From the NCBI GenBank assembly GCA_963725325.1, contig CAVRYF010000006.1, forward strand, positions 95,993 through 159,992: 64,000 nt of DNA, in the 5' to 3' direction. Positions 1 through 64,000 of the stretch are shown here, in pieces. Origin of the DNA: an uncultured Acidobacteriota bacterium. GTDB lineage: Bacteria; Acidobacteriota; Vicinamibacteria; Vicinamibacterales; 2-12-FULL-66-21. The notes below the pieces were generated by a model. That model did not search any database and had not been told where the DNA came from. It was given only the letters and a program-made list of their open reading frames with translations. The translations under genes and the position numbers were made by a program. Positions within the stretch are counted from its first letter, which is position 1, and each line of letters starts with the position of its first letter.

Positions 1-913
1 CGTCCGTCTGGTCTTCCATCCGCATCGGCTTGTATTGCGCCTTCGGAATCTTGACGAAGTCGTCGACGCCGCGAACGGTGAATCGATCGTTGTCGCCGTT
101 GAAGACGGTGAAGTCGGCTGCTCCGAGCACCGTGCCGCGAACCAGGGTCAGGCTCATGGGCGGCCACGACGCGATGTCGGGCTGCAGTTCGACGGCCCCT
201 TTGCCGGCATCGGCCAGGATTACGAATGGTCTCATGCCTGCGGCCTCAAGCAGGCTCGTCATCGTCTGCGCCTGCCAGTTCGACATGTCATAGTTCGTGG
301 CGACCTCCTTCCGTGGAAAGTGCGCGGGTCCGTACACAACCAGGGCTCGGCGGCCGCGTTCCACGACTTCGCGGTGGATCAGATCCGCCGGAAACGTGTC
401 GCGGCGCACCGTCCACTTGCGGAGGTCATCTTTGGTCGTGACGTTGTCCCAGTCGATGGGCGGATCGCCGCCGATCACGCGATACCGCTTCTCTTTCGGC
501 AGCGTCGCATTCAGCGCGCCTATGGCGCGATAGAACTCCTCGACGTACGGGCCGTCGTTGGTGACGCCCGCAATCACGGTATCCTGCCAGACATGTCGCA
601 ACGCCGCATCGGAAATCGCGTCACCACGCACGAACCGATCAATCACGTCCTGGTACCGCGACGAGCCGAACTCGACGACGATGTCGGTGACCGTGCCCTG
701 AAGGCGCGGATCGCGCACGATCGCGAGGAGCAAGTCGTACCCCTGCCTGCTCCCATGTCCGCCCGGGAGCATCACGACCTGATGCGTTCTGAAAGCCTCG
801 ACGATGCCATCGATCGGATCGACGCGGACAGCTGGTTGTAACGCCTGCCCCGCGCTCACCAGAGCGAACGCCGCCAGAATTGCGGACATCCGGGGCATAT
901 CCACTCCCGTCAT
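1..913 (-). CDS. secreted hypothetical protein (partial; C-terminus lies beyond the left window edge)
   Basis: Absent from the ORF track because it runs off the edge. My minus-strand translation from the ATG at 913-911 gives MTGVDMPRMSAILAAFALVSAGQA (signal-peptide-like) and stays open to position 2. AAGGAG lies 7 nt upstream of the ATG. The + ORF 35..841 is its Arg/Asp-rich antisense shadow. Confidence 0.6.
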   Translation of the reverse strand, partial: MTGVDMPRMSAILAAFALVSAGQALQPAVRVDPIDGIVEAFRTHQVVMLPGGHGSRQGYDLLLAIVRDPRLQGTVTDIVVEFGSSRYQDVIDRFVRGDAISDAALRHVWQDTVIAGVTNDGPYVEEFYRAIGALNATLPKEKRYRVIGGDPPIDWDNVTTKDDLRKWTVRRDTFPADLIHREVVERGRRALVVYGPAHFPRKEVATNYDMSNWQAQTMTSLLEAAGMRPFVILADAGKGAVELQPDIASWPPMSLTLVRGTVLGAADFTVFNGDNDRFTVRGVDDFVKIPKAQYKPMRMEDQTD

Positions 914-1148
914 GCACGTACTCCTTCGCGCGAGAATACCTCAACCGTCGGCCCGGCCGGGGTAACTCAAGCCGTAATACTGGTTACGGGGAGTCTCAGG
1001 AAACCGGAAGGGCGTGGCGCGCGATTCGGGTTCTTTGGGGGCACGCGGAGTGGGGGGCTGGCGGTCGTGGTTAAACCGTCCACCGAATCGGATCAATCTC
1101 ATTGAAACTTGTGACAGGTGACAGGGACTCGTAAGACTTCTAGAAAAG

Positions 1149-1224
1149 TGGTGAGCCGCCTCGGAATCGAACCGAGAACCCGCAGATTAAGAGTCTGCTG
1201 CTCTGCCAATTGAGCTAGCGGCCC
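1149..1224 (-). tRNA. tRNA-Lys (anticodon CTT), CCA encoded
   Basis: The reverse complement folds as a cloverleaf: acceptor GGGCCGC/GCGGCTC, anticodon loop CTCTTAA, T-loop TTCGATT, 3' ACCA. Confidence 0.9.
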
Positions 1225-1336
1225 ACGGAGTGCGCGATGCGTCGGTCATGGCCGGACCAGCGCGATGGGGACAATTGCCGATTATATCAATCTCTCCGCC
1301 GAACGAAAAGCTTCCAAAAGCCCCCCGATCGGCGCC

Positions 1337-2248
1337 TCAGAACGTCTTCAACCCGTTGACCGGCAGCAGGGCGCCGTAGAGTGACGTCGCCGCGCAGATG
1401 AAGAGGTAGTTCCGCTTCGGGCCGCCGAAGACGACGTTCGAGCAGATCTCCGGGATCCGGATTCGGCCAATCAACGTCCCATCCACGTCGATGCAGTCGG
1501 CGCCATCGTCGGTCGCCGCCCACAGACGGCCCGCATCGTCGAACCGCATGCCGTCGAAACGGCCCGCGGTGCATTCGGCGAACACCTGGCCGCCGGAGAG
1601 CGTGCCGCCGGCGCCGACGTCGAAGACCCGGATGTGTTTCGGCAGGGCGGCATCGCGACCGCCGGCTGAGTCGACGATGAAGAGCCGGCGTTCGTCGGCG
1701 GAGAAGGCAATGCCATTCGGTCTGACGAAGTCGTCGGCGGCGACGCGAATCTCGCCAGTGGCGCCGTCGACGCGGAACACGAAGTTGCCGCCGACCTCGC
1801 TCTCGGACTTGTGACCCTCGTAGTCGGTCAGGATGCCGTACGGTGGATCGGTGAACCAGATCGATCCGTCCGACTGCACCACGACGTCATTTGGACTGTT
1901 CAACCGCTTGCCCTTGTAGCGGTCGGCGATGAGCGTCATGCGCCCGTCGTGCTCGGTGCGGACCACGCGACGGCCGCCGTGCTCGCAAGTGACGAGCCGT
2001 CCCTGACGGTCGACGGTGTTCCCGTTGGCGTAGTTCGACGGGTTGCGGAAGACGCTGACCGAGCCGTCGCACTCGTCGTAGCGCAGCATCCGGTTGTTGG
2101 GGATGTCCGAGAAGACGAGATGCCGGGCAGCGGGGAAGTACGCCGGACCCTCGGTCCACCGTCCGCCGGTCCACAGGCGCTCCACGTGCGCCGTGCGGTT
2201 GAAGCAGTCAAGGAACCGCGGATCCAGGACTTCGTAGTCGTTCGGCAT
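1337..2248 (-). CDS. SMP-30/gluconolactonase/LRE family protein
   Basis: ORF 1337..2365 trimmed to the ATG at 2248 (MPNDYEVLDPRF), because the longer form overlaps tRNA-Arg. Beta-propeller lactonase-like motifs are present (NSPNDVVVQSDGSIWFTDPPYG, RPNGIAFSADERRLFIVDS). Confidence 0.85.
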   Translation of the reverse strand: MPNDYEVLDPRFLDCFNRTAHVERLWTGGRWTEGPAYFPAARHLVFSDIPNNRMLRYDECDGSVSVFRNPSNYANGNTVDRQGRLVTCEHGGRRVVRTEHDGRMTLIADRYKGKRLNSPNDVVVQSDGSIWFTDPPYGILTDYEGHKSESEVGGNFVFRVDGATGEIRVAADDFVRPNGIAFSADERRLFIVDSAGGRDAALPKHIRVFDVGAGGTLSGGQVFAECTAGRFDGMRFDDAGRLWAATDDGADCIDVDGTLIGRIRIPEICSNVVFGGPKRNYLFICAATSLYGALLPVNGLKTF

Positions 2249-2335
2249 GAAAGGGAGCTTCAGGAACTGCGCCTGGGTCTTCACCTGGCTTGCCAACCGT
2301 AGCTCACGCTCTTGGTGGCACGCGTGAGCGAAGGT

Positions 2336-2412
<77 letters not shown>

Positions 2413-2604
2413 GTCAGTCGTCAGTCTTCAGTCGGCGGTCGTCAGGCTCAGTCCTCAGTCCGAGTCGCTAGTCCCAATCGTCAGTCGGAGTCTTCAGTCG
2501 GAGTCTTCAGTCGGTGATGGCAATCCCGTCGCGACTGCCGACTGGAACAGACGACTCGGACTGACGACTGTGACTGGCGACCGTCGACTCACGACTGTCG
2601 ACTG
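2413..2604. repeat. 192-nt word-repeat hairpin filling the whole spacer between the two tRNA-Arg genes
   Basis: The left half is built of CAGTC-type heptamers (gtcagtc gtcagtc ttcagtc ...). The right half is built of the complementary GACTG words (gactgacgactgtgactgg...). For example, cagtccgagtcg occurs in the left arm and in the reverse complement of the right arm. Confidence 0.8.
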
Positions 2605-2681
<77 letters not shown>

Positions 2682-2755
2682 ATGTCCGCGTCAACGCGAA
2701 CCCCCATCATACCGGGCCCGCGGAAGCGGGCGCAAGCCGCAACGGTTTCGAGGGA

Positions 2756-3139
2756 TCACCGCCTCGCGGGCGGGCCGAGCGGATTCTTCGCGAAGCACAG
2801 GTCCTCGACGATCCGCCCGCCGATCAGGTGCTGCTGGATGATCCGCTCGGCGTTGTCAGGCGTGACGTCGCGATACCACGCGCCTTCGGGATAGACGAGC
2901 GCGATCGGACCGTCGCCGCAGATCCGCAGGCAGCCCACCTTCGTCCGGTAGCATGGCCCGCTCGAGCCCGCGATGTTCAGCTCCTTCATCCGCTTCTTCA
3001 CGTAGTCCCACGTCTTCTCGCCATCGTCTTTGTCGACGCAGTCGGGGCCGAGGCAGACGAAGAGGTGACGGGTGAGCTGGCCGACGCCGAATGACTCAGC
3101 GGTTTCCGCCGGCGACGACTTGCGGTCTTTCTTGCCCAT
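2756..3139 (-). CDS. thioredoxin-like [2Fe-2S] ferredoxin domain protein
   Basis: 127-aa ORF with four spaced Cys ([10 protein letters not shown]...[25 protein letters not shown]), typical of this ferredoxin family. Confidence 0.7.
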
Positions 3140-3163
3140 CTGTGGCGATCATACCCGAGAGCC

Positions 3164-3240
3164 GCGAACGGCGAACGCCGAACGCCGAACTCCGAACGCC
3201 CAACGCCGAACGCCGAATCGCGAGTCGCGAGCAGCGAGCC
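3164..3240. repeat. tandem heptamer array (CGAACGC-like, about 10-11 units)
   Basis: cgaacgg cgaacgc cgaacgc cgaactc cgaacgc ccaacgc cgaacgc cgaatcg cgagtcg cgagcag. It lies between the ligD stop and the ferredoxin start. Confidence 0.85.
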
Positions 3241-3244
3241 CCGA

Positions 3245-5644
3245 TCACACTCCGTACTTCCCGAACACCGTCTCGAGACGCGCGGGCTTCGAGGTGCGCA
3301 GCCGAGCCCACAAGTCGCCGACCTCGCTAAAACGCGCCGGCGCGGTGACGATGGTGAAGTCGCGCGGGTCGACGCCGGCGTCGACTTCGTCCCAGGTGAG
3401 CGGCGTGGAGACGCCGGCGAAGTCGCTCGCGCGCGCACTGTAGGCACAGGCCAGCGTCTTCCCCAGGATGTTCTGCAGGAAGTCGACGTAGACAGTGCCG
3501 CGCCTGCGCTTCTTGACCATGCGCTCGACGGTCGCCACTTTCGGATGCCGGGCGGCGATCACCGTCGCGACGATCTGACAGAAGAGCTGTCCGGACTCGT
3601 ACGACGTGCCGGGCGGAAGCGGAATGTAGATGTGCAGTCCGCGCGATCCTGACGTCTTCGGCACGGCGGGCACGCGCATCGACTCGAGCTCGTCGCGCAC
3701 CCAGCGTGCGACGTCGAGCACGTGCGCGAGCGTCGCGCCTTCGCCGGGATCGAGATCGAGCGCGACGAAGTCGGCGTCGAGCGGCGATTGCACCCGCGAG
3801 AACCACGGGTCCTGCGAGATCGCGGCGAGCTGCGTCATATAGAGCAGCGTAATGAGCGACCCGCCGATGAAGCGCTCGGCGCCGCGCTCTTCGATCGGGT
3901 CGAGATCGTCGGGCAGGGCTTCCATTCGCACGCCCGCCGGCGGCTGTTCCTTCTGCCGGCGCTGCTGATAGAACGCCACGTGGTCGTCGACGCCGTTCGG
4001 AAAGCGCTTCATCACGAGCGGTCGATCGGCGACAACCGGAAGGATGAGTGGCGCAATCGTGGCGTAGTAGCGCAGCAGGTCGCCCTTGGTGAGCTTGAGC
4101 TTTGGCCAGAACGGCTTCGCGAGATTGGTGACGCCGATCCTCGCTCCGTCGGGGAGCGCGAGAGTCCCGTCCCGGCGCGTGTCCTCGAGCGCGCGCAGCT
4201 GGTCGATGACGGGCTGCATCTGGGCGAGGGCTTCCCTTACATCGACCTTTTTGTGCTGTTGAGCCGAACGGTTGGTCGAGACGCGCGCGGCGTCTTCGGA
4301 CTTCGCGCGGCGCGGTGCCTTGGCGTCAGCGGTTCTGTCCGCATTTATCAATGCCCCTGGGGCCCCACCCCCAGGGGCTTCTCGCGCGGCGACTTCCGCC
4401 TTCGCTGATGCTTCGGCGGACCGCCGTAGCCTTGGCGGAGGCTGGTCGCGCCGCGCTCGGGCCGCAGGCGCTTGCCCCTCTCTGACGACACTCGTTGGCT
4501 TCTTGTCATCTCTCAACCCCAGGTACACCGGATGGCGCAGCTTTCCGTCGTCAGTCCACTCCGTGAAGCGGACCTGGGCGACGAGCTCGGGGCGCACCCA
4601 GTGCGCGGTTTCGTTGCTCTCGATCTTGTCGGCAAACGGCGACTGTTTCGTCTCACGCGCCTTGAGGAGCTTCGAGACCCGCTCGAGCTCGTGCTGATCG
4701 AACCCCGTGCCCGCGTGCCCGACGTAGATGAGAGAACCCGGCTGGCTTGGGGCGTTCGGTCCGCTTTTATCAGCGCTCGCGGGGCCCCACCCCCGCTCGC
4801 TCTCGCGCGGCGACTTCCGCCTTCGCTGAAGCTTCGGCGGACCGCCGTAGCCTTGGCGGAGGCTGGTCGCGCCGCGCTCGGGCCGCAGGCGCTCATATAC
4901 CCCCAGCAGCAGCGCCCCGAAGTACTGCCGCGTGTTGCGCGGCTCGGTCCAGCCGCCGATGACGAATTCCTGCTCGTGATGGAGCTTGAGCTTGCGCCAC
5001 GAGGGGCTGCGGCGGCCCGACTGGTAGGGCGACCGCGCCTCTTTGACGATCAGCCCTTCCCACCCTTCTTTCTTCGCGCGCTCGTGCAGCGCGCGGCCAT
5101 CGTTGGTCACTTGTTCGCTGATGCGAATCGTGCTCGACTTCGACTTGCCGAACAGACGCTCGAGGTGCGCGCGGCGCTCGACGAGCGGCAGGCCGCGGAG
5201 ATCCTCTTTGCCTTCGCGCAGGATGTCGAACGCGATGAACGCGACCGGGTGTTCGCGATCGATGCGCTCGACATCTTTCGCGTCGCTCAAGTGAATCCTG
5301 CCCTGCAGCCGCTGGAATCCCACGGGATTCCCCTTCGCGTCGAGCGCAACGATCTCACCGTCGATTATGAGGGGCTCGGTAGCACCGAACGAGGCGAGGG
5401 CGGACACGATGGAGGGGAACTGCGAGGTCTTGTCGTTGCCCAGGCGCGACCAGACACGCACGAGCGCGCGCGGACGCGCCGGAGCAGTCTCACCAAGCCC
5501 GCGCTTGCGCGCGGGCTCGACTTCAATCAGCGCACGGATGCCGTCGTACTTCGGTTCGAAGACGAGAGACGTGCCGGTGAGCGGCGGATCGGCGAGCGTC
5601 GCGAGCATCGGTCGCGCGGCGCCGGATTTTTCTCGCCAGATCAC
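3245..5644 (-). CDS. ligD: ATP-dependent DNA ligase LigD, ligase + polymerase/primase domains, no phosphoesterase domain seen
   Basis: Adenylation motif EPKYDGIR, OB-fold end KLRHPVYLGLRDDK, and C-terminal LigD-Pol motifs (KTSGSRGLHIYIPL, YVDFLQN). The GTG at 5644 is the longest start and the ATG at 5608 (MLATLADPP) is an alternative. The gene is divergent from ku. Confidence 0.9.
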   Translation of the reverse strand: MIWREKSGAARPMLATLADPPLTGTSLVFEPKYDGIRALIEVEPARKRGLGETAPARPRALVRVWSRLGNDKTSQFPSIVSALASFGATEPLIIDGEIVALDAKGNPVGFQRLQGRIHLSDAKDVERIDREHPVAFIAFDILREGKEDLRGLPLVERRAHLERLFGKSKSSTIRISEQVTNDGRALHERAKKEGWEGLIVKEARSPYQSGRRSPSWRKLKLHHEQEFVIGGWTEPRNTRQYFGALLLGVYERLRPERGATSLRQGYGGPPKLQRRRKSPRESERGWGPASADKSGPNAPSQPGSLIYVGHAGTGFDQHELERVSKLLKARETKQSPFADKIESNETAHWVRPELVAQVRFTEWTDDGKLRHPVYLGLRDDKKPTSVVREGQAPAARARRDQPPPRLRRSAEASAKAEVAAREAPGGGAPGALINADRTADAKAPRRAKSEDAARVSTNRSAQQHKKVDVREALAQMQPVIDQLRALEDTRRDGTLALPDGARIGVTNLAKPFWPKLKLTKGDLLRYYATIAPLILPVVADRPLVMKRFPNGVDDHVAFYQQRRQKEQPPAGVRMEALPDDLDPIEERGAERFIGGSLITLLYMTQLAAISQDPWFSRVQSPLDADFVALDLDPGEGATLAHVLDVARWVRDELESMRVPAVPKTSGSRGLHIYIPLPPGTSYESGQLFCQIVATVIAARHPKVATVERMVKKRRRGTVYVDFLQNILGKTLACAYSARASDFAGVSTPLTWDEVDAGVDPRDFTIVTAPARFSEVGDLWARLRTSKPARLETVFGKYGV
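4331..4472. repeat. ~142-bp palindromic element, copy 1 (inside ligD, Lig-Pol linker)
   Basis: The 3' 92 nt (4381-4472) match 4802-4893 with a single mismatch. It contains a perfect hairpin, gcccctgggg-ccccac-ccccaggggc (4353-4378). Confidence 0.9.
4752..4893. repeat. ~142-bp palindromic element, copy 2 (inside ligD, OB-fold loop)
   Basis: Same element as 4331-4472, 421 nt away. Its 5' hairpin has a different stem sequence but the same ccccac loop. Confidence 0.9.
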
Positions 5645-5679
5645 AAAGGAGAAAAGAGAGGAAGGGACGGTCGATTACC

Positions 5680-5759
5680 GAGTATTCGGAGACTGACGAC
5701 CCGGGTCGGGGCGGGAGGAGGATGCCCCAAGTCCGGATCCGCTCAATCTCCGAATACTC
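5680..5759. repeat. 13-bp perfect inverted repeat (GAGTATTCGGAGA / TCTCCGAATACTC) enclosing palindrome GACCCGGGTC
   Basis: Arms at 5680-5692 and 5747-5759, in the ligD-ku divergent intergenic region. Confidence 0.75.
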
Positions 5760-6117
5760 TGTAACCGACTGCCAACATCTTCAACCAATTGGCGACATTA
5801 ATCAACAATCTTCCACGTCCGGGCCCCGCGAGCTCGACCTCGAGCGCCCAGTCATCCAATCTGCTTGGTTTTCAAAGAGATACCGGCGTCAGGCGGCAGG
5901 AAGGGTAACGGGCGCCGCCCCGCACGGCCGGGTCCGGCGCAGCCGCCCCGCGGCCGGAGGTGCAAAAATGTGCACTCGGTACCGAAACTGGTCCGAGAAG
6001 CCGATAATCAGAGCTGCCTTCGAAGGATCCGCGGTATGACGATCGGCATACCGGCATAGACCGCGCGACGGGGTCAGGCCCCGATCACAACCCCGATCAA
6101 GCAAGGAGCAGACGAAG

Positions 6118-6966
6118 ATGGCGGCTCGCCCCACGTGGAAAGGGTTCATGAAGATCAGCCTGGTGACGATCCCGGTGCGGGTCTTCCCGGCGACGGACGC
6201 GGCGGCGACCATCAGCTTCAACCAGCTGCACGCCGAGTGTCAGACGCGAATCCAGCAGAAGCGCTGGTGTCCGCACTGCGAGCGCGAGGTGCCCATCTCG
6301 GAGATCGTCAAGGGCTACGAATTCGAAAAGGGACGCTACGTCGTCATGTCCGAAGACGACATGTCGAAGGTGCGCCCCGAATCGACGCGCGTGATCGACC
6401 TCGTGCAGTTCACCGACGCGGCGGCCATCGATCCGATCTACGTCGAAAAGCCGTATTACCTGGCGCCGGATGGACCGATGGCACGCGAGGCGTTCGCGGT
6501 CATGCGTGAAGGCATGAAGGGAAAGGCCGGCATCGGCAAGCTGGCGCTCTACGGCCGCGAGTATCTCGTGGCCGTCCAGCCGCGCGACAAGGGCCTCGTG
6601 ATGTACACCATGCGCCACGCGAAGGAAGTCCGCAGCATGGACAACATCGAGGAGCTCGACTCGGTGCCCGAGAAGGTGAAGGCCGAGGAAATCAAGCTCG
6701 CCAAACAGGTGATCGGGAATTTCGAGGGCGCGCTGAATCTGGCGGAGTACAGCGACAAGTATCAGGAAGAGCTGCAGCGGATCATCGACGCCAAGGTCGC
6801 CGGCGAGGAGGTCGTGGCGACCGAGGAGGAGACGCCGCCCAAGGTCGTCAACCTCATGGACGCGCTGCGTCAGAGCCTCGACCGGGTCAGCACGGGGAAG
6901 AAAAAGGCCGCCAAAGCAGTCATAGAGAAGCCGGCCCGGGTCGCGGCGAAGCGCCGCGCGCGGTAA
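6118..6966 (+). CDS. ku: Ku protein (NHEJ DNA end-binding)
   Basis: 282 aa. The N-terminus RPTWKGFMKISLVTIPVRVFPAT and the motif YEFEKGRYV are typical of bacterial Ku. AAGGAG lies 8 nt upstream. It is paired with ligD. Confidence 0.93.
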   Translation: MAARPTWKGFMKISLVTIPVRVFPATDAAATISFNQLHAECQTRIQQKRWCPHCEREVPISEIVKGYEFEKGRYVVMSEDDMSKVRPESTRVIDLVQFTDAAAIDPIYVEKPYYLAPDGPMAREAFAVMREGMKGKAGIGKLALYGREYLVAVQPRDKGLVMYTMRHAKEVRSMDNIEELDSVPEKVKAEEIKLAKQVIGNFEGALNLAEYSDKYQEELQRIIDAKVAGEEVVATEEETPPKVVNLMDALRQSLDRVSTGKKKAAKAVIEKPARVAAKRRAR

Positions 6967-6994
6967 GCGTCATTGCGCGGTAAGCTTCTCTTGA

Positions 6995-9475
6995 ATGAGT
7001 CTGCGCCTTCGTCTGATCGTCGCGTTCTTCTTCCTGTCGGTCGTGCCACTGGCGGCCGTCACGCTCTTCACGTACGCGAGTAACGCGCGCGCGATGCGCG
7101 AGGCGGCTGGCCGCGAGGCCGAGCTGCTTGCCGGCGAGCTCAGCCAGCGCATGCAGGTCGTGACCGCTCAGTTGAGCGAGCGGGTCGAGCGCCTGATGGA
7201 CGTGGCCGAGGCGCGTGCGGAAGCGACCGCGGCGGAGAGCGCCCGCACGGCAGCGCTGGCCACGACCGGCACGGTCGAGCCGGCCGCGGCTGCTCCTCCC
7301 ACCCAGGAAACGCAGGTCGCTCAGGCGCTCGGCGAGATGGCGATGCTGCTCGAGAACGTCGAGTTGCGCGGCCTGCGCGGGCCGCGTCCGCCAGGCGCGC
7401 CTGGTGGTCCGGCGGTGGCCGTGGACGGTTCGGCGGGGGCGACGGCAATCGCGGCCGCTCCGACGTGCCGCCCCCGCCTGGCGCGCCAACTGCGCCGATT
7501 CCTCCGGTCGCCAGCGTCCCGCCGGCACCGGCCACGACGGCTGTCGCGCCTCCGCCGGGCACGGAAGCGCCACCAGCCTTCGGCCGCCGTGTTCGGCGGT
7601 TCGCGTCCAGCTCCGGGTGACGCGTCTCAGGCGCGCGGCTCGGCCGCGACCTCGACTCCATCAACGAGCGACAGCGCCGCGGCCGACGCGACCTCGCGAG
7701 GCAATCCTCCAACGCCGGGAGCCGTTCCACCCGCTGGCGTCGCTCCGTCGCCACCATTTCCACCGCCGTTTCCCGATCGCCGCCCGCCGCCAGGCGCCGA
7801 GGGGCCATCGGATCCCAACGCCACACCTCGCGATCGCATCATGATCGACGTCGGTCCGATGCGGCGCGACATCGTGCGCCAGTTCGTGCCCGAGGGCCAG
7901 TGGGAGAAGCTCACCGAGGAAGAGCGTCAGCGGATCATGGCCGAGGTCAACCAGCGCATGCTCGGCATCGCGCAGGGGATCCAGCTCGGCGCGGCCGAGG
8001 CGCAGAAGCGCGTCGCGGAAGCGCAGCGCGCGGCTGATGCCAAGGCGCAGGCCGCCGTGGCCGCCGCCGTCAAGCCCGCGCCTCGCAAGGCGCCGGTTGT
8101 CGCCGCCGCGCCCGTGGCCACGGCTCGAGCGACGCCAGCGCGGCGCAAGACCGCGCTCTCCGGCACACGGCTCGACGTCACCTTCGAACGCGACGGCAAG
8201 GTCGTGCGCGCCGCGAACGCCGAAGTCAACCTGCCCAATCTCCTCGCGACGGTCCTGACCACGACGCGGCGGGATCGCGGCGAGATACCGTTTGCCGTCG
8301 GGAAGGACGGGCGTCTCTACACGCAGACCGAGGACGACAAGAAGAACATCGAAGCCATCGGCGGCGGCATCACCAAGGCCGACGAACCGGCGGGGACGAT
8401 CAGAGTCGGCGACTGGATCGTCGTGTCGACGGCCGATCCGACCGGCTCGGGACTGCGCTTCGGCATCGCGCGTCCGGTCGGCGACTCGCTGCAGACGCTG
8501 CGCCGGACGAGCGCGCGCAACGCCGCCTTCGGCCTCGGCTTCATCGGCCTCGCGCTCATCGGCATCGTCCCGCTGTCGTCGCGATTGACGAAGAATCTCT
8601 CGACGCTCAGCGACGGCGTCCATCGGATTGCGGCCGGCGACTACAGCGCCCGCGTCAAGGTCGGAGCCCACGACGAGGTCGGCCGGCTGGCCCGGGCCTT
8701 CAACCAGATGGCCGAGGACGTCGAGCTGCACCAGCGCTCGGCAGTCGAGCAGGAGCGGATCAAGCGCGAGCTCGAGCTCGGGCGGCAGATCCAGATCGAC
8801 ATGCTGCCCCAGGGTCCGCTGCGCTTCGGGCTGACCGAGATCAAGGGCGTCTCGGTGCCGGCCAAGGAAGTCGGCGGGGATTTCTTCAACTACTTCTCGT
8901 TGACCGACGGGCGCATCGCGCTGCTCGTCGGCGACGTCTCGGGCAAGGGCGTCGGCGCCGCGCTCCTCATGGCGAATATCCAGGCGTCGCTGCGCACACG
9001 GCTCGCGCTCGGTCAGGATCTCGACGCGATCGCGCGCGAGATCGACGTCGACATCGAGGGCAACACGCCCGGGCCGATCTACGCGACGCTCTTCGTGGGC
9101 ATCTTCAACCCGGCGACGCGCGAGCTGCGCTACGTCAACGCCGGCCATAATCCCCAATACATCCTCCGCACCACCCGCACGCTCGAGCGCATGTCATCGT
9201 CGGGCCTGCCGGTCGGGTTGCTTGCGGGTCGAGGCTACGCCGAGGCGCGCGTTCAGCTGGCGGCCGGCGATCTCCTCTTCTTCTACACCGACGGCTGTGT
9301 CGAGGCCGAGAACGAGGCGGGGGAGATGTTCGGCGCGGAAAAACTGGAGAGCCTGCTCCTATCAGCGGCTGGAGCCGAAGACCTGCTGGCGCGCGTCGAA
9401 ACCGTGCTCGCCGACTATCGCGGCTCGCGCGAGCCGTTCGACGATGCCACGATGATGGTCGTTAAAGTCGGGTAG
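6995..9475 (+). CDS. HAMP domain-containing PP2C/SpoIIE-family protein phosphatase (membrane sensor)
   Basis: N-terminal TM segment, a long Ala/Pro-rich region, a HAMP domain (HRIAAGDYSARVKVGAHDEVGRLARAFNQMAEDV), then SpoIIE motifs (GGDFFNYF, LLVGDVSGKGVGAALLMA, FFYTDGCVEA, DDATMMVVKV). Confidence 0.85.
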   Translation: MSLRLRLIVAFFFLSVVPLAAVTLFTYASNARAMREAAGREAELLAGELSQRMQVVTAQLSERVERLMDVAEARAEATAAESARTAALATTGTVEPAAAAPPTQETQVAQALGEMAMLLENVELRGLRGPRPPGAPGGPAVAVDGSAGATAIAAAPTCRPRLARQLRRFLRSPASRRHRPRRLSRLRRARKRHQPSAAVFGGSRPAPGDASQARGSAATSTPSTSDSAAADATSRGNPPTPGAVPPAGVAPSPPFPPPFPDRRPPPGAEGPSDPNATPRDRIMIDVGPMRRDIVRQFVPEGQWEKLTEEERQRIMAEVNQRMLGIAQGIQLGAAEAQKRVAEAQRAADAKAQAAVAAAVKPAPRKAPVVAAAPVATARATPARRKTALSGTRLDVTFERDGKVVRAANAEVNLPNLLATVLTTTRRDRGEIPFAVGKDGRLYTQTEDDKKNIEAIGGGITKADEPAGTIRVGDWIVVSTADPTGSGLRFGIARPVGDSLQTLRRTSARNAAFGLGFIGLALIGIVPLSSRLTKNLSTLSDGVHRIAAGDYSARVKVGAHDEVGRLARAFNQMAEDVELHQRSAVEQERIKRELELGRQIQIDMLPQGPLRFGLTEIKGVSVPAKEVGGDFFNYFSLTDGRIALLVGDVSGKGVGAALLMANIQASLRTRLALGQDLDAIAREIDVDIEGNTPGPIYATLFVGIFNPATRELRYVNAGHNPQYILRTTRTLERMSSSGLPVGLLAGRGYAEARVQLAAGDLLFFYTDGCVEAENEAGEMFGAEKLESLLLSAAGAEDLLARVETVLADYRGSREPFDDATMMVVKVG

Positions 9476-9536
9476 TGGGACGGCCAGGACGCAGCGGCGC
9501 TGCGGGAGCGATCCAATCTGAAGGATAAGATCTGAC

Positions 9537-9728
9537 ATGCCCGTGCAGAAGTTCCGCACGATCGAGGAGATGAACAACGCGCCCACACGAGAGCCGGCAC
9601 AACCGGATTTCGTGCGGTTCCTGCGTCACTGCGCGCGCTACTGGGCGATTGCCCCGAAAGTCTACCCGCGCGGCGTGTTCAAGTTCCGCACGATCGAAGA
9701 TGCGCAGCGGGCTCGCGAGCATCACTGA
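9537..9728 (+). CDS. small hypothetical protein (63 aa)
   Basis: The ORF has balanced composition (MPVQKFRTIEEMNN...KFRTIEDAQRAREHH) with an internal KFRTIE duplication. The SD is weak and distant. No family was recognised. Confidence 0.4.
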   Translation: MPVQKFRTIEEMNNAPTREPAQPDFVRFLRHCARYWAIAPKVYPRGVFKFRTIEDAQRAREHH

Positions 9729-9773
9729 CCGCTCCGGGATGGGCCACGTAAGCCGTCGGTTAACTGTCTACTC

Positions 9774-9857
9774 GGGCCATTCGGGCTTTCTTGATCGGAT
9801 TCCAGTCGGAGTAGGGCCAGCCGAAGTTCGAGCCTTCCTTCACGGCGTGCATCACCG
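9774..9857 (-). pseudogene. ~26-codon relic of a PQQ-dependent dehydrogenase paralogue
   Basis: The minus strand reads VMHAVKEGSNFGWPYSDWNPIKKARM. The intact gene reads VMHQVKEGSNFGWPYSYWDPIKKARM at 22950-23033. I counted about 88 percent nucleotide identity over ~66 nt. No ORF context exists on either side. Confidence 0.6.
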
Positions 9858-9885
9858 TATAATCCCCGCACACCCTCAAAAAAGC

Positions 9886-10500
9886 ATGAACGGCGAAGGG
9901 ACTGGAGATCGCGCCGGCCTGAGCGACGAGGTAACTTCGACGTCGCTGGCTCTACTCGCTCGCGCCCAGGCGGGCGACGTGCAAGCGCTCGAAGATCTTC
10001 TCGGCCGGTTGCTGCCGCGCCTGAGAACCTGGATCAGCGGCAGGTTGCCAGGCCGCTATCGTGACCTGTGCGACACAGAAGACCTCGTGCAGGACACGGT
10101 CGTTCGAACCCTGCGGATCCTTCCAGCATTCGAAATCCGACACGACGCTGGCCTTCAGGCGTACCTGCGCCAGGCGCTGTGGAACCGGCTGCGGGAAGAG
10201 ATCAGGCGCTCGGGCCGTCGCGGGCCCTCCGAATCACTCGATGAATCGCTCGCAGCAACGGATTCCTCCCCGCTGGAGCGGGCGATAGGCCTCCAGGCGA
10301 TCGAGCGATACGAAGCGGCGCTGCAGAAGCTGGAGGACGACGAGCGCAGCGCGGTCATCGGTCGCCTCGAGCTCGGCTACTCGTATCCGGAACTGGCGCT
10401 GCTACTTGGCAGGAATACGCCTGATGCGGCGCGCAAGCTCGTCGAGCGTGCCATCCCGAGGATCGTCACCTGGATGCGAGATGACGCACCGGCCGCCTGA
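9886..10500 (+). CDS. ECF-type RNA polymerase sigma-70 family factor
   Basis: ORF 9649..10500 trimmed to the ATG at 9886. It has region 2 (DTEDLVQDTVVRTL) and a region 4 HTH (GYSYPELALLLGRNTPDAARKLVERA). Its stop overlaps the downstream kinase start. Confidence 0.85.
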   Translation: MNGEGTGDRAGLSDEVTSTSLALLARAQAGDVQALEDLLGRLLPRLRTWISGRLPGRYRDLCDTEDLVQDTVVRTLRILPAFEIRHDAGLQAYLRQALWNRLREEIRRSGRRGPSESLDESLAATDSSPLERAIGLQAIERYEAALQKLEDDERSAVIGRLELGYSYPELALLLGRNTPDAARKLVERAIPRIVTWMRDDAPAA

Positions 10501-12895
10501 GTACGCCCACCTCGTCGAGGCGATTGTTGATGGGCGATCGATCGACGTCGTCCCGTCGCTTGACGATGATCGGACGCTCTCTCAGCTACGGGTGCTGCTC
10601 GAGATTGCCCGCGTCCACCGCGAGGCTTTGACCGTCGACGGCGTTGCGGGAGCATCGGTCGGCGCTGCACCGCCGGTGTCACTCGGTCACTCCACGTCGC
10701 GTTGGGCACACCTGCACCTGCTCGAGTCAATCGGACACGGTTCATCCGGCATGGTCTATCGGGCGTGGGACAGCCGGCTCGCAAGGGAGGTGGCGCTCAA
10801 GCTGATGCCGGCGGGAGGGACGTCGACCTCGTCCACGCTCGTCGAAGCCAGACGCCTGGCTCGCATACATCACCCGCACGTGGTCTCGGTGTACGGCGCC
10901 GATCAGATCGACGGCCGGGTCGGCGTCTGGATGGAACTGCTGAGGGGCCGTACGCTGCACGACGTGGTTCGGGCACAAGGGCCGCTGAGCGCGCGAGAGG
11001 CGGCGCTCCTCGGTGCCGACGTGTGCTCCGCGCTCGCCGCGGTGCACGGCGCGGGATTACTCCACCGCGACATCAAAGCCCAGAACGTCGTCCGCGAGCA
11101 CGGGGGCCGCATCGTCCTGATGGACCTCGGTGCAGGCCGTGAGATGGCCGACGATCCCTCGCTCGACCTGGCGGGGACGCCACTCTACATGGCGCCGGAG
11201 CTGTTTGTCGGAGGGCCCGCGACCGTCAGGAGTGACATCTACAGCCTGGGCGTGCTGCTTTTCTTTCTGACGACCGGATCCGTGCCGGTGGTTGCTTCCA
11301 CCTTGACCGAGATCCGCCGCGCGCACGAGCAGGGCCCTCGGAAGTCGTTGCGGGACCTGCGGCCAGACCTTTCGCGTGCGTTTGTCGAGACGGTCGATCG
11401 GGCGATCGGACCTGATCCAGCAGACCGGTTTGCGAGCGCGGGCGAGATGGAGCGAGCACTGTCAGCCAGCATGGGGGCTCGCCCCGTCGTCGTTCCCGCC
11501 TCGCCCAACAGGTCCCCGCTCGGTCGCGTTCTTGGCAGGAGCATTCCTGCATGGGCGGCGATTGCGCTGGCGCTGCTGGGGGGCTTGCTGGTTCTGGTTG
11601 CCGAGAACGTCAATCCGTTCTCTCGACGTGTGTCACCCGGTGTGGCGGTACCTGCGGGCGGCGGGACAGACGCGGGCGTCCGTCCCCTCAGTGCCGACCA
11701 GGCAAAGATTGCCCGCGGCTTCGAGGAACTCGGCTCGACGCTCGCGAGTCGCGGCGAGTGGGACCAATCGGTGCCGCAGTATGCCGAGGCTGAGCGGATC
11801 TACCGCCTCAACACCAACCCGGACGCTCCGCTGGTTGGCACCGCGCTGGCCAGGCTCGGGTGGGCGCAGCAGCACGCGGGGCAGCTCGAGGCGGCGCGTG
11901 GCAACTACGAGCTCGCGCTCGCCAAGTTCGAGAACTTCGACGTCGCCGCATGGACCGAGACGACCCTGGTTGCTCTCGCATCGCTCCACCAGCGCGCCGG
12001 TCGTCAACAGGACGCCGCGGAGGCCCTCGGTCGCGCGCTGCGAGTTCGAGCGCGGGTCCTGCTGGGATCGCACGATGATGTTGGCGGCCTCGCCCGAGTT
12101 GGCGTGGCCGTCGATCGACTGGAGAGCTCGCTGGCGTCAGTGCCGCTCGATCAAGACGGCGACGGCGACTGGCTGCCGGATGCGCTCGAGGTTGCCCTGG
12201 GCTTGAATCCACGATCGTCCGATGGGGACGGAGATGGCGTACCCGATGGGGACGAGGACGTGGACGGCGACGGTGTGTCGAACTGGCTCGAGTTCGGGGT
12301 GACCGTCGATCCGACGAAGATGATTGCGCACTTCGGCGGAGTCGATCCCGAATGGCTCGGGTTTCAGCAACCGGACAACCGGCGGTTCGTCGGGCGTTCC
12401 CTGACGTCGGCAGCGGCTCCAGCCTGGAAGATACCGAGCACCGGGCAAAGCATCTACTTCCATCCCCTCACTGGCGCCCAGCGCGCGGCGGCCATGACCC
12501 GTGGATGGCGATTCGTGACGCGAGGAGAACTGCACGAGGGCGTCGGACGGGTTGCGCTCGATTTGAGTCCTGATGGACCGCTCTTCGACCTGGGTTTCTA
12601 TCAGGAGGGGGCGACCGGCACCGACGTCCGCGTGATTACGAGCGTCGTGCCGTTGACGGGTCCGCTCGAATCCGCGTCTCGCGTTGGTCCGTGGCCACTG
12701 CTGGGCCTCGACTACGAGCCGTCGACGAAAGGCGCGGCGCTCGTGGTGAATGGTGCACGGCGGCCCATCGAGCCCTACGCTGGCCACAATCAGTTTCAAG
12801 ACGACATGGGGTTCTTCTTTGCTGCGAGCATCGGGCCGGGCAAGTCGGCGCGAAGTGATGTGGATTTCAACATCGTCAGGCTCGTGATTCGGTGA
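10481..12895 (+). CDS. membrane Ser/Thr protein kinase with TPR-like, TSP3-like Asp-rich repeats and a C-terminal beta-rich ectodomain
   Basis: Kinase motifs are GHGSSGMVYRA, VALKLM, HRDIKAQN, DLGAG and YMAPE, followed by one TM segment (WAAIALALLGGLLVLV) and DQDGDGDWLPD...DGDGDGVPDGDEDVDGDGVSNWLE. The ATG at 10481 overlaps the sigma gene by 20 nt. Confidence 0.85.
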   Translation: MTHRPPEYAHLVEAIVDGRSIDVVPSLDDDRTLSQLRVLLEIARVHREALTVDGVAGASVGAAPPVSLGHSTSRWAHLHLLESIGHGSSGMVYRAWDSRLAREVALKLMPAGGTSTSSTLVEARRLARIHHPHVVSVYGADQIDGRVGVWMELLRGRTLHDVVRAQGPLSAREAALLGADVCSALAAVHGAGLLHRDIKAQNVVREHGGRIVLMDLGAGREMADDPSLDLAGTPLYMAPELFVGGPATVRSDIYSLGVLLFFLTTGSVPVVASTLTEIRRAHEQGPRKSLRDLRPDLSRAFVETVDRAIGPDPADRFASAGEMERALSASMGARPVVVPASPNRSPLGRVLGRSIPAWAAIALALLGGLLVLVAENVNPFSRRVSPGVAVPAGGGTDAGVRPLSADQAKIARGFEELGSTLASRGEWDQSVPQYAEAERIYRLNTNPDAPLVGTALARLGWAQQHAGQLEAARGNYELALAKFENFDVAAWTETTLVALASLHQRAGRQQDAAEALGRALRVRARVLLGSHDDVGGLARVGVAVDRLESSLASVPLDQDGDGDWLPDALEVALGLNPRSSDGDGDGVPDGDEDVDGDGVSNWLEFGVTVDPTKMIAHFGGVDPEWLGFQQPDNRRFVGRSLTSAAAPAWKIPSTGQSIYFHPLTGAQRAAAMTRGWRFVTRGELHEGVGRVALDLSPDGPLFDLGFYQEGATGTDVRVITSVVPLTGPLESASRVGPWPLLGLDYEPSTKGAALVVNGARRPIEPYAGHNQFQDDMGFFFAASIGPGKSARSDVDFNIVRLVIR

Positions 12896-12914
12896 CGGTC
12901 CGGCAGACGGGACT

Positions 12915-14855
12915 GTGACGAACGTGCTCGACGGGCAGACACTCCAGCGCCTCGTGCAGGTGACCGGGCCGCTCAGTGCGCGCGAGGCGGCCCTCATCGG
13001 GGTGGATGTGTGCACCGCACTGAGTGCCTTGCATCGGGTGGGTTTGGCTCACGGGGGCGTCACGGCAGACACGGTACTCCGGCAGCACGGCGGGCGGATC
13101 GTTCTCGGAGGTGTTGACGGCCGGGGTGAGAACGCGGGTCCGGCGTCGCCCTACACGGCACCGGAAGTGATCGCTGGGAAAACGGCCACGACTTCGAGCG
13201 ACATCTACAGCCTTGGTGTTCTACTCCTGTTTCTCTCGACCGGATCAGTCGCCTTGGCTTCGGTGAAGTTGAACGAGACACATACCACGGACCGAACTGG
13301 CGCGACGAGATTCCTGCGCGATGTGCGGCCCGACCTGCCGCGGGCGTTCGTGGAGATCGTCGACCGCGCGCTTGCGCACGCCCCCGGCGATCGGTTCGCG
13401 AGCGCCGAGGAGATGAGACGTGCGCTGGCCACCGTGATCTCACGCGCCTCGGATCGCCAGGAGGGCGACGCCAAGAGCCCTGCCGGCCTGCTGGCCTGGA
13501 CGCACCCCGCCAGGGTCGTCGCCGCCGTCGTGATTTCCGTACTCGCGATGATGGTCGCCGTCACGGTCGCGCCCCTCTCGTGGAGAGGCTTCTTGACGCG
13601 CACGGCGCCGGCTGCCGATCGCGGGATCGCTGGCGCCGTCCGTGGCCTGACCGCCGATCAGGCGAAGATTGCCTTCGGCTTCGAGGAACTCGCGTCCTCG
13701 TTGGCTGGTCGCGGCCAGTGGGAGCAGTCAGCAGCACAGTACGGGGAAGCCGAGCGTATCTATCGACTGAATATGGGCCCGGACGCGCCGCTCGTGGCCG
13801 CGGCGCTCACCAGGGTTGCCTGGGCGCACCAGCACGCGGGGCAGTTCGATCTGGCGCGCCGCGACTACGAGCTCGCGATCGCCACATTCGAGGATGCCGC
13901 CCCTGGCCCGCTTCTGGAAGTCGCACTTGGGGCTCTGGCCTCGCTCCAGCAACGTGATGGCCGCTTCGCCGATGCCGTCGCCTCGATCGATCGTGCGCTC
14001 ACGTTGCGCGCTCAGATCCTTCAGCAATCCGCCGATCCGACCCGAGGCCTGTCGCGTATCGGCATCGACTCTTCGGTGTTGGCCGCGCTGATGTCCTCAC
14101 ATTCCCTCGCAGACGACGAGGACGGCGACTGGCTGCCTGATTTGCTTGAAGTTGCCGTCGGATTGCGCCCGGATTCGAGCGATACCGACAGAGACGGGGT
14201 TCCGGACGCCGAAGAAGACCACGACCTCGACCGAATTTCGAACGTCGTCGAGTTCGGGTTGACCGCGGATCCCACGAAGATTGTTGCTCACTATGGCGCG
14301 GTGGACCCCGAATGGTCAGGGTTTCAGCAGCCCGCGAACCGGCGATTTTCGGGCCGTGCGGCGGGCGTGCCGTCCGTCGCAGCGTCGTGGAACGTTTCAG
14401 GCCCAGGTCAGCTGATGTACTACCAGCCTCTCACGAGTACCCAGAAGGCAACCGCACTCCGTCGCGGCTGGCGCCTGATGGCTCGAGGCTCGCTGCATCG
14501 TGGCGGCGCGTTCGCGAATGTAGACTTCGAACCTGGCGGTCCGCGTTTCGACTTGGAGTTCCTCCGCAATGCCGCTGACGGCGTCGACGTTCAGCTGAAT
14601 ACCAGCGTGGTGCCGTTCGAGGGACCCATCGAGCACGTGTCGGGAGGCGATCGCTGGGCGCTCACCGAGCTCTTGTACGATCCCACCCTCGGGCGCGCGA
14701 CGATTCTCATCGACGGGGTTCGACGGTCTCCCCAATACGCCGGCCACAAGCAGTTCCAGGAGGGTCTCGGGCTGTTCTTTGGCACTTGGGACGTCTTCGG
14801 TAAGGCCACATCGGGTGACGCCGATCTCGGCCTCGTGGTGTTCGTCATCCGCTGA
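12915..14855 (+). CDS. N-lobe-less pseudokinase paralogue of the upstream kinase (C-lobe remnant + TM + TPR-like + TSP3-like + C-terminal domain)
   Basis: It aligns to the upstream kinase from the alpha-D region onward (GPLSAREAAL, SDIYSLGVLL, DRFASA.EM.RAL). HRDIKAQN is replaced by AHGGVTADT, and DLG and the whole Gly-loop/Lys N-lobe are absent. The start is GTG. Confidence 0.7.
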   Translation: MTNVLDGQTLQRLVQVTGPLSAREAALIGVDVCTALSALHRVGLAHGGVTADTVLRQHGGRIVLGGVDGRGENAGPASPYTAPEVIAGKTATTSSDIYSLGVLLLFLSTGSVALASVKLNETHTTDRTGATRFLRDVRPDLPRAFVEIVDRALAHAPGDRFASAEEMRRALATVISRASDRQEGDAKSPAGLLAWTHPARVVAAVVISVLAMMVAVTVAPLSWRGFLTRTAPAADRGIAGAVRGLTADQAKIAFGFEELASSLAGRGQWEQSAAQYGEAERIYRLNMGPDAPLVAAALTRVAWAHQHAGQFDLARRDYELAIATFEDAAPGPLLEVALGALASLQQRDGRFADAVASIDRALTLRAQILQQSADPTRGLSRIGIDSSVLAALMSSHSLADDEDGDWLPDLLEVAVGLRPDSSDTDRDGVPDAEEDHDLDRISNVVEFGLTADPTKIVAHYGAVDPEWSGFQQPANRRFSGRAAGVPSVAASWNVSGPGQLMYYQPLTSTQKATALRRGWRLMARGSLHRGGAFANVDFEPGGPRFDLEFLRNAADGVDVQLNTSVVPFEGPIEHVSGGDRWALTELLYDPTLGRATILIDGVRRSPQYAGHKQFQEGLGLFFGTWDVFGKATSGDADLGLVVFVIR

Positions 14856-14997
14856 CCGCTACGGTCTCCTGACAAGTCTTCCCCGCCGACGACTTTCATG
14901 TCGTTTGGCGTGAGGATCCAACTTGTCTGTCCGCAAAGCCGCCTCTTCGACATTGGTGTGGTTGACGAGCTAGTGTGCCACTGGCTGGGAGGCCGAG

Positions 14998-17904
14998 ATG
15001 CGAACGCCGCGCGCTGCGGGATTGGTCGCGACCGCAATTCTCGTCTCGCTGTTGCATGTTCGCGGCGGGGCGGCACTGCTGTCGGAACATGTCGGCGCCA
15101 CAAACCCGACCCCCGAGGGCTTCACACGGTTCAGCACGACCACCGCCACCAGTCCCGTCCTCAACTATGCCACCGCGGCCGCCCCCACAGCGCCGACGAC
15201 GAGCTACGCGGCCTGGCAAGCCGCTGCGCCGCCGGCTCTGACGACGGTCGATTTTGAGGCTTTTGCGACCGGAACGCTTCTGACGGGCAACGAATACGCC
15301 GCCCTTGGCCTGACGCTCATTCAGCGCGACGGCGATCCCATGCGAATCGCCTCGCCAGGAGACGGCTCGTTCACATCGACCGCCAACGTCAGGTCTCCGA
15401 CGCATGTCGTATCGTCGTCCGCGATTCCTGGGTCTTCCTCCGGATACGACGGTTCGCGGTCCGAAAACTACGACTTCATCTTTGCCAATCCGATAATGGC
15501 TGCTGGCCTCTGGGTTGGTAATCTCAATCCGGGGTTCAACACCGTCGCCGTCGAGTTCCTCGACGCTGCCGGTGGGGTAATAGCTACGCAGCCGCTCAAC
15601 ACTCTCGACTCCAACCTCATTAGGGGCACCGGGCAATACGACAACCGGCTGTTCGTCGGTATCAATTCGGTGACGCCGGTCAAGCGAATCCGCGTCAACA
15701 ACGCGGCTGGCGATCAGGACGGGATCGTGTTCGACGACGTCGTCTTTGAACCCCCAGGCAATCCAGTACCAAGCCTGACCAGCCTCTCGCCTTCGAGTGC
15801 CGGCATCGGCGCGCAGAGTTTCACCCTCACCGTCAACGGCAGCGACTTCGTAAATGGGGCCGAGGTGCGGTGGAACGGCGCCGCCCGTGCGACGACGTTC
15901 GTTGCCGGTAGCCAGGTGCGCGCGACGATTCCGGCGAGCGATGTCGAGGCGACTGGTACGGCGAGCGTCATGGTGGTCAACCCCTCGCCCGGCGGGGGCA
16001 CGTCGAACGGACTCGTCTTCACGACGAAGCCGACCGTGTCACTCGATAAGACAAAGTTGACATTCGGCGCGGTGACGTCCGGCCAGAGCTTTCTGTTTCA
16101 GACGGCGGCACAGGTCGTTCGGCTCACGCAGACTGGCGGCGGGACAGTCACCTGGACTGCAGCGTCGAACCAGCCGTGGCTGCAGGTCAGCCCGTCGTCG
16201 GGCACCGGTTCGTCGAGTCTGTCAATCAGCGTGAGGCCCGCCACCGGACTGCCTCCAGCCGGCACGCTCACGGGTGCCATCAGCTTTACATTCGCTGGGG
16301 CATTCAATACCGCAGGCCCAATTACGGTGAAGCTCAACCTACTGAGCGGCACATCTGCAGAGCCCTTTGGCTTCGTCGACACGCCGTTCGACGGCATCTC
16401 TGGAGTGACGGGCGCCGTGCCGTTCACAGGCTGGATGCTCGACGACGTCGAAGGCGTGCGGGTCATGATTTGTCGGGCGGCGGTCGGATCGGAGGTCGCA
16501 CCAGCGGATCCGAACTGCGCCGGCATGAACCAGATTTTTGTCGGCTTCCCCGTGTTCATCGATGTCGCGCGGCCGGACGTCGAGGCGGCGTACCCTGAGA
16601 TTCCTCTCAACAGTCGCGCCGGCTGGGGCCTGATGGTCCTGACCAACATGCTGCCGAGCCAGGGGAATGGGACGTTCCTGTTCTACATCTGGGGCCAGGA
16701 TCGTGAAGGAAACACGAAGCTGCTCGGCACACGAACGATCACGTGCGACAACGCGCACGCGACGAAGCCGTTCGGGGCGATCGACACGCCCACCCAGGGA
16801 GGCGTGGCGTCGGGCACCGCTTTTGTGAACTTCGGCTGGGTGCTGACGCCGTTGCCCAAGACGGTTCCGACGGATGGTTCGACGATCAGCGTGCTCGTTG
16901 ATGGGGTGGTTGTGGGTACGGCTGATTACAACTACTTCCGCGATGACATCGCGAAAGCGTTTCCCGGTCTGAACAACACGAACGGGGCAATCGGTGTCCG
17001 TATGCTCGACACGACGACGATGACGAATGGAACGCATACCATCGTCTGGGTGGTCACCGACAATCAGGGAATCACCGAAGGGATCGGGAGTCGCTTCTTC
17101 AACGTCTCGAACGGAGTCGGGGCGGTGACGGGTTCCGTCGACGATACGCGGCCATCCGAGCGATCGATCTCGGCCGCTTCGACTGCTCCGGTCGACTTCC
17201 TGCCGAAAGACACGTCACTCGTGCTCGGGCGTCAAGGGTGGGATCTTGATGCGTCCTACCGTCTGTTGCCCGAGGATGACCTCGACAGGCTCGTCGTGCG
17301 CAGCGAGGAAGTCAATCGCATCGAGCTTCAGCTCGGCGCCGGGGAATACAGGGGGCACCTCCGCGTAGGCAGGGCGTTGAAGCCGCTGCCCACAGGGTCC
17401 CGTCTCGATGCGGCGACGGGCGAATTCACGTGGGCACCGGGGCCCGGTTTCGTCGGCCCGTACGATTTGGTTTTCGTCCGGCATGTCAACGGCCGCGCGG
17501 TGGCGCGCCGTGAGGTTCGCATCGTTCTGCTGCCCAAGGACCGCAGAGCGGCCGGGCCTCAGGTCGTGATCGATACGCCGGCGGCGCGGCGAGTGGTGAG
17601 CCAGCCATTCGCACTCGCAGGGTGGGCGGTGGATCTCGATTCGCCGTCAGGCACTGGTATCGCTGCCCCGCATGTCTGGGCGTATCCACTCGCGGGCGGG
17701 CGTCCGGTGTTTCTTGGCACCACCAAATACGGCGGCGCACGCACGGATGTCGAGGCGCTTCATGGCGAGGAGTTCAGGGGTTCGGGGTTCGACCTTGTCG
17801 TTCAGGGCCTCGCACCGGGGACCTACGACCTGGCGGTCTTCGCGTGGAGCATGTCGCGGGCTGACTTTCTGCCGGCGCGAACAGTGCGAGTCACGGTTCG
17901 ATGA
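14998..17904 (+). CDS. large secreted protein: N-terminal beta-rich domain, IPT/TIG, BACON-like, three Ig-like xIDTP..GW modules
   Basis: GGGAGG lies 5 nt upstream. Signal peptide [22 protein letters not shown]-like region [28 protein letters not shown]-like region [32 protein letters not shown]. Repeated modules begin [14 protein letters not shown] and VVIDTP. Confidence 0.8.
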
Positions 17905-17997
17905 TCTCGTTGCCGGTCTTGCGCATTCAAGTGCCTCCGTAAGGGTGGTCGTTCGCCCGGCGGTTGCCGTCAACTGATTCGTCTCTGAGGAGGACCC

Positions 17998-20900
17998 ATG
18001 GCCGTACGGCGAGCGCGGCGGCAACCAATCCTGGCGATCCCTGACACGCACCAAGCGACGGCCGTCACGCTTGTGCTGTGCCTTGGCTTGAGCATCGCGG
18101 GCTCCGGTCGCGTGTTCGCCCTGTTCGGGTGGCCGCGAGCAGCGACTGGCAGGGTCGCTGATGGCCAGCTCGTTGCCGTTGCGACACGGTCGAGTCCGTT
18201 CAGTTCCCAACCGTGGACCGCGGTGCCGACCTTCAGCGAACGTCCTATATCGGGATCGACTGCCGAGCTGCAGGAACAGGACGAGTGTCAAAGCAACGTA
18301 GAGGGTGCCCTGTGGCCACCATACTGTGACGGCTATACCTATTGCGATATGTATCGCGAGGTGTGCAGGCTCAGCGCGCGCATTGGCTATTTCCGCGTGC
18401 GATTCGAGAGCTCGTGTCCGCCGTGTCAAGCACCATTTCGTCTGACCGCAGGAGAGAGTCGTCGGCGGCCGCTCTCCACGTCCGTGATTCCGAACGCCTC
18501 GACCGTGCACGCCGACGATAGCTCGGCGCATACGCTGCCAGGCGAAACCGCCGTCGATCAACCGGCGACCGGCGATCTGCTGGTTCGAGTCAGTGTGTCG
18601 TCGACCGGAGCCCAGGCGACTGGTGGTAGCAGCATCGTTCCCGCGCTCAGCGCAGACGGCCGCTTCGTCGCGTTCGACTCCGGCGCGACAAGTCTCGTTT
18701 CAAACGACACGAACGGCAAGCGGGACGTGTTCCTGCACGACCGAACGACGTCTCAAGTCACGCGAGTCAGCGTGGCGCCTGGAGGTGTTCAGGCCAACGG
18801 CGATAGCCTATCGCCCGCCATCAGCGCGGACGGACGGTACATCGCGTTCCTATCGAGCGCCACCAACCTCGTGAGTGGAGACACTAACGGGGTCGCTGAC
18901 GTCTTCGTGCACGACCGTCAGTCGGGAACGACCGAGAGGGCGAACCTCGGGCCCTCAGGCGTCCAGGCCAACGCCGCGTCGTGGCCGTCGGACTTGGCCT
19001 GGTACCTCGAGGGGGACATGTCGCGGTCGCAGGTGGCGATGTCGGAGGATGGACGATACGTGGCGTTCATCTCGGGCGCCACTAACTTCGTCCCGCCCGT
19101 TGCGGGTGTTCCGGGAGCCGGGGTCTGCATTCGCGATCGCCAGCTCGCCCAGACCTCGTGCCTCGGTCGTGCCGGCCGTGATGTGACGATGAGCCGCGAT
19201 GGTCGATTCGTTGCGTTCTCCGACGGCGGCGTCTACATTCACGACCGGACGACTGTCCAGACGCAGCTCGTGAGCGTCAGTCGAACCGGTGGCGCCGGCA
19301 ACGCCGCGTCTCTTGCCCCATCGGTTTCCGATGACGGGCGATACGTGGCGTTTACCTCGGACTCGACCGACCTTCTGGCCTCTCAGGCCGGCGGCCCACG
19401 CGGCATTTACCTGCGCGATCGGCAAAACGGTACGACGACGATGATCAGCGGCGGGCGGAATTTCCACCCATCGATCAGCGGCGACGCGAGATATGTGGCA
19501 TACGCAAGGTTCGGCGTTGGAGAGGTCGTGCGGTTCGATCGGATGACCTCGCAGATCCGAGTCATCAGTCGACCGCTCAGTGGGACAGATGCGTCCAATG
19601 CCGCGAGCTTCGGCGCCGCGATCAGCGCCGACGGCCGGACAGTGGCTTTTGCCTCGGCGGCGACCAACCTGATTCCCGGCGACACGAATGGTCAGGACGA
19701 CGTGTTCGTCGCGCCAGTTGGCGATGAGCTGCCGACCATGGCGCTCGACAGGACGTCGCTGCGGTTCGGTGCCGTCAGCAACGGCGCAGGGTTTCTGTTT
19801 CAGACGTCTTTGCAGACCGTACGCCTGACCCAAACCGGACCCGCTACTCCAGTGACGTGGACCGCGATTGCAGCTCAGCCATGGATCCAAGTGAGTCCTT
19901 CGTCCGGCACTGGATCGTCGGCGTTGACCATCACGGTCGGTCAAAGCGCTGGCGTGCCGCCGACAGGAACTGTCGCCGGCGCCGTCAACATCGTGTTCAG
20001 CGGTGCCACGAACACTGTTGGGCAGGTGTCGGTGACGCTGAACGTAATGCCGAACGGAACGTCCCTCTTTCCGCTCGGCTTCGTTGACACGCCGACGGAC
20101 CATGCCACGGGCGTGACGGGAGCCATTCCCTTTACCGGGTGGGCGCTCGACGATGTCGAAGTCGTCAACCTCTGGATTTGCCGTGCGACGACCGCGGGAG
20201 AAGGAGCGGCCGCCGACGCCCGGTGCAACGGCAAGGCTCAGGTGTTTCTGGGCGACGGCGTGTTCATCGAGTTCGCAAGGACTGACGTCCAGCTGTCGTA
20301 CGCCAACTTCCCACATAACAGTCGAGCGGGCTGGGGATTCATGGTTCTGACCAACATGCTTCCTGCGCAGGGCAACGGCACCTACGTGTTCTACATCTAC
20401 GCGAAGGACGCAGAGGGGCGCGTCGTGCAGCTCGGTACACGCACGATCACGTGCGCCAATGCGAGTGCGACCAAACCCTTCGGGACGATCGACACGCCCA
20501 GGCAGGGTGACGTGATTTCCGGGACGAGCTACGTGAACTTCGGGTGGGCGTTGACGCCGCAGCCGAAGGCCATTCCCACGGACGGTTCGACCATCACAGT
20601 CATCGTCGACGGCGTGTCGGTAGGAAAAGCGGACTACAACCACTATCGGCCGGATGTCGCTGGCTTCTTTCCCGGGCTCGCCAACACGAACGGCGCGATC
20701 GGATTCCGCATCCTCGACACGACGGCACTTGCCAACGGCCGACATACGATCTCATGGACCGTGACCGACAATCAGGGCGTGACCGAAGGCCTCGGAAGCC
20801 GCTTCTTTACCGTGTTCAACGGTGCGGGCACTGCGGCGAACACAACGGAGGTCGCCAATCGCGGCGCGGCCGCCGCCGACACCAGTGCCGATGCCCTCGC

Positions 20901-21615
20901 ACGGATACCCTCCGATGGCGCGCCGGTGTTAGGGAGACTCGGCTGGTCCGACGACGCGCCATGGGTCGAATACCACGCCGAGCCTCCTGGCCGCACGGTC
21001 GTGAGGAGCGAAGAGGTCACACGAATTGAGTTGCGGATGGGAAACACCAAGGGACTGTATGCGGGCTACCTGCGCGTCGGTGACGCGCTCGTTCCGTTGC
21101 CAGCCGGCTCGCATCTGGATCGCGCTACCGGCCAGTTCACGTGGGCGCCGGGAGCCGGGTTCATCGGGTCTTACGATCTCGTGTTCATAAAGCGGGCCGA
21201 TGGCATGCGCGCGTTGCGTCAGGAGGTGCGAATCGTCCTGCAGCCGAAAGGGCGGCACCTTGTCGGACCGCAGATTGCTATCGACATGCCAACCACCCAG
21301 CAGGATGTTGGGCAGCCGTTCGTGCTCGCAGGGTGGGCGGCGGATCTCGATTCGCCGTCAGGCACTGGTATCGCTGCGCTGCACGTGTGGGCGTATCCGC
21401 TCGCGGGCGGTCCACCGGTGTTTCTTGGCACCGCCAAGTACGGCGGCGCGCGCACGGATGTCGAGGCGCTTCATGGCGAGGGATTCAGGGATTCGGGATT
21501 CGACCTTGTCGTTCAGAGCCTCGCGCCGGGGACCTACGACCTGGCGGTCTTCGCCTGGAGCATGTCTCGGGCCGACTTTCTACCGGCGCGAACAGTGCGA
21601 GTGACGGTTCGATGA
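17998..21615 (+). CDS. large secreted protein: Cys-rich N-terminus, ~8 PD40/TolB-like propeller repeats, BACON-like, three Ig-like modules (paralogue of 14998..17904)
   Basis: GAGGAGG lies 5 nt upstream of the ATG. There are repeated SADGR[FY]VAF.S.ATNLV..DTNG..DVF motifs. The C-terminal ~600 aa are collinear with the upstream paralogue. The first ~190 aa are atypical, so the start is uncertain. Confidence 0.78.
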   Translation: MAVRRARRQPILAIPDTHQATAVTLVLCLGLSIAGSGRVFALFGWPRAATGRVADGQLVAVATRSSPFSSQPWTAVPTFSERPISGSTAELQEQDECQSNVEGALWPPYCDGYTYCDMYREVCRLSARIGYFRVRFESSCPPCQAPFRLTAGESRRRPLSTSVIPNASTVHADDSSAHTLPGETAVDQPATGDLLVRVSVSSTGAQATGGSSIVPALSADGRFVAFDSGATSLVSNDTNGKRDVFLHDRTTSQVTRVSVAPGGVQANGDSLSPAISADGRYIAFLSSATNLVSGDTNGVADVFVHDRQSGTTERANLGPSGVQANAASWPSDLAWYLEGDMSRSQVAMSEDGRYVAFISGATNFVPPVAGVPGAGVCIRDRQLAQTSCLGRAGRDVTMSRDGRFVAFSDGGVYIHDRTTVQTQLVSVSRTGGAGNAASLAPSVSDDGRYVAFTSDSTDLLASQAGGPRGIYLRDRQNGTTTMISGGRNFHPSISGDARYVAYARFGVGEVVRFDRMTSQIRVISRPLSGTDASNAASFGAAISADGRTVAFASAATNLIPGDTNGQDDVFVAPVGDELPTMALDRTSLRFGAVSNGAGFLFQTSLQTVRLTQTGPATPVTWTAIAAQPWIQVSPSSGTGSSALTITVGQSAGVPPTGTVAGAVNIVFSGATNTVGQVSVTLNVMPNGTSLFPLGFVDTPTDHATGVTGAIPFTGWALDDVEVVNLWICRATTAGEGAAADARCNGKAQVFLGDGVFIEFARTDVQLSYANFPHNSRAGWGFMVLTNMLPAQGNGTYVFYIYAKDAEGRVVQLGTRTITCANASATKPFGTIDTPRQGDVISGTSYVNFGWALTPQPKAIPTDGSTITVIVDGVSVGKADYNHYRPDVAGFFPGLANTNGAIGFRILDTTALANGRHTISWTVTDNQGVTEGLGSRFFTVFNGAGTAANTTEVANRGAAAADTSADALARIPSDGAPVLGRLGWSDDAPWVEYHAEPPGRTVVRSEEVTRIELRMGNTKGLYAGYLRVGDALVPLPAGSHLDRATGQFTWAPGAGFIGSYDLVFIKRADGMRALRQEVRIVLQPKGRHLVGPQIAIDMPTTQQDVGQPFVLAGWAADLDSPSGTGIAALHVWAYPLAGGPPVFLGTAKYGGARTDVEALHGEGFRDSGFDLVVQSLAPGTYDLAVFAWSMSRADFLPARTVRVTVR

Positions 21616-21619
21616 TCCT

Positions 21620-22097
21620 GGCGGCGGGCGCTCGGACTGCCGCGGGATCTTCCGCCTTTAGGCGGAAGGATCCCTTCGAGTCGCAACGAACCACCCTCAC
21701 TCGTAACGGAAGGCGACGGTCGGATCGGTGCGCGCGGTACGCGGCTGCGCCGACAAACGCGTGGCTCTCGTCCTTCCAGGCCGAGATATCGAGGAATGAC
21801 GTGGTATCGCGAAAGACGCCCAGCTTCGGGCTGGTGGCGAACAGCACGACCAGCCGGTCGGCGTCGGGGAACGGCATCGGCCGGAGCACCACGGCGTTCA
21901 CGACGGTGAGGATGGCAGTGGTCGCTCCAATGCCGAGCGCGAGGGTCAGTACGGCCACTGCCGAAACCCGGATCGCGCCGCGTCATCCGGAGGGCGCCGC
22001 GAGCGTCCTGAAGCAGTCGCTCGGCGAACAGGTCCGATTCCTTGCGTCTCCAGTTCCAGTGCGAGCGAAGTCGGACGACCATCTGCCGCAGCGTCAT
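21620..22097 (-). pseudogene. truncated and frameshifted N-terminal remnant of an ADOP/MacB-type permease
   Basis: Two overlapping frames read MTLRQMVVRLRSHWNWRRKESDL..LQDARGALRMTRRDPGF, then AVLTLALGIGATTAILTVVNAVVLRPMPFPDADRLVVL...AAYRA. This matches the N-terminal ~150 aa of the intact ADOP genes at 33301 and 35980. The remaining ~700 codons are missing. Confidence 0.65.
21644..21674 (+). terminator. candidate stem-loop terminator after the cluster
   Basis: gggatcttccgcc-ttta-ggcggaaggatccc (13-bp stem with one bulge), 29 nt after the stop. No U-tract follows it. Confidence 0.4.
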
Positions 22098-22163
22098 GGT
22101 TGCGTAGGCAGGCGACTTTATTGATGCGTAGCGTGTCTACACAAACCGGCGGCGTCGCGAGAA

Positions 22164-23831
22164 CTAGCGCTGCGCCTTGACCTGCGCCGCTGTCACGGCT
22201 GACGCCCCCTTACCAAACGCGCGACGGACGAACGTGAGCGTGTCGGCGATGTCGACGTCGCTGAACGCCGCGGCAAACGGCGGCATCTGGACGGCATACT
22301 TCGCCCGGTTGGCCGGGAGGACCTGCGCGGGTCCCTGCAGGACGACTTTGATGAGCGTCGCCGGATCGCCCGCGACCACGCTGCTGCCGGCGAGCGGCGC
22401 CTGCAGTCCGGCGACGCCGGTGCCGTCGGGCATGTGGCACGCCGCACAGACCTGCTGATAGAGCTGCGCGCCGCGCGAGCCGTCGTTCGTCGCCGTGCTG
22501 GCTGGCGTCGTCTGGAGCGCCGGCCGCACCGCGGTGCTCGTCTCGCCGGTGTAAATCACTCTCCAGATGCGCCCTTTCTCGGTATCGCCGATGTAGAGCG
22601 ACCCGTCGGGGCCCACGGCCAGCCCGAGCGGACGAAAACGTGCGTCGCCCGTGCTGACGAACTCACGCTTGCCGGCAAAGTCATCGGCAAATGTTTCGTA
22701 GGTGCCGACCGGCATGCCCTTGTCGTCGAACGGCACGAAGGCGATCTGATAACCCGCCTGCGCGCGCGGCGCGCGGTTCCACGATCCGTGGAAGGCCACG
22801 AACGCGCCGTTTCTATACTTCTCCGGGAATTGCGTGCCGGCGTAGACCGTCATCTGGATCGGTGCCCAGTGTCCGGGGAACGCGATGACCGGCTTGTCGT
22901 ACGGATCGGGATCGACTCGCTTGATGTTGTCGCCCCCGAACTCGGGCGCGACCATCCGGGCTTTCTTGATCGGATCCCAGTAGGAGTACGGCCAGCCGAA
23001 GTTCGAGCCCTCCTTCACCTGGTGCATTACTTCGGAAACGCGCTCCGCATTGTCGAGCGCGTCGTAGTGTTCAGGATCGACGACGTTGAGGTTGTCGCGT
23101 CCCATCTGGACCATGAAGAAGCTCTTCGAGACCGGTTGCCACGCGAGCGCGAGGGCATGGCGATGGCCCGTCGAGAAGCGCACGCCATCGGCCTGCGTCT
23201 GATTCAGCTTGTTCGCATCGAAGCGCCAGAAACCGCCGTAGGTCTTCTGGAACTCGGTCGCGTCCATGCCTTTCGCGCCGAGCTGGCGGTCGGGCTTGCT
23301 GTAGACGTTGTAAGGAGATCCGATCTCGACGAGCATCCGTCCCTGATCGTCGAAGGCGAATGCCTTCGCGTCGTGATCCCGCTCAGCCGGCAGGTTCGAG
23401 ACGATCGTCTGCAACGGGCTCGTCGGCACGAGCTCGTCAGGCGTGTACTTGTATCGATACACGGCCGTCCGGCTCGAGTGATAGAGCCAGCCGTCGTGGA
23501 AGGCGATGTGCGTGCCGCCGTCGCCTGGGCCGAACTCCTTCGTCTCGTCGATGCGGCCGTCGCCGTTCGTGTCGCGCAGGGCGAAGATCTGACCGAGCCG
23601 CGTCTTGGCGTAAATATCGCCATTTGGCGCGACGGCGATGCCGCGCAGTCGCTCGGCGGTGTTCCCGGCTTTTCTGCCGACGACGAGATTGTCGGCCACG
23701 ACGAGCGCACGGAAGCCCGGCGGTAGCGTGATAGCGCCGTCGTCAGGGTCAGGCGCCGGGAGTTTTGATTGCGCGGCGCCGAGGGTGAAAGCCGAGACGA
23801 GGACAAGGGAAGAAAGGAGCAGATTCTTCAT
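22164..23831 (-). CDS. PQQ-dependent sugar (sorbosone-type) dehydrogenase with C-terminal cytochrome c domain
   Basis: Trimmed to MKNLLLSSLVLVSAFTLGAAQ (signal peptide). The propeller motif is GSNFGWPYSYWDP. The C-terminal haem motif is CAACH, with a downstream Met (QMPPF). Confidence 0.85.
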   Translation of the reverse strand: MKNLLLSSLVLVSAFTLGAAQSKLPAPDPDDGAITLPPGFRALVVADNLVVGRKAGNTAERLRGIAVAPNGDIYAKTRLGQIFALRDTNGDGRIDETKEFGPGDGGTHIAFHDGWLYHSSRTAVYRYKYTPDELVPTSPLQTIVSNLPAERDHDAKAFAFDDQGRMLVEIGSPYNVYSKPDRQLGAKGMDATEFQKTYGGFWRFDANKLNQTQADGVRFSTGHRHALALAWQPVSKSFFMVQMGRDNLNVVDPEHYDALDNAERVSEVMHQVKEGSNFGWPYSYWDPIKKARMVAPEFGGDNIKRVDPDPYDKPVIAFPGHWAPIQMTVYAGTQFPEKYRNGAFVAFHGSWNRAPRAQAGYQIAFVPFDDKGMPVGTYETFADDFAGKREFVSTGDARFRPLGLAVGPDGSLYIGDTEKGRIWRVIYTGETSTAVRPALQTTPASTATNDGSRGAQLYQQVCAACHMPDGTGVAGLQAPLAGSSVVAGDPATLIKVVLQGPAQVLPANRAKYAVQMPPFAAAFSDVDIADTLTFVRRAFGKGASAVTAAQVKAQR

Positions 23832-23976
23832 AGGCGTGGCTCTGCCCGACGATGCTAGCACGGCGGTACCTCGGGGTCTCGTGCCCGTCATGGTGGAGGA
23901 AACTTTCACCGTTCGGGGGGAAAACGCGGGGCTCGCTCCCTCATCATGGGTCACGCGTCAATGACGGGTCTATTCC

Positions 23977-24048
23977 CATGTGGACGGCATTACACGTGCA
24001 CATGTGGACGGCATTACACGTGCAGTTGATACGATTTGATACGAGGGA
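23977..24048. promoter_or_regulatory. two perfect tandem 24-mers followed by two 9-mers in a divergent promoter region
   Basis: catgtggacggcattacacgtgca occurs twice (23977-24000, 24001-24024), followed by ttgatacga-t-ttgatacga (24027-24045). The units contain CACGTG/CATGTG palindrome-like cores. Confidence 0.6.
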
Positions 24049-24101
24049 TCCGAGCGTGTCGAGCCGCGCCAGCACGATATATCGGTACCTGAGGAGTTGT
24101 C

Positions 24102-24485
24102 ATGTCGAACGAGTATCCCCTTCTGCCGGAGAAACGACATATACCTGCCGTCACGCGGGAGACCCCACCTGAGGCCCGTGCAACCGTGATCTCAACCCGC
24201 GATCACGAGCTGATCCGCGAGTGGGCGCGTGGCCTCGGCGCCGAACCGGCGACCGGAGAGGCAACCTCGTCGGGCCCCGCGACCGCGTTGAAGGTCGTCG
24301 ACGGTGGCACGGGCCTGCGGTTCAACTTTCCTGGCATGAGCCCCTTCCGCGAAATCTCCTGGGCGGAGTGGTTCGATCACTTCAACAGTCATGACCTCAC
24401 GTTCGTCTATGACAATGCGCGGGAAGGCGAGACACCAAGTGCCCGATACCGAATCGTCCCGACCGCTGAATTAACAAACAGGTAG
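24102..24485 (+). CDS. hypothetical protein (127 aa)
   Basis: GAGGAG lies 6 nt upstream of the ATG. The composition is coding-like. The C-terminal motif ISWAEWFDHFNSHDLTFVYDN resembles a widespread uncharacterised family, recalled from memory only. Confidence 0.6.
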   Translation: MSNEYPLLPEKRHIPAVTRETPPEARATVISTRDHELIREWARGLGAEPATGEATSSGPATALKVVDGGTGLRFNFPGMSPFREISWAEWFDHFNSHDLTFVYDNAREGETPSARYRIVPTAELTNR

Positions 24486-24602
24486 GAGCTGAATGGACGA
24501 GCGGCTGCGAGAGGTCTGTCGGGATGCCGACACTTCATGTACGGGCGTGGCCGCCAGACTCGGTCAACAGAAAGCGTAAGTTGTCGTCAGGGGATCGAAG
24601 GG

Positions 24603-24678
24603 TGGGGTGGATGACGGGGTTCGAACCCGCGACTTCCGGAGCCACAGTCCGGCGCTCTACCGCTGAGCTACACCCACC
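24603..24678 (-). tRNA. tRNA-His (anticodon GTG) with encoded G-1 and CCA
   Basis: Reverse complement is G GTGGGTG TA GCTC AGCGGTA GAGC G CCGGA CTGTGGC TCCGG AAGTC GCGGG TTCGAAC CCCGT CATCCAC C CCA. Confidence 0.9.
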
Positions 24679-24788
24679 ACAGGTGCAGAATTGTCACGCC
24701 GACGTGTGTCAATCGCACCCCAAGTAGGTGGGCACGAACCACATCGAGTAACTCTGGATTCTAGCACTCGCGCTCGGGCGCGGGCAAA

Positions 24789-25808
24789 TCAGCGCCGGTT
24801 TTCGATTCGTTTTGGGCCGCTCCGTGTGCCGGTGATGTCCACGAGGGTGCCGTTCGCGACGGCCACGGCAGTCGCATGGACCCGCTCGGACTGGCGGCTC
24901 TTCGCTTCGTACATCAACGTGTCCGCCCGCTGAATCAGCTCGGCCGCGAGCTGTCGTGCCACGCCACGGCGTTCCGCGACTGGACCCATCCGCAAGCAGA
25001 CCACGCCGACGTCGACGCTGACGGGATTGTCAGCGAGACGCTCGTCCTCACTGCCCCAGTCGTGTGCGGATACGGCCTGCCGGAACCGCTCCGCGATTTC
25101 CGTCGCTTCCACGCATCCGGGGAGTTGCGGGATGAGGAAACAGTACTCGTCGCCGCCGAAACGCGCATGCAGATCGCGGGCTTCGGTGTTGCGCTCGACC
25201 GCGAGGAAGTCGTCCGATCGGATCTGTTCGGACAGAATCCTGGCGACACGCTCGATGATCTGGTCGCCGACGGCGTGCCCGAACGTGTCGTTGTAGCGTT
25301 TGAAGCTGGTGATGTCTACAACCCCGACACTGCACCACCGAACCCGTTGCTCGACCGCGAGATACGATTCGACGCGCTCCATGAACCAGTTGAAGTTGAG
25401 GAGCTTCGTTTTCGGGTCGCGATGAGACTTGTCGGTCAGGTCGGCGACGACTTCCTCGAAATAGCGCGCGACGTTGCTGACGGTCACATCCTTTTCGGAG
25501 AGCTGGCTCTGCAGGCGGGCCATCTTGGCCGTGAAGCCCTCGGTCAACGCCTGAATCGCCTCGTGCTTCGATTCTTCGACGAGCTGCCGCTGACGGGCGA
25601 GCACCTGTTCCATGACCTCCAGCAACTGCGATTCGCCCTGCAGATCCAGTTTCAGGTTCAGCCTGACCCATTCGCGAAGGTCGTCGAGTGTGCGCGGCAT
25701 GGCCAATTGGGTCGGGACGGTCATTTCCTCGGGCATCTGAGCTGCTGCGGGTCCTCCGGTACCCGTATCAACTCTCGTGCCGGGTTCCGCCAGCCCAGCC
25801 TTAAGCAC
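24789..25808 (-). CDS. GGDEF-domain diguanylate cyclase with N-terminal coiled-coil region
   Basis: RYNDTFGHAVGDQII...RFGGDEYCFLIP (GGDEY active-site variant), with an RxxD-like I-site upstream. Confidence 0.85.
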   Translation of the reverse strand: MLKAGLAEPGTRVDTGTGGPAAAQMPEEMTVPTQLAMPRTLDDLREWVRLNLKLDLQGESQLLEVMEQVLARQRQLVEESKHEAIQALTEGFTAKMARLQSQLSEKDVTVSNVARYFEEVVADLTDKSHRDPKTKLLNFNWFMERVESYLAVEQRVRWCSVGVVDITSFKRYNDTFGHAVGDQIIERVARILSEQIRSDDFLAVERNTEARDLHARFGGDEYCFLIPQLPGCVEATEIAERFRQAVSAHDWGSEDERLADNPVSVDVGVVCLRMGPVAERRGVARQLAAELIQRADTLMYEAKSRQSERVHATAVAVANGTLVDITGTRSGPKRIENRR

Positions 25809-25851
25809 GGTGGTGGTCCGTGAGACGAGTGAACCGAGCCGAAAAAGGGGT

Positions 25852-25992
25852 TCAGGCGCGGAACGCGAATCGCACGACGAGCCCCGCGACGAACCCGACG
25901 ACCCACGCGATGATGGCGGCTCCGGCGAGGACCAGGCCGATGGTCTTCCATGGGATGCGTCGAACGGGTGATGGCGGCTTCATGAGAAGCAT
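25852..25992 (-). CDS. possible small membrane protein (46 aa)
   Basis: MLLMKPPSPVRRIPWKTIGLVLAGAAIIAWVVGFVAGLVVRFAFRA has a single TM segment. It lies 23 nt downstream of the preceding gene. It is the only plausible part of the Arg-rich ORF 25852..26760. Confidence 0.35.
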   Translation of the reverse strand: MLLMKPPSPVRRIPWKTIGLVLAGAAIIAWVVGFVAGLVVRFAFRA

Positions 25993-26015
25993 CTGACCGC
26001 GTCGCGAGCGTTGGC

Positions 26016-26906
26016 CTACGCGCGTGTCAGGGCGGCTTGGGCGGTTTCGGTCCTGATTCTCGCGGCGGCCAGTGACTCGGCGGTCTCCCGCACTCGTCGC
26101 GCCGCCGCTTCTTTCTTGCGCGTCGCGGCGTCGGCGTCGCGCTCGGCGGTTTCGACGGCTTCCTGCGCCGCGTCGAGCGCCTCGCGCGCCTTGGCCAGGT
26201 CGCGAACCGCGCGCTCGGCCTCCCGCGTGGTGCGCGCGGCCTCGAACTCCTCGCGCCGCGCGTGCTGTTCTGCCGTGCGCTCGGCGCGGACCGCGGCGGC
26301 CACGGCTTCCTTCGCTTTGGCGAGCGCCTTCTCGCGCGCGGCGTCCTTCTTTGGCGATCCAGCCCCGCCTGTCGGTTCCTTCGGTTTCACCGGCGCCGCG
26401 GCCGGCCGGGTTTGCCCGAGCGACACGGCCGCTGGCAGGCCAGCCAGCAGCTCGAAACCCGTTGGCTGGAGCACTTGCGTCAGGCGTCCAGGAGGGTCGG
26501 TCGACGCAGGCAGTGCGCGCAGCGTCGTCGCGATGGCCTGCCTCGTCGCGTCGGTTGCGGGTTGACCGGCGTCCCCGAGGATCGCGATCGCCAGTTTCAC
26601 CACCGCTTCGAGCGCGTCTTCGTGCGCCTTGCCTGCCGCGCGCAGGTCGGCTTTCTTTCCCGTAACGACCGCGGTATGTGCGGCGCGCAACGCCGCCGCC
26701 GCCGCCGTCAGGGCATGGAATGCCGGTCGACCTCGCCAGTAGACTTGATTGATTGCCCATGCGGCGACCGGAGGCTTCTGGAGCGCGCGTATCTCGGCGG
26801 CCGCGGCGCCCGAGGCTTTCGCGAGCGCGTTGCGCGCGGCCGTGAACTCATCGAGCGGCAGCTGATAGAGGCCGTCGATGTGCGCGTCTATGGGTCGTGG
26901 CGCCAT
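26016..26906 (-). CDS. hypothetical protein, Ala-rich with C-terminal coiled coil
   Basis: The 296-aa ORF has coherent composition (MAPRPIDAHIDGLYQLPLDEFTAARNALAK...). The overlapping ORFs in other frames are Arg-rich shadows. Confidence 0.6.
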   Translation of the reverse strand: MAPRPIDAHIDGLYQLPLDEFTAARNALAKASGAAAAEIRALQKPPVAAWAINQVYWRGRPAFHALTAAAAALRAAHTAVVTGKKADLRAAGKAHEDALEAVVKLAIAILGDAGQPATDATRQAIATTLRALPASTDPPGRLTQVLQPTGFELLAGLPAAVSLGQTRPAAAPVKPKEPTGGAGSPKKDAAREKALAKAKEAVAAAVRAERTAEQHARREEFEAARTTREAERAVRDLAKAREALDAAQEAVETAERDADAATRKKEAAARRVRETAESLAAARIRTETAQAALTRA

Positions 26907-26967
26907 CTCCGGACAGAATACAGGCTTCCCAGGCCTGTCCCAAACGCAGCCGCCCGGGAGCCGCCCG

Positions 26968-27078
26968 GGTGTCAGGCAGTGAATCGTGAATCCCGCTGCG
27001 TTCAGACATTTCTACGGCTGGATTCACGATTCACTGCCTGACACCGGCGGCTGGATTCACGATTCACTGCCTGACACC
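26968..27078. repeat. three-arm inverted/direct repeat (one left arm, two identical right arms)
   Basis: ggtgtcaggcagtgaatcgtgaatcc (26968-26993) is complementary to ggattcacgattcactgcctgacacc. That sequence occurs within two identical 30-mers at 27016-27045 and 27049-27078. Each arm contains GTGAATC twice. Confidence 0.9.
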
Positions 27079-27181
27079 GATGAACTGGCCCGATAGGGCG
27101 GGCACGGGAGGAGCGGGTCAGGGGACAGATATGATAGGCAGGCCGTGCAGAGCCCGGTACACACCGGGCTGGAAGGGCGTA

Positions 27182-27922
27182 ATGGAACCGGGTGACGTGC
27201 GCTTCAACGGTGGTTTTCCCGCGACCCGCCATTCGGCGATTGAGCGGATTCGTGACGCCGACCCCGAGACCCGGCGCGAGGCGTTCGGCGACCTGGTCGA
27301 CGGCTACTGGCGGCCCGTCTACAAGCACCTCCGTCTCACGTGGCACCTCGACGCCGAGGACGCGCGCGATCTCACGCAGGGCTTCTTCGCCGACGCGTTT
27401 CAGAAGGCCTGGCTCGAGCGCTACGAGCCGGGCAAGGCCAGGTTCCGCACGTTCGTTCGTGTCTGCGCCGACCGGTTCGTCATGAACATGCGACAGTCGT
27501 CTTCCCGGCTGAAGCGCGGCGGCGGCGTCCAGACGCTGCCGCTCGATTTCGAAGGCGCCGAGCGCGAGGTCGCCTCGCGCGGGCTCGTCGCGATTCCCGA
27601 TCCAGACGAGCTCTTTCATCAGGAGTTCGTGCGCGCGCTCTTCGACAAGACGGTGCAGGACCTGCGGGCGGAGTACGAAGAGCGAGGGCGCCCGATCCCC
27701 TTCGCCCTCTTCGAGCGCTACGATCTCACACCGGCCGAGGGCGTGAGCTACGCGCAGCTTGCCGCCGAGTTCAGCCTGACGCCAGCCCAGGTGACGAACA
27801 GCCTCGCGCAGGTCCGCCGCCGCTTCCGCGAGCGCGCGCTCGACGCGTTGCGCGGGCTGTGCGGCAGCGACCAGGAGTTTCGACGCGAGGCGCGCGATCT
27901 CTTTGGACTGGACGTCGAGTGA
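27182..27922 (+). CDS. ECF-like sigma-70 family factor (kinase-associated type)
   Basis: Trimmed to the ATG at 27182. It has a region 2-like segment (AEDARDLTQGFFADAF) and a region 4 HTH (VSYAQLAAEFSLTPAQVTNSLAQVRRRFRE). Its TGA overlaps the kinase GTG as GTGA. Confidence 0.72.
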   Translation: MEPGDVRFNGGFPATRHSAIERIRDADPETRREAFGDLVDGYWRPVYKHLRLTWHLDAEDARDLTQGFFADAFQKAWLERYEPGKARFRTFVRVCADRFVMNMRQSSSRLKRGGGVQTLPLDFEGAEREVASRGLVAIPDPDELFHQEFVRALFDKTVQDLRAEYEERGRPIPFALFERYDLTPAEGVSYAQLAAEFSLTPAQVTNSLAQVRRRFRERALDALRGLCGSDQEFRREARDLFGLDVE

Positions 27923-28980
27923 GCACGAGGGCGAGCGGGCTGTCGGACGCGGCGGTGAGTCGCCTCCGGGCGCTGGGCCGATGGCCGGAGTTCGAGTCCG
28001 GCCGCTACTCGGTCACGGAAGAAATCGGCCGCGGCGGCATGGGCACCGTCTTCCTCGCCGTCGACGAGGAGCTCGGCCGAGAAGTCGCGATCAAGATTCC
28101 CAACGCGCTCGCCAGCTCGGACCTCGAACGCCGGCTGCGAAGCGAAGCCCGCATCCTCGCCAGGCTCGAACACCCCGGCATCGTCCCGATTCACGACGCC
28201 GGCCGGCTCGCCGATGGCCGCCTCTTCTACGTCATGAAGCGGGTCAGGGGCCGGACGTTGAACGAGTGCCTCCAGGAGGTTCGCGATCGGACCGAGCGGC
28301 TGCGGATCTTCGAACGCATCTGTGAACCGGTCGCCTTCGCACACGCGCAGGGCTTCATCCATCGGGACCTCAAGCCGGAGAACGTCATGGTGGGGGCCTT
28401 TGGCGAGGTGATGGTGATGGATTGGGGGATAGCTAAGGCAGTCGGCAGTCTTCAGTCTTCGGTCGGCAGTCACAGTCTTCAGTCTCAGTCGACAGTTCCC
28501 GTCGACAGTTCCAGTCGACAGTCCGAGTCCGCAGTCCCAGTCCCCGGTCCGACCGAAACCGGCGACGGGACGGTCGTCGGAACCGTGGGCTTCATGGCGC
28601 CGGAGCAGGCGCGGGGAGCTGTCGCGGATGTCGACGAGCGGGCGGACGTGTATGGGCTGGGGGCGATTCTGTTTCTGTTGCTGACGGATCGCCTTCCTGA
28701 TGCGAATCCGTCGGAGAGTCTACGGGTGATGAATGTTCCGCGGCCGCTCGCGGCCATCTGCGCCAGGGCGCTGGCGGTCGAGCCCTCCGCGCGGTATCAG
28801 CGTGTGACGGCGCTCGAGGAAGACGTGGTGCGTTACCGGGACAACCGGAAGGTGGATGCGTATCGGGAAACCGTGGTCGAACGGGCGCTCAGGTTCGGAC
28901 GCACGTATCGAACGGCTATCCTGCTCGTGCTGGCTTACATCGTCATGCGGGCCGCGGTGGCGTTTTTTGCACGCTGGTAA
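27919..28980 (+). CDS. Ser/Thr protein kinase with C-terminal TM anchor and ~40-aa Ser-rich activation-loop insertion
   Basis: Kinase motifs GRGGMGTVFLA, VAIKIP, HRDLKPEN, DWGIAK and GFMAPE, with a C-terminal TM segment AILLVLAYIVMRAAVAFFA. The GTG start at 27919 overlaps the sigma stop. Confidence 0.85.
   Translation: MSTRASGLSDAAVSRLRALGRWPEFESGRYSVTEEIGRGGMGTVFLAVDEELGREVAIKIPNALASSDLERRLRSEARILARLEHPGIVPIHDAGRLADGRLFYVMKRVRGRTLNECLQEVRDRTERLRIFERICEPVAFAHAQGFIHRDLKPENVMVGAFGEVMVMDWGIAKAVGSLQSSVGSHSLQSQSTVPVDSSSRQSESAVPVPGPTETGDGTVVGTVGFMAPEQARGAVADVDERADVYGLGAILFLLLTDRLPDANPSESLRVMNVPRPLAAICARALAVEPSARYQRVTALEEDVVRYRDNRKVDAYRETVVERALRFGRTYRTAILLVLAYIVMRAAVAFFARW
28436..28550. repeat. CAGTC-word array inside the kinase CDS
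   Basis: ggcagtc ggcagtc ttcagtc ttcggtc ggcagtc acagtc ttcagtc tcagtc gacagttcccgtc gacagttccagtc gacagtccgagtcc gcagtcc cagtcc. It encodes SLQSSVGSHSLQSQSTVPVDSSSRQSESAVPVPG. Confidence 0.85.
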
Positions 28981-28998
28981 GGCGGATCATTCCGAAGA

Positions 28999-29215
28999 AC
29001 AACGGGACGCGGATTACGCGCATCACTACGGGACGCGGATTACGCGGATCGCCAAGGGACGGGGATTGCGCGGATTCAACACTGGACGCCGAGTGCGAGG
29101 ATCAGTTGGGTCTTCTGAGAACGGAGAGCGTTCTTGGTCAAACTTGAAGATGCGCGCGATCCGCGTAATCCGCGTCCCGTTGAATTGAGTGATCCGCGTT
29201 CCCGCTGATCGGGCC
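28999..29215. repeat. ~215-nt word-repeat hairpin (GGACGCGGATTACGCG-type words)
   Basis: The left arm is three degenerate copies of gggacgcggattacgcg (29003-29080). The right arm is cgcgcgatccgcgtaatccgcgtccc...gatccgcgttccc (29152-29212). The apex holds an inner hairpin, agaacg-gagag-cgttct. Confidence 0.85.
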
Positions 29216-29263
29216 GTACAATCCGCGATGCGAGCACGTAAGAGGACAGTTGGAGGACATGGC

Positions 29264-29626
29264 ATGAACAAACCGGTATTGGGACTGTTGCTCGGCGGCG
29301 TGCTTGGAATCTTCGACGGCCTCAGCGCGCTCATCTCCGCGCCGGAAGTTGCACCGGGGATCGTCGGGATCGTCATCGGGTCGATGTTCAAGGGCATCGT
29401 GGCTGGCGCCATCATCGGCTACATCGCCACGCGCGTGCGTTCGCAACAGACGTTGCTGCTTGCCGGCCTGGCGGTGGGCGCCTTCTTCGCGTTCATCATC
29501 GCTGCCATTCCGCAGCCGGACGGCACGCACTACTGGTGGCAGATCATGCTGCCGGGCAGCGTCCTCGGACTCATCGTCGGGTACGCGACGCAACGTTATG
29601 GGAGTTCGCGACGAATGACATCCTGA
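29264..29626 (+). CDS. small Gly-rich integral membrane protein (120 aa)
   Basis: GGAGGA lies 5 nt upstream of the ATG at 29264. There are four hydrophobic segments with GxxxG-type glycine zippers. Confidence 0.65.
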   Translation: MNKPVLGLLLGGVLGIFDGLSALISAPEVAPGIVGIVIGSMFKGIVAGAIIGYIATRVRSQQTLLLAGLAVGAFFAFIIAAIPQPDGTHYWWQIMLPGSVLGLIVGYATQRYGSSRRMTS

Positions 29627-29639
29627 GGCGATGGCTATC

Positions 29640-29900
29640 GGCGTCACATATTGCGCTCGGCAGCCTGGCCACGACTGGCATTGCGACGCTCGTCGACGCT
29701 ACGTCCTCCTCGGCGTGATCGGTGCCGGATGGGCTGGAGTGGCCCTCGGGGTTTACTCTATGACGTCGGGCTTTCGACCTGTGGGCATTTGGCGGCGTGC
29801 TGGCCATCCTGGCTATTGTGACGCTTTTGGCCGGCATCATCCCGGCACGCCGTGTGGCGTCGGTCGATCCGCTCATCGTGCTGAGAGCGGAGCCCCTGTG
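29640..29900 (+). pseudogene. frameshifted C-terminal remnant of an FtsX/ADOP-family permease
   Basis: The last frame reads FDLWAFGGVLAILAIVTLLAGIIPARRVASVDPLIVLRAEPL*, the canonical permease C-terminus (compare LLPAHRAATVDPAAALRGD at 33301). Upstream pieces such as IALGS and LLGVIGAG sit in other frames. Confidence 0.5.
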
Positions 29901-29916
29901 ACACGATCACTCCAGA

Positions 29917-31452
29917 GTGAGAATACCGAAGCGCGCCGTCATCGTTGCCGCCGTGATGCTCGTCGCCGTTGCGGGCCTCGCGCTCGCGGTGCGTGTGCTT
30001 CTCGGCGGGGATCGCATCAAAGCCGCGGTCGAAGCGCAGGCGTCTGCCGCCCTCGGCCGTCCGGTGACGATCCGGAGCGCCGTGCCGCGGCTGCTGCCGC
30101 GCATCGGCCTCGAGCTGGCCGGCATCTCCATCGGCGCCGGGCGTGAAGTCACCATCGATCAGGCGCGGCTGACGACGGGATTTCGCGCGCTCATGCGCGG
30201 CCGGGTCGAAGATGCCGAAATCTCGATCGAACGCAGCCGCATCGACCTGCGCTGGGCCCTCAGCCTGCTCGGCGCATTCGCGGACTCGGGCAGCAACGCC
30301 ACAAGAGCCACGCCGGCGGCGCTCCAGATTGACTCGATCGGGACGCTCGCCCTGCGCGACGTCACACTGGTCGCCGGTCACCGGACGCTCCTCGTGGATC
30401 TCGATTCGTCGCTGACCGGCGGCGATCGCTTCGTGGTCAGCCGGCTCCACGGCCGATCGGAGGGCTCGGAGCTGGTGGCCTCGGGCGCGCTCTCGAGCGT
30501 GGCACGGCGCACCGGAATGTTCACGCTCGACGCGCCGAGGCTCGACCTCGATGGCCTGATGGCATTCTTGGCCGCCGCGACGCCCGCCGGCGCGGCCCTG
30601 TCCGAGACTCCGGGCGCCCCGCCGGCTGCCGCTGTCCCGCTGCACCTCGACATCAGGGTTCGGGCACGTCAGGGCCGGGCGTTCGGCGCTGCGTTCACCA
30701 ACCTCGAGACGATGAGCCGCATGAACGGTGGAGCGGTGACGCTCGAAGGTTTGAAGATGGAGGTGTTCGGTGGCCGCTTTGCTGGCGGTGCCGGATTCGA
30801 TGGCCGTCAGCGTCAGCCGTCGTACGACTGGCGCGGCACGTTCGAGAACCTCGACGTGCCGGCGCTCGTCGCGTTTGCCGGCTCACCGGGATCGATGACC
30901 GGTCGGCTGGGCGGTTCGGTCGCGCTGTCCGCGATAGGCGTCGAGCCGCTCGAGGCCATCAAGAGGGCGCGCGGAACCGCCCGTGTCGTGATCACGGATG
31001 GAAAACTCCCGGGCCTGGAGATTGTCAGGAGCGTCGTGCTCGCGTTTGGACGGCCGTCGGGCGAGCGGCCGGCCGGGTCTGGTGAGGCATTCACGCGCCT
31101 GGCGGCCGCGCTGGCTGTGGGTGGACAGACACTGTCGACGGGCGATCTCACGCTGGCCTCCCGCGACCTCGACATGACGGGGAAGGGCACGCTGTCGCTC
31201 GTGTCGCAGGCCGTCGACCTGCATGCCGATCTCATGCTGTCGCGCGAGTTGAGCGCGCAGGCCGGACGGGACCTGTACCGCCTCGCGCGTGAGGGCGAGC
31301 GAATCGTGCTGCCTGCGCGGATCACCGGAACGGTTGCGTCGCCGACGGTCTTTGTCGACGTGCCGGCCGCGCTCAACCGCGCGATCCGCAACCGGGCCGA
31401 GGACGAAGTGAAGTCGTTTCTCGATCGGCTCGGGAAACGAATAAAGAAGTGA
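29917..31452 (+). CDS. AsmA family protein
   Basis: N-terminal TM segment plus RIKAAVEAQASAALGRPVTIRSAVPRLLPRIGLELAGISIG, and a C-terminal AsmA-like region. The start is GTG. Confidence 0.78.
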   Translation: MRIPKRAVIVAAVMLVAVAGLALAVRVLLGGDRIKAAVEAQASAALGRPVTIRSAVPRLLPRIGLELAGISIGAGREVTIDQARLTTGFRALMRGRVEDAEISIERSRIDLRWALSLLGAFADSGSNATRATPAALQIDSIGTLALRDVTLVAGHRTLLVDLDSSLTGGDRFVVSRLHGRSEGSELVASGALSSVARRTGMFTLDAPRLDLDGLMAFLAAATPAGAALSETPGAPPAAAVPLHLDIRVRARQGRAFGAAFTNLETMSRMNGGAVTLEGLKMEVFGGRFAGGAGFDGRQRQPSYDWRGTFENLDVPALVAFAGSPGSMTGRLGGSVALSAIGVEPLEAIKRARGTARVVITDGKLPGLEIVRSVVLAFGRPSGERPAGSGEAFTRLAAALAVGGQTLSTGDLTLASRDLDMTGKGTLSLVSQAVDLHADLMLSRELSAQAGRDLYRLAREGERIVLPARITGTVASPTVFVDVPAALNRAIRNRAEDEVKSFLDRLGKRIKK

Positions 31453-31461
31453 GCGATCTCT

Positions 31462-32403
31462 TCACGCCGCCGGCCTGAGCGGCGGGAGCCCCGCCTCGAT
31501 GCTCCTGCGGGAAGGCTCGAGCCAGGGCGGCAGCACGAGCGTCTCGCCCAGGTGCTCGCGGTCCTCGTCGACGGCGAATCCGGGGCCATCGGTCGCCAGC
31601 TCGAACAACACGCCTCCGGGCTCCTGAAAGTAAACCGACTTGAACCAGAAGCGATCGATCACCGGCGTCGCCTGGCGTCCGGCGGTTTCGACCTGGCCTC
31701 GCACGACGAGCTGATGCGTCTCGTCGTCCACGCGCCAGGCCAGATGGTGCACGCTGCCAACACCCCAGGCGCCGCGGCGCTCGTCGGACGCCTCGCGGAT
31801 GTCGAGCACACCCGTGGCGTTGTCGAAGCCGAAACGCGTCCAGCCGTTCTCCTCGGCGATCTTCCGGAAACCGAGAACAGAGGTCAGGAAGGCGGTCGTC
31901 GGCGTGAGGCTCCGTTCCCACAGCTGCGCGCTGTAGAGACCGCGCACCTGATGCTCCGGCTCGACGGTGCTGTGATCCCACGGCGAAAACGGACGATTGA
32001 ATGAACCGACAGGCTCGATGAGGGCGAGCCGGAGCCCATGGGGATCGACAAGCGACAACGTGCGCTCGCCGAATCTGGTCTCGATCGGGTTCACCCGTGC
32101 GCCGTAGGTCTCGAGGCGCTTTCCCCAGTACTCGAGGCTGCCCGACGGCACTTCCAGACCCACCTCGACGGCAAGCCCGTAACCGATCCGCGGCGGCGCC
32201 ATTTGCGCCCATGGAAAAAAGGTCAGATCCGTACCGGGATGTCCCTCGGCGTCGGCATAGAAGAGGTGGTAGGTGCCGGTGTCATCCTGGTTGACGCTCT
32301 TCTTGACGAGCCGCATCCCGAGGACGCCGCTGTAGAAGTCGAGGTTCTCCTGCGCGGGTCCGGAGATGGCAGTGATGTGGTGCAGGCCGTTGACGGGTCT
32401 CAT
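31462..32403 (-). CDS. ring-cleaving dioxygenase / VOC (glyoxalase) family protein
   Basis: The N-terminus GLHHITAISGPAQENLDFYSGVLGMRLVKKSVNQDD..YHLFYAD is typical of two-domain VOC dioxygenases. Confidence 0.85.
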   Translation of the reverse strand: MRPVNGLHHITAISGPAQENLDFYSGVLGMRLVKKSVNQDDTGTYHLFYADAEGHPGTDLTFFPWAQMAPPRIGYGLAVEVGLEVPSGSLEYWGKRLETYGARVNPIETRFGERTLSLVDPHGLRLALIEPVGSFNRPFSPWDHSTVEPEHQVRGLYSAQLWERSLTPTTAFLTSVLGFRKIAEENGWTRFGFDNATGVLDIREASDERRGAWGVGSVHHLAWRVDDETHQLVVRGQVETAGRQATPVIDRFWFKSVYFQEPGGVLFELATDGPGFAVDEDREHLGETLVLPPWLEPSRRSIEAGLPPLRPAA

Positions 32404-32423
32404 CAGGTGATTCTAGATCTGAT

Positions 32424-32465
32424 CAGGGCTCAGGGCTCAGGGCTCAGAGCCTTGAGCCTTGAGCC
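32424..32465. repeat. heptamer-word hairpin (CAGGGCT x3 / AGCCTTG x2)
   Basis: cagggctcagggctcagggctcag-agccttgagccttgagcc. The mismatches are G:U only if the + strand is read as RNA. Confidence 0.85.
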
Positions 32466-32480
32466 GGTTTACAGTAAGAC

Positions 32481-33249
32481 GTGCGCCGCGGTCCTATTCT
32501 CCTGCTCATCCTCGCCTGCGCTCTTGCAGCCTGGGCCCTCTACTCATACTGGACATCCGGATTCGTGTATGTCCTCGCGAGCGGCACGCCGGGTCAGGGG
32601 GCTTGGCTCGAGCGCGTGCGAGAGACCGTTGCCGGCTGGGGGCGGCTCGCGCCTCTTGTCTACACGTTGGCCGTCGTCGTCGAGGTCATCGTCGCGCCGA
32701 TTCCGGGCACGCTGCTCTACGCGCCCGCGGGCGCGATTTTCGGCGGGTTTATCGGCGGGTCGCTGTCGCTCGTCGGCAACGTCATCGGCGCGGCGATCTG
32801 CTGCGTGATCGGCCAGATGATCGGCGGGCGGGTGCTGGCCGAGCGCCTCGACGGCTCGCAGCTCGACCGATACCGCACGCGCCTCGAAAAGCGCGGGATG
32901 TGGCTGGTCCTGCTCCTTCGACTCAATCCGCTGACGACATCAGATCTCGGTGTCGTACGCCGCCGGTGTGGCGAGCGTGCCTGCGTGGAGAGTCGCCGTC
33001 GGCACCCTGTTCGGCCTGGCCCCCTGGTGCTACCTGCAGGCCTACTTCGCGGAACAAGTGTTCGAGTTCGTGCCCGGTCCCTACCTCATCGCCGGCGGTA
33101 TCGCCCTAATCATCATCGCCGTCGGCGTGGTTGCCGTCGGCAGCCGCCGGTCCGGGGACACTCAACCGGGACAGTCCCCAGGGACACTCAAAGGTGAGTG
33201 TCCCCAGGGACACCCAAGAGTGCCTGTCCCCGGGGACACCCAACAGTGA
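32481..33249 (+). pseudogene. TVP38/TMEM64 (DedA-related, VTT domain) membrane protein with a +1 frameshift near 32944-32950
   Basis: Frame 1 reads ...LLLRLNPLTTSDL and then turns Arg-rich. Frame 2 (ORF 32950..33249) continues the family sequence VSYAAGVASVPAWRVAVGTLFGLAPWCYLQAYFAEQ. One extra base lies in gatctcGgtgtcg. Confidence 0.65.
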
Positions 33250-33260
33250 TTGTCCGCGGC
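33152..33260. repeat. GGGGACAC-word hairpin cluster overlapping the 3' end of the TVP38-like gene
   Basis: Repeated ggggacac/gtgtcccc words. There is a perfect 10-bp stem, gggacactca-aagg-tgagtgtccc, at 33181-33204. Confidence 0.8.
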
Positions 33261-33300
33261 TCAAGGTTGGCAAATAGTTCGTACGTTCGGTCGCTCGACC

Positions 33301-35970
33301 TCAGTCGCCCCGTAGCGCGGCGGCCGGGTCGACGGTTGCGGCGCGGTGGGCGGGTAGCAGGCCGGCGAGGGTCGCGACGGCGAGCATGAGCGATCCGGCC
33401 GCTGCCAACGAAATCGCGTCAGTTGAGGTGACCTGATACAGCAACGTCCGAACGTAGCGTCCCAGCGCCAACGAGCCGCCCGCGCCCATTGCGATTCCGA
33501 TCAGGGCGACGGAGAGACAGTCGCGCAAGACGGCCCAGAGCACGGTCGCTTGCGAGGCGCCTAGCGCGAGTCTCAGCCCGATTTCCTTCGCCTGCCGGGA
33601 CACCGCGTAAGCGAGAAGACCGTACAGGCCGGCGCAGGCGAGGGTGAGCGCCGTGGCGCCGAGACCTGAGGCGAGCAGGGCCATGACCCGCTCCTTCACG
33701 AGCGATTGACGAATGCGATCGGCGACGGTCTCGATTCTGATCGGCACGCGGGCGTCGAGCGCCTGTGCCTCGCTCCGAATGCGCTCGACGATCGACGACG
33801 GCCGGCCGGCGGGCCGCATCTCGACGAACAAATTCCGATCGAGGTTCTCCTGTGTGATCGGAAGATACGCGATGCGACGGGCCGGTTCCTGCAGCGTCTG
33901 GTACTTGGAGTCCTGTACCAGACCGACGATCTCGAGGTTTCGCCGATGCTCGGCGCGGCCGATGCTGATGACGCGCCCGATCGGATTCTCATTCGGGAAG
34001 AACCGGCGCGCCAGCGACTCGTTGACGATGACCACCCGCGTGCCGGCCGGCGTATCGGTGGCCCCGAAGTCGCGCCCTCGCAGCACCCGCATGCCCAGCG
34101 TGCTGAAGTAGCCGGATGAGATCGCGTTGAAGTACACGTAACGCGACGCCTCCTCCTCCATTGGCCCGCCATCGACGGCGATACTTTGCGTCCAGTTGCC
34201 ATCCTCGTTGCTGATTGGCGGCATCATCGACAGGCTGGCTGATTCGACGCCGGGGAGTCCTGAGAGCCGCTCACGAAGCTGCGTGTAGTAGATGCCCAAT
34301 CGCTCGTCGTTGTATCCGGCGGCCTCCGCATCCATCGCGACGACCAGCACCTGGTCGCGGTCGAAGCCGGCGTCCTCGGCCAACACACTCGCGAGGCTGC
34401 GCACGAAGAGCGCCGCCCCGACCAGCAGCACCATCGTCACGGCCACCTGCGAGACGACGAGGACTCTGCCAGGTGACCAGCGTCTGAGAGAAGCGCTGCT
34501 GGCCTGTCCCGTTTCTTTGAGCGTCGGCACGGGACCGAGCCGAGTGGCGCGAAGTGCGGGAAACACCGAACCGATCACCACCGTGCCCAGCGTTAGTGAA
34601 AGTGCGAACAGCATCACCCGCCAGTTCGCGCTGACATCGAGGACGATAGGCGCGTCTCGAGAGGCCATCATGGCGACAAGCCCATTGCCCGCCCAGCCAG
34701 CGACGAGCACGCCGAGGCCGCCAGCGATCGCCGTCAACACCAGGGATTCGGTCAACAGCTGTCGCACGAGTCTGGCACGGCTTGCGCCAATGGCCAGCCG
34801 CACGGCGATCTCACGCTGACGCGCGACGCCTCGAGCCAGCAACAAGTTGGTTGCGCTGGCGCACGCAACCGCGAATAACAGCCCGACCAGCGCGAAGAGG
34901 ATCCACAGGGGCTCGGCGAACTGACGTCGGACGCGCGAGAAGCCGGCCGAGCCATCGAGGAGTTCCGTCTGCCTGCCCAGGTACTTGGCCCGTCGGTCGG
35001 CAGGTGCGCCAGGAGTCGTCGTGACCTCGAGCACGGCGGGCCAGATGCTCTTGAGGGCGACATTCGCCTGATCGGGGCTGACACCATCTCGCAGCCGTCC
35101 CATGAGGTGCAGCCATGAGCTCGTGGTTGATTTGAGCGCCCGCGAGTCCTGAATGGCCGTCAGGGGGATCGTGATTTCCGGAGCCAGTCCTGCCGCGACG
35201 CCAAAGAACCCGCGCGGCGCGACACCGACAATCGTGAACGGTCGACGATCGATGCGTACGATCCTGCCGATGACCGAGCCATCGCCGCCGAAACGGCGCT
35301 GCCAGCAGGCGTAGCTGATGGTCGCGACCAGCCCGCCCGCGCCTCCGCCAGGCTGGTCGTCCTCGACGCCGAAGGTCCGGCCGAGAGCGGCCTGGATGCC
35401 GAGCGTCGAGTAGAACTCGCCTGTTGCCAGCAGAACCTCGGCCGGCTCGAACTGGCCGTTCCAGTCCACGTTCACCGAGTCGAGGTTCCAGGCGAAGAAA
35501 CCAGAGAACATGCCGGTGCCGCGCGTACGCATCTCGCTGAAGATCGGGTAGGAAAAGCTCGGACTCGCGAAGTAGACCAGGCGTCCGGGATCGCGGACGG
35601 GGAGGGGCTTCAACACCAATCCGTCGACGAGGCCGAATACGCTGGTGGTTGCGGCGATGCCGAGCGACGTCACGAGGATGACGGCGGCCGAGAACGCCGG
35701 ATTCCTCCGCAGCGAGCGCAGCGCATACGCCACGTCCTGGCGCACGCCGTCGAGCCACGGCCAGATCCAGACGGAGCGCGCCTCTTCGCGTGCGAGCGTG
35801 ACGTTGCCGAGCGCGCGCCGGCTGGCACAGGCAGCGTCTTTCGCGGGCATCCCGGACCGTTCGAGGCGCTCCTGTTCCATCGCGCGATGGTTCTCGAGCT
35901 CTTCTGCCAGCTCCGCGTCGAATCGATGACGGCCGAGCCAGAACGCGACACGCCGGATCAACGTCCGCAT
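33301..35970 (-). CDS. ADOP-family duplicated MacB/FtsX-type permease
   Basis: 889 aa. The N-terminus is the family signature (FDAELAEELENHRAMEQERLERSGMPAKDAACASRRALGNVTLAREEARSVWIWPWLD). There are two FtsX halves, and the C-terminus is PAHRAATVDPAAALRGD. Confidence 0.9.
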   Translation of the reverse strand: MRTLIRRVAFWLGRHRFDAELAEELENHRAMEQERLERSGMPAKDAACASRRALGNVTLAREEARSVWIWPWLDGVRQDVAYALRSLRRNPAFSAAVILVTSLGIAATTSVFGLVDGLVLKPLPVRDPGRLVYFASPSFSYPIFSEMRTRGTGMFSGFFAWNLDSVNVDWNGQFEPAEVLLATGEFYSTLGIQAALGRTFGVEDDQPGGGAGGLVATISYACWQRRFGGDGSVIGRIVRIDRRPFTIVGVAPRGFFGVAAGLAPEITIPLTAIQDSRALKSTTSSWLHLMGRLRDGVSPDQANVALKSIWPAVLEVTTTPGAPADRRAKYLGRQTELLDGSAGFSRVRRQFAEPLWILFALVGLLFAVACASATNLLLARGVARQREIAVRLAIGASRARLVRQLLTESLVLTAIAGGLGVLVAGWAGNGLVAMMASRDAPIVLDVSANWRVMLFALSLTLGTVVIGSVFPALRATRLGPVPTLKETGQASSASLRRWSPGRVLVVSQVAVTMVLLVGAALFVRSLASVLAEDAGFDRDQVLVVAMDAEAAGYNDERLGIYYTQLRERLSGLPGVESASLSMMPPISNEDGNWTQSIAVDGGPMEEEASRYVYFNAISSGYFSTLGMRVLRGRDFGATDTPAGTRVVIVNESLARRFFPNENPIGRVISIGRAEHRRNLEIVGLVQDSKYQTLQEPARRIAYLPITQENLDRNLFVEMRPAGRPSSIVERIRSEAQALDARVPIRIETVADRIRQSLVKERVMALLASGLGATALTLACAGLYGLLAYAVSRQAKEIGLRLALGASQATVLWAVLRDCLSVALIGIAMGAGGSLALGRYVRTLLYQVTSTDAISLAAAGSLMLAVATLAGLLPAHRAATVDPAAALRGD

Positions 35971-35979
35971 GACGGTCTC

Positions 35980-38658
35980 CTACTCGCTCTTCAGCGCGAC
36001 TACCGGATCGACCCGCATGGCGCGCCGCGCGGGCACGAGCCCGGCCACCGCGCCGACGCTGGCGAGCACCGCGCATGCGCAGCCGAGCGTGAACGGATCA
36101 GTTGTCGCGACGCCGTAAATCAAGCCGTTGTGCACACGCTCGACGAGATACAGCGCATTTCCCAGCATGCGCGCGAGCGCCAGCGATGCGCCCAGCCCGA
36201 GGATTGTGCCTGCGAGGCCCAGCCGCATCGACTGACCAAGGGCGAGCGCGAGAATCCCGGAGCGGCGGGCGCCGAGCGCCAGTCTCAGACCGAACTCCGC
36301 GGTTCGTTGTTGAACCGCATATGCCATCGCGGCGTAGACGCCGACCGACGCCAGCACGACCGCGACGAGGGCGAACGTGCCGATCAGCAACAGATGGAAC
36401 CGCTCCCCGCGAAAGGCGTCGCGCACGCGCTCTTCCATCGTCTTCACACCGAGCACTGGGAGGTCGCGGTCGACGGCCAGCACCGCCTGACGCACGGGAT
36501 CGACGAGCGCGGCGGGTGGCACCGACGCCTGAACGACGAGTTGCAGCGGCGCCACTGGCTGCTGGGCAAATGGCAGATATAGGTTGCTGAAGTCGACCTC
36601 GTTGATTCCCACGTCCTTGATGTTCGAGACGACACCGACGATCTCAAGCGCGCCGGCTCTCAGCCAGGCCGTCCTCTGCCCAGGCAGAAGCCTGACTTCA
36701 CGGCCCACTGGATTGTCTCCGCCAAAGAAGCGGCGCGCGAGCGTCTGATTGATGATGACCACGCGAGGGCTGCCCTCGGCGTCCCGGTCGGTGAACTCGC
36801 GGCCGGCCAGTCGGGGAATCCCCAATGCCGCGAAGTATCCGGGACCGACCGCGCGAGCCACGGCCCGATCTTCCTCTCCAGGCGCGCGTGGTGGTCGTCC
36901 CATGACGCCGAACAACGCTATGGGACCGCTGTCGAGCGGAACGCTCGTCGCGACTGTCGCCGCCGCCACCCCGGGGATCGTGCGTGCTTTCTCGAGCAGC
37001 TGATTCGAGAAGTCCAGGATCGCCCGCGAATCGGCGTAGCGTGTGCCCGTGAGGGGGATTCCCATCGTAAACCGGTCGCTCGGATCGAAGCCCAGGGGGA
37101 CGTGTGTGAGCCGCACGAAGCTGTTCAGGAACAGGCCGGCACCGAAGACCAGCACGAAGGCGGTCATTACCTCTCCCACCACGAGCGCGTGGCGCACACG
37201 TCGCTGCATGACCGATCCCGCCACGGCGCGGGCGCCCGCCGCCAGCGTCGAGCTGAGATCGACTCGCGTGAACATCGCCGGGGCGAGTCCGAAGATCATG
37301 GTGGTCGCGGAGCACAACGCCAGCGCAAACGCGCAGACCCTCGCGTCGATCTGGATGAATCCCCCTCGCGCCAGATAGTCGTCCGGCACTGACGCCGAGA
37401 GAATACCGACGGCCCACACGGCAAGCAGCAGGCCGACCGCAGTGCCGGGAACCGCGAGCAACGCGCCTTCGACGAGCAGTTGACGAACCAGCGCCGGGTA
37501 GCCTCCTCCGAGCGCGGCCCTTATCGCGAATTCCCGCTGACGGCGGAGCGCGCGCGCTAGAAGAAGATTGGCAACATTGGCACAGCTCAGCAGCAACACG
37601 AACAGCGCCGCGCCGAGGAAGAAGTAGAGAGGCCGCCAGTTGTAGCCGGCGGAGGAGGCGCTGAGGTCCTCGACCATGACCCCGCGGCCCGAATGGCCAG
37701 CCGGATAGTCGGCCGCGAGCCTGGCGGCAATGCTCTTCAGCTCGGCTTCCGCGGCAGGAAGCGTGACACCCGGCTTCATCCGCCCGATCACGCTGAGTTC
37801 GCGCCTGCTGCGATCGCGCGACGCGGCCGAAGCAAAATCAATCAGAACGAACATGTCAGGATCGCTCATGAACACGAGCCGGGCGTCGGCGGCCATGACG
37901 CCCACCACCGTGTAGGGCAGATCGTCGAGGACGACCGGACGGCCGAGAATTCCGGGATCCGAGCCAAACAGCCGGCGCCAGCAGCCATCACTGAGGATGA
38001 CCGCGCGACTCGACCAGGCGCCCTCGGGGCCAAAGGGCCGGCCCATCGCTGGAGCCCACCGCAGCGTCGAGAAGAAGCTCGAGCTGACCGGCCTGATCCT
38101 GACGAATTCCGGAACCTCTCGACTACGCAACACGCGACGCGACGGGTTTGCGATCGCCGCCAGCTCTTCGAACGACTGACTGTGCGCCCGCCAATCGAGG
38201 TAGTCCGGAGCGGAGACCGGGTCCGCTGCTCTTGCTGGTCCCGGTGCGGTCGTGTGGGCGGCAACGAGGCGATCGACGTCGGGAAAGGGCAGGGGCTTCC
38301 ACATCTCGGTCTCGACGACGCTGAAGACCGTTGTCGTGGCCGCGATGCCAACCGCCAGCGTGATGATGGCGGTGACGGCGAAAATCGGTTGCCGACGCAC
38401 GCCGCGAGCCCCGTAGCGCACGTCCTGCCACAGTCGTTCGACCGAGGGCCAGATCCAAACCTCTCGCGCGTCCTCGCATGCCAGGGTGACGTTGCCGAGC
38501 GCACGCCGGCTGGCGTCCGCCGCCTCGCGCGTCTCCATGCCCGACTGCTCGAACCGTTGCTGCGTCATGGCCCGGTGGAACTCGAGCTCGTCGCGGAGCT
38601 CCGCCTCGCGGGAGCCGCGGACGATCCAGTATCTGAAGCGACGCAAGAGGGTGCGCAT
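35980..38658 (-). CDS. ADOP-family duplicated MacB/FtsX-type permease
   Basis: Trimmed to the ATG at 38658 (MRTLLRRFRYWIVRGSREAELRDELEFHRAM...). It has the same architecture as the gene at 33301 and lies 12 nt downstream of padR. Confidence 0.9.
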   Translation of the reverse strand: MRTLLRRFRYWIVRGSREAELRDELEFHRAMTQQRFEQSGMETREAADASRRALGNVTLACEDAREVWIWPSVERLWQDVRYGARGVRRQPIFAVTAIITLAVGIAATTTVFSVVETEMWKPLPFPDVDRLVAAHTTAPGPARAADPVSAPDYLDWRAHSQSFEELAAIANPSRRVLRSREVPEFVRIRPVSSSFFSTLRWAPAMGRPFGPEGAWSSRAVILSDGCWRRLFGSDPGILGRPVVLDDLPYTVVGVMAADARLVFMSDPDMFVLIDFASAASRDRSRRELSVIGRMKPGVTLPAAEAELKSIAARLAADYPAGHSGRGVMVEDLSASSAGYNWRPLYFFLGAALFVLLLSCANVANLLLARALRRQREFAIRAALGGGYPALVRQLLVEGALLAVPGTAVGLLLAVWAVGILSASVPDDYLARGGFIQIDARVCAFALALCSATTMIFGLAPAMFTRVDLSSTLAAGARAVAGSVMQRRVRHALVVGEVMTAFVLVFGAGLFLNSFVRLTHVPLGFDPSDRFTMGIPLTGTRYADSRAILDFSNQLLEKARTIPGVAAATVATSVPLDSGPIALFGVMGRPPRAPGEEDRAVARAVGPGYFAALGIPRLAGREFTDRDAEGSPRVVIINQTLARRFFGGDNPVGREVRLLPGQRTAWLRAGALEIVGVVSNIKDVGINEVDFSNLYLPFAQQPVAPLQLVVQASVPPAALVDPVRQAVLAVDRDLPVLGVKTMEERVRDAFRGERFHLLLIGTFALVAVVLASVGVYAAMAYAVQQRTAEFGLRLALGARRSGILALALGQSMRLGLAGTILGLGASLALARMLGNALYLVERVHNGLIYGVATTDPFTLGCACAVLASVGAVAGLVPARRAMRVDPVVALKSE

Positions 38659-38669
38659 TGCCGGAGGTC

Positions 38670-39008
38670 CTAGCCTGTCTGCAACACCCGCTGGATCGCG
38701 ACGACGAGACGCTCGAACTCCTCGCGCTCCGCGCCGAGCCGCTTGCGGCCCGCGGGCGTGACCGTGTAGAAGCGCGCGCGGCGGTTGTTGTCGGACGCGC
38801 CCCATTCGGCTTTGACCCAGCCGTTCAACAACAGGCGCTGCAGCGCCGGGTACAGCGAGCTCTCGCCGACCTGCAGCACGTCTTCGGAGACCTGGCGCAG
38901 CCGCTCGGCGATCCCGTACCCGTGCTTCGGACCCGTCGCGAGTGTTCTGAGAATCAGCAGATCGAGCGTCCCCGGCAGCAGATCAGGTGGTGTATTGGTC
39001 CGTCCCAT
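38670..39008 (-). CDS. PadR family transcriptional regulator
   Basis: LLPGTLDLLILRTLATGPKHGYGIAERL...SLYPALQRLLLNGWVKAEWG.SDNNRRARFYTVTPAGRKRL. Confidence 0.92.
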   Translation of the reverse strand: MGRTNTPPDLLPGTLDLLILRTLATGPKHGYGIAERLRQVSEDVLQVGESSLYPALQRLLLNGWVKAEWGASDNNRRARFYTVTPAGRKRLGAEREEFERLVVAIQRVLQTG

Positions 39009-39013
39009 GTTTC

Positions 39014-39084
39014 TCCCATCGTTAGACGATGGGAATGGTGGATCGGTTGGCGGGTGTTGTCAAGACCCATCGGCAGACGATGGG
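39014..39084. promoter_or_regulatory. two palindromes immediately upstream of padR (candidate PadR operators)
   Basis: tcccatcgt-tag-acgatggga (39014-39034, which overlaps the RBS) and cccatcg-gcaga-cgatggg (39066-39084). Confidence 0.45.
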
Positions 39085-39156
39085 AGACCGGCGTGTCCGC
39101 AGGTCAGGCGACGTGGCGGGCCAATACGGCGCCCGAGGGTGTGTCTGATCCCGGCG

Positions 39157-42135
39157 CTAGAACGTGAGCTTTACCGCCAGCTGCATGATGCGCTCGCCGG
39201 TGCTCGCAAGCGGGCGGCCGAACGTCGTCGTTCTCGTAAGCGTCGTCGTATTCGACACGCTGTAGTAGGTCGTGTCGACGCTGCTGATGTTGTCGCGATT
39301 GAAGAGGTTGAACGCCTCCCAGATCAGCTGGAGACGCGTGTGGCCAATCGGGATCTCGCGCGAGATGCGGGGATCGAAGGTGACGATCGACTGGAGCCGG
39401 AACTGGTTGCGCTCGGTGCCCGGCGCGATGTCGTTTCGCGTGTTGCCGTCGCCGTTGAGATCGACTGCGCCGACTCTGGCCGTGTAAGGCTGACCCGACT
39501 GCGCGGTGAAGATCACGCTGAACGACCAGTTCTTCGCGAGCGTTCCCATGAGACCCTCGAGTCCGCTGATGCCGTTCGTGTCGTACACGCCGCTCAACAC
39601 CAGTCGATGGCGCTGGTCGTTGTTGCCGACGGTCCGGTCCGCGTCGAAGTTCCTGGGGTTCGACGCGTATTTGACGTCATCTCCAGCGTTGCCGGGGACG
39701 ACGGCCGTCGCGTCGGGTACGGTGTCTTCGACCCTGCCGAGCGTGTAGGCGGCGCGGTACTGGAGATGATTCGACAGTCGGCGGTTCACCTCCAGCGTGA
39801 GGCCGTTGTAGCGGGACTCGGCCGTCGATTCGAAGCCGATCACTCGGGTGAAATTAGTGAACTCACGATCCGATCCGTAGAAATGGTAGGGGAACGTCTC
39901 GCCCGTCCCGGCCACGGTAAACGTGCGGACCGACGCCGTGCCGAGGTTGTGGTCGATCGATCGAGGCAGATCCGCGCCGTCCACGAAGAGGTAGGTGACG
40001 GTCAGACTCGTGTTTCGAACCATCGCCCATTCGAAGGCGACGTTGGACTGCATCAGCCGTGCGTTGGCGAAGTCCTTGTCGATATAGAAGATGCTGGGCC
40101 GTGCCGCCGTGCCGACGTTCGGAATCTGACTGAAGCTGTTGGGGTAGGTCGGTACCGTGTCGCCGGTGAAAGTGAGCGACACGATGTTGATGCCGTTATT
40201 CGAGTGGGCGGTGCCGAGCATGATCGACGGCGTCCGGCCGTAGAACAATCCCCAGCCGCCGCGGACGGCGTACTTGCCGCTCGGCGGGCTCCACGCCACG
40301 CCCAGGCGCGGGCCCCAGTTGTTCGTGTCGGCGTCGAGCCGGCCCGTGTCGATGTCCGCGGCGGCCAGTTGTGCGTCGGGATTGCGTACCGGCGGCGCAT
40401 CGGTCTTCATGAGGTCGTAGCGCAATCCGAGATTCACGGTGATGTCGGTCCTCGGCCTCCACTCGTCCTGGGCGAAGAAGGAGTACTCCTGGATGTTCGG
40501 ATGCGTTTCCGGACCCGTCGTGCCCGGCCCCTGGAAGTTCTGCTGGTAGAACTCGTTGGTCCCGTTCGGCCGGCCACCGGCAAACGACGCGAGCGTGCGG
40601 AAGGTATAGGACCCGCTGAAGAAGCCGGGGAAGTTGTTCAGGATGTCGTCGAACTGAAAATCGAACCCGCCCTTGAGCTTGTGTTGACCGCGGAGCCACG
40701 TCGCGGTGTCGGCGAGCTGCCAGCGCTTGATCGTCGTCTCGCGCGGGCTGAAGTTGTTGCGGCCGATGGTCAGCACGGTCGTGCCCGACTCCTGCACGAC
40801 GCCCTCGGGGTTGGCGCTGTTGGCGAGCCCGGGTTCCTTGTCGCGCGCGAGCTGGAACTTCACTTCGTTGAAGAGCGTGGTGCCGTAGATGCTCGTCCAG
40901 CTGGCGTTGAACGTGTTGGTTTTCACCAGGGAGGCGCCCGTGTGCTCGAGTGCGTTCTGCGCTCCGCCGTTTTCGAAACCCTCGCCGGTGAAGTTCTGCT
41001 GGTTGTAGCGGAAGGACAGGCGGTTGGTGTCGTTCAACTCGTGGTCGGTCTTGATCAGGAACACATCCTGATCGAGCTTGCGATTCCAGCTTTCGGCCAG
41101 GGGTTGCAAGCGGGCGATGCCCGCCTGCGTTGCCGGGTCCCCGGGGGTGTTCGCTGGAAGATTCAGGAACACCACGTTCGGCTGCGTGTTGCGCTGGCCG
41201 TCGTAGTTGAAGAAGAAGAAATCGCGGTTGGGCCGAATCGGCCCGCCGAGCGTGCCGCCGAACTGATTGTAATGATAGGGCGACTTCGGCCGGTTGTTCA
41301 GCTCGTTGATCGCGTTGTTCGCGTTGAGCGTCCTGTCGCGGTAGAACTCGAAAATCGATCCGCGCAGGTCGTTCGTGCCGGACTTGGTGACCACGTTGAT
41401 GACGGCGCCGCCGGCGCGGCCGTACTCGGCCGAGAACGAGTTCGAGTTGACCTGGAACTCCTTGACCGCGTCCTGGCTGAACTGGTACGGCGCGCGTCCC
41501 GAGCCGGTGCGGCCGACCGTCTGTCCGAAGAACGTGTTGTTGTTGTCGGCGCCGTCGACGACGAGGCTGTTGAGCGTGCCGCGCTGACCCGCGAAGCTGA
41601 TGTCGCCGGTGCGCACGTCGCGGGTGACGCCGGGCGTCAGCAGGGCGAAATCGATGAAGTTCCGTCCGTTCACCGGAAGGTTCTGCACCGAGGTCTCGGT
41701 GATGGTCGAGCTGACCTGCGAGCGGCTCGTCTCGATCACCGGCGTGCCGCCCGAGACGTTCACCGTCTCGGCGACGCCCGACACGGCCATCTGAATGCGA
41801 AGCGTGACCGTCTGCCCGACGGTCACGGTGAGCTCGGGCAGCTTGCGCGAATTGAAACCGGACAGATCCGCGGTGACGTCGTAGACACCGACCGGCAGGA
41901 GGAGCAGACGGAAGAGGCCGTTGTCGTCCGAGACCGTGGTCCGGGTGATGCCCGTCGACGTCTGCACGGCGGTGACCGTCACGCCGGGCATCACCGCTCC
42001 CGTCTGATCGACAATCGATCCCTCGATCGAACCCGTCGCGCTCTGCGCGCGCGCCGGCGTGACGACGAACGCCGCGAGCAGGGCCACGAGACCACAGGCG
42101 GAAAGTGATTTCCAGATCGACGTGCGGCGAAACAT
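39157..42135 (-). CDS. TonB-dependent receptor with N-terminal carboxypeptidase-regulatory-like domain
   Basis: GGAGGAGG lies upstream of the ATG at 42135. Signal peptide ...AAFVVTPARAQ. CarboxypepD_reg motif GSIEGSIVDQTGAVMPGVTVTA. Plug region, and a terminal beta-strand ending in F. Confidence 0.9.
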   Translation of the reverse strand: MFRRTSIWKSLSACGLVALLAAFVVTPARAQSATGSIEGSIVDQTGAVMPGVTVTAVQTSTGITRTTVSDDNGLFRLLLLPVGVYDVTADLSGFNSRKLPELTVTVGQTVTLRIQMAVSGVAETVNVSGGTPVIETSRSQVSSTITETSVQNLPVNGRNFIDFALLTPGVTRDVRTGDISFAGQRGTLNSLVVDGADNNNTFFGQTVGRTGSGRAPYQFSQDAVKEFQVNSNSFSAEYGRAGGAVINVVTKSGTNDLRGSIFEFYRDRTLNANNAINELNNRPKSPYHYNQFGGTLGGPIRPNRDFFFFNYDGQRNTQPNVVFLNLPANTPGDPATQAGIARLQPLAESWNRKLDQDVFLIKTDHELNDTNRLSFRYNQQNFTGEGFENGGAQNALEHTGASLVKTNTFNASWTSIYGTTLFNEVKFQLARDKEPGLANSANPEGVVQESGTTVLTIGRNNFSPRETTIKRWQLADTATWLRGQHKLKGGFDFQFDDILNNFPGFFSGSYTFRTLASFAGGRPNGTNEFYQQNFQGPGTTGPETHPNIQEYSFFAQDEWRPRTDITVNLGLRYDLMKTDAPPVRNPDAQLAAADIDTGRLDADTNNWGPRLGVAWSPPSGKYAVRGGWGLFYGRTPSIMLGTAHSNNGINIVSLTFTGDTVPTYPNSFSQIPNVGTAARPSIFYIDKDFANARLMQSNVAFEWAMVRNTSLTVTYLFVDGADLPRSIDHNLGTASVRTFTVAGTGETFPYHFYGSDREFTNFTRVIGFESTAESRYNGLTLEVNRRLSNHLQYRAAYTLGRVEDTVPDATAVVPGNAGDDVKYASNPRNFDADRTVGNNDQRHRLVLSGVYDTNGISGLEGLMGTLAKNWSFSVIFTAQSGQPYTARVGAVDLNGDGNTRNDIAPGTERNQFRLQSIVTFDPRISREIPIGHTRLQLIWEAFNLFNRDNISSVDTTYYSVSNTTTLTRTTTFGRPLASTGERIMQLAVKLTF

Positions 42136-42211
42136 GAACGAACCTCCTCCAAGCTCGTTTGCGGTCATTGCGCGCGGCCTCATGGCACTCTAAGCCCCGC
42201 GGAGTCGAGAG

Positions 42212-42901
42212 TCAACGCGCGTGGGAAGGACGAAAATGGCCGACGATGCCACCCCAGCACATGCCAGAGAACAAGCCGAGCGCACGGATCGACGACAGCG
42301 GCTCGCTGCGCACTTCGACGCGTCCGGCGCGAACGGCATCGCAGATGGCGTCGGCGTTCGGCTCTGCGTCGACGAGCGAGTAGGTCGTACCCATCTGGGC
42401 CAGCAGATGGAGGTCGGTGTTTCCGACGAGCGTCTTGTCGTGGGCGCGCGCCCACTGGATGGCCCTGCGATTAAAGTTCACCAGGCGCGTGTACATCGCG
42501 TTGATTTCGACCGCGTCGAATATCGAGGCGTGCCGGTCGAGTGCCACGCCAAGCGCGCTCGGGATCGGATAGAAGGGATGCGGGGCCACGACGAGCCCGC
42601 CGGACTGTCGCTTCAGGCGGGCGATGTCGTCGAAACTGCCGACGTCGGCGCAGGCGGCGGGGAAGTTGATCAGCAGGATGTGGTGCCGCTCGATGGTCCG
42701 CTCGATGCCCGCCAGGAGCACGACGCCCCGGTCGCGCGCGTAGGCCGCATGCGGCGCCGGATCGAAGTAGCGGTCGTGCAGGGTGATCGCCAGGGCACCG
42801 TAGCCGAGGGAGGCCGCACGGTCGACGAGCTGACGCGTGGAGTGTGTGATGCGATCCGCCGGATCCTCGTCGGTGTGCGTGTGGAGCTCGAGCTTGACCA
42901 C
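42212..42901 (-). CDS. PHP (polymerase and histidinol phosphatase) domain protein
   Basis: LELHTHTDEDPADRITHS...YGALAITLHD..., with metal-binding His/Asp motifs. Confidence 0.78.
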   Translation of the reverse strand: MVKLELHTHTDEDPADRITHSTRQLVDRAASLGYGALAITLHDRYFDPAPHAAYARDRGVVLLAGIERTIERHHILLINFPAACADVGSFDDIARLKRQSGGLVVAPHPFYPIPSALGVALDRHASIFDAVEINAMYTRLVNFNRRAIQWARAHDKTLVGNTDLHLLAQMGTTYSLVDAEPNADAICDAVRAGRVEVRSEPLSSIRALGLFSGMCWGGIVGHFRPSHAR

Positions 42902-43004
42902 TGCACGTCAGTGTAGCGTGCTCCGGCGGCAGCGGAGCATGACCGCGCGAAACGTCGAAGTCGAACGCGGTCGGCACTTTCGAGCGTAAGGTGCCAGCCA
43001 CCTC

Positions 43005-43034
43005 TTCACCGCCGACCCATATCGATGGCATAAT
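43005..43034 (+). promoter_or_regulatory. candidate sigma70 promoter giving a leaderless vapB mRNA
   Basis: TTCACC-18 nt-CATAAT. The -10 ends 6 nt before the ATG at 43041, and no SD is present. Confidence 0.35.
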
Positions 43035-43040
43035 AGTGGT

Positions 43041-43295
43041 ATGCGAACAACCATTGATAAGGCAGGCCGAGTGGTGATTCCGGCGGCCGTCCGCGAGCGC
43101 GCGGGCCTCGCACCGGGCACCGTCCTCGAGGTTGCCGTGGAGGAATTCGGCATTCGGCTCGAGCGCGTGGCGGCCGGGCCGCGCCTGATGAAGGTGGGCC
43201 GGCGACTGGTCGCGCGGCCGACGGTCGCTGCCGATGCGCGGCCAGCGATGGACATCGCAGCGCTCGTGGAAGAGGAGCGGAATCGGTGGCCCTAG
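43041..43295 (+). CDS. vapB: AbrB/MazE/SpoVT-family antitoxin (VapB-like)
   Basis: MRTTIDKAGRVVIPAAVRERAGLAPGTVLEV is a SpoVT-AbrB fold signature. It overlaps the PIN gene by 10 nt. Confidence 0.8.
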   Translation: MRTTIDKAGRVVIPAAVRERAGLAPGTVLEVAVEEFGIRLERVAAGPRLMKVGRRLVARPTVAADARPAMDIAALVEEERNRWP

Positions 43296-43771
43296 CCGAG
43301 AATGACGTCTTCCTCGATACGAGCGTGCTCCTCGCCGGCCTCGTCGACTTCGGGCCCCAGAGTGGACCGGCACAATCGGTCATGCACGCGGTGGCCGAGA
43401 AGGTGGTGCCGCCGCCGGCGACGGCGTGGCATTGCTGCCTGGAGTTTTATTCCGTCGCCACACGCCTGCCCGCGGAGTACCGCCTCGGACCGTCAGACGC
43501 CGCTCAGCTCCTGCAGGAAGAGATCTTCGGGCGGATGAAGGTGCACGATCTGCCGGCCGGAGATCGGCTGGCATTCTTGAGAACGGCCGCCCAGGATGCC
43601 ACGGCTGGCGGGCGGATCTACGATGCGCACATCGCCGAGGTGGCGCGGGCCGGCGGCGCGAAGGTCGTCGTCACAGACAACCGGCGCCATTTCCTGGCCG
43701 CCCTCCGATACGGCATCCGGGTCGAGACGCCCACAGAGTTTCTTGCCGGTCTCAAGTCCCGCCGCGGCTGA
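43286..43771 (+). CDS. vapC: PIN-domain ribonuclease toxin (VapC-like)
   Basis: VFLDTSVLLAG carries the first acidic residue, followed by ...DAHIAEVA...VVTDNRRHF. The start is GTG. Confidence 0.78.
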   Translation: MALAENDVFLDTSVLLAGLVDFGPQSGPAQSVMHAVAEKVVPPPATAWHCCLEFYSVATRLPAEYRLGPSDAAQLLQEEIFGRMKVHDLPAGDRLAFLRTAAQDATAGGRIYDAHIAEVARAGGAKVVVTDNRRHFLAALRYGIRVETPTEFLAGLKSRRG

Positions 43772-43872
43772 CTTCGTCCACCGGACCCCTTCGCCCGACG
43801 CCGATGAGCCCGTTCGTCGACGGTCGGCGCCTTACGAGGCGGGGAGACGACCGAATCCCGGAGGACACGAGA

Positions 43873-44304
43873 ATGTTTCGCAAACTGTTTTGGCTCAGCC
43901 TGCTTGGACTGCTGCTGTGCCACGTGCCAGTGTCGGCCGATAGCGAAGGCCGGTCGACTGCTGCGCCAGCAAAAGCCAGTTCGAGCAGCAAGCGCGTCGT
44001 CTGGACTCTTGTCGGCATCGGTGCCGGATTCGGCGCCGGGCTGCTCATCGGGCTGAATGCCTTCGACGACTCGATCAACAGCGACCAGAAGGTGTGGACG
44101 AGCGCACTTGTCGGCGCGGCGGCCGGGGGAGTGGCGGGTGGCCTGCTCAGCAGGAATGTCGGACGTGTGCCGCCGGTGAAGGCGACGCGCGTTGTCGCTC
44201 CAGGGACCGAGCTACGCGTCGCGCCGTGGGTCTCAGTGCGACCATCGACGTCGGCCGACGACGAGGTCCTGAGGCGGCGGGTCAGGGAAGTGACACTGCG
44301 GTGA
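43873..44304 (+). CDS. hypothetical exported/membrane protein with glycine-zipper segments
   Basis: GGAGGA lies upstream of the ATG at 43873. Signal peptide MFRKLFWLSLLGLLLCHVPVSA. Glycine-zipper segments GIGAGFGAGLLIG and GAAAGGVAGGLL. Confidence 0.6.
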   Translation: MFRKLFWLSLLGLLLCHVPVSADSEGRSTAAPAKASSSSKRVVWTLVGIGAGFGAGLLIGLNAFDDSINSDQKVWTSALVGAAAGGVAGGLLSRNVGRVPPVKATRVVAPGTELRVAPWVSVRPSTSADDEVLRRRVREVTLR

Positions 44305-44317
44305 ACACTTGATCGCC

Positions 44318-44680
44318 CTACGCCGTCTCTGACTCCGGCCCGAGCACGCGCATGATCGCGGCGGCGACGCGCCGCCAGGCGCCCTGCTCGCGCGCGAGCT
44401 CCTTGCGGCCCGTGCGCGTCAGCGTATAGAACCGCGCTTTGCGATTGTTCTCCGACGTGCCCCAGTCCGCGTCGATATAGCCGCGCTCCTCGAGCCGCTG
44501 CAGCGCCGGATACAGCGACCCGTGCTCGACGATGAGCACGTTGTCGGATTGCGCCTGGATGGCTCGGGCGATGCCCTGTCCGTGCTGGCGGCCGAAGATG
44601 AGCGTCCGCAGTATCAACAGGTCCAGCGTTCCCTGCAGGTGGGCGCTGTACTCGCCGTCGGTGCGTTTCCGGATCGACAT
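44318..44680 (-). CDS. PadR family transcriptional regulator (not followed by a permease)
   Basis: Trimmed to MSIRKRTDGEYSAHLQGTLDLLILRTLIFGRQHGQGIARAI...SLYPALQRLEERGYIDADWG.SENNRKARFYTLT. The longer ORF runs through a repeat array. Confidence 0.85.
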   Translation of the reverse strand: MSIRKRTDGEYSAHLQGTLDLLILRTLIFGRQHGQGIARAIQAQSDNVLIVEHGSLYPALQRLEERGYIDADWGTSENNRKARFYTLTRTGRKELAREQGAWRRVAAAIMRVLGPESETA

Positions 44681-44743
44681 CACCTCAGCGTCCCTCAAGC
44701 TCGGGTCGAATGTCAACATGAGCGTATCAGACACGATTCTTGG

Positions 44744-44824
44744 CACGATGACCACGATGGTACGATGACCACGATGGATTTTCTTTGTTGACATCGTGGT
44801 CATCGTCTCATCGTGTCCATCGTG
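44744..44824. repeat. ACGATG-word hairpin upstream of padR / mfs (divergent region)
   Basis: cacgatgac cacgatggt acgatgac cacgatgg - attttctttgttga - catcgtggtcatcgt ctcatcgt gtccatcgtg. The palindrome cgtgatcacg follows it. Confidence 0.85.
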
Positions 44825-44949
44825 ATTGATTCGTGATCACGCGTTTCTACCTTCGAGTTTTCGGTCTGTGGCACACTACTCTGCGCTGATGTTCGATCTG
44901 TTGTCAGCCGTACCCTCGCAGCAGTCCTCGGTGTCATCCTGCCGCGGCC

Positions 44950-46101
44950 ATGCGTGACGCCGGCGACTCGCACCAGAGCGGCCGGCCGCTCCTCTTCACC
45001 GGTTTCGTCGTCACCGGATTCGTGACGACGGTGCTTGGCCCCGTACTGCCGTGGCTGACAGCGCGATGGCACTTGTCGGACGCCGCGGCAGGCGCGCTCT
45101 TCACGATCCAGTTCACCGGCAGCATCGTGGCCGGCGGACTGTCGGGGTTGATCGTCGCGCGTCTCGGCGCCAGCGCCACGCTTTCCACGGGGTACGCGCT
45201 GATGGCCAGCGGTCTGGCCGGTCTTGCCCTCGGTGAACGCCTGACCGGTACGATGGCGATCGCGGTCGCGGGCGTCGGACTTGGACTTGTCGTGCCGGCA
45301 ACCAACTTGATCGTCGCCCGCCTCACGCCGCATCGGTCTGCAGCGGCGCTTGGCGCGCTGAATCTCTGCTGGGGCATCGGCGCCGCCACCTGGCCGGTCA
45401 TCGTCGCGCGGTTCAACCCCTCACCAGGCGTTCGCATCGCGCTGTTGCTCGCGTCGGGCCTCCTGCTCGCCACCTCCGCGCGAATGGCCTGGGCGCGCTT
45501 TCCGGCGCACGTCCTCCGGCACACCGTCAGTTCCTCGTCAGGTACGTGGTCGGGGCGACGGTTGACGATTCTCGGCTTGTGCATCGCGCTGTACTCGGGC
45601 GTTGAATCGGCCTTCGGCGGATGGATTGCCGAATACACGCGGCGACTCACCATCGATGCCGCGACCATGCGCTGGGAGACGGCCGCGTCTGCGTTCTGGG
45701 GTGGGTTGGCGTGCGGCCGCGGGCTGGTCGCCGCCGGACTGGCGTCGCGGTTCGAGAACGTCGCGCTATTCTCGGGCCTCGTGCTGGTCGGCACCTCGAT
45801 CGCGACGCTGCTCGTCGTGTCGGGGCTCTCGCCGGTACTGGTCGTCGCGGTGGTCTGTGGGCTCGGCATGGCGCCGTCGTTTCCGGTGACGATGGCGGCG
45901 CTCGCGCGGGAGGTGCCACCGAAGGTGGCGCAGCCGATGATCGCGCTCGGGTCGCTCGGCGCGGCGACGGTGCCGTGGCTCGTCGGCGCCATCTCGAGCC
46001 GCACGGGTTCGCTCTCGAGCGGCCTGAGCGCGCTCCTCGCCCTCCTCGCGGTCCTGGTCGTCATGCACGTGCTGCGCGTGAAGGGGGTTGCGCGGACGTA
46101 G
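44950..46101 (+). CDS. MFS transporter
   Basis: 383 aa with about 12 hydrophobic segments and typical MFS loop spacing. Confidence 0.82.
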   Translation: MRDAGDSHQSGRPLLFTGFVVTGFVTTVLGPVLPWLTARWHLSDAAAGALFTIQFTGSIVAGGLSGLIVARLGASATLSTGYALMASGLAGLALGERLTGTMAIAVAGVGLGLVVPATNLIVARLTPHRSAAALGALNLCWGIGAATWPVIVARFNPSPGVRIALLLASGLLLATSARMAWARFPAHVLRHTVSSSSGTWSGRRLTILGLCIALYSGVESAFGGWIAEYTRRLTIDAATMRWETAASAFWGGLACGRGLVAAGLASRFENVALFSGLVLVGTSIATLLVVSGLSPVLVVAVVCGLGMAPSFPVTMAALAREVPPKVAQPMIALGSLGAATVPWLVGAISSRTGSLSSGLSALLALLAVLVVMHVLRVKGVART

Positions 46102-46190
46102 TTGCGCAGGCTGCTGGCTGCTAGCTACTGGCTGTTGCTAACTAGCAACCGCGAGCTGCCTGCCGCCGCCAGCCGCGAGAAGCGAGCCCC
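46101..46190. repeat. GCTGCTG-word array with palindrome gttgcta-ac-tagcaac
   Basis: gctgctg gctgcta gctactg gctgttg ctaacta gcaacc. It uses the same word family as 58212-58304. Confidence 0.75.
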
Positions 46191-46213
46191 GAGACTGCCC
46201 TTCCCGCAACGGC

Positions 46214-46242
46214 TAGACATGAATTTATACACTATGTATAAT
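46214..46242 (+). promoter_or_regulatory. strong sigma70-type promoter, probably leaderless
   Basis: TAGACA (46214-46219), 17 nt spacer, TATAAT (46237-46242). The GTG start at 46251 lies 8 nt after the -10. The palindrome ATACA-cta-TGTAT overlaps the spacer and the -10. Confidence 0.55.
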
Positions 46243-46250
46243 TTCGTGTC

Positions 46251-46724
46251 GTGACCACGGAAGACTACCGCCGCGCGCTCGACGCCGCCATCCTTGAGTA
46301 CGAAGCGCTCGGCCAGCAGCGCCAGGACATCGACAAGAGGCTCTCCGAGCTGGCGCAGAGCATCAGCACGCTCTCGCGCCTCTGTGGCCTCACGCCCACG
46401 GTCCCCTGGGGCCTGACCGACGCCTGCCGCGTCGTCCTCCGGAGCGGCCTGCCGATGTCGCCCATGGATGTGCGCGATCGATTGCTGGCCATCGGGTTCG
46501 ACGTGTCGAAGTACTCGAGCGAGCTGGCTGCGATTCACACGGTCCTCAAGCGGCTCAACGAAGCCGGTGAGCTGCGGTTCCTCGTCGGCGGTCCGAAGCA
46601 GGGCGCGTACCTGTGGAACCGACCGCCGACTGTCATCGCGCTCGGCCCGGAAATCGCCGAGCTGATCAGGGGAGGCGCCAGTCCTGCGAAGCGACCGCCT
46701 GTTCGCAAGAGGCCAAAAGCATGA
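46251..46724 (+). CDS. hypothetical protein (N-terminal coiled coil, possible winged-helix C-terminal half, basic tail)
   Basis: 157 aa with coherent composition. It is coupled to the next gene by an ATGA overlap. Confidence 0.62.
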   Translation: MTTEDYRRALDAAILEYEALGQQRQDIDKRLSELAQSISTLSRLCGLTPTVPWGLTDACRVVLRSGLPMSPMDVRDRLLAIGFDVSKYSSELAAIHTVLKRLNEAGELRFLVGGPKQGAYLWNRPPTVIALGPEIAELIRGGASPAKRPPVRKRPKA

Positions 46725-47578
46725 TCGAGCTGTTCCAGCGCCGTAGATTCTTTGCGGACGAGATCGCCGCCGTCGGGGGCATCTCGACTCCGCGCCTCGT
46801 CGACGCGATCGCCGACGTGCCACGCGAACGGTTCCTGGATCCGGGCCCGTGGCTGGTGTACGGCGAGGCGGACGCCCTGAGGGGCGCCCGTCGCACGCCC
46901 GATGACGATCCGCAGCACGTCTACCACAACTACTCGATCGCGATCGATCCCGCGCGGCAGCTCTTCAACGGCACGCCGGGGTTCCTCGCTTCGCTCATCG
47001 ACAAGCTGGCGCTGGCGCCCGGCGCCAGCGTTCTGCACGTCGGCGCCGGGCTCGGCTACTATTCGGCGCTCATCGCTCACACGGTCGGCGCGTCGGGCCG
47101 TGTCGTCGCCATCGAGGTCGATCCCGGGCTCGCCGACCGGGCCCGCGGCAACCTGTCATCGATTCCGTGGGTCGAGCTGAGGACTGGCGATAGCAAGGGA
47201 CCGTTCGACGAGCCATTCGACGCCATCCTGGTCAACGCCGGCGTCACGCATCCTCAAGAGGCGTGGCTCGACGCGCTTGCGCCAGGCGGCCGCTTGATCC
47301 TGCCGCTGACCGTGACGATGCCGCAGATGGGAACCATCGGCAAAGGGGTCACGCTCCTCGTGACGAAGGGCGAGGATGATGCGTGGCCGGTGAGCGTGCT
47401 GGGTATGGTGGCCATCTACTCGGGCATCGGACTGCGCGACGACGCGCTGAACGAGACCCTCGGGCAGGCGCTGAGGCAGGCGCTCTTTACGCCCATCCGC
47501 CGGTTGCGCCGCGACGCGCACGAGCCGGGCGCCACATGCTGGCTCCATGGTTCGACCTTCTGTCTGTCCACGAACTGA
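46721..47578 (+). CDS. protein-L-isoaspartate O-methyltransferase (PIMT)-family methyltransferase with C-terminal extension
   Basis: VPRERFL, the SAM motif VLHVGAGLGYYSALIA, RVVAIEVD, and FDAILVNAGV. At 285 aa it is longer than canonical Pcm. Confidence 0.78.
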   Translation: MIELFQRRRFFADEIAAVGGISTPRLVDAIADVPRERFLDPGPWLVYGEADALRGARRTPDDDPQHVYHNYSIAIDPARQLFNGTPGFLASLIDKLALAPGASVLHVGAGLGYYSALIAHTVGASGRVVAIEVDPGLADRARGNLSSIPWVELRTGDSKGPFDEPFDAILVNAGVTHPQEAWLDALAPGGRLILPLTVTMPQMGTIGKGVTLLVTKGEDDAWPVSVLGMVAIYSGIGLRDDALNETLGQALRQALFTPIRRLRRDAHEPGATCWLHGSTFCLSTN

Positions 47579-47580
47579 CC

Positions 47581-48273
47581 GTGCTCCGAACGGTTTTTCT
47601 CGATGCCGGCGGCGTGCTTCTCTTTCCGAACTGGACTCGTGTCCATGCGGCGCTGGCCGGCCAGGGCGTGCTGGTGACGGCCGACGAGATCGCGCGCGCG
47701 GAACCCCGTGCCAGAAAACAGCTTGACGACCAGCGGACGATCGGCACGACGACCGACGCCAGCCGCGGGTGGCTGTTCTTCGACCTGATTCTGGAGCACG
47801 CCGGCATCCAGCGGTCCTCGCAGACGGCGGCGGCGCTGACCGAGCTGCACGCCTACCACCAGGCGAACAATCTCTGGGAGCTCGTGCCGGACGGGGTTCG
47901 TCCGGCGTTGCGCGCGCTCCGCGATCATGGGCTCACGCTTGTCGTCGTGTCGAACGCCAACGGCACGTTGCGTGCGCACATGGCGCGGATCGGTCTCTCC
48001 GCGCACGTCGACATCGTCATCGATTCACAGGACGAGGGTGTCGAGAAGCCGGATCCCCGTCTGTTCGAGATCGCGCTCTCACGCGCCGGCGCGCGCCCTG
48101 AGTCGACCATCCATGTCGGCGACTTGTATCAGGTGGATGTGGTCGGCGCGCGTGCGGCCGGCGTGCGCGCGGTGCTGCTCGACGAAACCGGGCTGCATCC
48201 AGACGCCGACTGCGACCGCGTGGCCTCGCTTGCGGAATTGGTCGAACAGGTGAGGAGCGGGGCGTTCGACTGA
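47581..48273 (+). CDS. HAD-superfamily hydrolase
   Basis: The GTG at 47581 puts motif I (FLDAGGVLL) at residues 6-14. Motif II is VVSNA and motif IV is HVGDLYQVDVVGA. An in-frame ATG at 47536 is the alternative start. Confidence 0.78.
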   Translation: MLRTVFLDAGGVLLFPNWTRVHAALAGQGVLVTADEIARAEPRARKQLDDQRTIGTTTDASRGWLFFDLILEHAGIQRSSQTAAALTELHAYHQANNLWELVPDGVRPALRALRDHGLTLVVVSNANGTLRAHMARIGLSAHVDIVIDSQDEGVEKPDPRLFEIALSRAGARPESTIHVGDLYQVDVVGARAAGVRAVLLDETGLHPDADCDRVASLAELVEQVRSGAFD

Positions 48274-48283
48274 GCGCTCCGAC

Positions 48284-49312
48284 TTATCGTTTGCGTGCGA
48301 CAAGCGCGCTTCGTCCTATCGCGCTCGGGACCTCGTGCGGCTCTGAGAATCCCGCCTCGACAAGCCACGACGCCATCTCTCGAACCGAGAAGCAGCGTCC
48401 CTGCGTGACGTGCATGAGCAGCACCGAGTAGCCGGCGATCGGCAGCGGGCCGGTCTTGTCCGCATTGAGGAACGCGTCGTGGATCACGGTGCCGCCCCCG
48501 ACCGGTAGCGCCAGGGCCGACGACTGCAGCAACTGCTTCACAATGGGCACGTCCCAGTCGTGCAGGACGTTCGACCAGAGATGCACGTCGTATCCCCGGG
48601 GCAGGCCATCGTTGAGCATGTCGCCGGCGACGACGTCGACCCGCGAGGCAAACCCACGTTTGTCGATCGCGCGCTGGGCGATCCGGTCGACGGGTGGCTT
48701 TTCGAAGACCGAGCCGGTGAGCGCTGGGAATTGCGCCGCGAGCGCACAGGCGTAGATGCCGGAGCCGCCCGCCACGTCCAGGAGGCGACGGCGATCAGCG
48801 AGGTCGAGTTGTTTGGCCAGCGCCTGCGCGAGCAGACGTCCGCGGCAGTCCATCGCAGCGGTGAACTCCTCGGCGACCTGCTCGGTCTCCATCGCCTTGT
48901 GCCAGTCGGCCTCGTTCTTCCGGCTGGCATAGTTCGCCGGCCGATCGTTGCGCAGCACCTCGACGAGATCGAGCGCGATCGGCCGATCGGTGAGCCTCGG
49001 GAAGTACGGGCCGAGGAACCAGGGCGACGAGGCGACGAGGTGCTCGCGCGCCTCGTCAGTGAGCCGAAGCGCGTCCCCGCTACGCTCCAGAAGCCCCCGC
49101 GCGACAAAGAGCGTCGTCATCACGTCGACTGGGCGCGCGTGAAAACCGAAGTGCCGGGCGATGTCGTCGACCGAACCGGGGTGGCCGTCGAGCCAGGTGA
49201 ACAGATCGAACCCCTTGAGCGCCGCGATGAGCATGTCAACGGCGTAGAGCTCGTCGCGGCTTCGATAAAGGAAAGTGGGATCTGTCCTGGGAGCGTCGGT
49301 CAGGTCACTCAT
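48284..49312 (-). CDS. class I SAM-dependent O-methyltransferase (family 2 type with dimerisation domain)
   Basis: Trimmed to MSDLTDAP. The SAM motif is LLDVAGGSGIYACALA, and the C-terminal catalytic region is LWSNVLHDWD. Confidence 0.83.
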   Translation of the reverse strand: MSDLTDAPRTDPTFLYRSRDELYAVDMLIAALKGFDLFTWLDGHPGSVDDIARHFGFHARPVDVMTTLFVARGLLERSGDALRLTDEAREHLVASSPWFLGPYFPRLTDRPIALDLVEVLRNDRPANYASRKNEADWHKAMETEQVAEEFTAAMDCRGRLLAQALAKQLDLADRRRLLDVAGGSGIYACALAAQFPALTGSVFEKPPVDRIAQRAIDKRGFASRVDVVAGDMLNDGLPRGYDVHLWSNVLHDWDVPIVKQLLQSSALALPVGGGTVIHDAFLNADKTGPLPIAGYSVLLMHVTQGRCFSVREMASWLVEAGFSEPHEVPSAIGRSALVARKR

Positions 49313-49334
49313 GTCCGCGACGATGCTAACCCAA

Positions 49335-50477
49335 TCAGCGCCGCCGGCCGATGCCGAATTGATCGCCCGTGGCCGTGAGCTTGCCGTTCGAGAAGACGAC
49401 TTCGACCATCTTTTCGCTCTGCACGGGCTTGCCCGCCTCGTCCGAGAGCGTCGCGACGACCTTCTTCGTCGCCGTGTCGATGATCTCACCGGTGGAGGGG
49501 TAGCCGTAGCGTCCGTCCAGGCTGAAGGTGATCCAACCTGGCTGATCGCGGACGTCGATCGTGGCGATCTGCTTCGGCGGCATCACGGTCGCGTCAAAGA
49601 TGTGCACCTTGCTGTTGGCGCCGTCGGCGAGCCAGATCTCCTTCTCGTCAGGCGTCAGCGCGATGCCGTGGCTGGGACAGCCGTGCCGCTTCACCGGGCC
49701 CTTCTCATAGCCCGTGACCTTCACCTGGTGCAGGACCTTCCCCGTCTTGATATCGCCGATTTCGAAGCCGAGCAGGTCGTTGACATTGACGAAGCACAGT
49801 GTCTGCTTCGCGTTGATCGTGAACGGGCGCACCGGAGCGCTGAAAGGCCCGACGCCGCCGACGACGGTATGGGTGCGCGGGTCGGCAATGGAGAGCGTTG
49901 GCGATCGCAGCCCCGCGAGGTATACGTGCTGACCGTCGGGTCCGTAGATCGTGTTGTGCGCGCCGGAGTCGGTCACGACCTTCTTCAGCACGTCGCCGCT
50001 CATCGCGTCGAGCGCGTGCCAATGAGGGCCTTCGAGAGACGGCAGGTAGAGGATCTTCCCGTCCGGTGAGAGCGCCATGCGATCGGCGCCGCCCTCGTAC
50101 TCGCGCACCCAGACCCGCTTGCCGGTTGCCAGATCGAACGCGCCGAGCCGCTTGATCGTCGAGACGTAGAGTCGTCCCGTCCTTGCGCTCGCGGCGATGC
50201 CCTTGACGTTCTCGGGCGGCTCTCCGGCCACGACGTCGAACGTCGGTATCCGTTTCACGAATCGGTGGCCGTTGTCCATGTCGTACACGACAAGACCGAT
50301 CCCGCCGTACTCGACGTAGTTTCGGATGCCCGGCGTGGCGACATAGAGAAGATGCTGGGTGCTTCTGGCGGCCGCATGCGGCTCACCCAGGAAGGCGAGC
50401 GTCACGAGGCACAGGCCCAGCTTCAGACTTCCCAGCTTCAGACTTCTAAACTTCAGACTTCGCACGTCAGACCTCAA
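49335..50477 (-). CDS. YncE/YVTN-like beta-propeller protein, exported
   Basis: Seven-blade-like repeats (LYV.., ..SPDGK.LY). The N-terminus is encoded by 15-bp tandem repeats. The start is either TTG at 50477 or GTG at 50465. Confidence 0.78.
   Translation of the reverse strand: MRSDVRSLKFRSLKLGSLKLGLCLVTLAFLGEPHAAARSTQHLLYVATPGIRNYVEYGGIGLVVYDMDNGHRFVKRIPTFDVVAGEPPENVKGIAASARTGRLYVSTIKRLGAFDLATGKRVWVREYEGGADRMALSPDGKILYLPSLEGPHWHALDAMSGDVLKKVVTDSGAHNTIYGPDGQHVYLAGLRSPTLSIADPRTHTVVGGVGPFSAPVRPFTINAKQTLCFVNVNDLLGFEIGDIKTGKVLHQVKVTGYEKGPVKRHGCPSHGIALTPDEKEIWLADGANSKVHIFDATVMPPKQIATIDVRDQPGWITFSLDGRYGYPSTGEIIDTATKKVVATLSDEAGKPVQSEKMVEVVFSNGKLTATGDQFGIGRRR
50416..50475. repeat. 15-bp tandem repeat x4 (two perfect) inside the N-terminal coding region
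   Basis: cccagcttcagactt occurs twice, followed by ctaaacttcagactt and cgcacgtcagacctc. It encodes SLKFR/SLKLG/SLKLG. Confidence 0.85.
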
Positions 50478-50481
50478 CCTT

Positions 50482-51489
50482 TCACTGGACGGTCATCACA
50501 AAAATCCCGTAGCCGACACCTGCGGCGTCCTTGCTGCGCGCCGATTGGAAGGCGATTCGCCTTCCGTCGCTGCTGACCACGGGGTTCGACGCCTTGTAGC
50601 CCGGGTACTCACCCCACCGCGTCACGCGTGTGAAGTCCTTGCTGTCGGGCTCGAGCTTCAGCTTCCAGATGTCGATGTAGTTCGAATTCTGCTCGAGCTG
50701 CTCGCGGCTCGACTCGACGAGCGCGTACTCGCCATTCGGGAAGATCCCTTCGACCTCGTTGTATTCGCCCTGCAGCTTGCGATAGACGGTGACCTTGCCG
50801 CTGGCAAGGTCGATACCTAGAACATCCGCGAAGGGCGTCCGATAGCAGGTGTAGACGAGCTCGGTGTCGTTCTGGCGAAAGTCCTGCGCTTCGAGCGTGC
50901 ACTCGGGCGTCTTCGCGCGGACGATCTCCTTCTTGTTCGTCAGCCGCGGCTGTGCGCCCTCGTAAACGATGTCGGCCGTGTAGATGACCGACTCGCCCTG
51001 GGCGAGGAGGTCCGGGTACTGGCCGCGCGTGTTCGACCAGGCGATTTTCATCGATCTCTTCGAGATGGCCACGCCCTCCGAGATTTTGTGCTCGAGCGCG
51101 AGCGGACGATCGCCAGGTTTGGCATCTGCCTTGAGGATCCACATCTCCTGATCCCGCGACCGCGTCGTCTGGATGTCCGTGAACGTTCGAGCGCCGATCA
51201 GGAAGTAGTCACCGTTGGGCAAGAACTGTGCGCGCAGGAAGCCCGCATGCGGGTAGTGGGTGAGGAGCCGGATGTTCTTCGTGGCGACGTCGACTTCGTA
51301 GACGTCGCCAAAGCTCTTTTCCATGAACGCGATGCGCTTGTCATCGGGAGACCAGGAGGCGCGCTCGCCAAAGTGCGTCAGGCGGACGATGTTCGCCGGC
51401 AGCTTCTCTTCCGGGCTGCCTTGCCTGGTGCCTTGCGGCGCGAAGCCTGCCAAGGCGAGCGTGAGAGCAAAGGTGAACAGTAATCGCAT
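50482..51489 (-). CDS. PD40/TolB-like beta-propeller protein, exported
   Basis: Signal peptide MRLLFTFALTLALAGFA, with motifs WSPDDKRIAF and SSDGRRIAFQS. Confidence 0.8.
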   Translation of the reverse strand: MRLLFTFALTLALAGFAPQGTRQGSPEEKLPANIVRLTHFGERASWSPDDKRIAFMEKSFGDVYEVDVATKNIRLLTHYPHAGFLRAQFLPNGDYFLIGARTFTDIQTTRSRDQEMWILKADAKPGDRPLALEHKISEGVAISKRSMKIAWSNTRGQYPDLLAQGESVIYTADIVYEGAQPRLTNKKEIVRAKTPECTLEAQDFRQNDTELVYTCYRTPFADVLGIDLASGKVTVYRKLQGEYNEVEGIFPNGEYALVESSREQLEQNSNYIDIWKLKLEPDSKDFTRVTRWGEYPGYKASNPVVSSDGRRIAFQSARSKDAAGVGYGIFVMTVQ

Positions 51490-51493
51490 GGGC

Positions 51494-52100
51494 CTAGCCC
51501 ACCGGACTGCGCTTCAATGCATAGGCGATCGACTCTGTCGGTGACGGATATGAACCCATCGGCGAGTTGCCGCGATAGTCGATGTCCTTGATGCCAATCT
51601 CGCTGGTGTAGAACGCGTCGACGGTCATGCGACGGACGAGCGTGAAGAACTCGATGCCCGGGGTCAGCTCCGGCGACGCGTTGCGGCGATACGCGATGAG
51701 GTCGAGGATCTCGGTCTGCTGCGCCGGGGACGCGGACACGAAGTCGGCGGCGCCGCGTCCCTTCATTCCCCATGGCTCCGTCCAGCCACGCGAATCCTTT
51801 CGCATAGCTCGCCTTCAGCTCGTCGTTCTCGGTCGAGATCATGTCGATCCACCCCGCCGCGCCGGCGGCGAGCGCACCAGGCGCGCCGTTCTCGACGGGA
51901 ACGATGAGATCGGTCAGCCGTTCGAGCGTCCGGAACTGTGCCGCGGTGAATGTTTTCGGCACATAGGTCCCGCCGGCCGCCGCGGCTGCCTGGGACGTCA
52001 TGTGGTGCACTTCTTCGGCCGCCACGCGGTCGATGAGGCCCGTGGCCGTGAATGCCAGCGCCAGGCGGCGCAGCGCGTCGCGTCGTGTGATGTCAGACAT
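51494..52100 (-). pseudogene. gluconate 2-dehydrogenase subunit 3 family protein (TAT signal) with a 1-nt frameshift near 51770-51785
   Basis: ORF 51378..52100 gives MSDITRRDALRRLALAF...YAKGFAWLDGAM. The family sequence then continues in ORF 51494..51805 (KGRGAADFVSASPAQQTEILDLIAY...FYTSEIG). The shift sits at a G4/C4 run. Confidence 0.62.
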
Positions 52101-53829
52101 TGGCCTTCCTCAGTTCCTCGGCGAGGTACTCGGCCGTGCGCCACGCGAGCGCGATGATCGAGTGCGTGGGGTTCTTGTCGGGATTGCTGACAAACGGCGC
52201 ACCGTCGGCCACAAACAGGTTCTTCACCTCGTGAGCCTGGCAGTACTTGTTGAGCGGGCTGGTCTTCGGATCGTCGCCCATCCGTACCGTGCCGACCTCG
52301 TGAATGATCGCACCGCCGCGCGAAATCGGCGGGCGGTTCGCGTCCGCGGCCGCGCCTCCGCGTCCGCCTCCACGCCCTCCGCCGGTCGCGACCTGGCCGC
52401 CCAGTCCTTCGAGGATCGCCCGGAAGGTCGTCTGCATGTGGCGGACCTGGTTGAGCTCGTGGTCGCTCCAGCCCCAGTGGAACCGCAGCACCGGGATCCC
52501 CCAGCGATCCTTCACGTCGGGATCGATCTCGCAGAAGGACTGCTCGTTGGGGATCATCTCGCCGCGCCCCGAGAGATTGATAGACGTGCCGTACTCGTCC
52601 CGGATGGCCTGCTTCATCTTCACGCCGTAGCCCTCGGTGCGATTCACGACGCCCGTGAACGAGCCGATGGTCGGCATGCCGTATCCGCCGCCGACCTCGA
52701 TGTGGTAGCCGCGCGGAAAGCCGAGCGCCTGCTGCGTGTCCCACCCCCACCATGGCACGTAGAGGTGCGAACCGTAGCCGTCGGAGTTGTAGTGCGGCAT
52801 GCCCGAGAGGGCGGGCACGGACGCCGACATGCTCGACCCGACCGTGTCCATCAGGTAACGGCCGACGGTGCCGGACGAGTTCGCGAGGCCCTGCGGATGA
52901 CGAGGCGACTTCGAGTTGAGGAGCAGGCGCGAGGATTCGCAGGCGCTCGCCGCGAGCACGACCGTGCGGCACCGCACCTGTTTCTCCGTGCCGTCCGTCT
53001 TGTCGATGTAGGAAACCGCCGTGACTTTGCCGGTCGCGTCCGTGACCAGCTCGCGCGCCATCGCGTTGGCCAGCACCTGGACGCGGCCCGTCTTCATCGC
53101 CGGGAAGATCTGCACGTAGCTCGAGGCGTAGTTCGAGGCCGTCATGCAGCCGCGGCCGCACTGGCCGCAGTAGTGGCAGCCGGGCCGTCCGTTTCTGGGC
53201 GAGGTCGTGACCGCCTGTCGCGCGGCGACGGCTCGGATATTCAACTTCGCGCACGAGCGTTGCACGAGCGTGTCGTGCACGCGCAAGGGTGCCGGCGTGT
53301 CGAAGATGCCGTCGGGCGCGCTCCGGATGTTCTCGACAGTGCCGACGACGCCGATGAAGGTCTCCGCCTTGTCGTAGTACGGCGCGAGATCCGCGTAACT
53401 GATCGGCCAGTCGAACCCCAGGCCGTCGCGCGTGCGCGGTTTGAAGTCGTAGTCGGCGAATCGCAGCGTGACGCGGCCGTAGTGGTTCGTGCGGCCGCCG
53501 AGAATCCGCGAGCGGAACCAGGAGAAGTCACTCCCGGGTGCCACCGTGTAGGGTTCACCCGCGAGCTGTGCTCCCCCGTAGGTCGCGCTGTAGGTGAAGC
53601 CCGTCGGCCGGCCCGAGTACGCCTCGCCCTTGGGGCCCGCGCCTCGATGTGGCACGTTGTACGGCCACATGTGCTCCTTGAGGTCCGAGATGCTCAACAT
53701 CGGACCGGCTTCCATGAGGAGGACGGAGACGCCGAGATCGGCGAGAACCTTGGTGACGGTTCCGCCGCCAGCGCCCGAACCGACCACGACCACATCGTGG
53801 ACGGTCCCCGTCTGCGTGACCTGCTTCAT
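52093..53829 (-). CDS. GMC family FAD-dependent oxidoreductase
   Basis: GGAGG lies upstream of the ATG at 53829. The Rossmann motif is DVVVVGSGAGGGTVTKVLADLGVSVLLMEAG. It overlaps the subunit-3 gene by 8 nt. Confidence 0.9.
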   Translation of the reverse strand: MKQVTQTGTVHDVVVVGSGAGGGTVTKVLADLGVSVLLMEAGPMLSISDLKEHMWPYNVPHRGAGPKGEAYSGRPTGFTYSATYGGAQLAGEPYTVAPGSDFSWFRSRILGGRTNHYGRVTLRFADYDFKPRTRDGLGFDWPISYADLAPYYDKAETFIGVVGTVENIRSAPDGIFDTPAPLRVHDTLVQRSCAKLNIRAVAARQAVTTSPRNGRPGCHYCGQCGRGCMTASNYASSYVQIFPAMKTGRVQVLANAMARELVTDATGKVTAVSYIDKTDGTEKQVRCRTVVLAASACESSRLLLNSKSPRHPQGLANSSGTVGRYLMDTVGSSMSASVPALSGMPHYNSDGYGSHLYVPWWGWDTQQALGFPRGYHIEVGGGYGMPTIGSFTGVVNRTEGYGVKMKQAIRDEYGTSINLSGRGEMIPNEQSFCEIDPDVKDRWGIPVLRFHWGWSDHELNQVRHMQTTFRAILEGLGGQVATGGGRGGGRGGAAADANRPPISRGGAIIHEVGTVRMGDDPKTSPLNKYCQAHEVKNLFVADGAPFVSNPDKNPTHSIIALAWRTAEYLAEELRKANV

Positions 53830-53971
53830 GCACTGCCTCCGCCGCGGACGATAACGAATTCTCACGCGGATCACAATAGGACGATCCCGTGCCGCCCACA
53901 CCGCGATCCGGTGGCATAATCCTCCAGTCCGTCCCCGGGGGTTGGTCAGAACCAGCTTGGAGTCACAAACC

Positions 53972-56104
<2,133 letters not shown>

Positions 56105-56131
<27 letters not shown>

Positions 56132-56176
56132 TCGCAGTCGTCAGTCGCAGTCGTCGGTCGCAGTCGACAGTCAGTG
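56105..56176. repeat. CAGTCGT/CAGTCG word array (13-nt period) spanning the peptidase stop
   Basis: cagtcgggagtcat cagtcgt tagtcg cagtcgt cagtcg cagtcgt cggtcg cagtcga cagtcag. It uses the same word family as 2413-2604 and 28436-28550. Confidence 0.85.
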
Positions 56177-56200
56177 CTCGTGAAGCACAGAGGAGCGTCA

Positions 56201-57130
56201 ATGGCAGGCGTCAGTCGGCGGGCGTTTCTCGGAGGGGCTGCTACGGCTGGCGCGCTGCTGTGGGTCGCGCGACCCGGCTTCGCCGCCGACGGCATGTATG
56301 TGTCGCTCAACGGCTCGCTCACGCGCCAGATGCCGTGGCCGGACTTCGTCCGCCTGGCCGGGAAGCTCGGCTACGGCGGCGTCGACGTCAACTTCACCGC
56401 AGCGAAGACGGACGGCGTCGAAGCTACACGCGCGCTGCTCAAGGAGGCGAACGTCAAGCCCGCCATCGCCAACCTCCCGATGCCGTTCGCAACTCCGGAC
56501 GAGACCGTGTTCCAGAACGGGCTGAAGCAGCTCGAGGAGAACGCGCAGTTCTCATCCGCGATCGGCCTCAACCGGATGATGGCGGTGATGTCGCCCGCGA
56601 GCCCCGTGCCGAAGGAGGAGCGCTACAAGTTCGTCAAGGATCGGGTGACGGCGATTGCCGCGGTGCTGGAGCGATCGAAGATCAGGCTGGGCCTGGAGTT
56701 CCTGGGTCCGGTGTATTTCCGATCGAACGAGAAGTCACCGCACACGTTCATCTACACCCTGCCGGAGACCGTCGCGCTCGCGGCCGAGTGTGGTCCCAAC
56801 ATCGGCGTCGTCCTCGACGCCTGGCACTGGCATCACTCGGGAGGGACGACGGCCGAAATTCTCGCCGCGGGCAAGTCGCGCATCGTCCACGTCCACGTGT
56901 CGGACGCGAAGCCGGCGCCGCCAGATGAGGTGCGTGACAATCAGCGCCACATGCCCGGGGAGGGCGTGATCGATCTGGTCGGGTTCTTCCAGGCGCTCAA
57001 GAAGGTTGGCTACGTCGATGGCGTCAGCCCCGAGCCGCTCGGCCGAGTCCCGGCCGACATGCCCGCCGAAGAGGGTGCGCGACTCGGGCTCGAGACGACG
57101 CTCGCGGTGATGAAGAAGGCGGGACTATAG
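56201..57130 (+). CDS. sugar phosphate isomerase/epimerase (xylose isomerase-like TIM barrel), TAT-exported
   Basis: AGGAG lies 5 nt upstream of the ATG at 56201. The TAT motif is SRRAFLGG. Metal-ligand pattern: LEFLG...DAWHWHH...HVHVSD...PGEG. Confidence 0.83.
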   Translation: MAGVSRRAFLGGAATAGALLWVARPGFAADGMYVSLNGSLTRQMPWPDFVRLAGKLGYGGVDVNFTAAKTDGVEATRALLKEANVKPAIANLPMPFATPDETVFQNGLKQLEENAQFSSAIGLNRMMAVMSPASPVPKEERYKFVKDRVTAIAAVLERSKIRLGLEFLGPVYFRSNEKSPHTFIYTLPETVALAAECGPNIGVVLDAWHWHHSGGTTAEILAAGKSRIVHVHVSDAKPAPPDEVRDNQRHMPGEGVIDLVGFFQALKKVGYVDGVSPEPLGRVPADMPAEEGARLGLETTLAVMKKAGL

Positions 57131-57136
57131 ACAGGC

Positions 57137-57243
57137 GTTCAGGGTTCAAGGTTCAAGGTTCAGGGTTCAAGGTTCAAGACCTTCGAGTGTGTACTTGAAG
57201 CTCTTGCTTGAACCCTGAACCCTGAACCCTGAACCTTGAACCC
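57137..57243. repeat. ~107-nt heptamer-word hairpin between convergent genes (possible bidirectional terminator)
   Basis: gttcagg gttcaag gttcaag gttcagg gttcaag gttcaag - apex hairpin cttcgagt-gtgt-acttgaag - cttgaac cctgaac cctgaac cctgaac cttgaac. No U-tract is present. Confidence 0.85.
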
Positions 57244-57259
57244 GCAATGCGAAGCGCGG

Positions 57260-58123
57260 TTACGCGCGAAGCTTCCGGTAGTTATCGAGGCAGCGCTTGG
57301 CCATCGCGAACTCGCCGTCGGCTCCGGCGATTTCCTGCTCGATCAAGTAGTACTCGACGCCGCCCGTGGCTTCCGCCGCGGCGAAGAGTGGTTTCCATTG
57401 CACGTCGCCTTCGCCGAAGGCCACTTTGTAGCCGCGGTCGTCGCCCTTGCCCCAGTCCTTGCAGTGGACGCTCTTGATGCGTCCGGGGTTCGCCTTGATC
57501 CACGCGACAGGATCGACGCCGACCTCGACGCACGTGCCCGCGTCGAGCTGCAGCACGACGTCTTTCGGCGTTCCGGCGGCCAGGACGTCCATCGGACGGG
57601 TATCGCCAATCGGACGCCATTCGGTCTGATGGTTGTGGAAGCCGGTCATCATGCCGAGCGGCCGCAGCTTTTCCTGTGCCGCCGTCAGCGACGCGGCAAA
57701 CGCCTTCCAGCCGTCGACATCGACGACCTTGCCCGCGCTCGCGACGATGATCGCCTTGCTGCCGATGATCTGATTGAGCTCGATGGTTTTTGGCAGGTTG
57801 TCGGCGCTCACGGCCTGCGCGCTGTTGTGCGTCGACAAGCACCTGATGCCCAGGTCGTCGAGCAGCTTGCGGTAGTCCTTGGCCGCCTCGGTCGTCCAGT
57901 TGAGGTACGGAGAGTAGAACTCGACCACCTCGTAGCCCATCTTGGCGATAGCGGTGACCGTGCCCTTCACGTCCTTGGTGAGCTCGCCGCGGACCGAGTA
58001 GAGCTCGATGCCGACGGGAACCTTCTTCGTCTGCGCCAGCAGGCCCGTGCCAAGAGAGGTAGCGAAGGGCATCGCGCCGGCCATGGCGAGGAACGCGCGT
58101 CGCGACAAGTCGTAGTTTTTCAT
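57260..58123 (-). CDS. sugar phosphate isomerase/epimerase (TIM barrel), TAT-exported
   Basis: Trimmed to MKNYDLSRRAFLAMAG (TAT motif). Contains GIELYSVR and HCKDW. Confidence 0.83.
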   Translation of the reverse strand: MKNYDLSRRAFLAMAGAMPFATSLGTGLLAQTKKVPVGIELYSVRGELTKDVKGTVTAIAKMGYEVVEFYSPYLNWTTEAAKDYRKLLDDLGIRCLSTHNSAQAVSADNLPKTIELNQIIGSKAIIVASAGKVVDVDGWKAFAASLTAAQEKLRPLGMMTGFHNHQTEWRPIGDTRPMDVLAAGTPKDVVLQLDAGTCVEVGVDPVAWIKANPGRIKSVHCKDWGKGDDRGYKVAFGEGDVQWKPLFAAAEATGGVEYYLIEQEIAGADGEFAMAKRCLDNYRKLRA

Positions 58124-58211
58124 GCGTGGAAAGTAACACAAGTCCGGACCTGCGCGCGACAGGAAGCGCTTGAAGGATTCAGGCGTTCTCGTGGTATTTT
58201 CGCGCAGCAAT

Positions 58212-58304
58212 CTCGCTGCTGGCTGCTCGCTGCTGGCGGCTGCCAAGTCGTCGGTCCGGGGTCAGATAGCAGCGAATGGGCAACAGCCATCAGCCAGCAG
58301 CGAG
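58212..58304. repeat. GCTGCTG-word inverted repeat in a divergent intergenic region
   Basis: ctcgctgctggctg (58212-58225) is perfectly complementary to cagccagcagcgag (58291-58304). The left arm reads gctgctg gctgctc gctgctg gcggctg. Confidence 0.8.
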
Positions 58305-58326
58305 CCGCCATCCAGTGAGGCGTAGA

Positions 58327-60087
58327 ATGAAGCGTCGACTCTCGATCACCTGCCTGGTTGTCGCGACCGCGCTCGGCGCGGCTTCAGCGGCCGCCCGTCA
58401 GGCAGCCTTTCACACTCTCAACGACCGGTTTGCGGCGCCGCGCCTGACGACGCTCGACGCGTGGAAGACGCGTGCGGGCTACGTGCGCCAGCACGTGCTT
58501 GCTTCGGCCGGCCTCCTGCCGCTTCCCGACAAGACTCCGCTTCGCCCGTCGGTCTTCGGTGAGGTCAAGCGCGCCGACTACTCGGTGTCGAAGGTGTACT
58601 TCGAGAGCCTCCCGGGATTCTTCGTGACCGGAAATCTGTACCGGCCGATTGGTGACGGTCCGTTTCCCGCCGTTCTGTCGCCGCACGGGCACTGGACCTA
58701 CGGACGGCTCGAGAACACACAAACGACCTCCGGACCCGCGCGCGCGATCGGGCTGGCCCGGCAGGGCTTGGTCGTCTTCACCTACGACATGGTCGGCTAC
58801 AACGACAGCCAGCAGCTGCCGCACACCTTCGGCAGCAGAAGCGAGCACATCTGGGGATTGAGCCTCGCCGGACTGCAGTTGTGGAACGGCATCCGCGCGC
58901 TCGATTTCCTGGAGACGCTGCCGTACGTGCGCCGCGACGCGCTCGCCGCGACGGGCGAGTCCGGCGGCGGCTCGCAGACGTTCCTGCTCGCGGCGGTCGA
59001 CTCGCGTGTGAAGGTCGCGGTGCCGGTGAACATGATCTCGCTGCACATGCAGGGCGGCTGCCTGTGCGAGAACCCGCCGGGCCTCCGTCTCGACGCCACG
59101 AACGTCGACATCGCCGCGACGATTGCGCCGCGCCCGATGCTGATGATTTCGGCGACCGGTGACTGGACCGCCGAGACGATGGAAGTCGAATACCCGGCGG
59201 TGCGGGGCGTCTACGAGTTGTTCGGGGCCGCGAACCGCGTGCAGGCCGTGCGAATGACCGCCGAGCACAATTACAACAAGGACAGCCGGGAAGCGATGTA
59301 CGCCTGGATGGCGCGGTGGCTGCAGCAGGCGCCGCCCGACAGCACTCCTGACATCAAGATTGTCGAGCGCCCCTTCACCGTGGAACCCCTGGCCGACCTG
59401 CTCGTGTTTCACCGGCGGTCGCTTCCGGCCGAGGCGGTGACGGCTGCGCAGTTGACCGACGCCTGGATCGCGGCGGCGAAGCGCCAGCTCGGAACGGTCC
59501 CGTCGCCGGACGCCGCAGCGGCACTTCAGCATGCGCTCGGCTTTGCGACGGTCGCCGGAGCTCCGTCGGCGTTCAACCGGACGGTGCTCCTGGCACACAG
59601 CGACCCGGCGGTGGGGAAGGCCCTCTCGAATGCCGCCTTCGCTGTGCGGCCGATTGCGTTCACGCCGTTCGACGAGGCTGCCGCCGCGAAGGTCCAGCAC
59701 TTCGACACCTACAACCGAACCGCCGTCAGCCAGCGCGTCGCGGACATCGTCGCCACCGTGCGGGCGAATCCGGGTGCGGCGATCGTCGCCGACGGCGATG
59801 CGGCGCTGGCCGCGCTCCTGGCGTCAGCCGTCGCGTCGGCACCCGTGGCCATCCTCGATGTCGGGCGCTTCGACACGTCCAACGACGCCGGCTATCTCGG
59901 CCGGTTGTACATTCCCGGCCTGAGACGCGCGGGCGATCTCCAGACGGCGGCCTCCCTCGTCCGTGGAAAGGTCCTCGTCCACAATGCGGGCGATCGCTTT
60001 ACGGTTACCGGAGTCGACGTGCAGTCCCGCACGCTGACGGCTGCGGAGATCACGGCCGCGCTGCGCCAGCTGGCCTCCAGGCGCTGA
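58327..60087 (+). CDS. alpha/beta hydrolase (acetyl-xylan-esterase-like) with C-terminal extension, exported
   Basis: Trimmed to MKRRLSITCLVVATALGAASAAA. The nucleophile elbow is GESGGGS, and the family-like segment PFPAVLSPHGHW is present. Confidence 0.78.
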   Translation: MKRRLSITCLVVATALGAASAAARQAAFHTLNDRFAAPRLTTLDAWKTRAGYVRQHVLASAGLLPLPDKTPLRPSVFGEVKRADYSVSKVYFESLPGFFVTGNLYRPIGDGPFPAVLSPHGHWTYGRLENTQTTSGPARAIGLARQGLVVFTYDMVGYNDSQQLPHTFGSRSEHIWGLSLAGLQLWNGIRALDFLETLPYVRRDALAATGESGGGSQTFLLAAVDSRVKVAVPVNMISLHMQGGCLCENPPGLRLDATNVDIAATIAPRPMLMISATGDWTAETMEVEYPAVRGVYELFGAANRVQAVRMTAEHNYNKDSREAMYAWMARWLQQAPPDSTPDIKIVERPFTVEPLADLLVFHRRSLPAEAVTAAQLTDAWIAAAKRQLGTVPSPDAAAALQHALGFATVAGAPSAFNRTVLLAHSDPAVGKALSNAAFAVRPIAFTPFDEAAAAKVQHFDTYNRTAVSQRVADIVATVRANPGAAIVADGDAALAALLASAVASAPVAILDVGRFDTSNDAGYLGRLYIPGLRRAGDLQTAASLVRGKVLVHNAGDRFTVTGVDVQSRTLTAAEITAALRQLASRR

Positions 60088-60250
60088 GCGACGCGGCCCG
60101 AGGACGCGGCGCGCAGTCGCTCGCGGCGAGGGCGAGATCGGGGGTATCGCCGCCTCGCCAAAGGCAACGTCGAGCTGCGCGCGAAGCTGCGACGAAGGCG
60201 AGGCCGCCGCGAGCATTGGAATGTCAGACCGGCGGCGTGTGATTCATGGT

Positions 60251-60274
60251 CTATATATAGTAATATCTATATAT
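60251..60274. promoter_or_regulatory. AT-rich palindrome abutting the arsR-like start (candidate operator/-10 region)
   Basis: CTATATATAG-TAATAT-CTATATATAT, with TATATAG/CTATATA as inverted repeats. It is the only strongly AT-rich patch in this region and ends at the ATG at 60275. Confidence 0.45.
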
Positions 60275-60514
60275 ATGCCGACGCCCCTGCAGGTGCTCAA
60301 GAGCGATTTCTTCCGCGCGCTCGCCCATCCCACGCGCATCAGCATCCTCGAGCGGCTCTCGCAGGGCGAGCAGTCCGTCCAGGATCTCCAGGGCGCCCTC
60401 ACCCTCGAGCAACCGGTCGTGTCCCAGCATCTGGCCGCACTTCGGGCGAGGAACGTCGTGACCGTGCGGCGGGAGGGCACGCAGGCACAACGGGGTCGGA
60501 TCTCGATTGTCTGA
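60275..60514 (+). CDS. ArsR/SmtB-family HTH regulator, apparently C-terminally truncated (79 aa)
   Basis: FFRALAHPTRISILERLSQGEQSVQDLQGALTLEQPVVSQHLAALRARNVVTVRREGTQ. The ORF then ends in QRGRISIV*, encoded by a palindromic element. The wing and C-terminal helix are missing. Confidence 0.68.
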   Translation: MPTPLQVLKSDFFRALAHPTRISILERLSQGEQSVQDLQGALTLEQPVVSQHLAALRARNVVTVRREGTQAQRGRISIV

Positions 60515-60555
60515 TTCCAGGGCCAGCGATCAGAGAATCGAGATCTGACCCCGTT
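60489..60555. repeat. 67-nt palindromic element covering the arsR-like stop codon
   Basis: aacggggtcggatctcgatt (60489-60508) is complementary to aatcgagatctgaccccgtt (60536-60555), matching 19 of 20 with the mismatch G:U on the + strand. There is an inner pair tctgat/atcaga. Confidence 0.85.
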
Positions 60556-60581
60556 ACCAATAGGCGCTATGATCTGGCGCC

Positions 60582-62075
60582 ATGAACAGGTCTGCGAGTT
60601 CGCTGGGGGTGCCAGGTCTTCCGGATTCGTCACTGCCCGCCAGCCACGGCGAGCTCCCGCGCTGGGATGTCGCCGACCTGCCGGCGCCGCCGCCGTTCAA
60701 CGCGGGGAACCTCTTCAAGATCATCGGGCCAGGCGCGATCATGGCGGCGACGTCGATCGGCGGCGGGGAGTGGCTCGTCGGCCCTGCCGCGGCGGTCAAG
60801 TACTCCTCGGCGATCTTCCTGATTGCGACGGTCGCGATTCTGCTCCAGATCATTTTCAATCTCGAAGCCATTCGCTACACCCTCTACACGGGGGAGCCGA
60901 TTTACGGCGGCATCATGCGCCTCAAACCCGGGGCGAAGTTCTGGGCCGCTTTCTACACCGTGATTGGGTTCTTCCAGCTTGGCTGGCCCGCGCTGGCCGG
61001 CAGCGCCGCGGCGACGCTGATGGGAGCGTGGATGGGCCGGATGCCGGGTGCGCCCGATCAGGCCGCGCAGGCCTGGGTCGCCACGGGCCTCATGCTGTTT
61101 GTCGTCTTGATCCTCTCATTCGGCGGGACGATCGAGCGGATGCTCGAGTACTTCGCGTGGACGATGCTGGGCGTGGTGTTCCTGTTTCTCATCACCATCA
61201 ACGTTGCCTTCGTGCCGATGTCGCACTGGTGGGAAACCTTCCTGGGCTTCTTCAGCTTCACCGGCCTGCCGCATCCGATTGACTGGGGCCTCATCGGCGC
61301 GCTGGCAGCCACGGCCGGTTCGGGCGGCATCGGCAACCTCACGGTGACCAACTGGATTCGGGACAAGGGCTTCGGAATGGGCGCCAAGGTTGGCGCCATT
61401 CCGAGTGCGGTCGGGGGTCACGCGATTCAGCTCACGCACGTGGGCACCGTGTTTCCGGCGACCGCGGAGAACCTTGTGCGCTGGCGCGAGTGGATGAAGT
61501 ACGTCCACGCGGATCAGTTGTGGGTATGGGGCCTGTTTTGTTTTCTCGGAATGTTTCTCAACGTGAATCTGGCCACGGCCATCATTCCCCACGGCACCGA
61601 CCTCCAGGGGCTCGCGGCCGGCGCCTATCAGGCGGAATATCTCAGCAAGATCTGGCCCGGCTTCTGGTTCCTCACGCTCTTCAACGGCTTCTGGATTCTG
61701 TTCAAGACCCAGCTCGGTAACACCGACATCCTGGTGCGCACGATTACGGACGCGGTCTGGATGTCGAGCAAGCGAGCGCGGGACTGGCAGATGGGCATCC
61801 GTGCGATCTATTACGGGATCCTGCTGGCGTTCTCGCTGTGGGGCCTGTTCGTGATCCGCTCGGCGTCGCCATTCCAGATGTTCAAGATCCTGGCGAACAT
61901 GGCGGGCATCGTGCTGCTCATCGCCGGCATCCAGATATTTCTCGTGAACCGCCGCTTCCTGCCCAAAGCCGTGCGCGCGCCTCTCTGGCGGGAGATCGGC
62001 CTGCTCGCGTGCTCGGCGTTCTACGCGTTCTTCGCCTATTTCGTCGTGAGGGATCTGTTGAGGTCGATGTTTTAG
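60582..62075 (+). CDS. Nramp-family divalent metal transporter
   Basis: 497 aa, about 11-12 TM segments. The N-terminal signature is IIGPGAIMAATSIGGGEWLVGPAAAVKY. Confidence 0.8.
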   Translation: MNRSASSLGVPGLPDSSLPASHGELPRWDVADLPAPPPFNAGNLFKIIGPGAIMAATSIGGGEWLVGPAAAVKYSSAIFLIATVAILLQIIFNLEAIRYTLYTGEPIYGGIMRLKPGAKFWAAFYTVIGFFQLGWPALAGSAAATLMGAWMGRMPGAPDQAAQAWVATGLMLFVVLILSFGGTIERMLEYFAWTMLGVVFLFLITINVAFVPMSHWWETFLGFFSFTGLPHPIDWGLIGALAATAGSGGIGNLTVTNWIRDKGFGMGAKVGAIPSAVGGHAIQLTHVGTVFPATAENLVRWREWMKYVHADQLWVWGLFCFLGMFLNVNLATAIIPHGTDLQGLAAGAYQAEYLSKIWPGFWFLTLFNGFWILFKTQLGNTDILVRTITDAVWMSSKRARDWQMGIRAIYYGILLAFSLWGLFVIRSASPFQMFKILANMAGIVLLIAGIQIFLVNRRFLPKAVRAPLWREIGLLACSAFYAFFAYFVVRDLLRSMF

Positions 62076-62093
62076 CGCGAGGGACCATTCGAG

Positions 62094-62378
62094 GTGGACG
62101 GAGGCAACGGGTTCACCTCGGAGACACGGAGCTGAATTCAGTGGGAGACGCACGGAGGCTGTCGAGGTGCGTCGACCAGCAGACCGGTCGCGTCGCCGGC
62201 CGAACGGCCGGCGAGTGGCATCGGGAGAGCGGCGCAACTCAAAGCACCCTGTGTGTTCCTCGGTGCTCTGAGTTGTGCCGCTCTCTCGATGCCGCCCGCG
62301 CTTCGCGCGGCGCGACCGGTCCTCCGTGCGTCTCCGTGGTCTCCGTGTCTCCGTGGTGAACCCGTTGTCTCCGTCTAC
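62094..62378. repeat. 285-bp nested palindrome (rod-like hairpin; MITE-like or structured RNA candidate)
   Basis: Outer arms are gtggacggaggcaacgggttcacctcggagacacggag...gggagacgcacggagg and cctccgtgcgtctccgtggtctccgtgtctccgtggtgaacccgttgtctccgtctac. The middle pair is gaccggtcgcg/cgcgaccggtc. Inner 32-nt arms lie at 62217-62248 and 62262-62293, with the apex near 62250-62260. Confidence 0.85.
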
Positions 62379-62398
62379 TCCCTGGCGAAGGAGCAATC

Positions 62399-64000
62399 CT
62401 GCAAACTCGAAAGAGCGATCACGTCGACATCTACCATGGCGTCGCAGTGCCGGATCCCTACCGATGGCTGGAGGACGACACCTCACCTGAAACAGCGGCG
62501 TGGGTCGAGGCGCAGAACAGCGTCACGCTTCCGTACCTGGCAGGTATCCCGTTTCGCGAGGCGCTCCGGGCCCGCGTGCTGCAGCTGAACGACTACGAGA
62601 AGTACTCCGCGCCGCTGCGCAAGGGACCCTATTTCTTCTTCAGCAAGAACGCTGGCCTGCAGAATCAGAGCGTCCTGTTCATCCAGCCAGGGCTCGACGG
62701 ATCGCCGGAAGTCCTAATCGATCCGAACACGTGGTCGCCGGATGGCACGGTGAGTCTCAGCGTGTTCGTCCCGTCGAAGAACGCGACGCACGCGGTTTAC
62801 GGCATCTCGCGAAGCGGGTCCGACTGGCAGGTCTACAAGGTCATGGACCTTGCCACGAAGACGACGCTCGAGGACACCCTCGAGTGGGTCAAGGTCTCGG
62901 GCGTGGCCTGGCACGGCGACGGATTCTTCTACAGCCGGTATCCTGCGCCGCCGGCCGGTCAGGAGAAGGCGTCGATCAACGAATACCATCAAGTGTACTT
63001 CCACCGCATCGGCACATCGCAGGCCGATGACGTGCTCGTGTACGAGGACCGCGCGAACGCGCAGCGGTTTCACACGGTCCAGACAACCGAGGACGAACGG
63101 TTCGCGATTCTCACGATTTCCGAGCGTGGCAAGGGCAAGGATGGCAACGCCATCTACGTGTCCGATCTCTCCTCGGGCCCGGCCGACCTGTCCACGCGCC
63201 CACCCTCGTTTGCGCCGATCGTCGCGGCAATCTCAGACGACTCCTTCGGTGTTGTCGACAACGTCGGTGACCAGCTGCTCGTGCAGACGAATCGCCGGGC
63301 GCCCAACTGGCGTGTGATCCTCATCGACCCGGGCCATCCGGACGAACTCAACTGGACCGACGTGCTGCCCGAACGGTCCGAGCCGCTTCAGGGTGCGGGT
63401 ACCGCAGGCGGAAAGCTCTTCGCCACATACCTGAAAGATGTGGTGACGAGGGCGTACGTCCATGGATTGGATGGCACGCTCGAGAACGAAGTCGTGCTGC
63501 CTGGCCCTGGCGCAGCCGCTGGTTTCGCGGGTTCGCACGACGACACGTTCGTGTTCTATGCGTTCAACTCGCTGAGCGTGCCGCCGACGATCTACCGCTA
63601 CGACATCGCGACGCGCACGAGTACCGTGTTCCGCCAATCGACGGTACCAGGCTACGATCCCGGGGCGTTCGAGACGACGCAGGTGTTCTACCGAAGCACA
63701 GACGGCGCCCGCGTGCCGATGTTTCTGGTCCATCGCAAGGGACTGCAGCTCGACGGTACGAACCCAACGCTCTTGTACGGTTACGGCGGCTTCAACATCG
63801 TCGTCTCGCCGACTTTCAGCGCCGCACGACTGGCGATTCTCGAGCGGGGCGTCGTCTTTGCGTCCGCGAACCTGCGCGGCGGCGGCGAATATGGCGAGTC
63901 GTGGCACCAGCAGGGCATGAAGCTGCGGAAGCAGAACGTCTTCGACGACTTCATCGCAGCAGCCGAGTGGCTCATCGAGAACAAGTACACATCGCCGTCG
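62399..64000 (+). CDS. prolyl oligopeptidase (S9A) paralogue without signal peptide (partial; continues beyond the right edge)
   Basis: Absent from the ORF track because no stop falls in the window. My translation reads ..TRKSDHVDIYHGVAVPDPYRWLEDDTSPETAAWVEAQN...ANLRGGGEYGESWHQQG. The frame opens after the TGA at 62357-62359. There is no in-frame ATG/GTG/TTG before the conserved region. AAGGAG (62388-62393) lies 5 nt upstream of the CTG at 62399. Confidence 0.82.
   Translation, partial: MQTRKSDHVDIYHGVAVPDPYRWLEDDTSPETAAWVEAQNSVTLPYLAGIPFREALRARVLQLNDYEKYSAPLRKGPYFFFSKNAGLQNQSVLFIQPGLDGSPEVLIDPNTWSPDGTVSLSVFVPSKNATHAVYGISRSGSDWQVYKVMDLATKTTLEDTLEWVKVSGVAWHGDGFFYSRYPAPPAGQEKASINEYHQVYFHRIGTSQADDVLVYEDRANAQRFHTVQTTEDERFAILTISERGKGKDGNAIYVSDLSSGPADLSTRPPSFAPIVAAISDDSFGVVDNVGDQLLVQTNRRAPNWRVILIDPGHPDELNWTDVLPERSEPLQGAGTAGGKLFATYLKDVVTRAYVHGLDGTLENEVVLPGPGAAAGFAGSHDDTFVFYAFNSLSVPPTIYRYDIATRTSTVFRQSTVPGYDPGAFETTQVFYRSTDGARVPMFLVHRKGLQLDGTNPTLLYGYGGFNIVVSPTFSAARLAILERGVVFASANLRGGGEYGESWHQQGMKLRKQNVFDDFIAAAEWLIENKYTSPS

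Follow-up and report, generated by a model that had tools for sequence, protein, structure and literature searches.

Two similar palindromic segments in an acidobacterial ligD gene as probable copies of a nested, dispersed repeat

The ligD gene of an uncultured Acidobacteriota bacterium carries two closely similar palindromic segments within a single open reading frame, which raises the question of what these segments are and how a gene for a DNA repair enzyme came to contain them twice. A sequence-only reading of the window (the whole stretch of 64,000 nucleotides analyzed here) had described them as one element of about 142 bp, inserted twice in-frame and translated in two different frames. 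We consider it most probable, at roughly 70%, that both belong to a dispersed palindromic repeat of the REP/RPE type with a nested structure, and that a functional LigD carries them, translated, as passengers in two disordered loops that tolerate insertion. The element is REP/RPE-like and selfish or neutral; its kind is already known, and the bacterial group is new.

Two composite copies within the LigD reading frame

The LigD protein comprises a ligase, an OB domain and a primase-polymerase (LigD_Prim-Pol), and the phosphoesterase domain is absent. Pfam assigns the ligase domain (PF01068) to residues 12-220, the ligase C-terminal/OB domain (PF04679) to residues 302-381 and the LigD_Prim-Pol domain (PF21686) to residues 519-779, with the OB match covering profile positions 15-94 and starting only at position 15. 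Homologues of LigD number 6399 at E<=1e-30. A divergent Ku gene lies beside ligD (Table 1), Pfam Ku also adjoins ligD in loci L117 and L119, which are syntenic with the window by blastn, and the two genes form an NHEJ locus with conserved synteny in both. Elsewhere in the window, an apparent gene-free stretch at 9.6-22 kb was dismissed as a threshold effect of the gene caller, large + strand ORFs being present there.

Table 1. Positions of the ligD locus features in the window
Feature	Position	Strand	Details
LigD ORF, host of both copies	3245..5644	-	799 aa, uninterrupted (ORF list and Pfam)
Ku gene	6118..6966	+	divergent from ligD (ORF list)
Composite copy 1 (base element + core)	4332..4472	+	ligase-polymerase linker; minus-strand reading ...RARRDQPPPRLRRSAEASAKAEVAAREAPGGGAPGALINADR...
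Composite copy 2 (base element + core)	4754..4893	+	splits OB fold; reading ...RLRPERGATSLRQGYGGPPKLQRRRKSPRESERGWGPASADKSGPN...
51-nt core hairpin, copy 1	4396..4446	+	CCGCCTTCGC-TGATGCTT-CGGCGGACCGCCGTAGCCTTGGCGGAGGCTGGT; boundary ambiguous by 1-2 nt; core HMM E = 2e-17
51-nt core hairpin, copy 2	4817..4867	+	A4830 vs T4409 is the sole difference from copy 1; core HMM E = 4e-18
Hairpin A, copy 1	4353..4378	+	GCCCCTGGGG-CCCCAC-CCCCAGGGGC (fold)
Hairpin A, copy 2	4775..4800	+	GCTCGCGGGG-CCCCAC-CCCCGCTCGC; internal TC/TC mismatch, the commonest family variant
Hairpin 1, copy 1	4384..4456	+	stem GCGCGGCG / CGCCGCGC; core inside loop CTTC
Hairpin 1, copy 2	4805..4877	+	core inside loop

The existence of two copies, each about 141 nt long, stands, but the boundaries first proposed for them (4331-4472 and 4752-4893) had to be corrected to those of Table 1. 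Their 3' portions of 92 nt (4381-4472 and 4802-4893) are separated by a single mismatch, as had been claimed; it is T4409 versus A4830. The 5' parts are about 77% identical and include a 1-nt indel, because of which the spacing of the copies shifts from 422 to 421 nt. Copy 1 aligns to copy 2 by blastn with E = 1e-51, and probes of 70 nt and 32 nt each match exactly the two copy sites, where 100 shuffles give an expectation of 0. No further copy was found by blastn in the 64-kb window. Folding gives, for each copy, a hairpin of 10 bp with the loop CCCCAC and a long imperfect hairpin (z-scores of -5.1 and -3.6 on the + strand), consistent with the palindromic character originally ascribed to them. 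Moreover, the lower stem of hairpin A in copy 1 exhibits compensatory changes relative both to copy 2 and to copies from metagenomes.

The placements given by the sequence-only reading are borne out. Copy 1 falls in the ligase-polymerase linker in the orthologue alignment, and copy 2 interrupts the OB fold between LLLGVYE and LIYVGHAGTGFD, a position occupied by a short turn of 3-8 residues in more distant orthologues. It was also right that the same nucleotides are read in two frames, as QPPPRLRRSA in copy 1 and as SLRQGYGGPP in copy 2. Peptides predicted to be encoded by the inserts include, for example, QPPPRLRRSAEASAK and ESERGWGPAS.

Comparison of the window with three orthologues yields dN/dS values of 0.11-0.14 for the LigD domains, which are under purifying selection. 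The values for the insert regions are 0.43-0.95; the inserts are near neutral at the peptide level, and their dS is lower than that of the domains in the comparisons with L118 and L119. AlphaFold2 assigns pLDDT values below 50 and no secondary structure to residues 256-299 and 392-467. The former correspond to copy 2 and sit between confidently modeled OB strands (E245-250 and E305-311), and the latter correspond to the site of copy 1, so both insert segments are predicted to be disordered.

Two dispersed repeat families, one nested in the other

The view of the segments as a single 142-bp element does not hold. Each copy is instead a base element of about 91 nt that holds a 51-nt core in the loop of its second hairpin, and both parts are found far from ligD. 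The core 21-mer matches at least 116 DNA stretches, nearly all from Vicinamibacteria/Acidobacteriota (gp6) MAGs, and the hairpin-A signature of the base element occurs in at least 120 soil metagenome contigs. The claim that the repeat is a dispersed entity at the nucleotide level, with no conserved peptide, is thereby upheld, and the matches to the core elsewhere argue against a plain internal duplication. That explanation was rejected together with an assembly artifact and a pseudogene, given the dispersed copies, the origin of the orthologues in independent assemblies and the strong purifying selection on the LigD domains. The openness of several reading frames, which had been regarded as a special property, is unremarkable: five of the six frames of the core are open, and at 65% GC a frame of 17 codons is stop-free by chance in about 65% of cases.

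The base element comprises a left terminus (GTCTGCATTTaTCAaTG), hairpin A, hairpin 1 and a tail (TCGGGCCGCAGGCGCT), and the top of hairpin A is invariant (GGGG-CCCCAC-CCCC). The contigs matched by its signature hold at least 127 copies, in contexts unrelated to one another, and soil Acidobacteriota carry the element in abundance. Some copies form tandem arrays with a period of 96-97 nt (L127, L204 and L208), and the end of the element, TGATAAATG, often abuts start codons. Among 102 usable copies, five lie in-frame within genes; the hosts are an ABC-F protein, HerA_C, an FG-GAP protein and a membrane protein, and the minus strand of the element is the sense strand in all six independent in-gene insertions. 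Gene ends facing the right side of the element are 3' ends in 37 cases and 5' ends in 11, counts that are only suggestive because the crude, GC3-based gene caller under-calls genes (66% coding). Terminal symmetry amounts to a weak 6-bp match (G[TC]CTGC...GCAGGC), and the repeat does not show the terminal inverted repeats matching an insertion sequence, together with target-site duplications, that would mark such an element.

Scanning the window and 884 kb of loci with an HMM of the core identifies 129 copies that do not overlap. Perfectly complementary flanking stems of at least 6 bp surround 61 of 114 core copies, versus 4% for shuffled partners. These hosts represent 38 distinct stems, and 42 of the 61 are headed by GTAG or GTGG. 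The intergenic hairpins around the core have stems of 7-9 bp and empty loops of TTTA or TTCA, and 20 of 36 stems are also found as empty hairpins, mostly with these loops. Outside ligD the core follows the TT of TT^YA loops in many different REP hairpins headed by GTAG, and its orientation with respect to this head never varies. Its junctions are ambiguous by 1-2 nt (GA or TT), and no clear target-site duplication was found at them. In one genome, JBOGIV01, the same core occupies several unrelated stems (L009, L051, L065 and L079), and at four loci a core is nested within another core (L001, L035, L011 and L067). Stem variants within a Luteitalea MAG are compensated (GGCGGGGC and GGCGCGGC), and the mini-hairpin of the core likewise varies with compensatory changes.

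The full composite also exists outside ligD. A version 95.7% identical to copy 2 is present in an unrelated context in another MAG (L113), further full composites were identified in six loci (L002, L012, L036, L047, L056 and L106), and REP doublets appear to surround some intergenic core copies (for example in L020, L026 and L033). In-frame copies within real genes make up only about 5-8% of each family, the remaining 92-95% or so lying outside genes. In-frame hosts of the core include a sulfatase, an M14 peptidase, a DUF1223 protein, a TPR protein, an SMC hinge, a Ser/Thr kinase and a PD-(D/E)XK (AddB-like) nuclease, and among them both orientations of the core and at least four frames are represented. 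Folding favors the + strand for the core plus flanks (93 of 105 copies) and the - strand for the base element (78 of 104 copies); this asymmetry was rejected as a guide to the active strand, since the two families contradict each other.

A literature search for such repeats in Vicinamibacteria returned nothing, and the two families thus appear to be abundant, previously undescribed constituents of a lineage that is dominant in soil yet has been little studied. The repeats can be expected to mislead gene calling and domain annotation in its genomes, as well as the assembly of MAGs.

History of the ligD sites and the weighing of alternatives

Both segments had been proposed to be lineage-specific insertions, a view that shared inserts among orthologues would contradict. 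Distant LigD orthologues do lack both, but 25 of 120 orthologues share the base element at the linker site and 4 of 120 at the OB site, with identities as low as about 63%, so that the inserts are partly shared, within the lineage only. The core is rarer, being present in P0001 alone of the 120. In L117 and L119 the OB site contains the base element with a precise empty site between GAGCGCGGCGC and GAAGTCGCC, and the window adds exactly 51 nt to this loop, between GCGC and GAAG; among the ligD orthologues compared, only the window has a core there. At the linker site the core is present in the window and in L118, and the site is empty in L119. Both copies in L119 are core-less, and a 42-nt flank is already identical between its two sites. 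The base element at the same site is read in different frames by different orthologues (P0002 and P0003 versus P0005 and P0007).

The ligD copies are thus composites of two dispersed families with separate histories, of which the base element is older and only the core is recent. In ligD, gain of the core, rather than precise loss, is favored by parsimony, which settles this point in part. The base element entered this lineage in one of its ancestors, first at the linker and subsequently at the OB-fold loop, and has been inherited vertically since. On the reading favored by parsimony, the core was added precisely into the hairpin 1 loop, at the linker before the window and its closest relative diverged, and at the OB site in the window lineage only. 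Hence, the ligD sites, found in empty, base-only and base-plus-core states, offer a stepwise view of selfish hairpin DNA becoming protein sequence, and constitute a natural experiment on the tolerance of the LigD linker and OB-fold loop.

It is possible, though we hold it to be a minority case, that the second copy was born within ligD by internal duplication or gene conversion, in the narrowest form by conversion of the OB-site core from the linker copy. The 92-nt stretch with one mismatch covers the core and about 41 nt of flank, and the TGAAGC loop of the OB-site core in the window is also the loop of the linker-site core in L118. Homology for such an event exists, because the 42-nt flank is identical between both core-less sites of L119. 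Conversion through the base-element sequence on either side of the core, identical over roughly 40 nt, could thus have supplied the second core, and independent insertion would leave the same trace, as the ligD cores are near-identical and stand in identical 40-nt flanks. Duplication of the whole element is excluded by 5' halves that are only 77% identical, and the differing numbers of orthologues occupied, 25 versus 4 of 120, indicate that the sites were colonized at different times. Moreover, the family is dispersed far beyond ligD, and conversion leaves the core in the loops of 38 unrelated stems unexplained. A further reading, which is quite improbable, takes the long loop formed by the core to be the ancestral state in a REP superfamily of Vicinamibacteria, with empty hairpins arising as precise deletion derivatives by slippage across the palindrome. 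Palindromes are prone to deletion, REP families are known whose loops come in a short and a long, self-complementary form (PMC3733652), and the 1-2-nt repeats at the junctions (TT, GA) could support slippage. However, the core is present in the two closest sequences at the linker, in the window alone at the OB site and in no deeper base-bearing orthologue, so that loss would require many independent precise deletions; its presence in unrelated stems of JBOGIV01 and its nesting within itself also speak against this account.

Two further alternatives assign the segments a function. They might be cis-acting structured RNA modules that modulate ligD expression through mRNA stabilization, translation pausing or regulation, or an antisense transcript, which we judge unlikely. 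Compensatory variation in the hairpin A stem and core mini-hairpin, the reduced dS of the inserts, the many base copies abutting start codons and the wide belief that REPs are transcribed (PMC3733652) would all be in keeping with such a role, and the orientation bias relative to neighboring genes and the single orientation of in-gene base copies fit it equally well. Nevertheless, hairpin conservation is equally expected if a transposase recognizes single-stranded DNA, the contexts are very diverse and share no common neighbor gene, the preferred folding strand is inconsistent between core and base element, and the arrays and nesting are typical of selfish spread. A search of Rfam 15 at permissive thresholds over positions 3000-6500 gave no family at E<=1 beyond chance-level miRNA models (21-24 bits, versus gathering scores of 70-104). 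Very improbable, in our estimation, is selection of the insert peptides as protein modules, such as basic disordered DNA-binding linkers that benefit NHEJ. The peptides are rich in Arg, Lys and Ala in an enzyme that acts on DNA, and repair and chromosome proteins recur as hosts (LigD, SMC, HerA and the AddB-like nuclease), echoing an earlier survey (PMC3733652). Yet the frames differ between the two sites and between orthologues at one site, the inserts are absent from most orthologues, and both their dN/dS values and the predicted lack of structure run counter to such a role.

We therefore return to the explanation of the segments as translated passengers of a mobile repeat. The selection data suggest that in-gene copies would survive only where their length is divisible by three, they are free of stops and they lie in surface loops; the insert peptide would have no function of its own, and what is constrained would be the nucleotide sequence together with the hairpins it forms. 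The intact reading frame, the purifying selection on the surrounding domains and the persistence of the inserts across orthologues lend indirect support to their being translated and kept in the mature protein. Both the core and, probably, the base element may be non-autonomous and may have moved as single-stranded DNA hairpins, mobilized by a HUH/Y1 transposase of the RAYT/IS200 kind that would cut where a hairpin loop exposes a C-T step. For the question of how REP-like elements move, the precise junctions of loop within loop offer a concrete lead. No RAYT/IS200-like transposase was detected by motif regex or by tblastn with E. coli RayT in the window and 239 loci (1.45 Mb), a negative that is uninformative because this sample is a tiny part of the genomes. 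GTAG is absent next to hairpin A and hairpin 1 of the ligD copies, which thus lack the REP head, and no REP family is evident in the 64-kb window, as only five weak candidates for GTAG-headed hairpins were found there. Searches of plasmid and phage collections (blastn, distant mode) and of viral contigs (core 21-mer) gave no match, and hence no sign of phage or plasmid carriage.

A more speculative extension, which we advance tentatively and think doubtful as a whole, is that the 51-nt core is mobile as a hairpin in its own right and would rank with the smallest known units of mobile DNA. Insertion would be site- and strand-specific, after C-T-T in single-stranded hairpin loops, including those of REPs with many stem types, of the base element and of the core itself, and the core would remain near-unchanged across many Vicinamibacteria species as the recognition module of a putative HUH-type enzyme. 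Repair and chromosome genes (LigD, SMC, HerA and AddB-like) might then be over-represented as hosts because the enzyme acts at times when these genes are being transcribed or are single-stranded.

Relation to known repeat systems

Several known systems share parts of this arrangement. MIRUs of high-GC bacteria are oriented units of 40-100 bp that lie between operon genes, form tandem arrays and contain small ORFs overlapping stop and start codons; they are not markedly palindromic and are not known to be nested. The base element resembles them, by description, in its tandem arrays and in an end that often abuts start codons. IS1397 and ISKpn1 target the loops of REP/BIME palindromes, and BIMEs and ERICs are mosaic repeats with internal insertion sites. 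The ligD composites likewise are modular mosaics in which the loop or center of a palindrome is the target, but the inserted unit here is a 51-nt non-coding hairpin rather than a full insertion sequence with a DDE transposase.

TnpA_REP cuts single-stranded DNA at CT under the guidance of GTAG (PMC3479197). The similarity to REPIN/RAYT and IS200/IS605 systems lies in hairpin-defined, strand-specific elements, in the GTAG heads that resemble guides and in a core junction that reads ...C-T-T^ within hairpin loops, and the compensation of stem variants within one genome, that of the Luteitalea MAG, is a further parallel to REPIN/RAYT. In contrast to those systems, no RAYT/Y1 gene was found in the sampled 1.45 Mb, and a doublet is not evident for the ligD copies. 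To our knowledge, RAYTs have not been reported to integrate one hairpin into another's loop.

RPE-1 and its relatives are dispersed palindromic repeats of about 100-150 bp that occur in-frame in genes, in surface-exposed segments, and their peptide is a by-product of an element that exists at the nucleotide level. The likeness to RPEs drawn by the sequence-only reading is apt, since in-frame copies of a dispersed palindromic element of this size class occur in unrelated proteins and in several frames. It is a likeness of features, homology in sequence not being expected, and it has limits: the ligD host lives free in soil and has a high-GC genome, the in-gene fraction is much lower and the architecture is nested. 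The features of RPEs are also summarized in PMC3733652.

The same study (Di Nocera, De Gregorio & Rocco 2013) described intragenic REPs tagged by GTAG/CGTC, a minority of which are in-frame in genes while most are intergenic, in a survey that did not include Vicinamibacteria (PMC3733652). Their insertions were proposed to be neutral and to fall in linkers and loops, and the hosts were often replication and repair genes, including DNA ligase, with a double insertion in uvrA (PMC3733652). Hence, the novelty claimed for insertion in a repair enzyme, and for insertion twice in one gene, cannot be maintained, as such cases in uvrA, polymerases and a DNA ligase have been known since 2013 (PMC3733652). 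That such elements are so frequent in repair genes was already a puzzle (cf. PMC3733652), to which the present case adds. Like intragenic REPs, the repeats described here are short, dispersed hairpins, and most intergenic hosts of the core are GTAG-headed. They are unlike them in that the ligD copies carry no GTAG head and form a two-layer composite of about 141 nt, compared with 20-40 nt for a REP, and in that one 51-nt loop module is common to dozens of unrelated stems in many species.

Two copies within one ligD gene

The two ~142-bp palindromic copies that a sequence-only reading had placed inside a single uninterrupted LigD reading frame are present there (see table), and they can be aligned across ~141 nt (blastn, E = 1e-51). 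As that reading also stated, their 3′ 92 nt differ only at T4409 in copy 1 versus A4830 in copy 2, and the common nucleotides are translated in two frames, copy 1 giving QPPPRLRRSA and copy 2 giving SLRQGYGGPP. The 5′ parts are ~77% identical and contain a 1-nt indel, because of which the distance between the copies drops from 422 to 421 nt; neither value is divisible by three. The palindromic character is evident in the fold of each copy, which comprises a 10-bp hairpin with the loop CCCCAC (hairpin A) and a long imperfect hairpin. Probes of 70 nt and 32 nt matched copy 1 and copy 2 only, with zero matches in shuffles, and no third copy was detected by blastn within the 64-kb window.

Coordinates of the host gene and of repeats in the window and in compared DNA loci (L-numbers)
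Feature	Sequence	Position	Strand	Description
ligD ORF	window	3245-5644	minus	unbroken, 799 aa, hosts both copies
Copy 1	window	4332-4472	plus	ligase-polymerase linker
Copy 2	window	4754-4893	plus	OB-fold site
Inverted repeat	window	5670-5769		27 nt, 89% complementary, 46 nt between arms (GTCGATTACCGAGTATTCGGAGACTGA / TCAATCTCCGAATACTCTGTAACCGAC); immediately upstream of ligD start, within divergent ligD-ku intergenic region
REPIN-like arrangement	window	26968-27090		~26-nt unit GGTGTCAGGCAGTGAATCGTGAATCC once, then two reverse-complement occurrences; inverted, just upstream of ORF starting near 26990
Small intergenic repeat	window	29002-29180		GGGACGCGGATTACGCG twice direct and once inverted ~130 nt downstream
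Inverted heptamer-run array	window	44745-44810		CACGATG/ACCACGATG facing CATCGTGGTCATCGT
Inverted heptamer-run array	window	57137-57240		GTTCAGG/GTTCAAG facing CTTGAAC/CCTGAAC
Base-element array	L127	1522-1715		head-to-tail, period 96-97 nt
Base-element array	L204	2632-2824		head-to-tail, period 96-97 nt; extends into 5′ end of FtsE-like ABC ATPase ORF
Base-element array	L208	658-755		head-to-tail, period 96-97 nt
REP hairpins in ligD linker	L117	11153-11212		two exact matches
Heptamer run in ligD OB loop	L118	1324-1351		translated GGCTCAG run, in closest LigD orthologue

Pfam assigns an ATP-dependent ligase domain, a ligase C-terminal (OB) domain and a LigD primase-polymerase domain to the host protein; the OB-domain match starts at residue 302, which is profile position 15, and the first OB-fold strands are located upstream of copy 2. 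In an AlphaFold2 model built on a 69-sequence alignment, confidence is high for the ligase and OB domains and less even for the polymerase domain. For residues 256-299 and 392-467, pLDDT falls below 50 and no secondary structure is predicted; copy 2 lies in a predicted loop between strands 245-250 and 305-311, in agreement with the proposal that the copies lie in tolerated loops. Against three orthologues, dN/dS is 0.11-0.14 in the domains and 0.43-0.95 in the insert regions, where the alignment is partly uncertain; with the same reservation, synonymous divergence is lower in the inserts than in the domains in two of three comparisons. As had been suggested, the peptides, read in different frames at the two sites, are not what is conserved, and they evolve close to neutrally. 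Together with the low synonymous divergence, the insert ratios argue that constraint acts on the nucleotide sequence and not on the peptide. LigD is thus predicted to be functional, with the inserts as passengers.

The inverted repeat ahead of ligD may serve as an operator or as a regulatory hairpin; miRNA matches at chance level were all that Rfam returned there.

Dispersal of the core and the base element

A 21-mer from the apex of the long hairpin matched at least 116 DNA stretches among one-genome-per-species contigs, and nearly all of the matches listed come from MAGs with the label Vicinamibacteria, Vicinamibacterales, Luteitalea or Acidobacteria gp6, which places the organism of the window in the Vicinamibacteria. 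From these matches we made a profile that found 129 non-overlapping copies in the DNA of the loci retrieved, and their alignment reduced the conserved unit to only ~51 nt, CCGCCTTCGC-(variable mini-hairpin)-CGGCGGACCGCCGTAGCCTTGGCGGAGGC(T)GGT, which we call the core. The surrounding left terminus, hairpin A, stem of hairpin 1 and tail TCGGGCCGCAGGCGCT form a separate repeat, the base element. When metagenome contigs were scanned for the hairpin-A signature, at least 127 copies emerged on at least 120 contigs, in unrelated contexts; the canonical core was absent from all 127 base copies listed, with a diverged core in one. Their hairpin 1 loop is either short (…GGCGACTTCGCGCC…) or filled by other small hairpin modules, most commonly one of +21 nt. 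Composite base-plus-core copies occur in unrelated contexts in other MAGs (L113, L002, L012, L036, L047, L056, L106), that of L113 having 95.7% identity to copy 2. Hence, the earlier view of a dispersed nucleotide-level entity, as opposed to a plain internal duplication, was correct, whereas its single element is replaced by two layers, a 51-nt core within a separate base element. Searches of plasmid, phage and viral-contig collections returned nothing similar.

Several further features accompany these repeats. In the hairpin 1 loop of base copies L120-L239 there are at least two nested modules beyond the core: a 21-nt addition with mini-hairpin GCGCCGC-TNCG-GCGGCGC followed by TTCCCTCCGG, in which the stems vary, and a ~45-nt hairpin CCCTTCGAG...CTCAGGGCG...CTGAGC...CGAAGGG (also L012, L062, L126, L141). 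CATCGTG-type runs also lie beside core copies (L013, L023, L053, L071, L116). In minus orientation the base element often stops a few nt ahead of a start codon (L142 at ~208, L120, L135, L138, L153, L163, L213); for example, in L142 ...CTGAAAG is followed by ATG AAG CTG ATT GTT GGT, which resembles a peptidyl-tRNA hydrolase N-terminus, and the terminal consensus TGATAAATG resembles stop-stop-start. Crude gene calls did not bear out a significant bias (21 gene starts vs 18 gene ends on that side). Three core copies (L006, L092, L037) come from MAG contigs assigned to Acidimicrobiia (BTVE01, VFZH01) and Bifidobacteriaceae (CAZJBN01), a sign either that Acidobacteriota contigs were mis-binned or that the element has spread horizontally.

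Insertion sites and their filled and empty states

Of 114 core copies, 61 have perfectly complementary stretches (6 bp or longer) immediately on either side, compared with 4% for shuffled partners. These stems are of 38 different kinds, and GTAG or GTGG, a head that is the signature of REPs, precedes 42 of the 61. For 20 of 36 stems the same hairpin was also seen core-less, and on the GTAG strand the loop is then mostly TTTA or TTCA. With the core in place the sequence is stem-TT-[CCGCC…GGT]-(T/C)A-stem′, and the CTTC loop of ligD is turned into CTT-[core]-C; the core thus always follows C-T-T in a hairpin loop, in a single orientation relative to GTAG. Cores are even nested within cores, at TT between the two inner hairpins (L001, L035, L011, L067). 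The core mini-hairpin varies by compensated pairs (GC-TGAA-GC, GCG-GAA-CGC, GCGC-GAA-GCGC, GCA-AA-TGC), as does the lower stem of hairpin A (C-G vs T-A; TC/TC mismatch vs GC/GC pairs; CCCC/GGGG in copy 1).

We aligned 120 LigD orthologues (61-88% identity), and the nearest ligD sequences originate in soil metagenomes; two Danish soil assemblies show synteny with the neighbourhood (Ku, HAMP-SpoIIE protein), at ~85% identity. Both the OB-fold loop and the linker are hypervariable in this lineage. The expectation that the inserts are lineage-specific holds insofar as more distant orthologues lack both, with 3-8 residues in the OB-fold loop and short, unrelated linkers, but the base element is common to 25 of the 120 at the linker and to four at the OB loop (…RLRPERGA-KSPRESERGWGPASAEKSGPN…). 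These four lack the core-encoded 17 residues TSLRQGYGGPPKLQRRR, a core at the OB loop being confined to the window; the linker core is in the window and in one orthologue, P0001 (88% identity). Most linker base copies read …ARARRxVAAREAPGGGAPGALINAD…, with another or mixed frame in orthologues P0002, P0003 and P0050. In DNA of the relatives L117 and L119 the OB site is precisely empty, GAGCGCGGCGC joining GAAGTCGCCGCGC, and the window has exactly 51 extra nt at that junction, inside the loop that the GCGCGGCG/CGCCGCGC stem closes; the placement is ambiguous by 2 nt. The linker site is core-empty in L119 and core-filled in L118 and the window. By parsimony, these filled and empty states would place the base element in the linker early and in the OB loop later, followed by a recent core insertion into the linker copy and one into the OB copy in the window lineage only.

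The L117 linker carries tandem GTAG-headed REP hairpins (GTAGCTTCCGGC-YTTA-GCCGGAAG), translated VASGLSRKSPPP, and the protein has a run of three near-repeats. The linker loop that holds the base element in the window thus holds canonical REPs in a relative. Because other repeats occupy them in L117 (linker) and L118 (OB loop), these two loops of LigD are general landing sites for repeats.

In-frame survival extends to other genes, as judged by an open frame across the element and coding signal on both sides (GC3 far above GC2), with hosts confirmed by Pfam. Core hosts are a sulfatase, an M14 peptidase, a DUF1223 protein, a TPR protein, an SMC hinge, a Ser/Thr kinase domain and a PD-(D/E)XK (AddB-like) nuclease; including L037, which has no Pfam match, and an amino-acid-permease N-terminus that may precede the true start, ~8% of core copies are in genes. 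Their peptides (QPPPRLRRSAEASAKAE, LRQGYGGPPKL, PASAKATAVRRSFSEGG, ASADRRSLGEG) represent three minus frames and one plus frame. The base element is in-gene in five of 102 usable copies, in all three minus frames, and its hosts are an ABC-F ATPase domain, a HerA_C helicase, an FG-GAP/ASPIC protein and a membrane protein. The core does have stop codons in only one of six frames, so the description "open in several frames" is accurate, but this is not special: a 17-codon frame is stop-free ~65% of the time at 65% GC, and we rejected openness as a designed property. Most in-gene cores share a second, related outer layer, CCGCCTTCGC...GC[core]TGGTCGGCG...GCCTCGCCGGAGC (L004, L010, L022, L050, L072, L075, L089, L102). 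It resembles a diverged core around the core, which suggests that the copies ending up in genes are of one particular doubled form.

Proposed mobilisation and comparison with known repeats

A RAYT/IS200-type HUH transposase may move the elements in the form of single-stranded DNA hairpins, an idea fitted by the GTAG heads of the host hairpins and by the C-T-T junction. E. coli TnpA_REP performs GTAG-guided cleavage of single-stranded DNA at a CT dinucleotide (PMC3479197). No RAYT/IS200-type transposase gene was found in the 1.45 Mb sampled, an uninformative sample. For the second ligD core, gene conversion between the base elements is a credible alternative to independent insertion. It is also possible that the elements have a role at the RNA level: in each of the six independent in-gene base insertions the sense strand is the element's minus strand, and there is a moderate orientation bias relative to neighbouring genes. 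Signals from the strand asymmetry of folding are contradictory. The targeting of loops by the 51-nt core offers a concrete and testable clue to the movement of REP-like DNA.

The ligD copies are not canonical REPs (they lack the GTAG head), nor MITEs (they lack real terminal inverted repeats and target-site duplications), and they match no known Rfam family. A literature search on palindromic repeats in Vicinamibacteria returned nothing relevant. Di Nocera et al. (2013) catalogued GTAG and CGTC REPs, including intragenic examples such as double insertions in uvrA and one in an Opitutus terrae DNA ligase; some of these they identified with the Rickettsia RPEs, and they proposed that insertions are neutral where they fall in linkers and loops (PMC3733652). 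The main thrust of the original RPE-like interpretation was right, although the element has two layers and the phenomenon is known; what is new is the repeat families, which are abundant in a major soil lineage. The ligD element is of the same kind as the intragenic REPs, in a phylum and class outside that catalogue, and it goes beyond them in its nested, modular architecture and in its unusually clear orthologous empty, base-only and base-plus-core states.

Follow-up and report, generated by a model that had tools for sequence, protein, structure and literature searches.

Five co-directional genes, for an ECF sigma factor, a transmembrane Ser/Thr kinase, a second kinase-like protein and two very large secreted proteins, follow one another on a 64,000-nt stretch of DNA (the window) from an uncultured soil bacterium represented by metagenome assemblies only. 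The question is whether these genes form one self-contained sensing and surface module, as the initial annotation proposed, or a smaller signalling unit beside genes of another origin. ORF checks and matching against Pfam and NCBIfam uphold the gene and domain calls, with all five ORFs on the + strand and the described domains present (Table 1). The sigma stop and the kinase ATG overlap by 20 nt, and the gaps that follow measure 19-28 nt (kinase to pseudokinase, whose start is placed at 12924 by gene callers), 142 nt (pseudokinase to large gene 1) and 93 nt (large gene 1 to large gene 2). The reading that fits best, with a probability of about one half, takes the locus to be a signalling unit of an ECF sigma and its associated kinase that has gained a partial kinase copy; this reading is built on composition, homology, selection and synteny, from which its biochemical steps are proposed.

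Table 1. Features of the locus (nucleotide positions refer to the window, residue ranges to the encoded proteins)
Feature	Position	Strand	Size and layout
HAMP-SpoIIE (PP2C) membrane phosphatase gene	6995..9475	+	Upstream context only
TATAAT box	9861..9866	+	20 nt upstream of the sigma ATG
ECF sigma gene	9886..10500	+	204 aa
Kinase gene	10481..12895	+	804 aa; N-extension of 75 aa; kinase 79-317; TM 355-373; TPR 407-531; TSP3-like Asp repeats 556-610; CBM40-like lectin domain 610-804
Pseudokinase gene	12924..14855	+	643 aa (646 aa from an alternative GTG start at 12915); C-lobe remnant, TM 198-216, then TPR, TSP3 and lectin domains
Conserved non-coding element	14911..14945	+	TGAGGATCCAACTTGTCTG at 14911-14929 and CCGCAAAGCCGCCTC at 14931-14945; 53 nt upstream of large gene 1
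Large gene 1	14998..17904	+	968 aa, secreted; signal-like N-terminus; head 1-255 with no assigned domain; CoaZ_rpt_PGGG TIG-like repeat 256-342; BACON_2 368-435; C-terminal beta-sandwich stalk
Large gene 2	17998..21615	+	1205 aa, secreted; PD40 beta-propeller head and the same 624-aa stalk

The conserved core

The related loci all come from genomes of Acidobacteriota, and in every one that includes the upstream DNA (L002, L004, L005 and L035) the sigma and kinase genes are neighbours, overlapping by 14 nt in L004. Beyond this pair the gene order changes. No pseudokinase is found in L004, L005 or L035, where the third gene encodes a PEP-CTERM protein (L004 and L005) or a cadherin-like protein (L035), and large gene 2 is absent from the closest relative, L002. 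A conserved five-gene unit does not exist: synteny stops at the sigma factor and the kinase, a known type of pairing, and this is the outcome that the initial annotation had itself named as speaking against a five-gene module. A species-genome scan for close relatives, with the kinase ectodomain as the query, gave no match.

The sigma factor and its control

The sigma factor consists of sigma2 and sigma4 domains only and belongs to the ECF (group IV) sigma-70 proteins, matching TIGR02937 (ECF superfamily) with 52.8 bits against a cut-off of 42.9 and Sigma70_r2 with 28.2 against 24; Sigma70_r4_2, at 22.9, falls slightly below its cut-off of 25.7. The best NCBIfam model is the planctomycete TIGR02984 (Sig-70_plancto1), but membership of that subfamily was rejected at 67 bits against a cut-off of 183.75, and the host is probably an acidobacterium. 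Its dN/dS against L002 is 0.11. Neither the five proteins nor the 63-aa ORF ahead of them contains an anti-sigma domain (zf-HC2, RskA or other) that Pfam or NCBIfam detects, in agreement with the earlier statement that an anti-sigma gene is missing.

The pairing of an ECF sigma gene with a neighbouring gene for a transmembrane Hanks kinase, in the absence of an anti-sigma factor, is shared with EcfP/PknT of Vibrio parahaemolyticus, to which the pair had already been compared, with EcfK/PknS of Xanthomonas citri and with group ECF43 in general. PknS combines an 83-aa N-extension, a kinase domain, a transmembrane segment and periplasmic TPRs, and the kinase of the window likewise carries an N-extension of the ~80-aa type, a single transmembrane helix and TPRs (PMC13147305). 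The linker between sigma2 and sigma4 is Ser/Thr-rich, as is the region around T106 of EcfK. In contrast to EcfK/PknS and EcfP/PknT, the ectodomain of the window kinase adds TSP3-like repeats and a lectin domain, and a pseudokinase paralogue is encoded 3' of the kinase gene.

The main difference from ECF43 lies in the sigma-2.2 region. ECF43 sigmas have replaced the acidic DAED motif by an uncharged QTTA or STTA with a phosphorylated Thr, whereas the sigma factor of the window reads DTEDLVQD and keeps the acidic residues. The motif is DTED/DTDD-LVQD in the window, L002 and L035, and QPTA, of the ECF43 type, in two sigmas encoded beside distantly related short lectin-kinases (L015 and L023). Since DTED is absent from ECF43 sigmas, the EcfP phospho-switch cannot simply be transferred to this protein, and that part of the earlier proposal was dropped. 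The acidic motif is what lets ordinary ECF sigmas bind RNA polymerase, and its retention means that the sigma factor may be intrinsically active and regulated by some other route (PMC8999054). Groups ECF59-62, ECF217 and ECF283 offer a closer parallel, having a co-encoded kinase, no anti-sigma factor, a DAED-like motif that is kept and Ser/Thr residues in or near it (PMC7826278; PMC8999054); none of them has been characterised experimentally (Casas-Pastor 2021, PMC7826278; PMC8999054).

If the kinase phosphorylates the sigma factor, the site would differ from the charge-restoring Thr of EcfP, the more probable candidates being the Thr of DTED and the residues of the Ser/Thr-rich linker, the latter comparable to T106 of EcfK. 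To our knowledge, kinase control of ECF sigmas has been worked out solely for ECF43, where phosphorylation supplies the missing negative charge; a kinase-paired sigma that keeps the charge offers an opportunity to find out whether a kinase may gate a sigma factor by a second mechanism.

Alternatively, the sigma factor could be controlled through transcription from the TATAAT promoter, by the upstream PP2C phosphatase or by a stretch with unrecognised anti-sigma function, for example the 75-aa N-extension, with the kinase acting on other substrates. The intact DTED agrees with this, and the homology between the window and L002 begins exactly at the TATAAT box, the DNA upstream being unrelated in L002. 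A consensus promoter scan found no full sigma-70-type -35/-10 pair, a result that is uninformative. The N-extension is conserved in several kinases of the family and has no assigned family or fold. The HAMP-SpoIIE phosphatase, which may be the counterpart of the kinase, is encoded upstream in both genomes, but other genes separate it from the sigma gene in L002 and no such gene lies near the sigma gene in L035, and it was set aside as a kinase partner. Against control independent of the kinase stand the overlapping or abutting sigma and kinase genes in all loci of the clade, the lack of a Pfam or NCBIfam anti-sigma domain and the distant lectin-kinases that lie behind sigmas with the QPTA motif. 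EcfK, moreover, requires phosphorylation of its linker although its motif is partly retained (PMC13147305). Such control is unlikely, and gating of the sigma factor by the adjacent kinase is the preferred reading.

The lectin-type receptor kinase and its truncated twin

The kinase is an active Hanks-type enzyme by its motifs, with GHGSSG, VALK, HRDIKAQN, DLG and APE all intact (Pkinase, E = 4e-37); its dN/dS against L002 is 0.24. Its one transmembrane helix is followed by a TPR_12 match. Matches to the defence kinases PD-T4-6, MAD6 and PglW (PADLOC, NCBIfam) covered the generic kinase domain only and were rejected, and no partner genes of the phage-defence systems PD-T4-6, MADS or BREX PglW lie beside the kinase gene. 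The Asp-rich segment, with repeats of the calcium type, contains the motif DxDxDGxxDxxE at residue 581, and at residue 420 of the pseudokinase. Homologues that match this segment alone carry PF18884 (bacterial TSP3 repeat), a family with no Pfam match on the proteins of the window at E <= 0.01; weak matches to CglD and MtsD were also seen.

The beta-rich C-terminal domain of the kinase, ~195-200 aa long, had been described by its fold class only and can now be named a lectin homologue. Its AlphaFold2 model (pLDDT 95.6) finds the lectin domain of the Vibrio cholerae sialidase as the best Foldseek match (2w68; TM 0.74, E = 2e-8), and a profile of the family recovers the same sialidase from the PDB at the sequence level (E = 3e-15). 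The domain is a homologue of this sialidase lectin (CBM40, PF09264) in both profile and fold; PF09264 itself is matched by 7 of 31 family members, the single sequences of the window lying below the Pfam threshold. In V. cholerae the lectin is part of a glycosidase, whereas here it forms the extracytoplasmic end of signalling proteins. In Acidobacteriota the same domain, in a family of ~200 clusters, also terminates short kinases that have an ECF sigma as their partner, and Trans_reg_C proteins of the ToxR-like type, and because it ends short kinases and ToxR-like regulators alike it appears to be a sensor module. A glycan cue for the kinase, which the initial annotation had suggested, is plausible because the domain is homologous to a sialic-acid-binding lectin. 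The CBM40-like domain is thus a candidate glycan sensor in soil Acidobacteriota, a group whose environmental sensing is almost unstudied.

Searches for further members varied in their reach. A word-index protein search with the ectodomain returned TSP3-repeat proteins only, and the same search with the C-terminal domain alone returned nothing, missing even the cluster of the query, so that it is uninformative for this family. The family alignments A2 and A3 contained too much divergence to locate further loci, and A4 gave mainly distant members of the short-kinase and ToxR-like types.

The third gene encodes a pseudokinase that aligns to residues 152-804 of the kinase (49% identity; 49-52% to its parent overall). 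It lacks the ATP-binding N-lobe but retains the membrane anchor and the complete outer part, matches the Pkinase profile at positions 78-255 only, reads AHG in place of HRD and has lost or replaced the DLG region. Loss of catalytic residues from a membrane-associated protein with a retained kinase-like domain is known from other bacterial pseudokinases, such as the MviN pseudokinase domain, YukC/EssB and the families of the STK atlas. The atlas describes substituted catalytic residues and family-specific insertions and deletions, and loss of a whole N-lobe is not among the changes listed in the part of it consulted (bioRxiv 10.1101/2025.01.12.632604). The pseudokinase of the window is missing the entire N-lobe and is the paralogue of an adjacent active receptor with the same ectodomain.

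Could this gene be the decaying leftover of a partial tandem duplication, with no function of its own? Its start 19-28 nt past the kinase stop is as expected of a partial tandem copy, the catalytic residues are gone, the gene is missing from three of the related loci, and the C-lobe remnant has a dN/dS of 0.68 against L002 (27 changed codons), indicating weak constraint. Several other apparent truncated kinases are artefacts: a contig end cuts the gene of P0026 and P0124 is a frameshifted kinase, so that both were rejected as twins, and P0018, on a 1.5-kb contig without DNA, was not counted. These points are outweighed by the state of the rest of the gene. The 643-codon frame is open in two assemblies at ~50% amino acid divergence from the parent. 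Against L002 the TPR and lectin parts have a dN/dS of 0.28-0.31 and the Asp repeats one of 0, values comparable to that of the active kinase. The ectodomain is under purifying selection, and the earlier view of a retained twin holds. In addition, the alphaE-alphaI motifs are kept, and two distant proteins (P0147 and P0142) share its starting point in the kinase fold, at alphaD/alphaE, with GP(L/M)xxREAAL, and also lack HRD and the activation segment; the gene of P0147 lies downstream of an active kinase gene, with an overlap of 4 nt. A further homologue (P0016) clusters with the pseudokinase and not with the kinase, which implies an old duplication. A mere remnant is accordingly very improbable.

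As a retained twin, the pseudokinase would pair with the kinase through the ectodomain, the C-lobe or both, and may tune the threshold or the ligand range in the role of a co-receptor or decoy that does not itself signal. If so, a twin without an N-lobe would give bacteria a simple case of signalling through a receptor and its decoy or co-receptor, a principle described elsewhere for the receptor kinases of eukaryotes.

The large proteins and the intergenic element

Both large proteins have an N-terminal hydrophobic segment, and no known anchoring signal was found in either. Large protein 1 matches CoaZ_rpt_PGGG (E = 4e-32) and BACON_2; large protein 2 has PD40 repeats and a BACON_2 match below threshold. 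Over their last 630 aa the two are 64% identical. The three Ig-like modules described earlier are indeed beta-sandwich domains, but they belong to a string of about six. Beta-sandwich strings that follow a signal peptide and include BACON and TIG-like repeats are also found in multi-Ig surface or S-layer-type proteins (the Ig-like domains of PrgB, SbsB, Sap) and in the NCBI 'choice-of-anchor' proteins. Unlike these, the 624-aa stalk of the window proteins is one conserved unit across thousands of proteins: at least 2980 share it, at 56-69% identity and with exchangeable heads. A sequence search of the stalk against the PDB gave no match. The usual setting of the family is a tandem array of 3-4 paralogues with no sigma or kinase gene, in many cases, and in the window too, next to GSDH-type genes. 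The large proteins are ordinary members of this very large family.

This family background favours a chance neighbourhood, in which a sigma-kinase pair and a leftover duplicate lie beside two members of an amplified family whose genes have a control of their own, with no regulatory link to the pair. Divergence from L002 points the same way. The sigma-kinase-pseudokinase trio is ~95% identical, with dS 0.08-0.15, while dS reaches 0.63 in the HAMP-SpoIIE flank, 0.73 in the stalk module of large gene 1 and 0.53 over the whole of that gene; therefore the trio and the large genes have different histories. The upstream regions of the sigma gene and the two large genes have no motif in common, and large gene 2, as noted, is missing from L002.

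The spacer behind the pseudokinase gene speaks against a chance neighbourhood. Two motifs of the element listed in Table 1, of 15 nt and 14 nt, recur in L005 at the corresponding position, where the gene that follows encodes an unrelated secreted protein, and otherwise the element is unique in the window and 39 loci (~0.6 Mb), apart from a degenerate copy in L004. Over the first 100 nt past the pseudokinase stop the window and L002 differ at 1 position, with a local dS of ~0.1, so that the spacer is conserved beyond synonymous sites, and the highly similar block runs through it and 170 nt into large gene 1. Furthermore, in every other locus of the clade a secreted protein is the product of the gene downstream of the receptor (PEP-CTERM twice, cadherin-like once), a pattern drawn from three independent cargo contexts only and in genomes where secreted proteins are common. 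We therefore regard mere proximity as somewhat unlikely, and a link between the signalling unit and its cargo remains part of the preferred reading.

The element suggests that the sigma factor may control a variable cargo. The two motifs occur in a different order in L005 and in the window, and therefore they are not one collinear -35/-10 promoter. They were not found upstream of the sigma gene, large gene 2 or the L035 cargo gene, and exact enumeration of bipartite motifs in five cargo spacers gave nothing. The window spacer folds unusually well (z = -4.2) and could be an RNA hairpin or the terminator of the upstream operon, but the L005 spacer folds no better than shuffled sequences, which favours recognition at the DNA level; a terminator scan found four weak hairpins, fewer than in shuffled sequence, and no Rfam family matched. 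The earlier idea that the kinase and sigma factor switch on the adjacent surface proteins thus retains a cis-element common to large gene 1 and the L005 cargo, and loses large gene 2, which has none. Large protein 1 is a plausible lineage-specific sigma target, and large gene 2 is more likely a neighbour that arose by the usual tandem amplification of the family.

A working order of events can be proposed. A glycan or surface-polymer ligand, possibly in a calcium-dependent manner, would bind the lectin/TPR ectodomain and alter the self-association of the kinase, which would switch it on; the kinase would phosphorylate the sigma factor, and the sigma factor with RNA polymerase would then transcribe the directly downstream gene through the element. 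In its widest form, a lectin-type receptor kinase and a conserved N-lobe-less pseudokinase, as co-receptor or decoy, would gate an acidic-motif ECF sigma that drives whatever secreted cargo lies behind a conserved promoter or operator element, and the lectin domain would be a new family of glycan sensors in three kinds of transducer of Acidobacteriota. Such logic would be previously undescribed in bacteria, and in this full extent the scheme is speculative and rather unlikely.

A minor observation concerns the history of the two large genes, in which the last ~225 nt of large gene 2 have been gene-converted with large gene 1.

Composition of the locus and comparison with related loci

At this locus an ECF sigma of a non-ECF43 type forms a unit with a kinase that has a lectin-type sensor; a half-kinase paralogue has been retained beside them, and the unit lies 5' of a variable secreted-protein gene. 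We infer every functional step assigned to the locus. New here are the N-lobe-less pseudokinase, what the sensor domain is and how widely it occurs, and a shared cis-element; the sigma-kinase pairing is ordinary, and so are the large proteins, which belong to a huge family. All five co-directional open reading frames (ORFs) of the initial annotation are present, as is its 20-nt overlap between the sigma stop and the kinase ATG. It had also listed no anti-sigma gene, and no anti-sigma domain was detected in the five proteins or in the 63-aa ORF upstream. The window was matched to the 254-kb ENA metagenome contig ERZ25039502 contig_80299, and the same proteins are found on another contig, of 371 kb (NCBI and ENA).

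Features of the locus and of its surroundings, in window positions
Feature	Position	Strand	Properties
LigD	3245-5644	-	ligase plus primase-polymerase
Ku	6118-6966	+	
HAMP-SpoIIE (PP2C) membrane phosphatase	6995-9475		826 aa; long stretch between two hydrophobic segments
63-aa ORF	9537-9728		internal repeat KFRTIEEMN / KFRTIEDAQ
Terminator-like hairpin	9771-9785		downstream of the 63-aa ORF
Sigma	9886-10500	+	Sigma70_r2 and ECF superfamily model TIGR02937, both above threshold
Kinase	ATG 10481	+	804 aa; complete catalytic motifs; TM 355-373
Pseudokinase (third gene)	start 12924 (gene callers)	+	643 codons; 49% identity to kinase residues 152-804
Motif 1	14911-14929	+	TGAGGAT-N5-TTGTCTG
Motif 2	14931-14945	+	CCGCAAAGCCGCCTC
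Large protein 1		+	968 aa; TIG-like CoaZ repeat and BACON_2
Large protein 2		+	1205 aa; PD40 repeats
GSDH gene	22164-23954	-	also cytochrome c domain; beside the large genes
Second Ser/Thr kinase gene	27340-28980		546 aa; kinase domain 223-462

The sigma gene lies upstream of the kinase gene in all loci of the long-kinase clade that include upstream DNA (the related loci L002, L004, L005 and L035), with an overlap of 14 nt in L004. The gene after the kinase encodes the pseudokinase in the window and in L002, its closest relative, a PEP-CTERM protein in L004 and L005, and, in L035, a cadherin/Big_9 protein. The five genes do not form a conserved unit: synteny is not kept beyond the sigma-kinase pair, which is the outcome that the initial annotation had itself named as counting against its candidate self-contained module. 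In L035 (2075-7727) two more kinase genes adjoin PD40/Tricorn beta-propeller proteins near the sigma-kinase pair, and the lectin-kinase is split over three reading frames; it is a pseudogene, or else the assembly has errors there.

L002, from a second assembly, holds the same locus. The sigma, kinase and pseudokinase genes are 95-96% identical in DNA between the two (dS 0.08-0.15), compared with a dS of 0.63 for the flanking HAMP-SpoIIE gene and 0.73 for the stalk-coding portion of large gene 1. The block that contains this trio (window 9857-15169, L002 9382-14690) is 95% identical, whereas flanking genes are 82-89% identical, with a dS of about 0.6. On the left it begins exactly at a TATAAT box, which precedes the sigma ATG by 20 nt; to the left of this box the two DNAs are unrelated. 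L002 contains a single large gene, orthologous to large gene 1, with a GGDEF gene immediately after it. Given the divergence of trio and flanks, the left edge and the differing large-gene content, the trio appears to have undergone a recent exchange or sweep as one block, apart from most of the large-protein DNA, and a recent recombination or relocation is suggested. The L002 stretch compared has no counterpart of the DNA of the 63-aa ORF; upstream of its sigma gene is a fragment homologous to 22249-22574, where the window GSDH gene has its cytochrome c end, which fits such a relocation too.

The lectin-type sensor and the pseudokinase

The membrane kinase has the full set of catalytic motifs, as initially described, and one transmembrane (TM) helix; after the helix come TPR_12, a DxDxDGxxDxxE repeat region and, last, a C-terminal domain of ~195 aa. 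It shares with PknS, the kinase paired with EcfK, the layout of an ~80-aa N-extension, kinase domain, TM helix and periplasmic TPR. The C-terminal domain is predicted as a confident jelly-roll (AlphaFold2, pLDDT 95.6), which in structure matches best the lectin domain with which V. cholerae sialidase binds sialic acid (TM-score 0.74, E = 2e-8), with legume lectins next. The family profile reaches the same sialidase by sequence (E = 3e-15), and PF09264 is matched by 7 of 31 family members. An exhaustive profile search found this domain in 197 clusters (50% identity), at the C-terminus in every one. It terminates three kinds of membrane protein: long kinases with the architecture of the window kinase, short kinases (~580 aa) and ToxR-like proteins (~380 aa) in which a Trans_reg_C DNA-binding domain forms the N-terminus; its matches in species genomes are all from Acidobacteriota (6/6). 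This distribution marks the domain as an extracytoplasmic sensor, for which a glycan is a plausible ligand.

The ToxR-like genes (Trans_reg_C, TM, lectin domain) are located at L007 9425-10594, L017 5040-6179 and L024 9458-10588, all in Acidobacteriota, and are also present in L010 and L011. A divergent ORF of ~560-610 aa lies directly upstream in L007, L010, L011 and L017; those of L007 and L017 match no significant Pfam family. The second Ser/Thr kinase of the window shares only the kinase domain with the lectin-kinase family.

The third gene, recorded earlier as an N-lobe-less kinase paralogue, indeed starts within the C-lobe. AHG replaces HRD, the DLG region is gone, and the protein has its own TM helix. 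Its frame is still open despite ~50% divergence from the parent, and dN/dS relative to L002 (TPR 0.31, Asp repeats 0, lectin 0.28) is similar to that of the kinase's own ectodomain; the C-lobe remnant gives 0.68, from few changes. Most economically, the pseudokinase would act as a non-catalytic co-receptor or decoy and would pair with the kinase by the ectodomain that they share, by the C-lobe or by both.

Two distant cluster representatives, P0147 and P0142, have a Met start at the same alphaD/alphaE position (GP[LM]xxREAAL). HRD and the activation segment are missing from both, and both have a TM helix, Asp repeats and the lectin domain; only in P0147 were TPRs detected. The P0147 gene lies downstream of an active-type kinase with a different ectodomain, overlapping it by 4 nt. 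In the ectodomain tree the window pseudokinase joins the cluster representative P0016 and then the neighbouring kinase; P0147 and P0142 fall into a clade of their own. With this topology, the truncated form would be either old, with local gene conversion, or of more than one origin. Other apparent truncated kinases in the family search were artefacts.

The sigma factor and the spacer element

The hallmarks of ECF43 (EcfP/EcfK-type) sigmas are a co-encoded Hanks kinase, loss of the acidic DAED motif of sigma-2.2 and a phospho-acceptor Thr in QTTA/STTA (PMC13147305, PMC8999054). The L015 and L023 sigmas, which adjoin short lectin-kinases, fit ECF43 because their motif is QPTA. In the window, L002 and L035 sigmas the motif is DTED or DTDD, then LVQD, so the acidic residues are retained and the window sigma (DTED) is no EcfP-type sigma. 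Its resemblance is to the uncharacterised kinase-associated groups in which the acidic motif is kept (PMC7826278), and it scores under the cut-off of TIGR02984. Its linker (SESLDESLAATDSSP) is Ser/Thr-rich; in EcfK, phosphorylation of T106 in the linker is critical (PMC13147305).

Over the 100 nt that follow the pseudokinase stop, the window and L002 differ at 1 position, where about ten are expected from local dS. Both spacer motifs recur in L005 between the kinase and PEP-CTERM genes, although the kinase ectodomain there is only ~45% identical, and L004 has a degenerate copy; no other occurrence was found in the window or the 39 loci. Neither stands before the sigma gene, before large gene 2 or before the L035 gene directly downstream of the kinase. 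Spacer conservation and the recurrence in L005 argue, with moderate confidence, for clade-shared control of the gene directly behind the receptor genes, most simply via the sigma. A single collinear promoter was ruled out, since the motif order differs between the window and L005. The L005 spacer folds no better than chance, a point in favour of recognition as DNA; by contrast, the window spacer (14856-14997) folds far better than shuffled controls do (-61.6 kcal/mol, z = -4.2), TTGTCTG pairing with an upstream GACAAGTC, so that an RNA hairpin may play a role there. Folding of the spacer before large gene 2 is no better than chance.

The large proteins and neighbouring genes

The paired large proteins were found with the lengths and head domains first reported, and share their final 630 aa (64% identity). 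At least 2980 proteins match the 624-aa C-terminal module, the best 120 at 56-69% identity over the full length, with exchangeable heads (PD40/Tricorn propellers, TIG, DUF5122, metalloprotease domains, LamG and others). Its predicted structure comprises about six beta-sandwich domains that resemble the stalks of Ig-like adhesins and of S-layers. Over their final ~225 nt (17680-17904, 21391-21615) the two genes are 91-93% identical, against 50-70% in the rest of the shared module, which indicates gene conversion between the paralogues.

L037, L038 and L039 hold tandem arrays of three or four stalk-family genes without sigma or kinase. A GSDH-type gene often adjoins such an array, as one adjoins the large genes of the window, and this association may be more conserved than that of stalk with sigma and kinase; genes with the GSDH (glucose/sorbosone dehydrogenase-like) domain adjoin arrays of the large stalk-family genes in L037 and L038.

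The 63-aa ORF between phosphatase and sigma matches no family. The phosphatase gene is split in two by the gene caller on the ENA contig, and LigD and Ku form a divergent NHEJ pair.

Follow-up and report, generated by a model that had tools for sequence, protein, structure and literature searches.

An old, N-lobe-less twin of an ECF-sigma-linked receptor kinase in an Acidobacteriota genome is probably a non-catalytic kinase partner and not a dead gene

Receptor variants that lack a kinase, or carry a dead one, pair with active receptors in eukaryotes (the BAMBI pseudoreceptor, truncated TrkB.T1 and HER3), and the resulting heteromers are non-productive or modulatory. In PknB-type receptor kinases, activation comes about when two N-lobes dimerise. 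A kinase C-lobe with neither N-lobe nor catalytic residues is known from the KIND domain of metazoan Spir/SPIRE, PTPN13 and very-KIND, in which it is a protein-interaction module (PMC11231147, PMC3934834). The cataloguing of bacterial pseudokinases is a recent development and, in the atlas of bacterial Ser/Thr kinases, goes by substitutions and indels rather than by truncation: this atlas distinguishes the pseudokinase families ActPs1-3, CP1, DYD, DLHK and GLW, and the word 'truncated' does not occur in its text (bioRxiv 10.1101/2025.01.12.632604). In type VIIb secretion, EssB/YukC span the membrane once and carry a pseudokinase on the cytoplasmic side (PMC3526858, PMC9600267). Activation of an ECF sigma factor by a transmembrane Hanks kinase is known from two pairs of the ECF43 type, PknS-EcfK of Xanthomonas citri and PknT-EcfP of Vibrio parahaemolyticus (PMC13147305, PMC8999054, PMC7826278), and the PknS-EcfK paper mentions no twin or pseudokinase partner (PMC13147305).

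We analysed a 64,000-nucleotide stretch of DNA from an uncultured soil Acidobacteriota bacterium (hereafter the window), in which genes for an ECF-type sigma factor, a receptor Ser/Thr kinase and an N-lobe-less twin of that kinase follow one another on the forward strand. The sigma gene (9886..10500, + strand; 204 aa; Pfam Sigma70_r2 and r4_2) overlaps the kinase start with its stop by 20 nt. The kinase (10481..12895, + strand; 804 aa; Pkinase E=4e-37 over profile positions 2-252; TPR_12) is active-looking, with all kinase motifs present in the alignment. It consists of a conserved 75-aa N-terminal extension, a full kinase domain, a transmembrane (TM) helix, TPRs, Asp-rich repeats and a ConA-like C-terminal domain; the extension is the best candidate for sigma binding. 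As in PknS-EcfK and PknT-EcfP, the sigma gene adjoins the receptor kinase gene and no classical anti-sigma gene is recognised beside the pair. Unlike ECF43, in which sigma-2.2 has no acidic DxxD but a phospho-acceptor Thr, the window sigma keeps the acidic sigma-2.2 motif DTEDLVQD in place of the QTTA consensus (PMC13147305), reading CDTEDLVQDT here and CDTNDLVQET on the related contig L017, neither with the QTTA phospho-acceptor consensus. It also differs from ECF43 in reaching the cut-off of the general ECF model only (NCBIfam sigma70-ECF, 52.8 bits), its best subfamily match, Sig-70_plancto1, remaining below cut-off.

A sigma gene lies directly 5' of the family kinase in all loci examined (the window, L011, L013, L014, the P0008 contig, L015/16, L017 and L018). 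The receptor family, with its TPRs, Ca-type repeats and ConA-like lectin domain, is small and unannotated, and is ECF-sigma-linked in every one of these loci. Directly upstream of the sigma-kinase-twin genes in the window is a gene for a HAMP-SpoIIE/PP2C membrane phosphatase (6995-9475), which is syntenic in L011; the other family loci have no SpoIIE gene beside sigma. Downstream lies the first of two giant secreted paralogues (14998..17904, + strand; BACON_2 and choice-of-anchor-Z repeats), which occupies the same position in L011 and is a candidate target of the sigma factor. In other family loci this position is taken by different proteins, secreted or PEP-CTERM, so that a gene of one or the other kind was found in each locus whose downstream gene was readable. 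Neither the twin nor the BACON protein showed a relationship to the genes downstream in L013 and L015 in pairwise BLASTP.

The reading frame of the twin (12915..14855, + strand) is open over all 646 listed codons, and its composition (GC1/2/3 = 0.71/0.51/0.76) is of coding type and resembles that of the kinase. The kinase stop, TGA, occupies 12893-12895, leaving a gap of 19 nt to the frame. Start codons in both L011 (ATG) and L017 (TTG) correspond to GTG 12924, and the true start of the twin is therefore probably this GTG, three codons inside the listed frame. The spacer between kinase stop and twin start (12896..12923, + strand) thus measures 19 nt to GTG 12915 or 28 nt to GTG 12924, and we found no terminator-like site in it. 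Because a TGA stands in the twin's own frame at 12885-12887, the twin has no upstream extension and no space for an N-lobe; an N-lobe in another upstream frame is ruled out by the same TGA and by the DNA upstream of the twin, which codes for the kinase's own C-terminus. A sequence-only reading of the window had claimed both the open frame and the missing N-lobe, and both claims stand; an overlooked upstream start with an N-lobe, which it had named as a refutation, does not occur. The Pkinase match likewise lacks its N-lobe part. Read-through fusion of kinase and twin was considered and rejected, since a +1 shift at CGG-TGA-C would yield a topologically senseless protein. Given the overlap of sigma stop and kinase start and the lack of a terminator between the genes, the layout is operon-like, and the twin is most likely co-transcribed with sigma and kinase.

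BLASTP aligned kinase and twin collinearly with 324 identities in 655 positions (49%); the alignment opens at the hinge ELLRGRTL (kinase residue 177 in 829-aa numbering) and runs through to the C-terminal residue. The sequence-only reading had the twin align with the kinase from the alpha-D helix onward only; its estimate of 40-45% amino-acid divergence was slightly low, the BLASTP value being ~50%. Since the twin starts exactly at the hinge, it has neither the ATP-binding N-lobe nor the 75-aa N-terminal extension of the kinase, and Pfam Pkinase matches it only at profile positions 77-255 of 263, or at 78-256 (42.8 bits) when the C-lobe is scanned alone. In the relic of the catalytic loop (13044..13073, + strand), LAHGGVTADT stands for LLHRDIKAQN, so that His is kept and Arg, Asp, Lys and Asn are lost; the replacement of HRDIKAQN by AHGGVTADT had been read correctly. 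The relic of the Mg-binding DFG motif, here DLG (13107..13124, + strand), has GGVDGR for MDLGAG; DLG is indeed replaced, but by alignment column its counterpart is GVD and not GGV, one column off the earlier reading. The activation segment that follows is ~7 residues shorter and has lost the P+1 Gly-Thr-Pro.

Loss of all catalytic residues, as first claimed, holds for the catalytic Asp, Lys and Asn and the DFG Asp, which are replaced in both the window twin and its L011 orthologue, but the structural core of the C-lobe is intact. The twin still carries the HRD His, the APE motif, the alpha-F Asp and the alpha-H/I Arg; E84 (APE Glu), D96 (alpha-F) and R160 (alpha-H/I) are invariant in an alignment of 39 sequences. 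Among the 40 C-lobe columns that are invariant in 10 true kinases, 31 are retained by the twin; the nine losses are the HRD-Asp, the catalytic Lys and Asn, the DFG-Asp and the Ala next to it, the P+1 Gly-Thr-Pro and one Pro. A two-piece kinase with its N-lobe supplied in trans was rejected because the C-lobe itself no longer has the catalytic Asp, Lys and Asn or the DFG-Asp.

We examined the domain structure of the twin with Pfam, AlphaFold2 and Foldseek. The AlphaFold2 model (pLDDT 84.8) is confident for the C-lobe (pLDDT mostly >90), the TPR helices (>90) and the C-terminal beta-sandwich (strands 90-96). The cytoplasmic C-lobe remnant (aa 1-183; 12915..13463, + strand) comprises the hinge and alpha-D to alpha-I and is recognised by Pkinase, by the model and by Foldseek, which matched it to the PknB kinase domain (E ~1e-7, ~180 columns); its alpha-G is divergent and modelled with low confidence. 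A single TM helix follows (aa ~199-221, ARVVAAVVISVLAMMVAVTVAPL; 13509..13577, + strand), collinear with the kinase TM, and appears in the model as a helix at 200-216 with low pLDDT. The extracytoplasmic part begins with a TPR region of six modelled helices (aa 247-370; 13653..14024, + strand; TPR_12 E=1e-10, TPR_NPHP3) and continues with three Asp-rich, thrombospondin-type-3-like repeats read from the sequence (DEDGDWLPDLLE, DTDRDGVPDAEE and DHDLDRISNVVE; 14112..14249, + strand). Three copies of the motif DxDxDGxxDxxE are visible in them, with weak NCBIfam matches (CglD, E=8e-4; MtsD for the kinase), and the third repeat is degenerate in the twin, the family-invariant Gly598 being changed to Arg.

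The C-terminal domain (aa 456-646; 14280..14855, + strand) is modelled as a beta-sandwich. Foldseek matched it to the lectin domain of the V. cholerae sialidase (2w68_B and 2w68_C of 2w68, target-normalised TM 0.73-0.76, ~200 columns, 18% identity) and also to 1kit. It has no Pfam match at E<=10, and a comparison with PDB sequences gave nothing meaningful, the best hit (E 0.016) being an unrelated capsid protein. We regard it as a predicted ConA-like lectin fold without CBM40-type sequence membership. The twin keeps 47 of 51 family-invariant positions in the ectodomain and 23 of 25 in the C-terminal domain. TM, TPRs, Asp-rich repeats and C-terminal domain are thus all present and collinear with those of the kinase, in agreement with the initial reading.

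A second assembly (L011) carries an intact orthologue of the twin (P0003), 93% identical and without indels, in the same gene order (sigma-kinase-twin-BACON). Between the two orthologues dN/dS is 0.39 (p=5e-6; 46 synonymous and 50 non-synonymous differences), compared with 0.25 for the kinase orthologues. By region, dN/dS is 0.28 in the ectodomain (aa 246-646, including the C-terminal domain; p=1e-6), 0.64 in linker and TM, and 0.69 in the C-lobe remnant, which is not significantly below 1 (p=0.23). The C-lobe of the twin has changed at 17 of 180 residues and that of the kinase at 6 of 183, ~three times faster in the twin. Because of this rate and the dN/dS of 0.69, present constraint on the cytoplasmic part is not demonstrable in the window lineage.

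Comparison of kinase and twin places the duplication far back. Third-codon-position identity is mostly 0.3-0.5, rising to 0.7 in a few patches, so synonymous sites are saturated, and exact nucleotide matches do not exceed 17 nt; hence the twin is an old duplicate that is still open. The same 17-nt maximum means that no recent gene conversion between the window kinase and twin was found. In a tree of 31 sequences the stem branch of the twin clade measures 0.57, a length comparable to the stems of true kinases, which in the sister clade are 0.30-0.45. In its TPR region and C-terminal domain the twin resembles family members no less than true kinases resemble each other; its C-lobe, the sole region less conserved, falls 10-19 points below true kinases in family similarity. 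The original proposal of an old duplicate under selection, not a decaying pseudogene, is borne out by an orthologue dN/dS well below 1, by orthologues free of stops and frameshifts, by an open frame despite synonymous saturation, by losses largely limited to catalytic and substrate-loop residues, and by the occurrence, in a second lineage, of a twin with the same hinge-codon start. That selection has kept the twin as a functional gene is, on these sequence comparisons, well supported.

The second lineage, on contig L017, is newly described here: 42 nt separate the kinase stop from a twin that has the same hinge codon as its start and no N-lobe. It has deletions in the P+1 loop and alpha-G. This twin is known from one contig and by its first 201 residues only, over which (C-lobe and linker) dN/dS against the neighbouring kinase is 0.23 (p=1e-7). 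Whether the twin always adjoins an active kinase had been posed as a check, and an intact kinase does adjoin it in all three twin loci; these represent two lineages only, since window and L011 are close orthologues. No similarity beyond chance was found between the window and L017 spacers (p=0.58), and the 11 of 18 matches between the window spacer and the kinase beta-5 codons are not significant.

Twins are rare, seen in these two lineages. At least four family loci (L013, L014, L015/16 and L062) have no twin behind the kinase, and the genome G365, which is 100% complete, has none either, so the kinase works in the absence of a twin. When the L017 twin fragment (P0270) was used as a query for homologues, all matches were generic short kinases of ~50% identity, and no more twins came up. 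In a profile search of metagenome and genome contigs with the C-terminal-domain alignment, generic DxDGDxLPD (TSP3-like) repeats swamped the matches and no true family locus emerged. We rejected a third architecture, ~400-aa 'ectodomain-only' relatives (P0124, P0127, P0139, P0144 and P0244): the two that were examined lie close to contig ends, with starts 14 and 316 nt away, which marks these relatives as assembly fragments.

How does the twin compare with the described pseudokinases? Relative to Hanks-type kinases (PF00069), the N-lobe with its Gly-rich loop, VAIK lysine and alpha-C glutamate is missing, as are HRDxKxxN and the DFG aspartate; the C-lobe fold is present. Relative to pseudokinases in general, it has the homology, the catalytic-triad loss and the conservation, and lacks the complete bilobal fold. 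Like the atlas families, it belongs to conserved Hanks-type homologues without the VAIK-Lys, HRD-Asp or DFG-Asp, for which non-catalytic roles are implied, and ActPs1 is often without the G-helix, as is the L017 twin. Those families are, however, defined by catalytic-residue substitutions and kinase-domain indels, whereas the twin lacks the entire N-lobe and begins at the hinge. It differs from EssB/YukC in belonging to an ECF-sigma/kinase operon and not to a secretion system. With KIND it shares being a stand-alone C-lobe derived from a catalytic kinase, but it matches no KIND model (with the C-lobe as sole query, Pfam at E<=1 gave only Pkinase and PK_Tyr_Ser-Thr). The twin is also bacterial, membrane-anchored, equipped with a full extracytoplasmic sensor and located beside its active parent, and it is of independent origin. 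It is a bacterial, KIND-like pseudokinase variant.

We propose, with a probability of about 0.5, that the twin works as a non-catalytic receptor subunit in the membrane, paired with the kinase, and that its most likely effect is to damp the signal to sigma. The twin is an old tandem paralogue of the adjacent, ECF-sigma-coupled kinase that has retained (i) a folded C-lobe core, (ii) one TM helix and (iii) a full extracytoplasmic sensor of TPRs, Ca-type Asp repeats and lectin domain. It may pair with the kinase through homologous extracytoplasmic, TM or C-lobe parts. Front-to-front C-lobe contact is argued against, because the window twin has a divergent alpha-G and the L017 twin a deleted one, alpha-G being a known surface for kinase-kinase and substrate docking. 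A kinase:twin pair would be unable to form an activating N-lobe dimer, so the twin would most likely be an attenuator or gate of sigma activation, or else a second ligand-binding subunit that alters what the pair senses. The joint expression of the genes, the physical contact of their products and the direction of the effect are inferred, as is the co-receptor or decoy dimerising with the active kinase that the sequence-only reading suggested. The arrangement is reminiscent of BAMBI, TrkB.T1 and HER3 in that the twin shares the ectodomain and TM of a signalling receptor and has a crippled cytoplasmic part; those receptors are eukaryotic and unrelated in sequence, and the bacterial heteromer is our extrapolation. 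Sequestration of sigma by the twin, in the manner of an anti-sigma factor, is unlikely, as the twin has neither the kinase's N-terminal extension nor the P+1 loop.

More tentatively, and with appreciable doubt, twins of this kind could form a recurrent bacterial class of regulatory subunits, a counterpart of KIND, encoded directly behind receptor kinases. Sharing the ligand-binding ectodomain in a system without a recognisable anti-sigma factor, such a subunit might be a negative regulator that poisons the kinase N-lobe dimer and sets the sigma threshold. Similarity to the parent may be upheld by occasional gene conversion, as a mosaic in L017 suggests.

Other readings are less probable. The twin might be an autonomous membrane-anchored ectodomain protein, with selection only on the TM, TPR and lectin portion: a ligand sink, a decoy or a kinase-independent envelope lectin whose C-lobe, in slow decay, would be of use only as an N-terminal anchor. 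The confinement of detectable purifying selection to the ectodomain, and not the C-lobe or the linker and TM, is consistent with this, as are a C-lobe that alone is less conserved against the family than in true kinases and a degenerate alpha-G. We nevertheless consider this account unlikely. Random erosion would not be expected to spare 31 of 40 invariants and concentrate the losses in catalytic and substrate-loop positions; the C-lobe is still ~50% identical to kinases past synonymous saturation and is confidently modelled; the cytoplasmic part is constrained in the L017 twin; and the precise hinge start is the same in both lineages, although a bare TM anchor needs no 180 folded residues.

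Somewhat less probable still is a cytoplasmic docking platform or adaptor, in which the dead C-lobe would serve as a KIND-like binding module or as a phospho-acceptor of the kinase and recruit the HAMP-SpoIIE/PP2C phosphatase (6995-9475) or sigma to the receptor complex. Metazoan KIND demonstrates that a lone kinase C-lobe can serve protein interaction (PMC11231147), the structural core is retained, and a membrane PP2C-type phosphatase gene lies directly upstream in the window and L011. Against such a role, the canonical substrate and partner surfaces are gone (P+1 loop deleted, alpha-G degenerate), the N-terminal extension that is the best sigma-binding candidate is missing, no Pfam KIND match was obtained, and the SpoIIE gene accompanies sigma in those two loci alone. 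A non-functional relic, left by partial duplication, open by chance and only lately freed from constraint, is very improbable and fits the data poorly: the twin is rare and of narrow lineage, the sole close orthologue pair gives a C-lobe dN/dS without significant departure below 1, and long open frames persist more easily by chance at 67% G+C, but whole-gene dN/dS is clearly below 1, 646 codons hold no stop or frameshift and all indels are in frame despite ~50% protein divergence and saturated synonymous sites, residues are selectively retained, the orthologue is intact and a constrained twin exists in a second lineage.

The twin is thus probably a non-catalytic kinase partner and not a dead gene, and it offers a compact natural experiment on what a kinase C-lobe and sensor do without catalysis. 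If it pairs with the kinase, bacterial receptor Ser/Thr kinase signalling could be tunable by dead-subunit heteromers, as in eukaryotic receptor families, and the twin would be a candidate regulator for kinase-coupled ECF sigmas that have no anti-sigma factors.

We found the twin, a paralogue of the neighbouring receptor Ser/Thr kinase, within a compact set of genes. The stop of an ECF-type sigma factor gene (9886-10500, +) overlaps by 20 nt with the start of the next gene (10481-12895, +), which encodes a membrane Ser/Thr kinase of 804 aa; the 646-aa twin ORF (12915-14855, +) is third. After a 142-nt gap comes the gene for a 968-aa secreted BACON/choice-of-anchor-Z protein (14998-17904, +); the sigma, kinase, twin, and BACON genes share one direction. 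A HAMP-SpoIIE phosphatase gene (6995-9475) lies upstream of the sigma-kinase-twin cluster. We found no terminator-like site at the kinase/twin junction. The second giant paralogue (17998-21615, 1205 aa) carries PD40-type beta-propeller repeats and a weak BACON_2 match. G+C of the window is 63-69%.

The sequence-only reading had described the twin as a kinase paralogue without its N-lobe, and BLASTP bore this out: the two proteins are collinear between the hinge, which reads ELLRGRTL in the kinase and VLDGQTL in the twin, and the last residue (…VIR), with 324 identities in 655 columns (49%). The twin matches the Pfam Pkinase model at positions 77-255 of 263 only. We looked for a missed upstream frame, but an in-frame TGA at 12885, with the kinase's own C-terminus as the DNA upstream, means that no N-lobe is hidden in another frame. 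The true start is probably GTG 12924, because the twin orthologue at L011 (a locus in a second assembly) and the second twin at L017 (described below) both begin at the equivalent codon, ATG and TTG, respectively. The catalytic loop LLHRDIKAQN of the kinase reads LAHGGVTADT in the twin, as proposed; the proposed replacement of DLG by GGV did not hold in that form, as MDLGAG aligns with GGVDGR. The activation segment is ~7 residues shorter than that of the kinase, and the P+1 Gly-Thr-Pro is gone.

We assessed selection on the twin by Nei-Gojobori counts in a single close orthologue pair, the window and L011 (ENA ERZ25039492 contig_5045), which has the same sigma-kinase-twin-BACON order. The two twins are 93% identical, without indels, and differ by 46 synonymous and 50 non-synonymous changes (pN/pS 0.39, p=5e-6 against neutrality), in agreement with the earlier expectation of a functional gene. 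The ratio is 0.28 in the ectodomain (p=1e-6), 0.69 in the C-lobe remnant (p=0.23), and 0.64 in the linker/TM, so this pair does not demonstrate recent constraint on the cytoplasmic part, and the C-lobe of the active kinase has too few changes to inform either. The twin is an old duplicate with largely saturated synonymous sites, because its third-position identity to the window kinase lies at 0.3-0.5 over most of the length, reaching 0.7 at a few places, and exact nucleotide matches are at most 17 nt long. It has nonetheless been kept open, as previously suggested, with 646 codons free of stops and all indels relative to the kinase in frame. Its GC1/2/3 (0.71/0.51/0.76) is kinase-like. An ML tree of 31 sequences, built on the region that kinase and twin have in common, places the twin clade as sister (support 89/84) to a clade (95/90) of the window kinase and the database proteins P0004 and P0006/7. 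The stem branch of the twin clade is 0.57 substitutions/site, versus 0.30-0.45 for those kinases, a mild rather than runaway acceleration.

The losses are concentrated in the C-lobe. Similarity of the TPR and C-terminal domains to family members equals the kinase-to-kinase level, and the C-lobe alone is 10-19 points lower. The twin keeps 31 of the 40 C-lobe columns that are invariant in ten full-length kinases, and 47 of 51 such columns in the ectodomain. The nine lost C-lobe columns are the HRD-Asp, the catalytic-loop Lys and Asn, the DFG-Asp and next Ala, the P+1 Gly-Thr-Pro, and one Pro after alpha-F. This pattern is the signature of a pseudoenzyme kept for its fold.

We modeled the twin with AlphaFold2 on a 39-sequence alignment (mean pLDDT 84.8, pTM 0.65). 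The C-lobe (aa 6-183) is confident except in two places, the activation loop, which is shortened, and the region of alpha-G (aa 117-130), and the linker and TM helix (aa 200-216) are of low confidence. Six TPR-like helices (aa 247-370) are followed by Asp-rich loops and a beta-sandwich (aa 456-645, pLDDT 90-96). In Foldseek searches of the PDB, the C-lobe matched the kinase domains of PknB, PknA, and Stk1 (E ~1e-7, ~180 columns), including PknB L33D interface mutants. The beta-sandwich matched the sialic-acid-binding lectin domain of Vibrio cholerae sialidase (2w68, TM 0.73-0.76), a ConA-like fold; Pfam has no family for this C-terminal domain, and the Asp-rich repeats gave only weak matches, to CglD and MtsD models. 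A segment that is mostly ConA-like domain (aa 439-624) is matched elsewhere in the window's genome (G000:C14:1157116-1157667; 31% identity, E=2e-12), within a 2449-aa open frame, and 12-15 Asp-rich repeats occur in metagenome proteins of 2400-2600 aa (P0150, P0157). Both parts are thus mobile extracellular modules without family annotation.

A second hinge-start twin was found on L017, a 3.5-kb JGI contig (3300086628) carrying P0004, which of all kinases is closest to the two window genes. Its TTG start lies 42 nt after the kinase stop, at the same hinge codon as in the window (LLKAQTLQELVQAQGP…), and it runs 201 residues, through the TM helix, to the contig end, with no N-lobe. This second twin shares 88% identity with its neighbor kinase, retains HRD…N and DLG, and has a 3-residue deletion and Thr-to-Ala change in the P+1 loop, where the window twin has a larger deletion; a 17-residue deletion removes alpha-G. 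Against its neighbor, dS is 0.28, dN 0.067, and dN/dS 0.23 (p=1e-7). Along the alignment, nucleotide identity goes from 0.82 through 0.98 to 0.70, a mosaic suggestive of gene conversion in the core of the C-lobe. On the evidence of this one short contig, hinge-start twins therefore occur in two lineages, between which the kinases share only 59% identity. No hinge-start twin lies directly behind the kinase at four other loci (L013, L014, L015/16, L062) or in the complete genome G365, and similarity between the window and L017 spacers is not beyond chance. The twins may descend from a single ancestor, followed by conversion in L017 and by loss in other lineages, or they may be the product of two separate events.

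We searched 1.84 billion cluster representatives exhaustively, without a profile, and recovered ~25 full-length clusters (765-820 aa) with the kinase architecture and only one hinge-truncated cluster, the window twin's own. We rejected ~400-aa matches as an ectodomain-only form because the two looked up lie at contig edges and are thus fragments. The five metagenome proteins of this group (P0124, P0127, P0139, P0144, P0244; 398-405 aa) all start immediately behind the TM helix of family kinases; assemblies from short reads seem to be interrupted time and again close to the conserved kinase domain, which can mimic a separate protein class. The family is rare in genomes: at E<=1e-40 none of the representatives of 12 species of the same genus and of 48 other related species has it, and among 400 genomes drawn from the whole phylum it occurs only in G365 (100% complete, single copy).

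The sigma-kinase-twin block and the first kb of the BACON gene (window 9857-~16000, L011 6939-~13000) are 93-99% identical in nucleotides (dS 0.08-0.15), versus only 70-87% (dS 0.53-0.63) for the flanking genes. This sharp contrast suggests a recent exchange of the block between the two lineages by recombination or transfer. GC3 is 0.74-0.76 in the cluster genes (9886-21615) versus 0.85 in the flanking SpoIIE phosphatase gene, consistent with a different history of the cluster. Immediately before the sigma gene, 79 nt (9777-9855) are 88.6% identical to part of a gene right of the cluster (22952-23030), in keeping with a gene relic that brackets the cluster. At L011, the match to window 22249-22574 sits between the phosphatase and sigma genes; the position of the cluster relative to its neighbors thus differs.

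An ECF sigma gene lies directly upstream of the kinase at every readable family locus. The gene behind the kinase or twin, where readable, encodes a secreted or PEP-CTERM protein whose kind differs per locus, which suggests these proteins as plausible targets of the sigma. Such genes lie at L013 6891-7787, L062 2626-3447, L015 4782-8777, and window 14998-21615, and include PEP-CTERM-tailed proteins, a protein of >1332 aa, and BACON/PD40 giants. By eye only, a 'DGR.VAF.S.A.NLV' repeat in the gene behind the L015 kinase resembles the repeats of the 17998-21615 paralogue. We did not file the sigma under ECF43, the kinase-activated sigmas, because it reaches the general ECF model cut-off only and its sigma-2.2 motif is acidic (DTEDLVQD in the window, 9886-10500; DTNDLVQE in L017, 1-504) instead of the consensus QTTA. 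If the kinase controls the sigma, the mode may differ from that of ECF43; the closest working precedents are PknS-EcfK and PknT-EcfP (PMC13147305). A ~75-aa N-terminal extension of the kinase (10481-10705; consensus A..AI.DG...D....L.VL.EIARVHR), conserved across the family, absent from the twin, and without a Pfam match, may contact the sigma.

We considered what such a protein might do. A lectin/TPR membrane protein that acts autonomously and whose C-lobe is vestigial would accord with the weak C-lobe dN/dS signal and degenerate alpha-G, but we think it unlikely. A KIND-like docking platform or phospho-acceptor, recruiting for instance the neighboring PP2C phosphatase, is quite improbable; the metazoan KIND domain is the closest functional analogue, but the twin has no KIND match and the origin is clearly independent. 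EssB and YukC are membrane pseudokinases, but they have both lobes and act in a secretion system. A recent atlas of bacterial Ser/Thr kinases (bioRxiv 10.1101/2025.01.12.632604) defines seven pseudokinase families by catalytic-residue substitutions and indels, and the word 'truncated' is absent from its text. A neutral relic is highly improbable and fits the data poorly; the twin is a gene under selection.

In receptor kinases of the PknB type, activation proceeds through back-to-back dimerization of the N-lobes. The twin retains an intact sensor ectodomain and a TM helix, both homologous to those of the kinase, and its C-lobe is folded in the model but catalytically gutted. It lacks the N-lobe, and its gene lies 19-28 nt behind that of the kinase. 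The twin would be co-expressed with the kinase and assemble with it via shared domains, in a pair that could not form the N-lobe dimer. We therefore favor, at a probability of roughly 0.5, a twin that would attenuate or gate the kinase-to-sigma pathway as a built-in component, or else serve that pathway as a second ligand-binding subunit.
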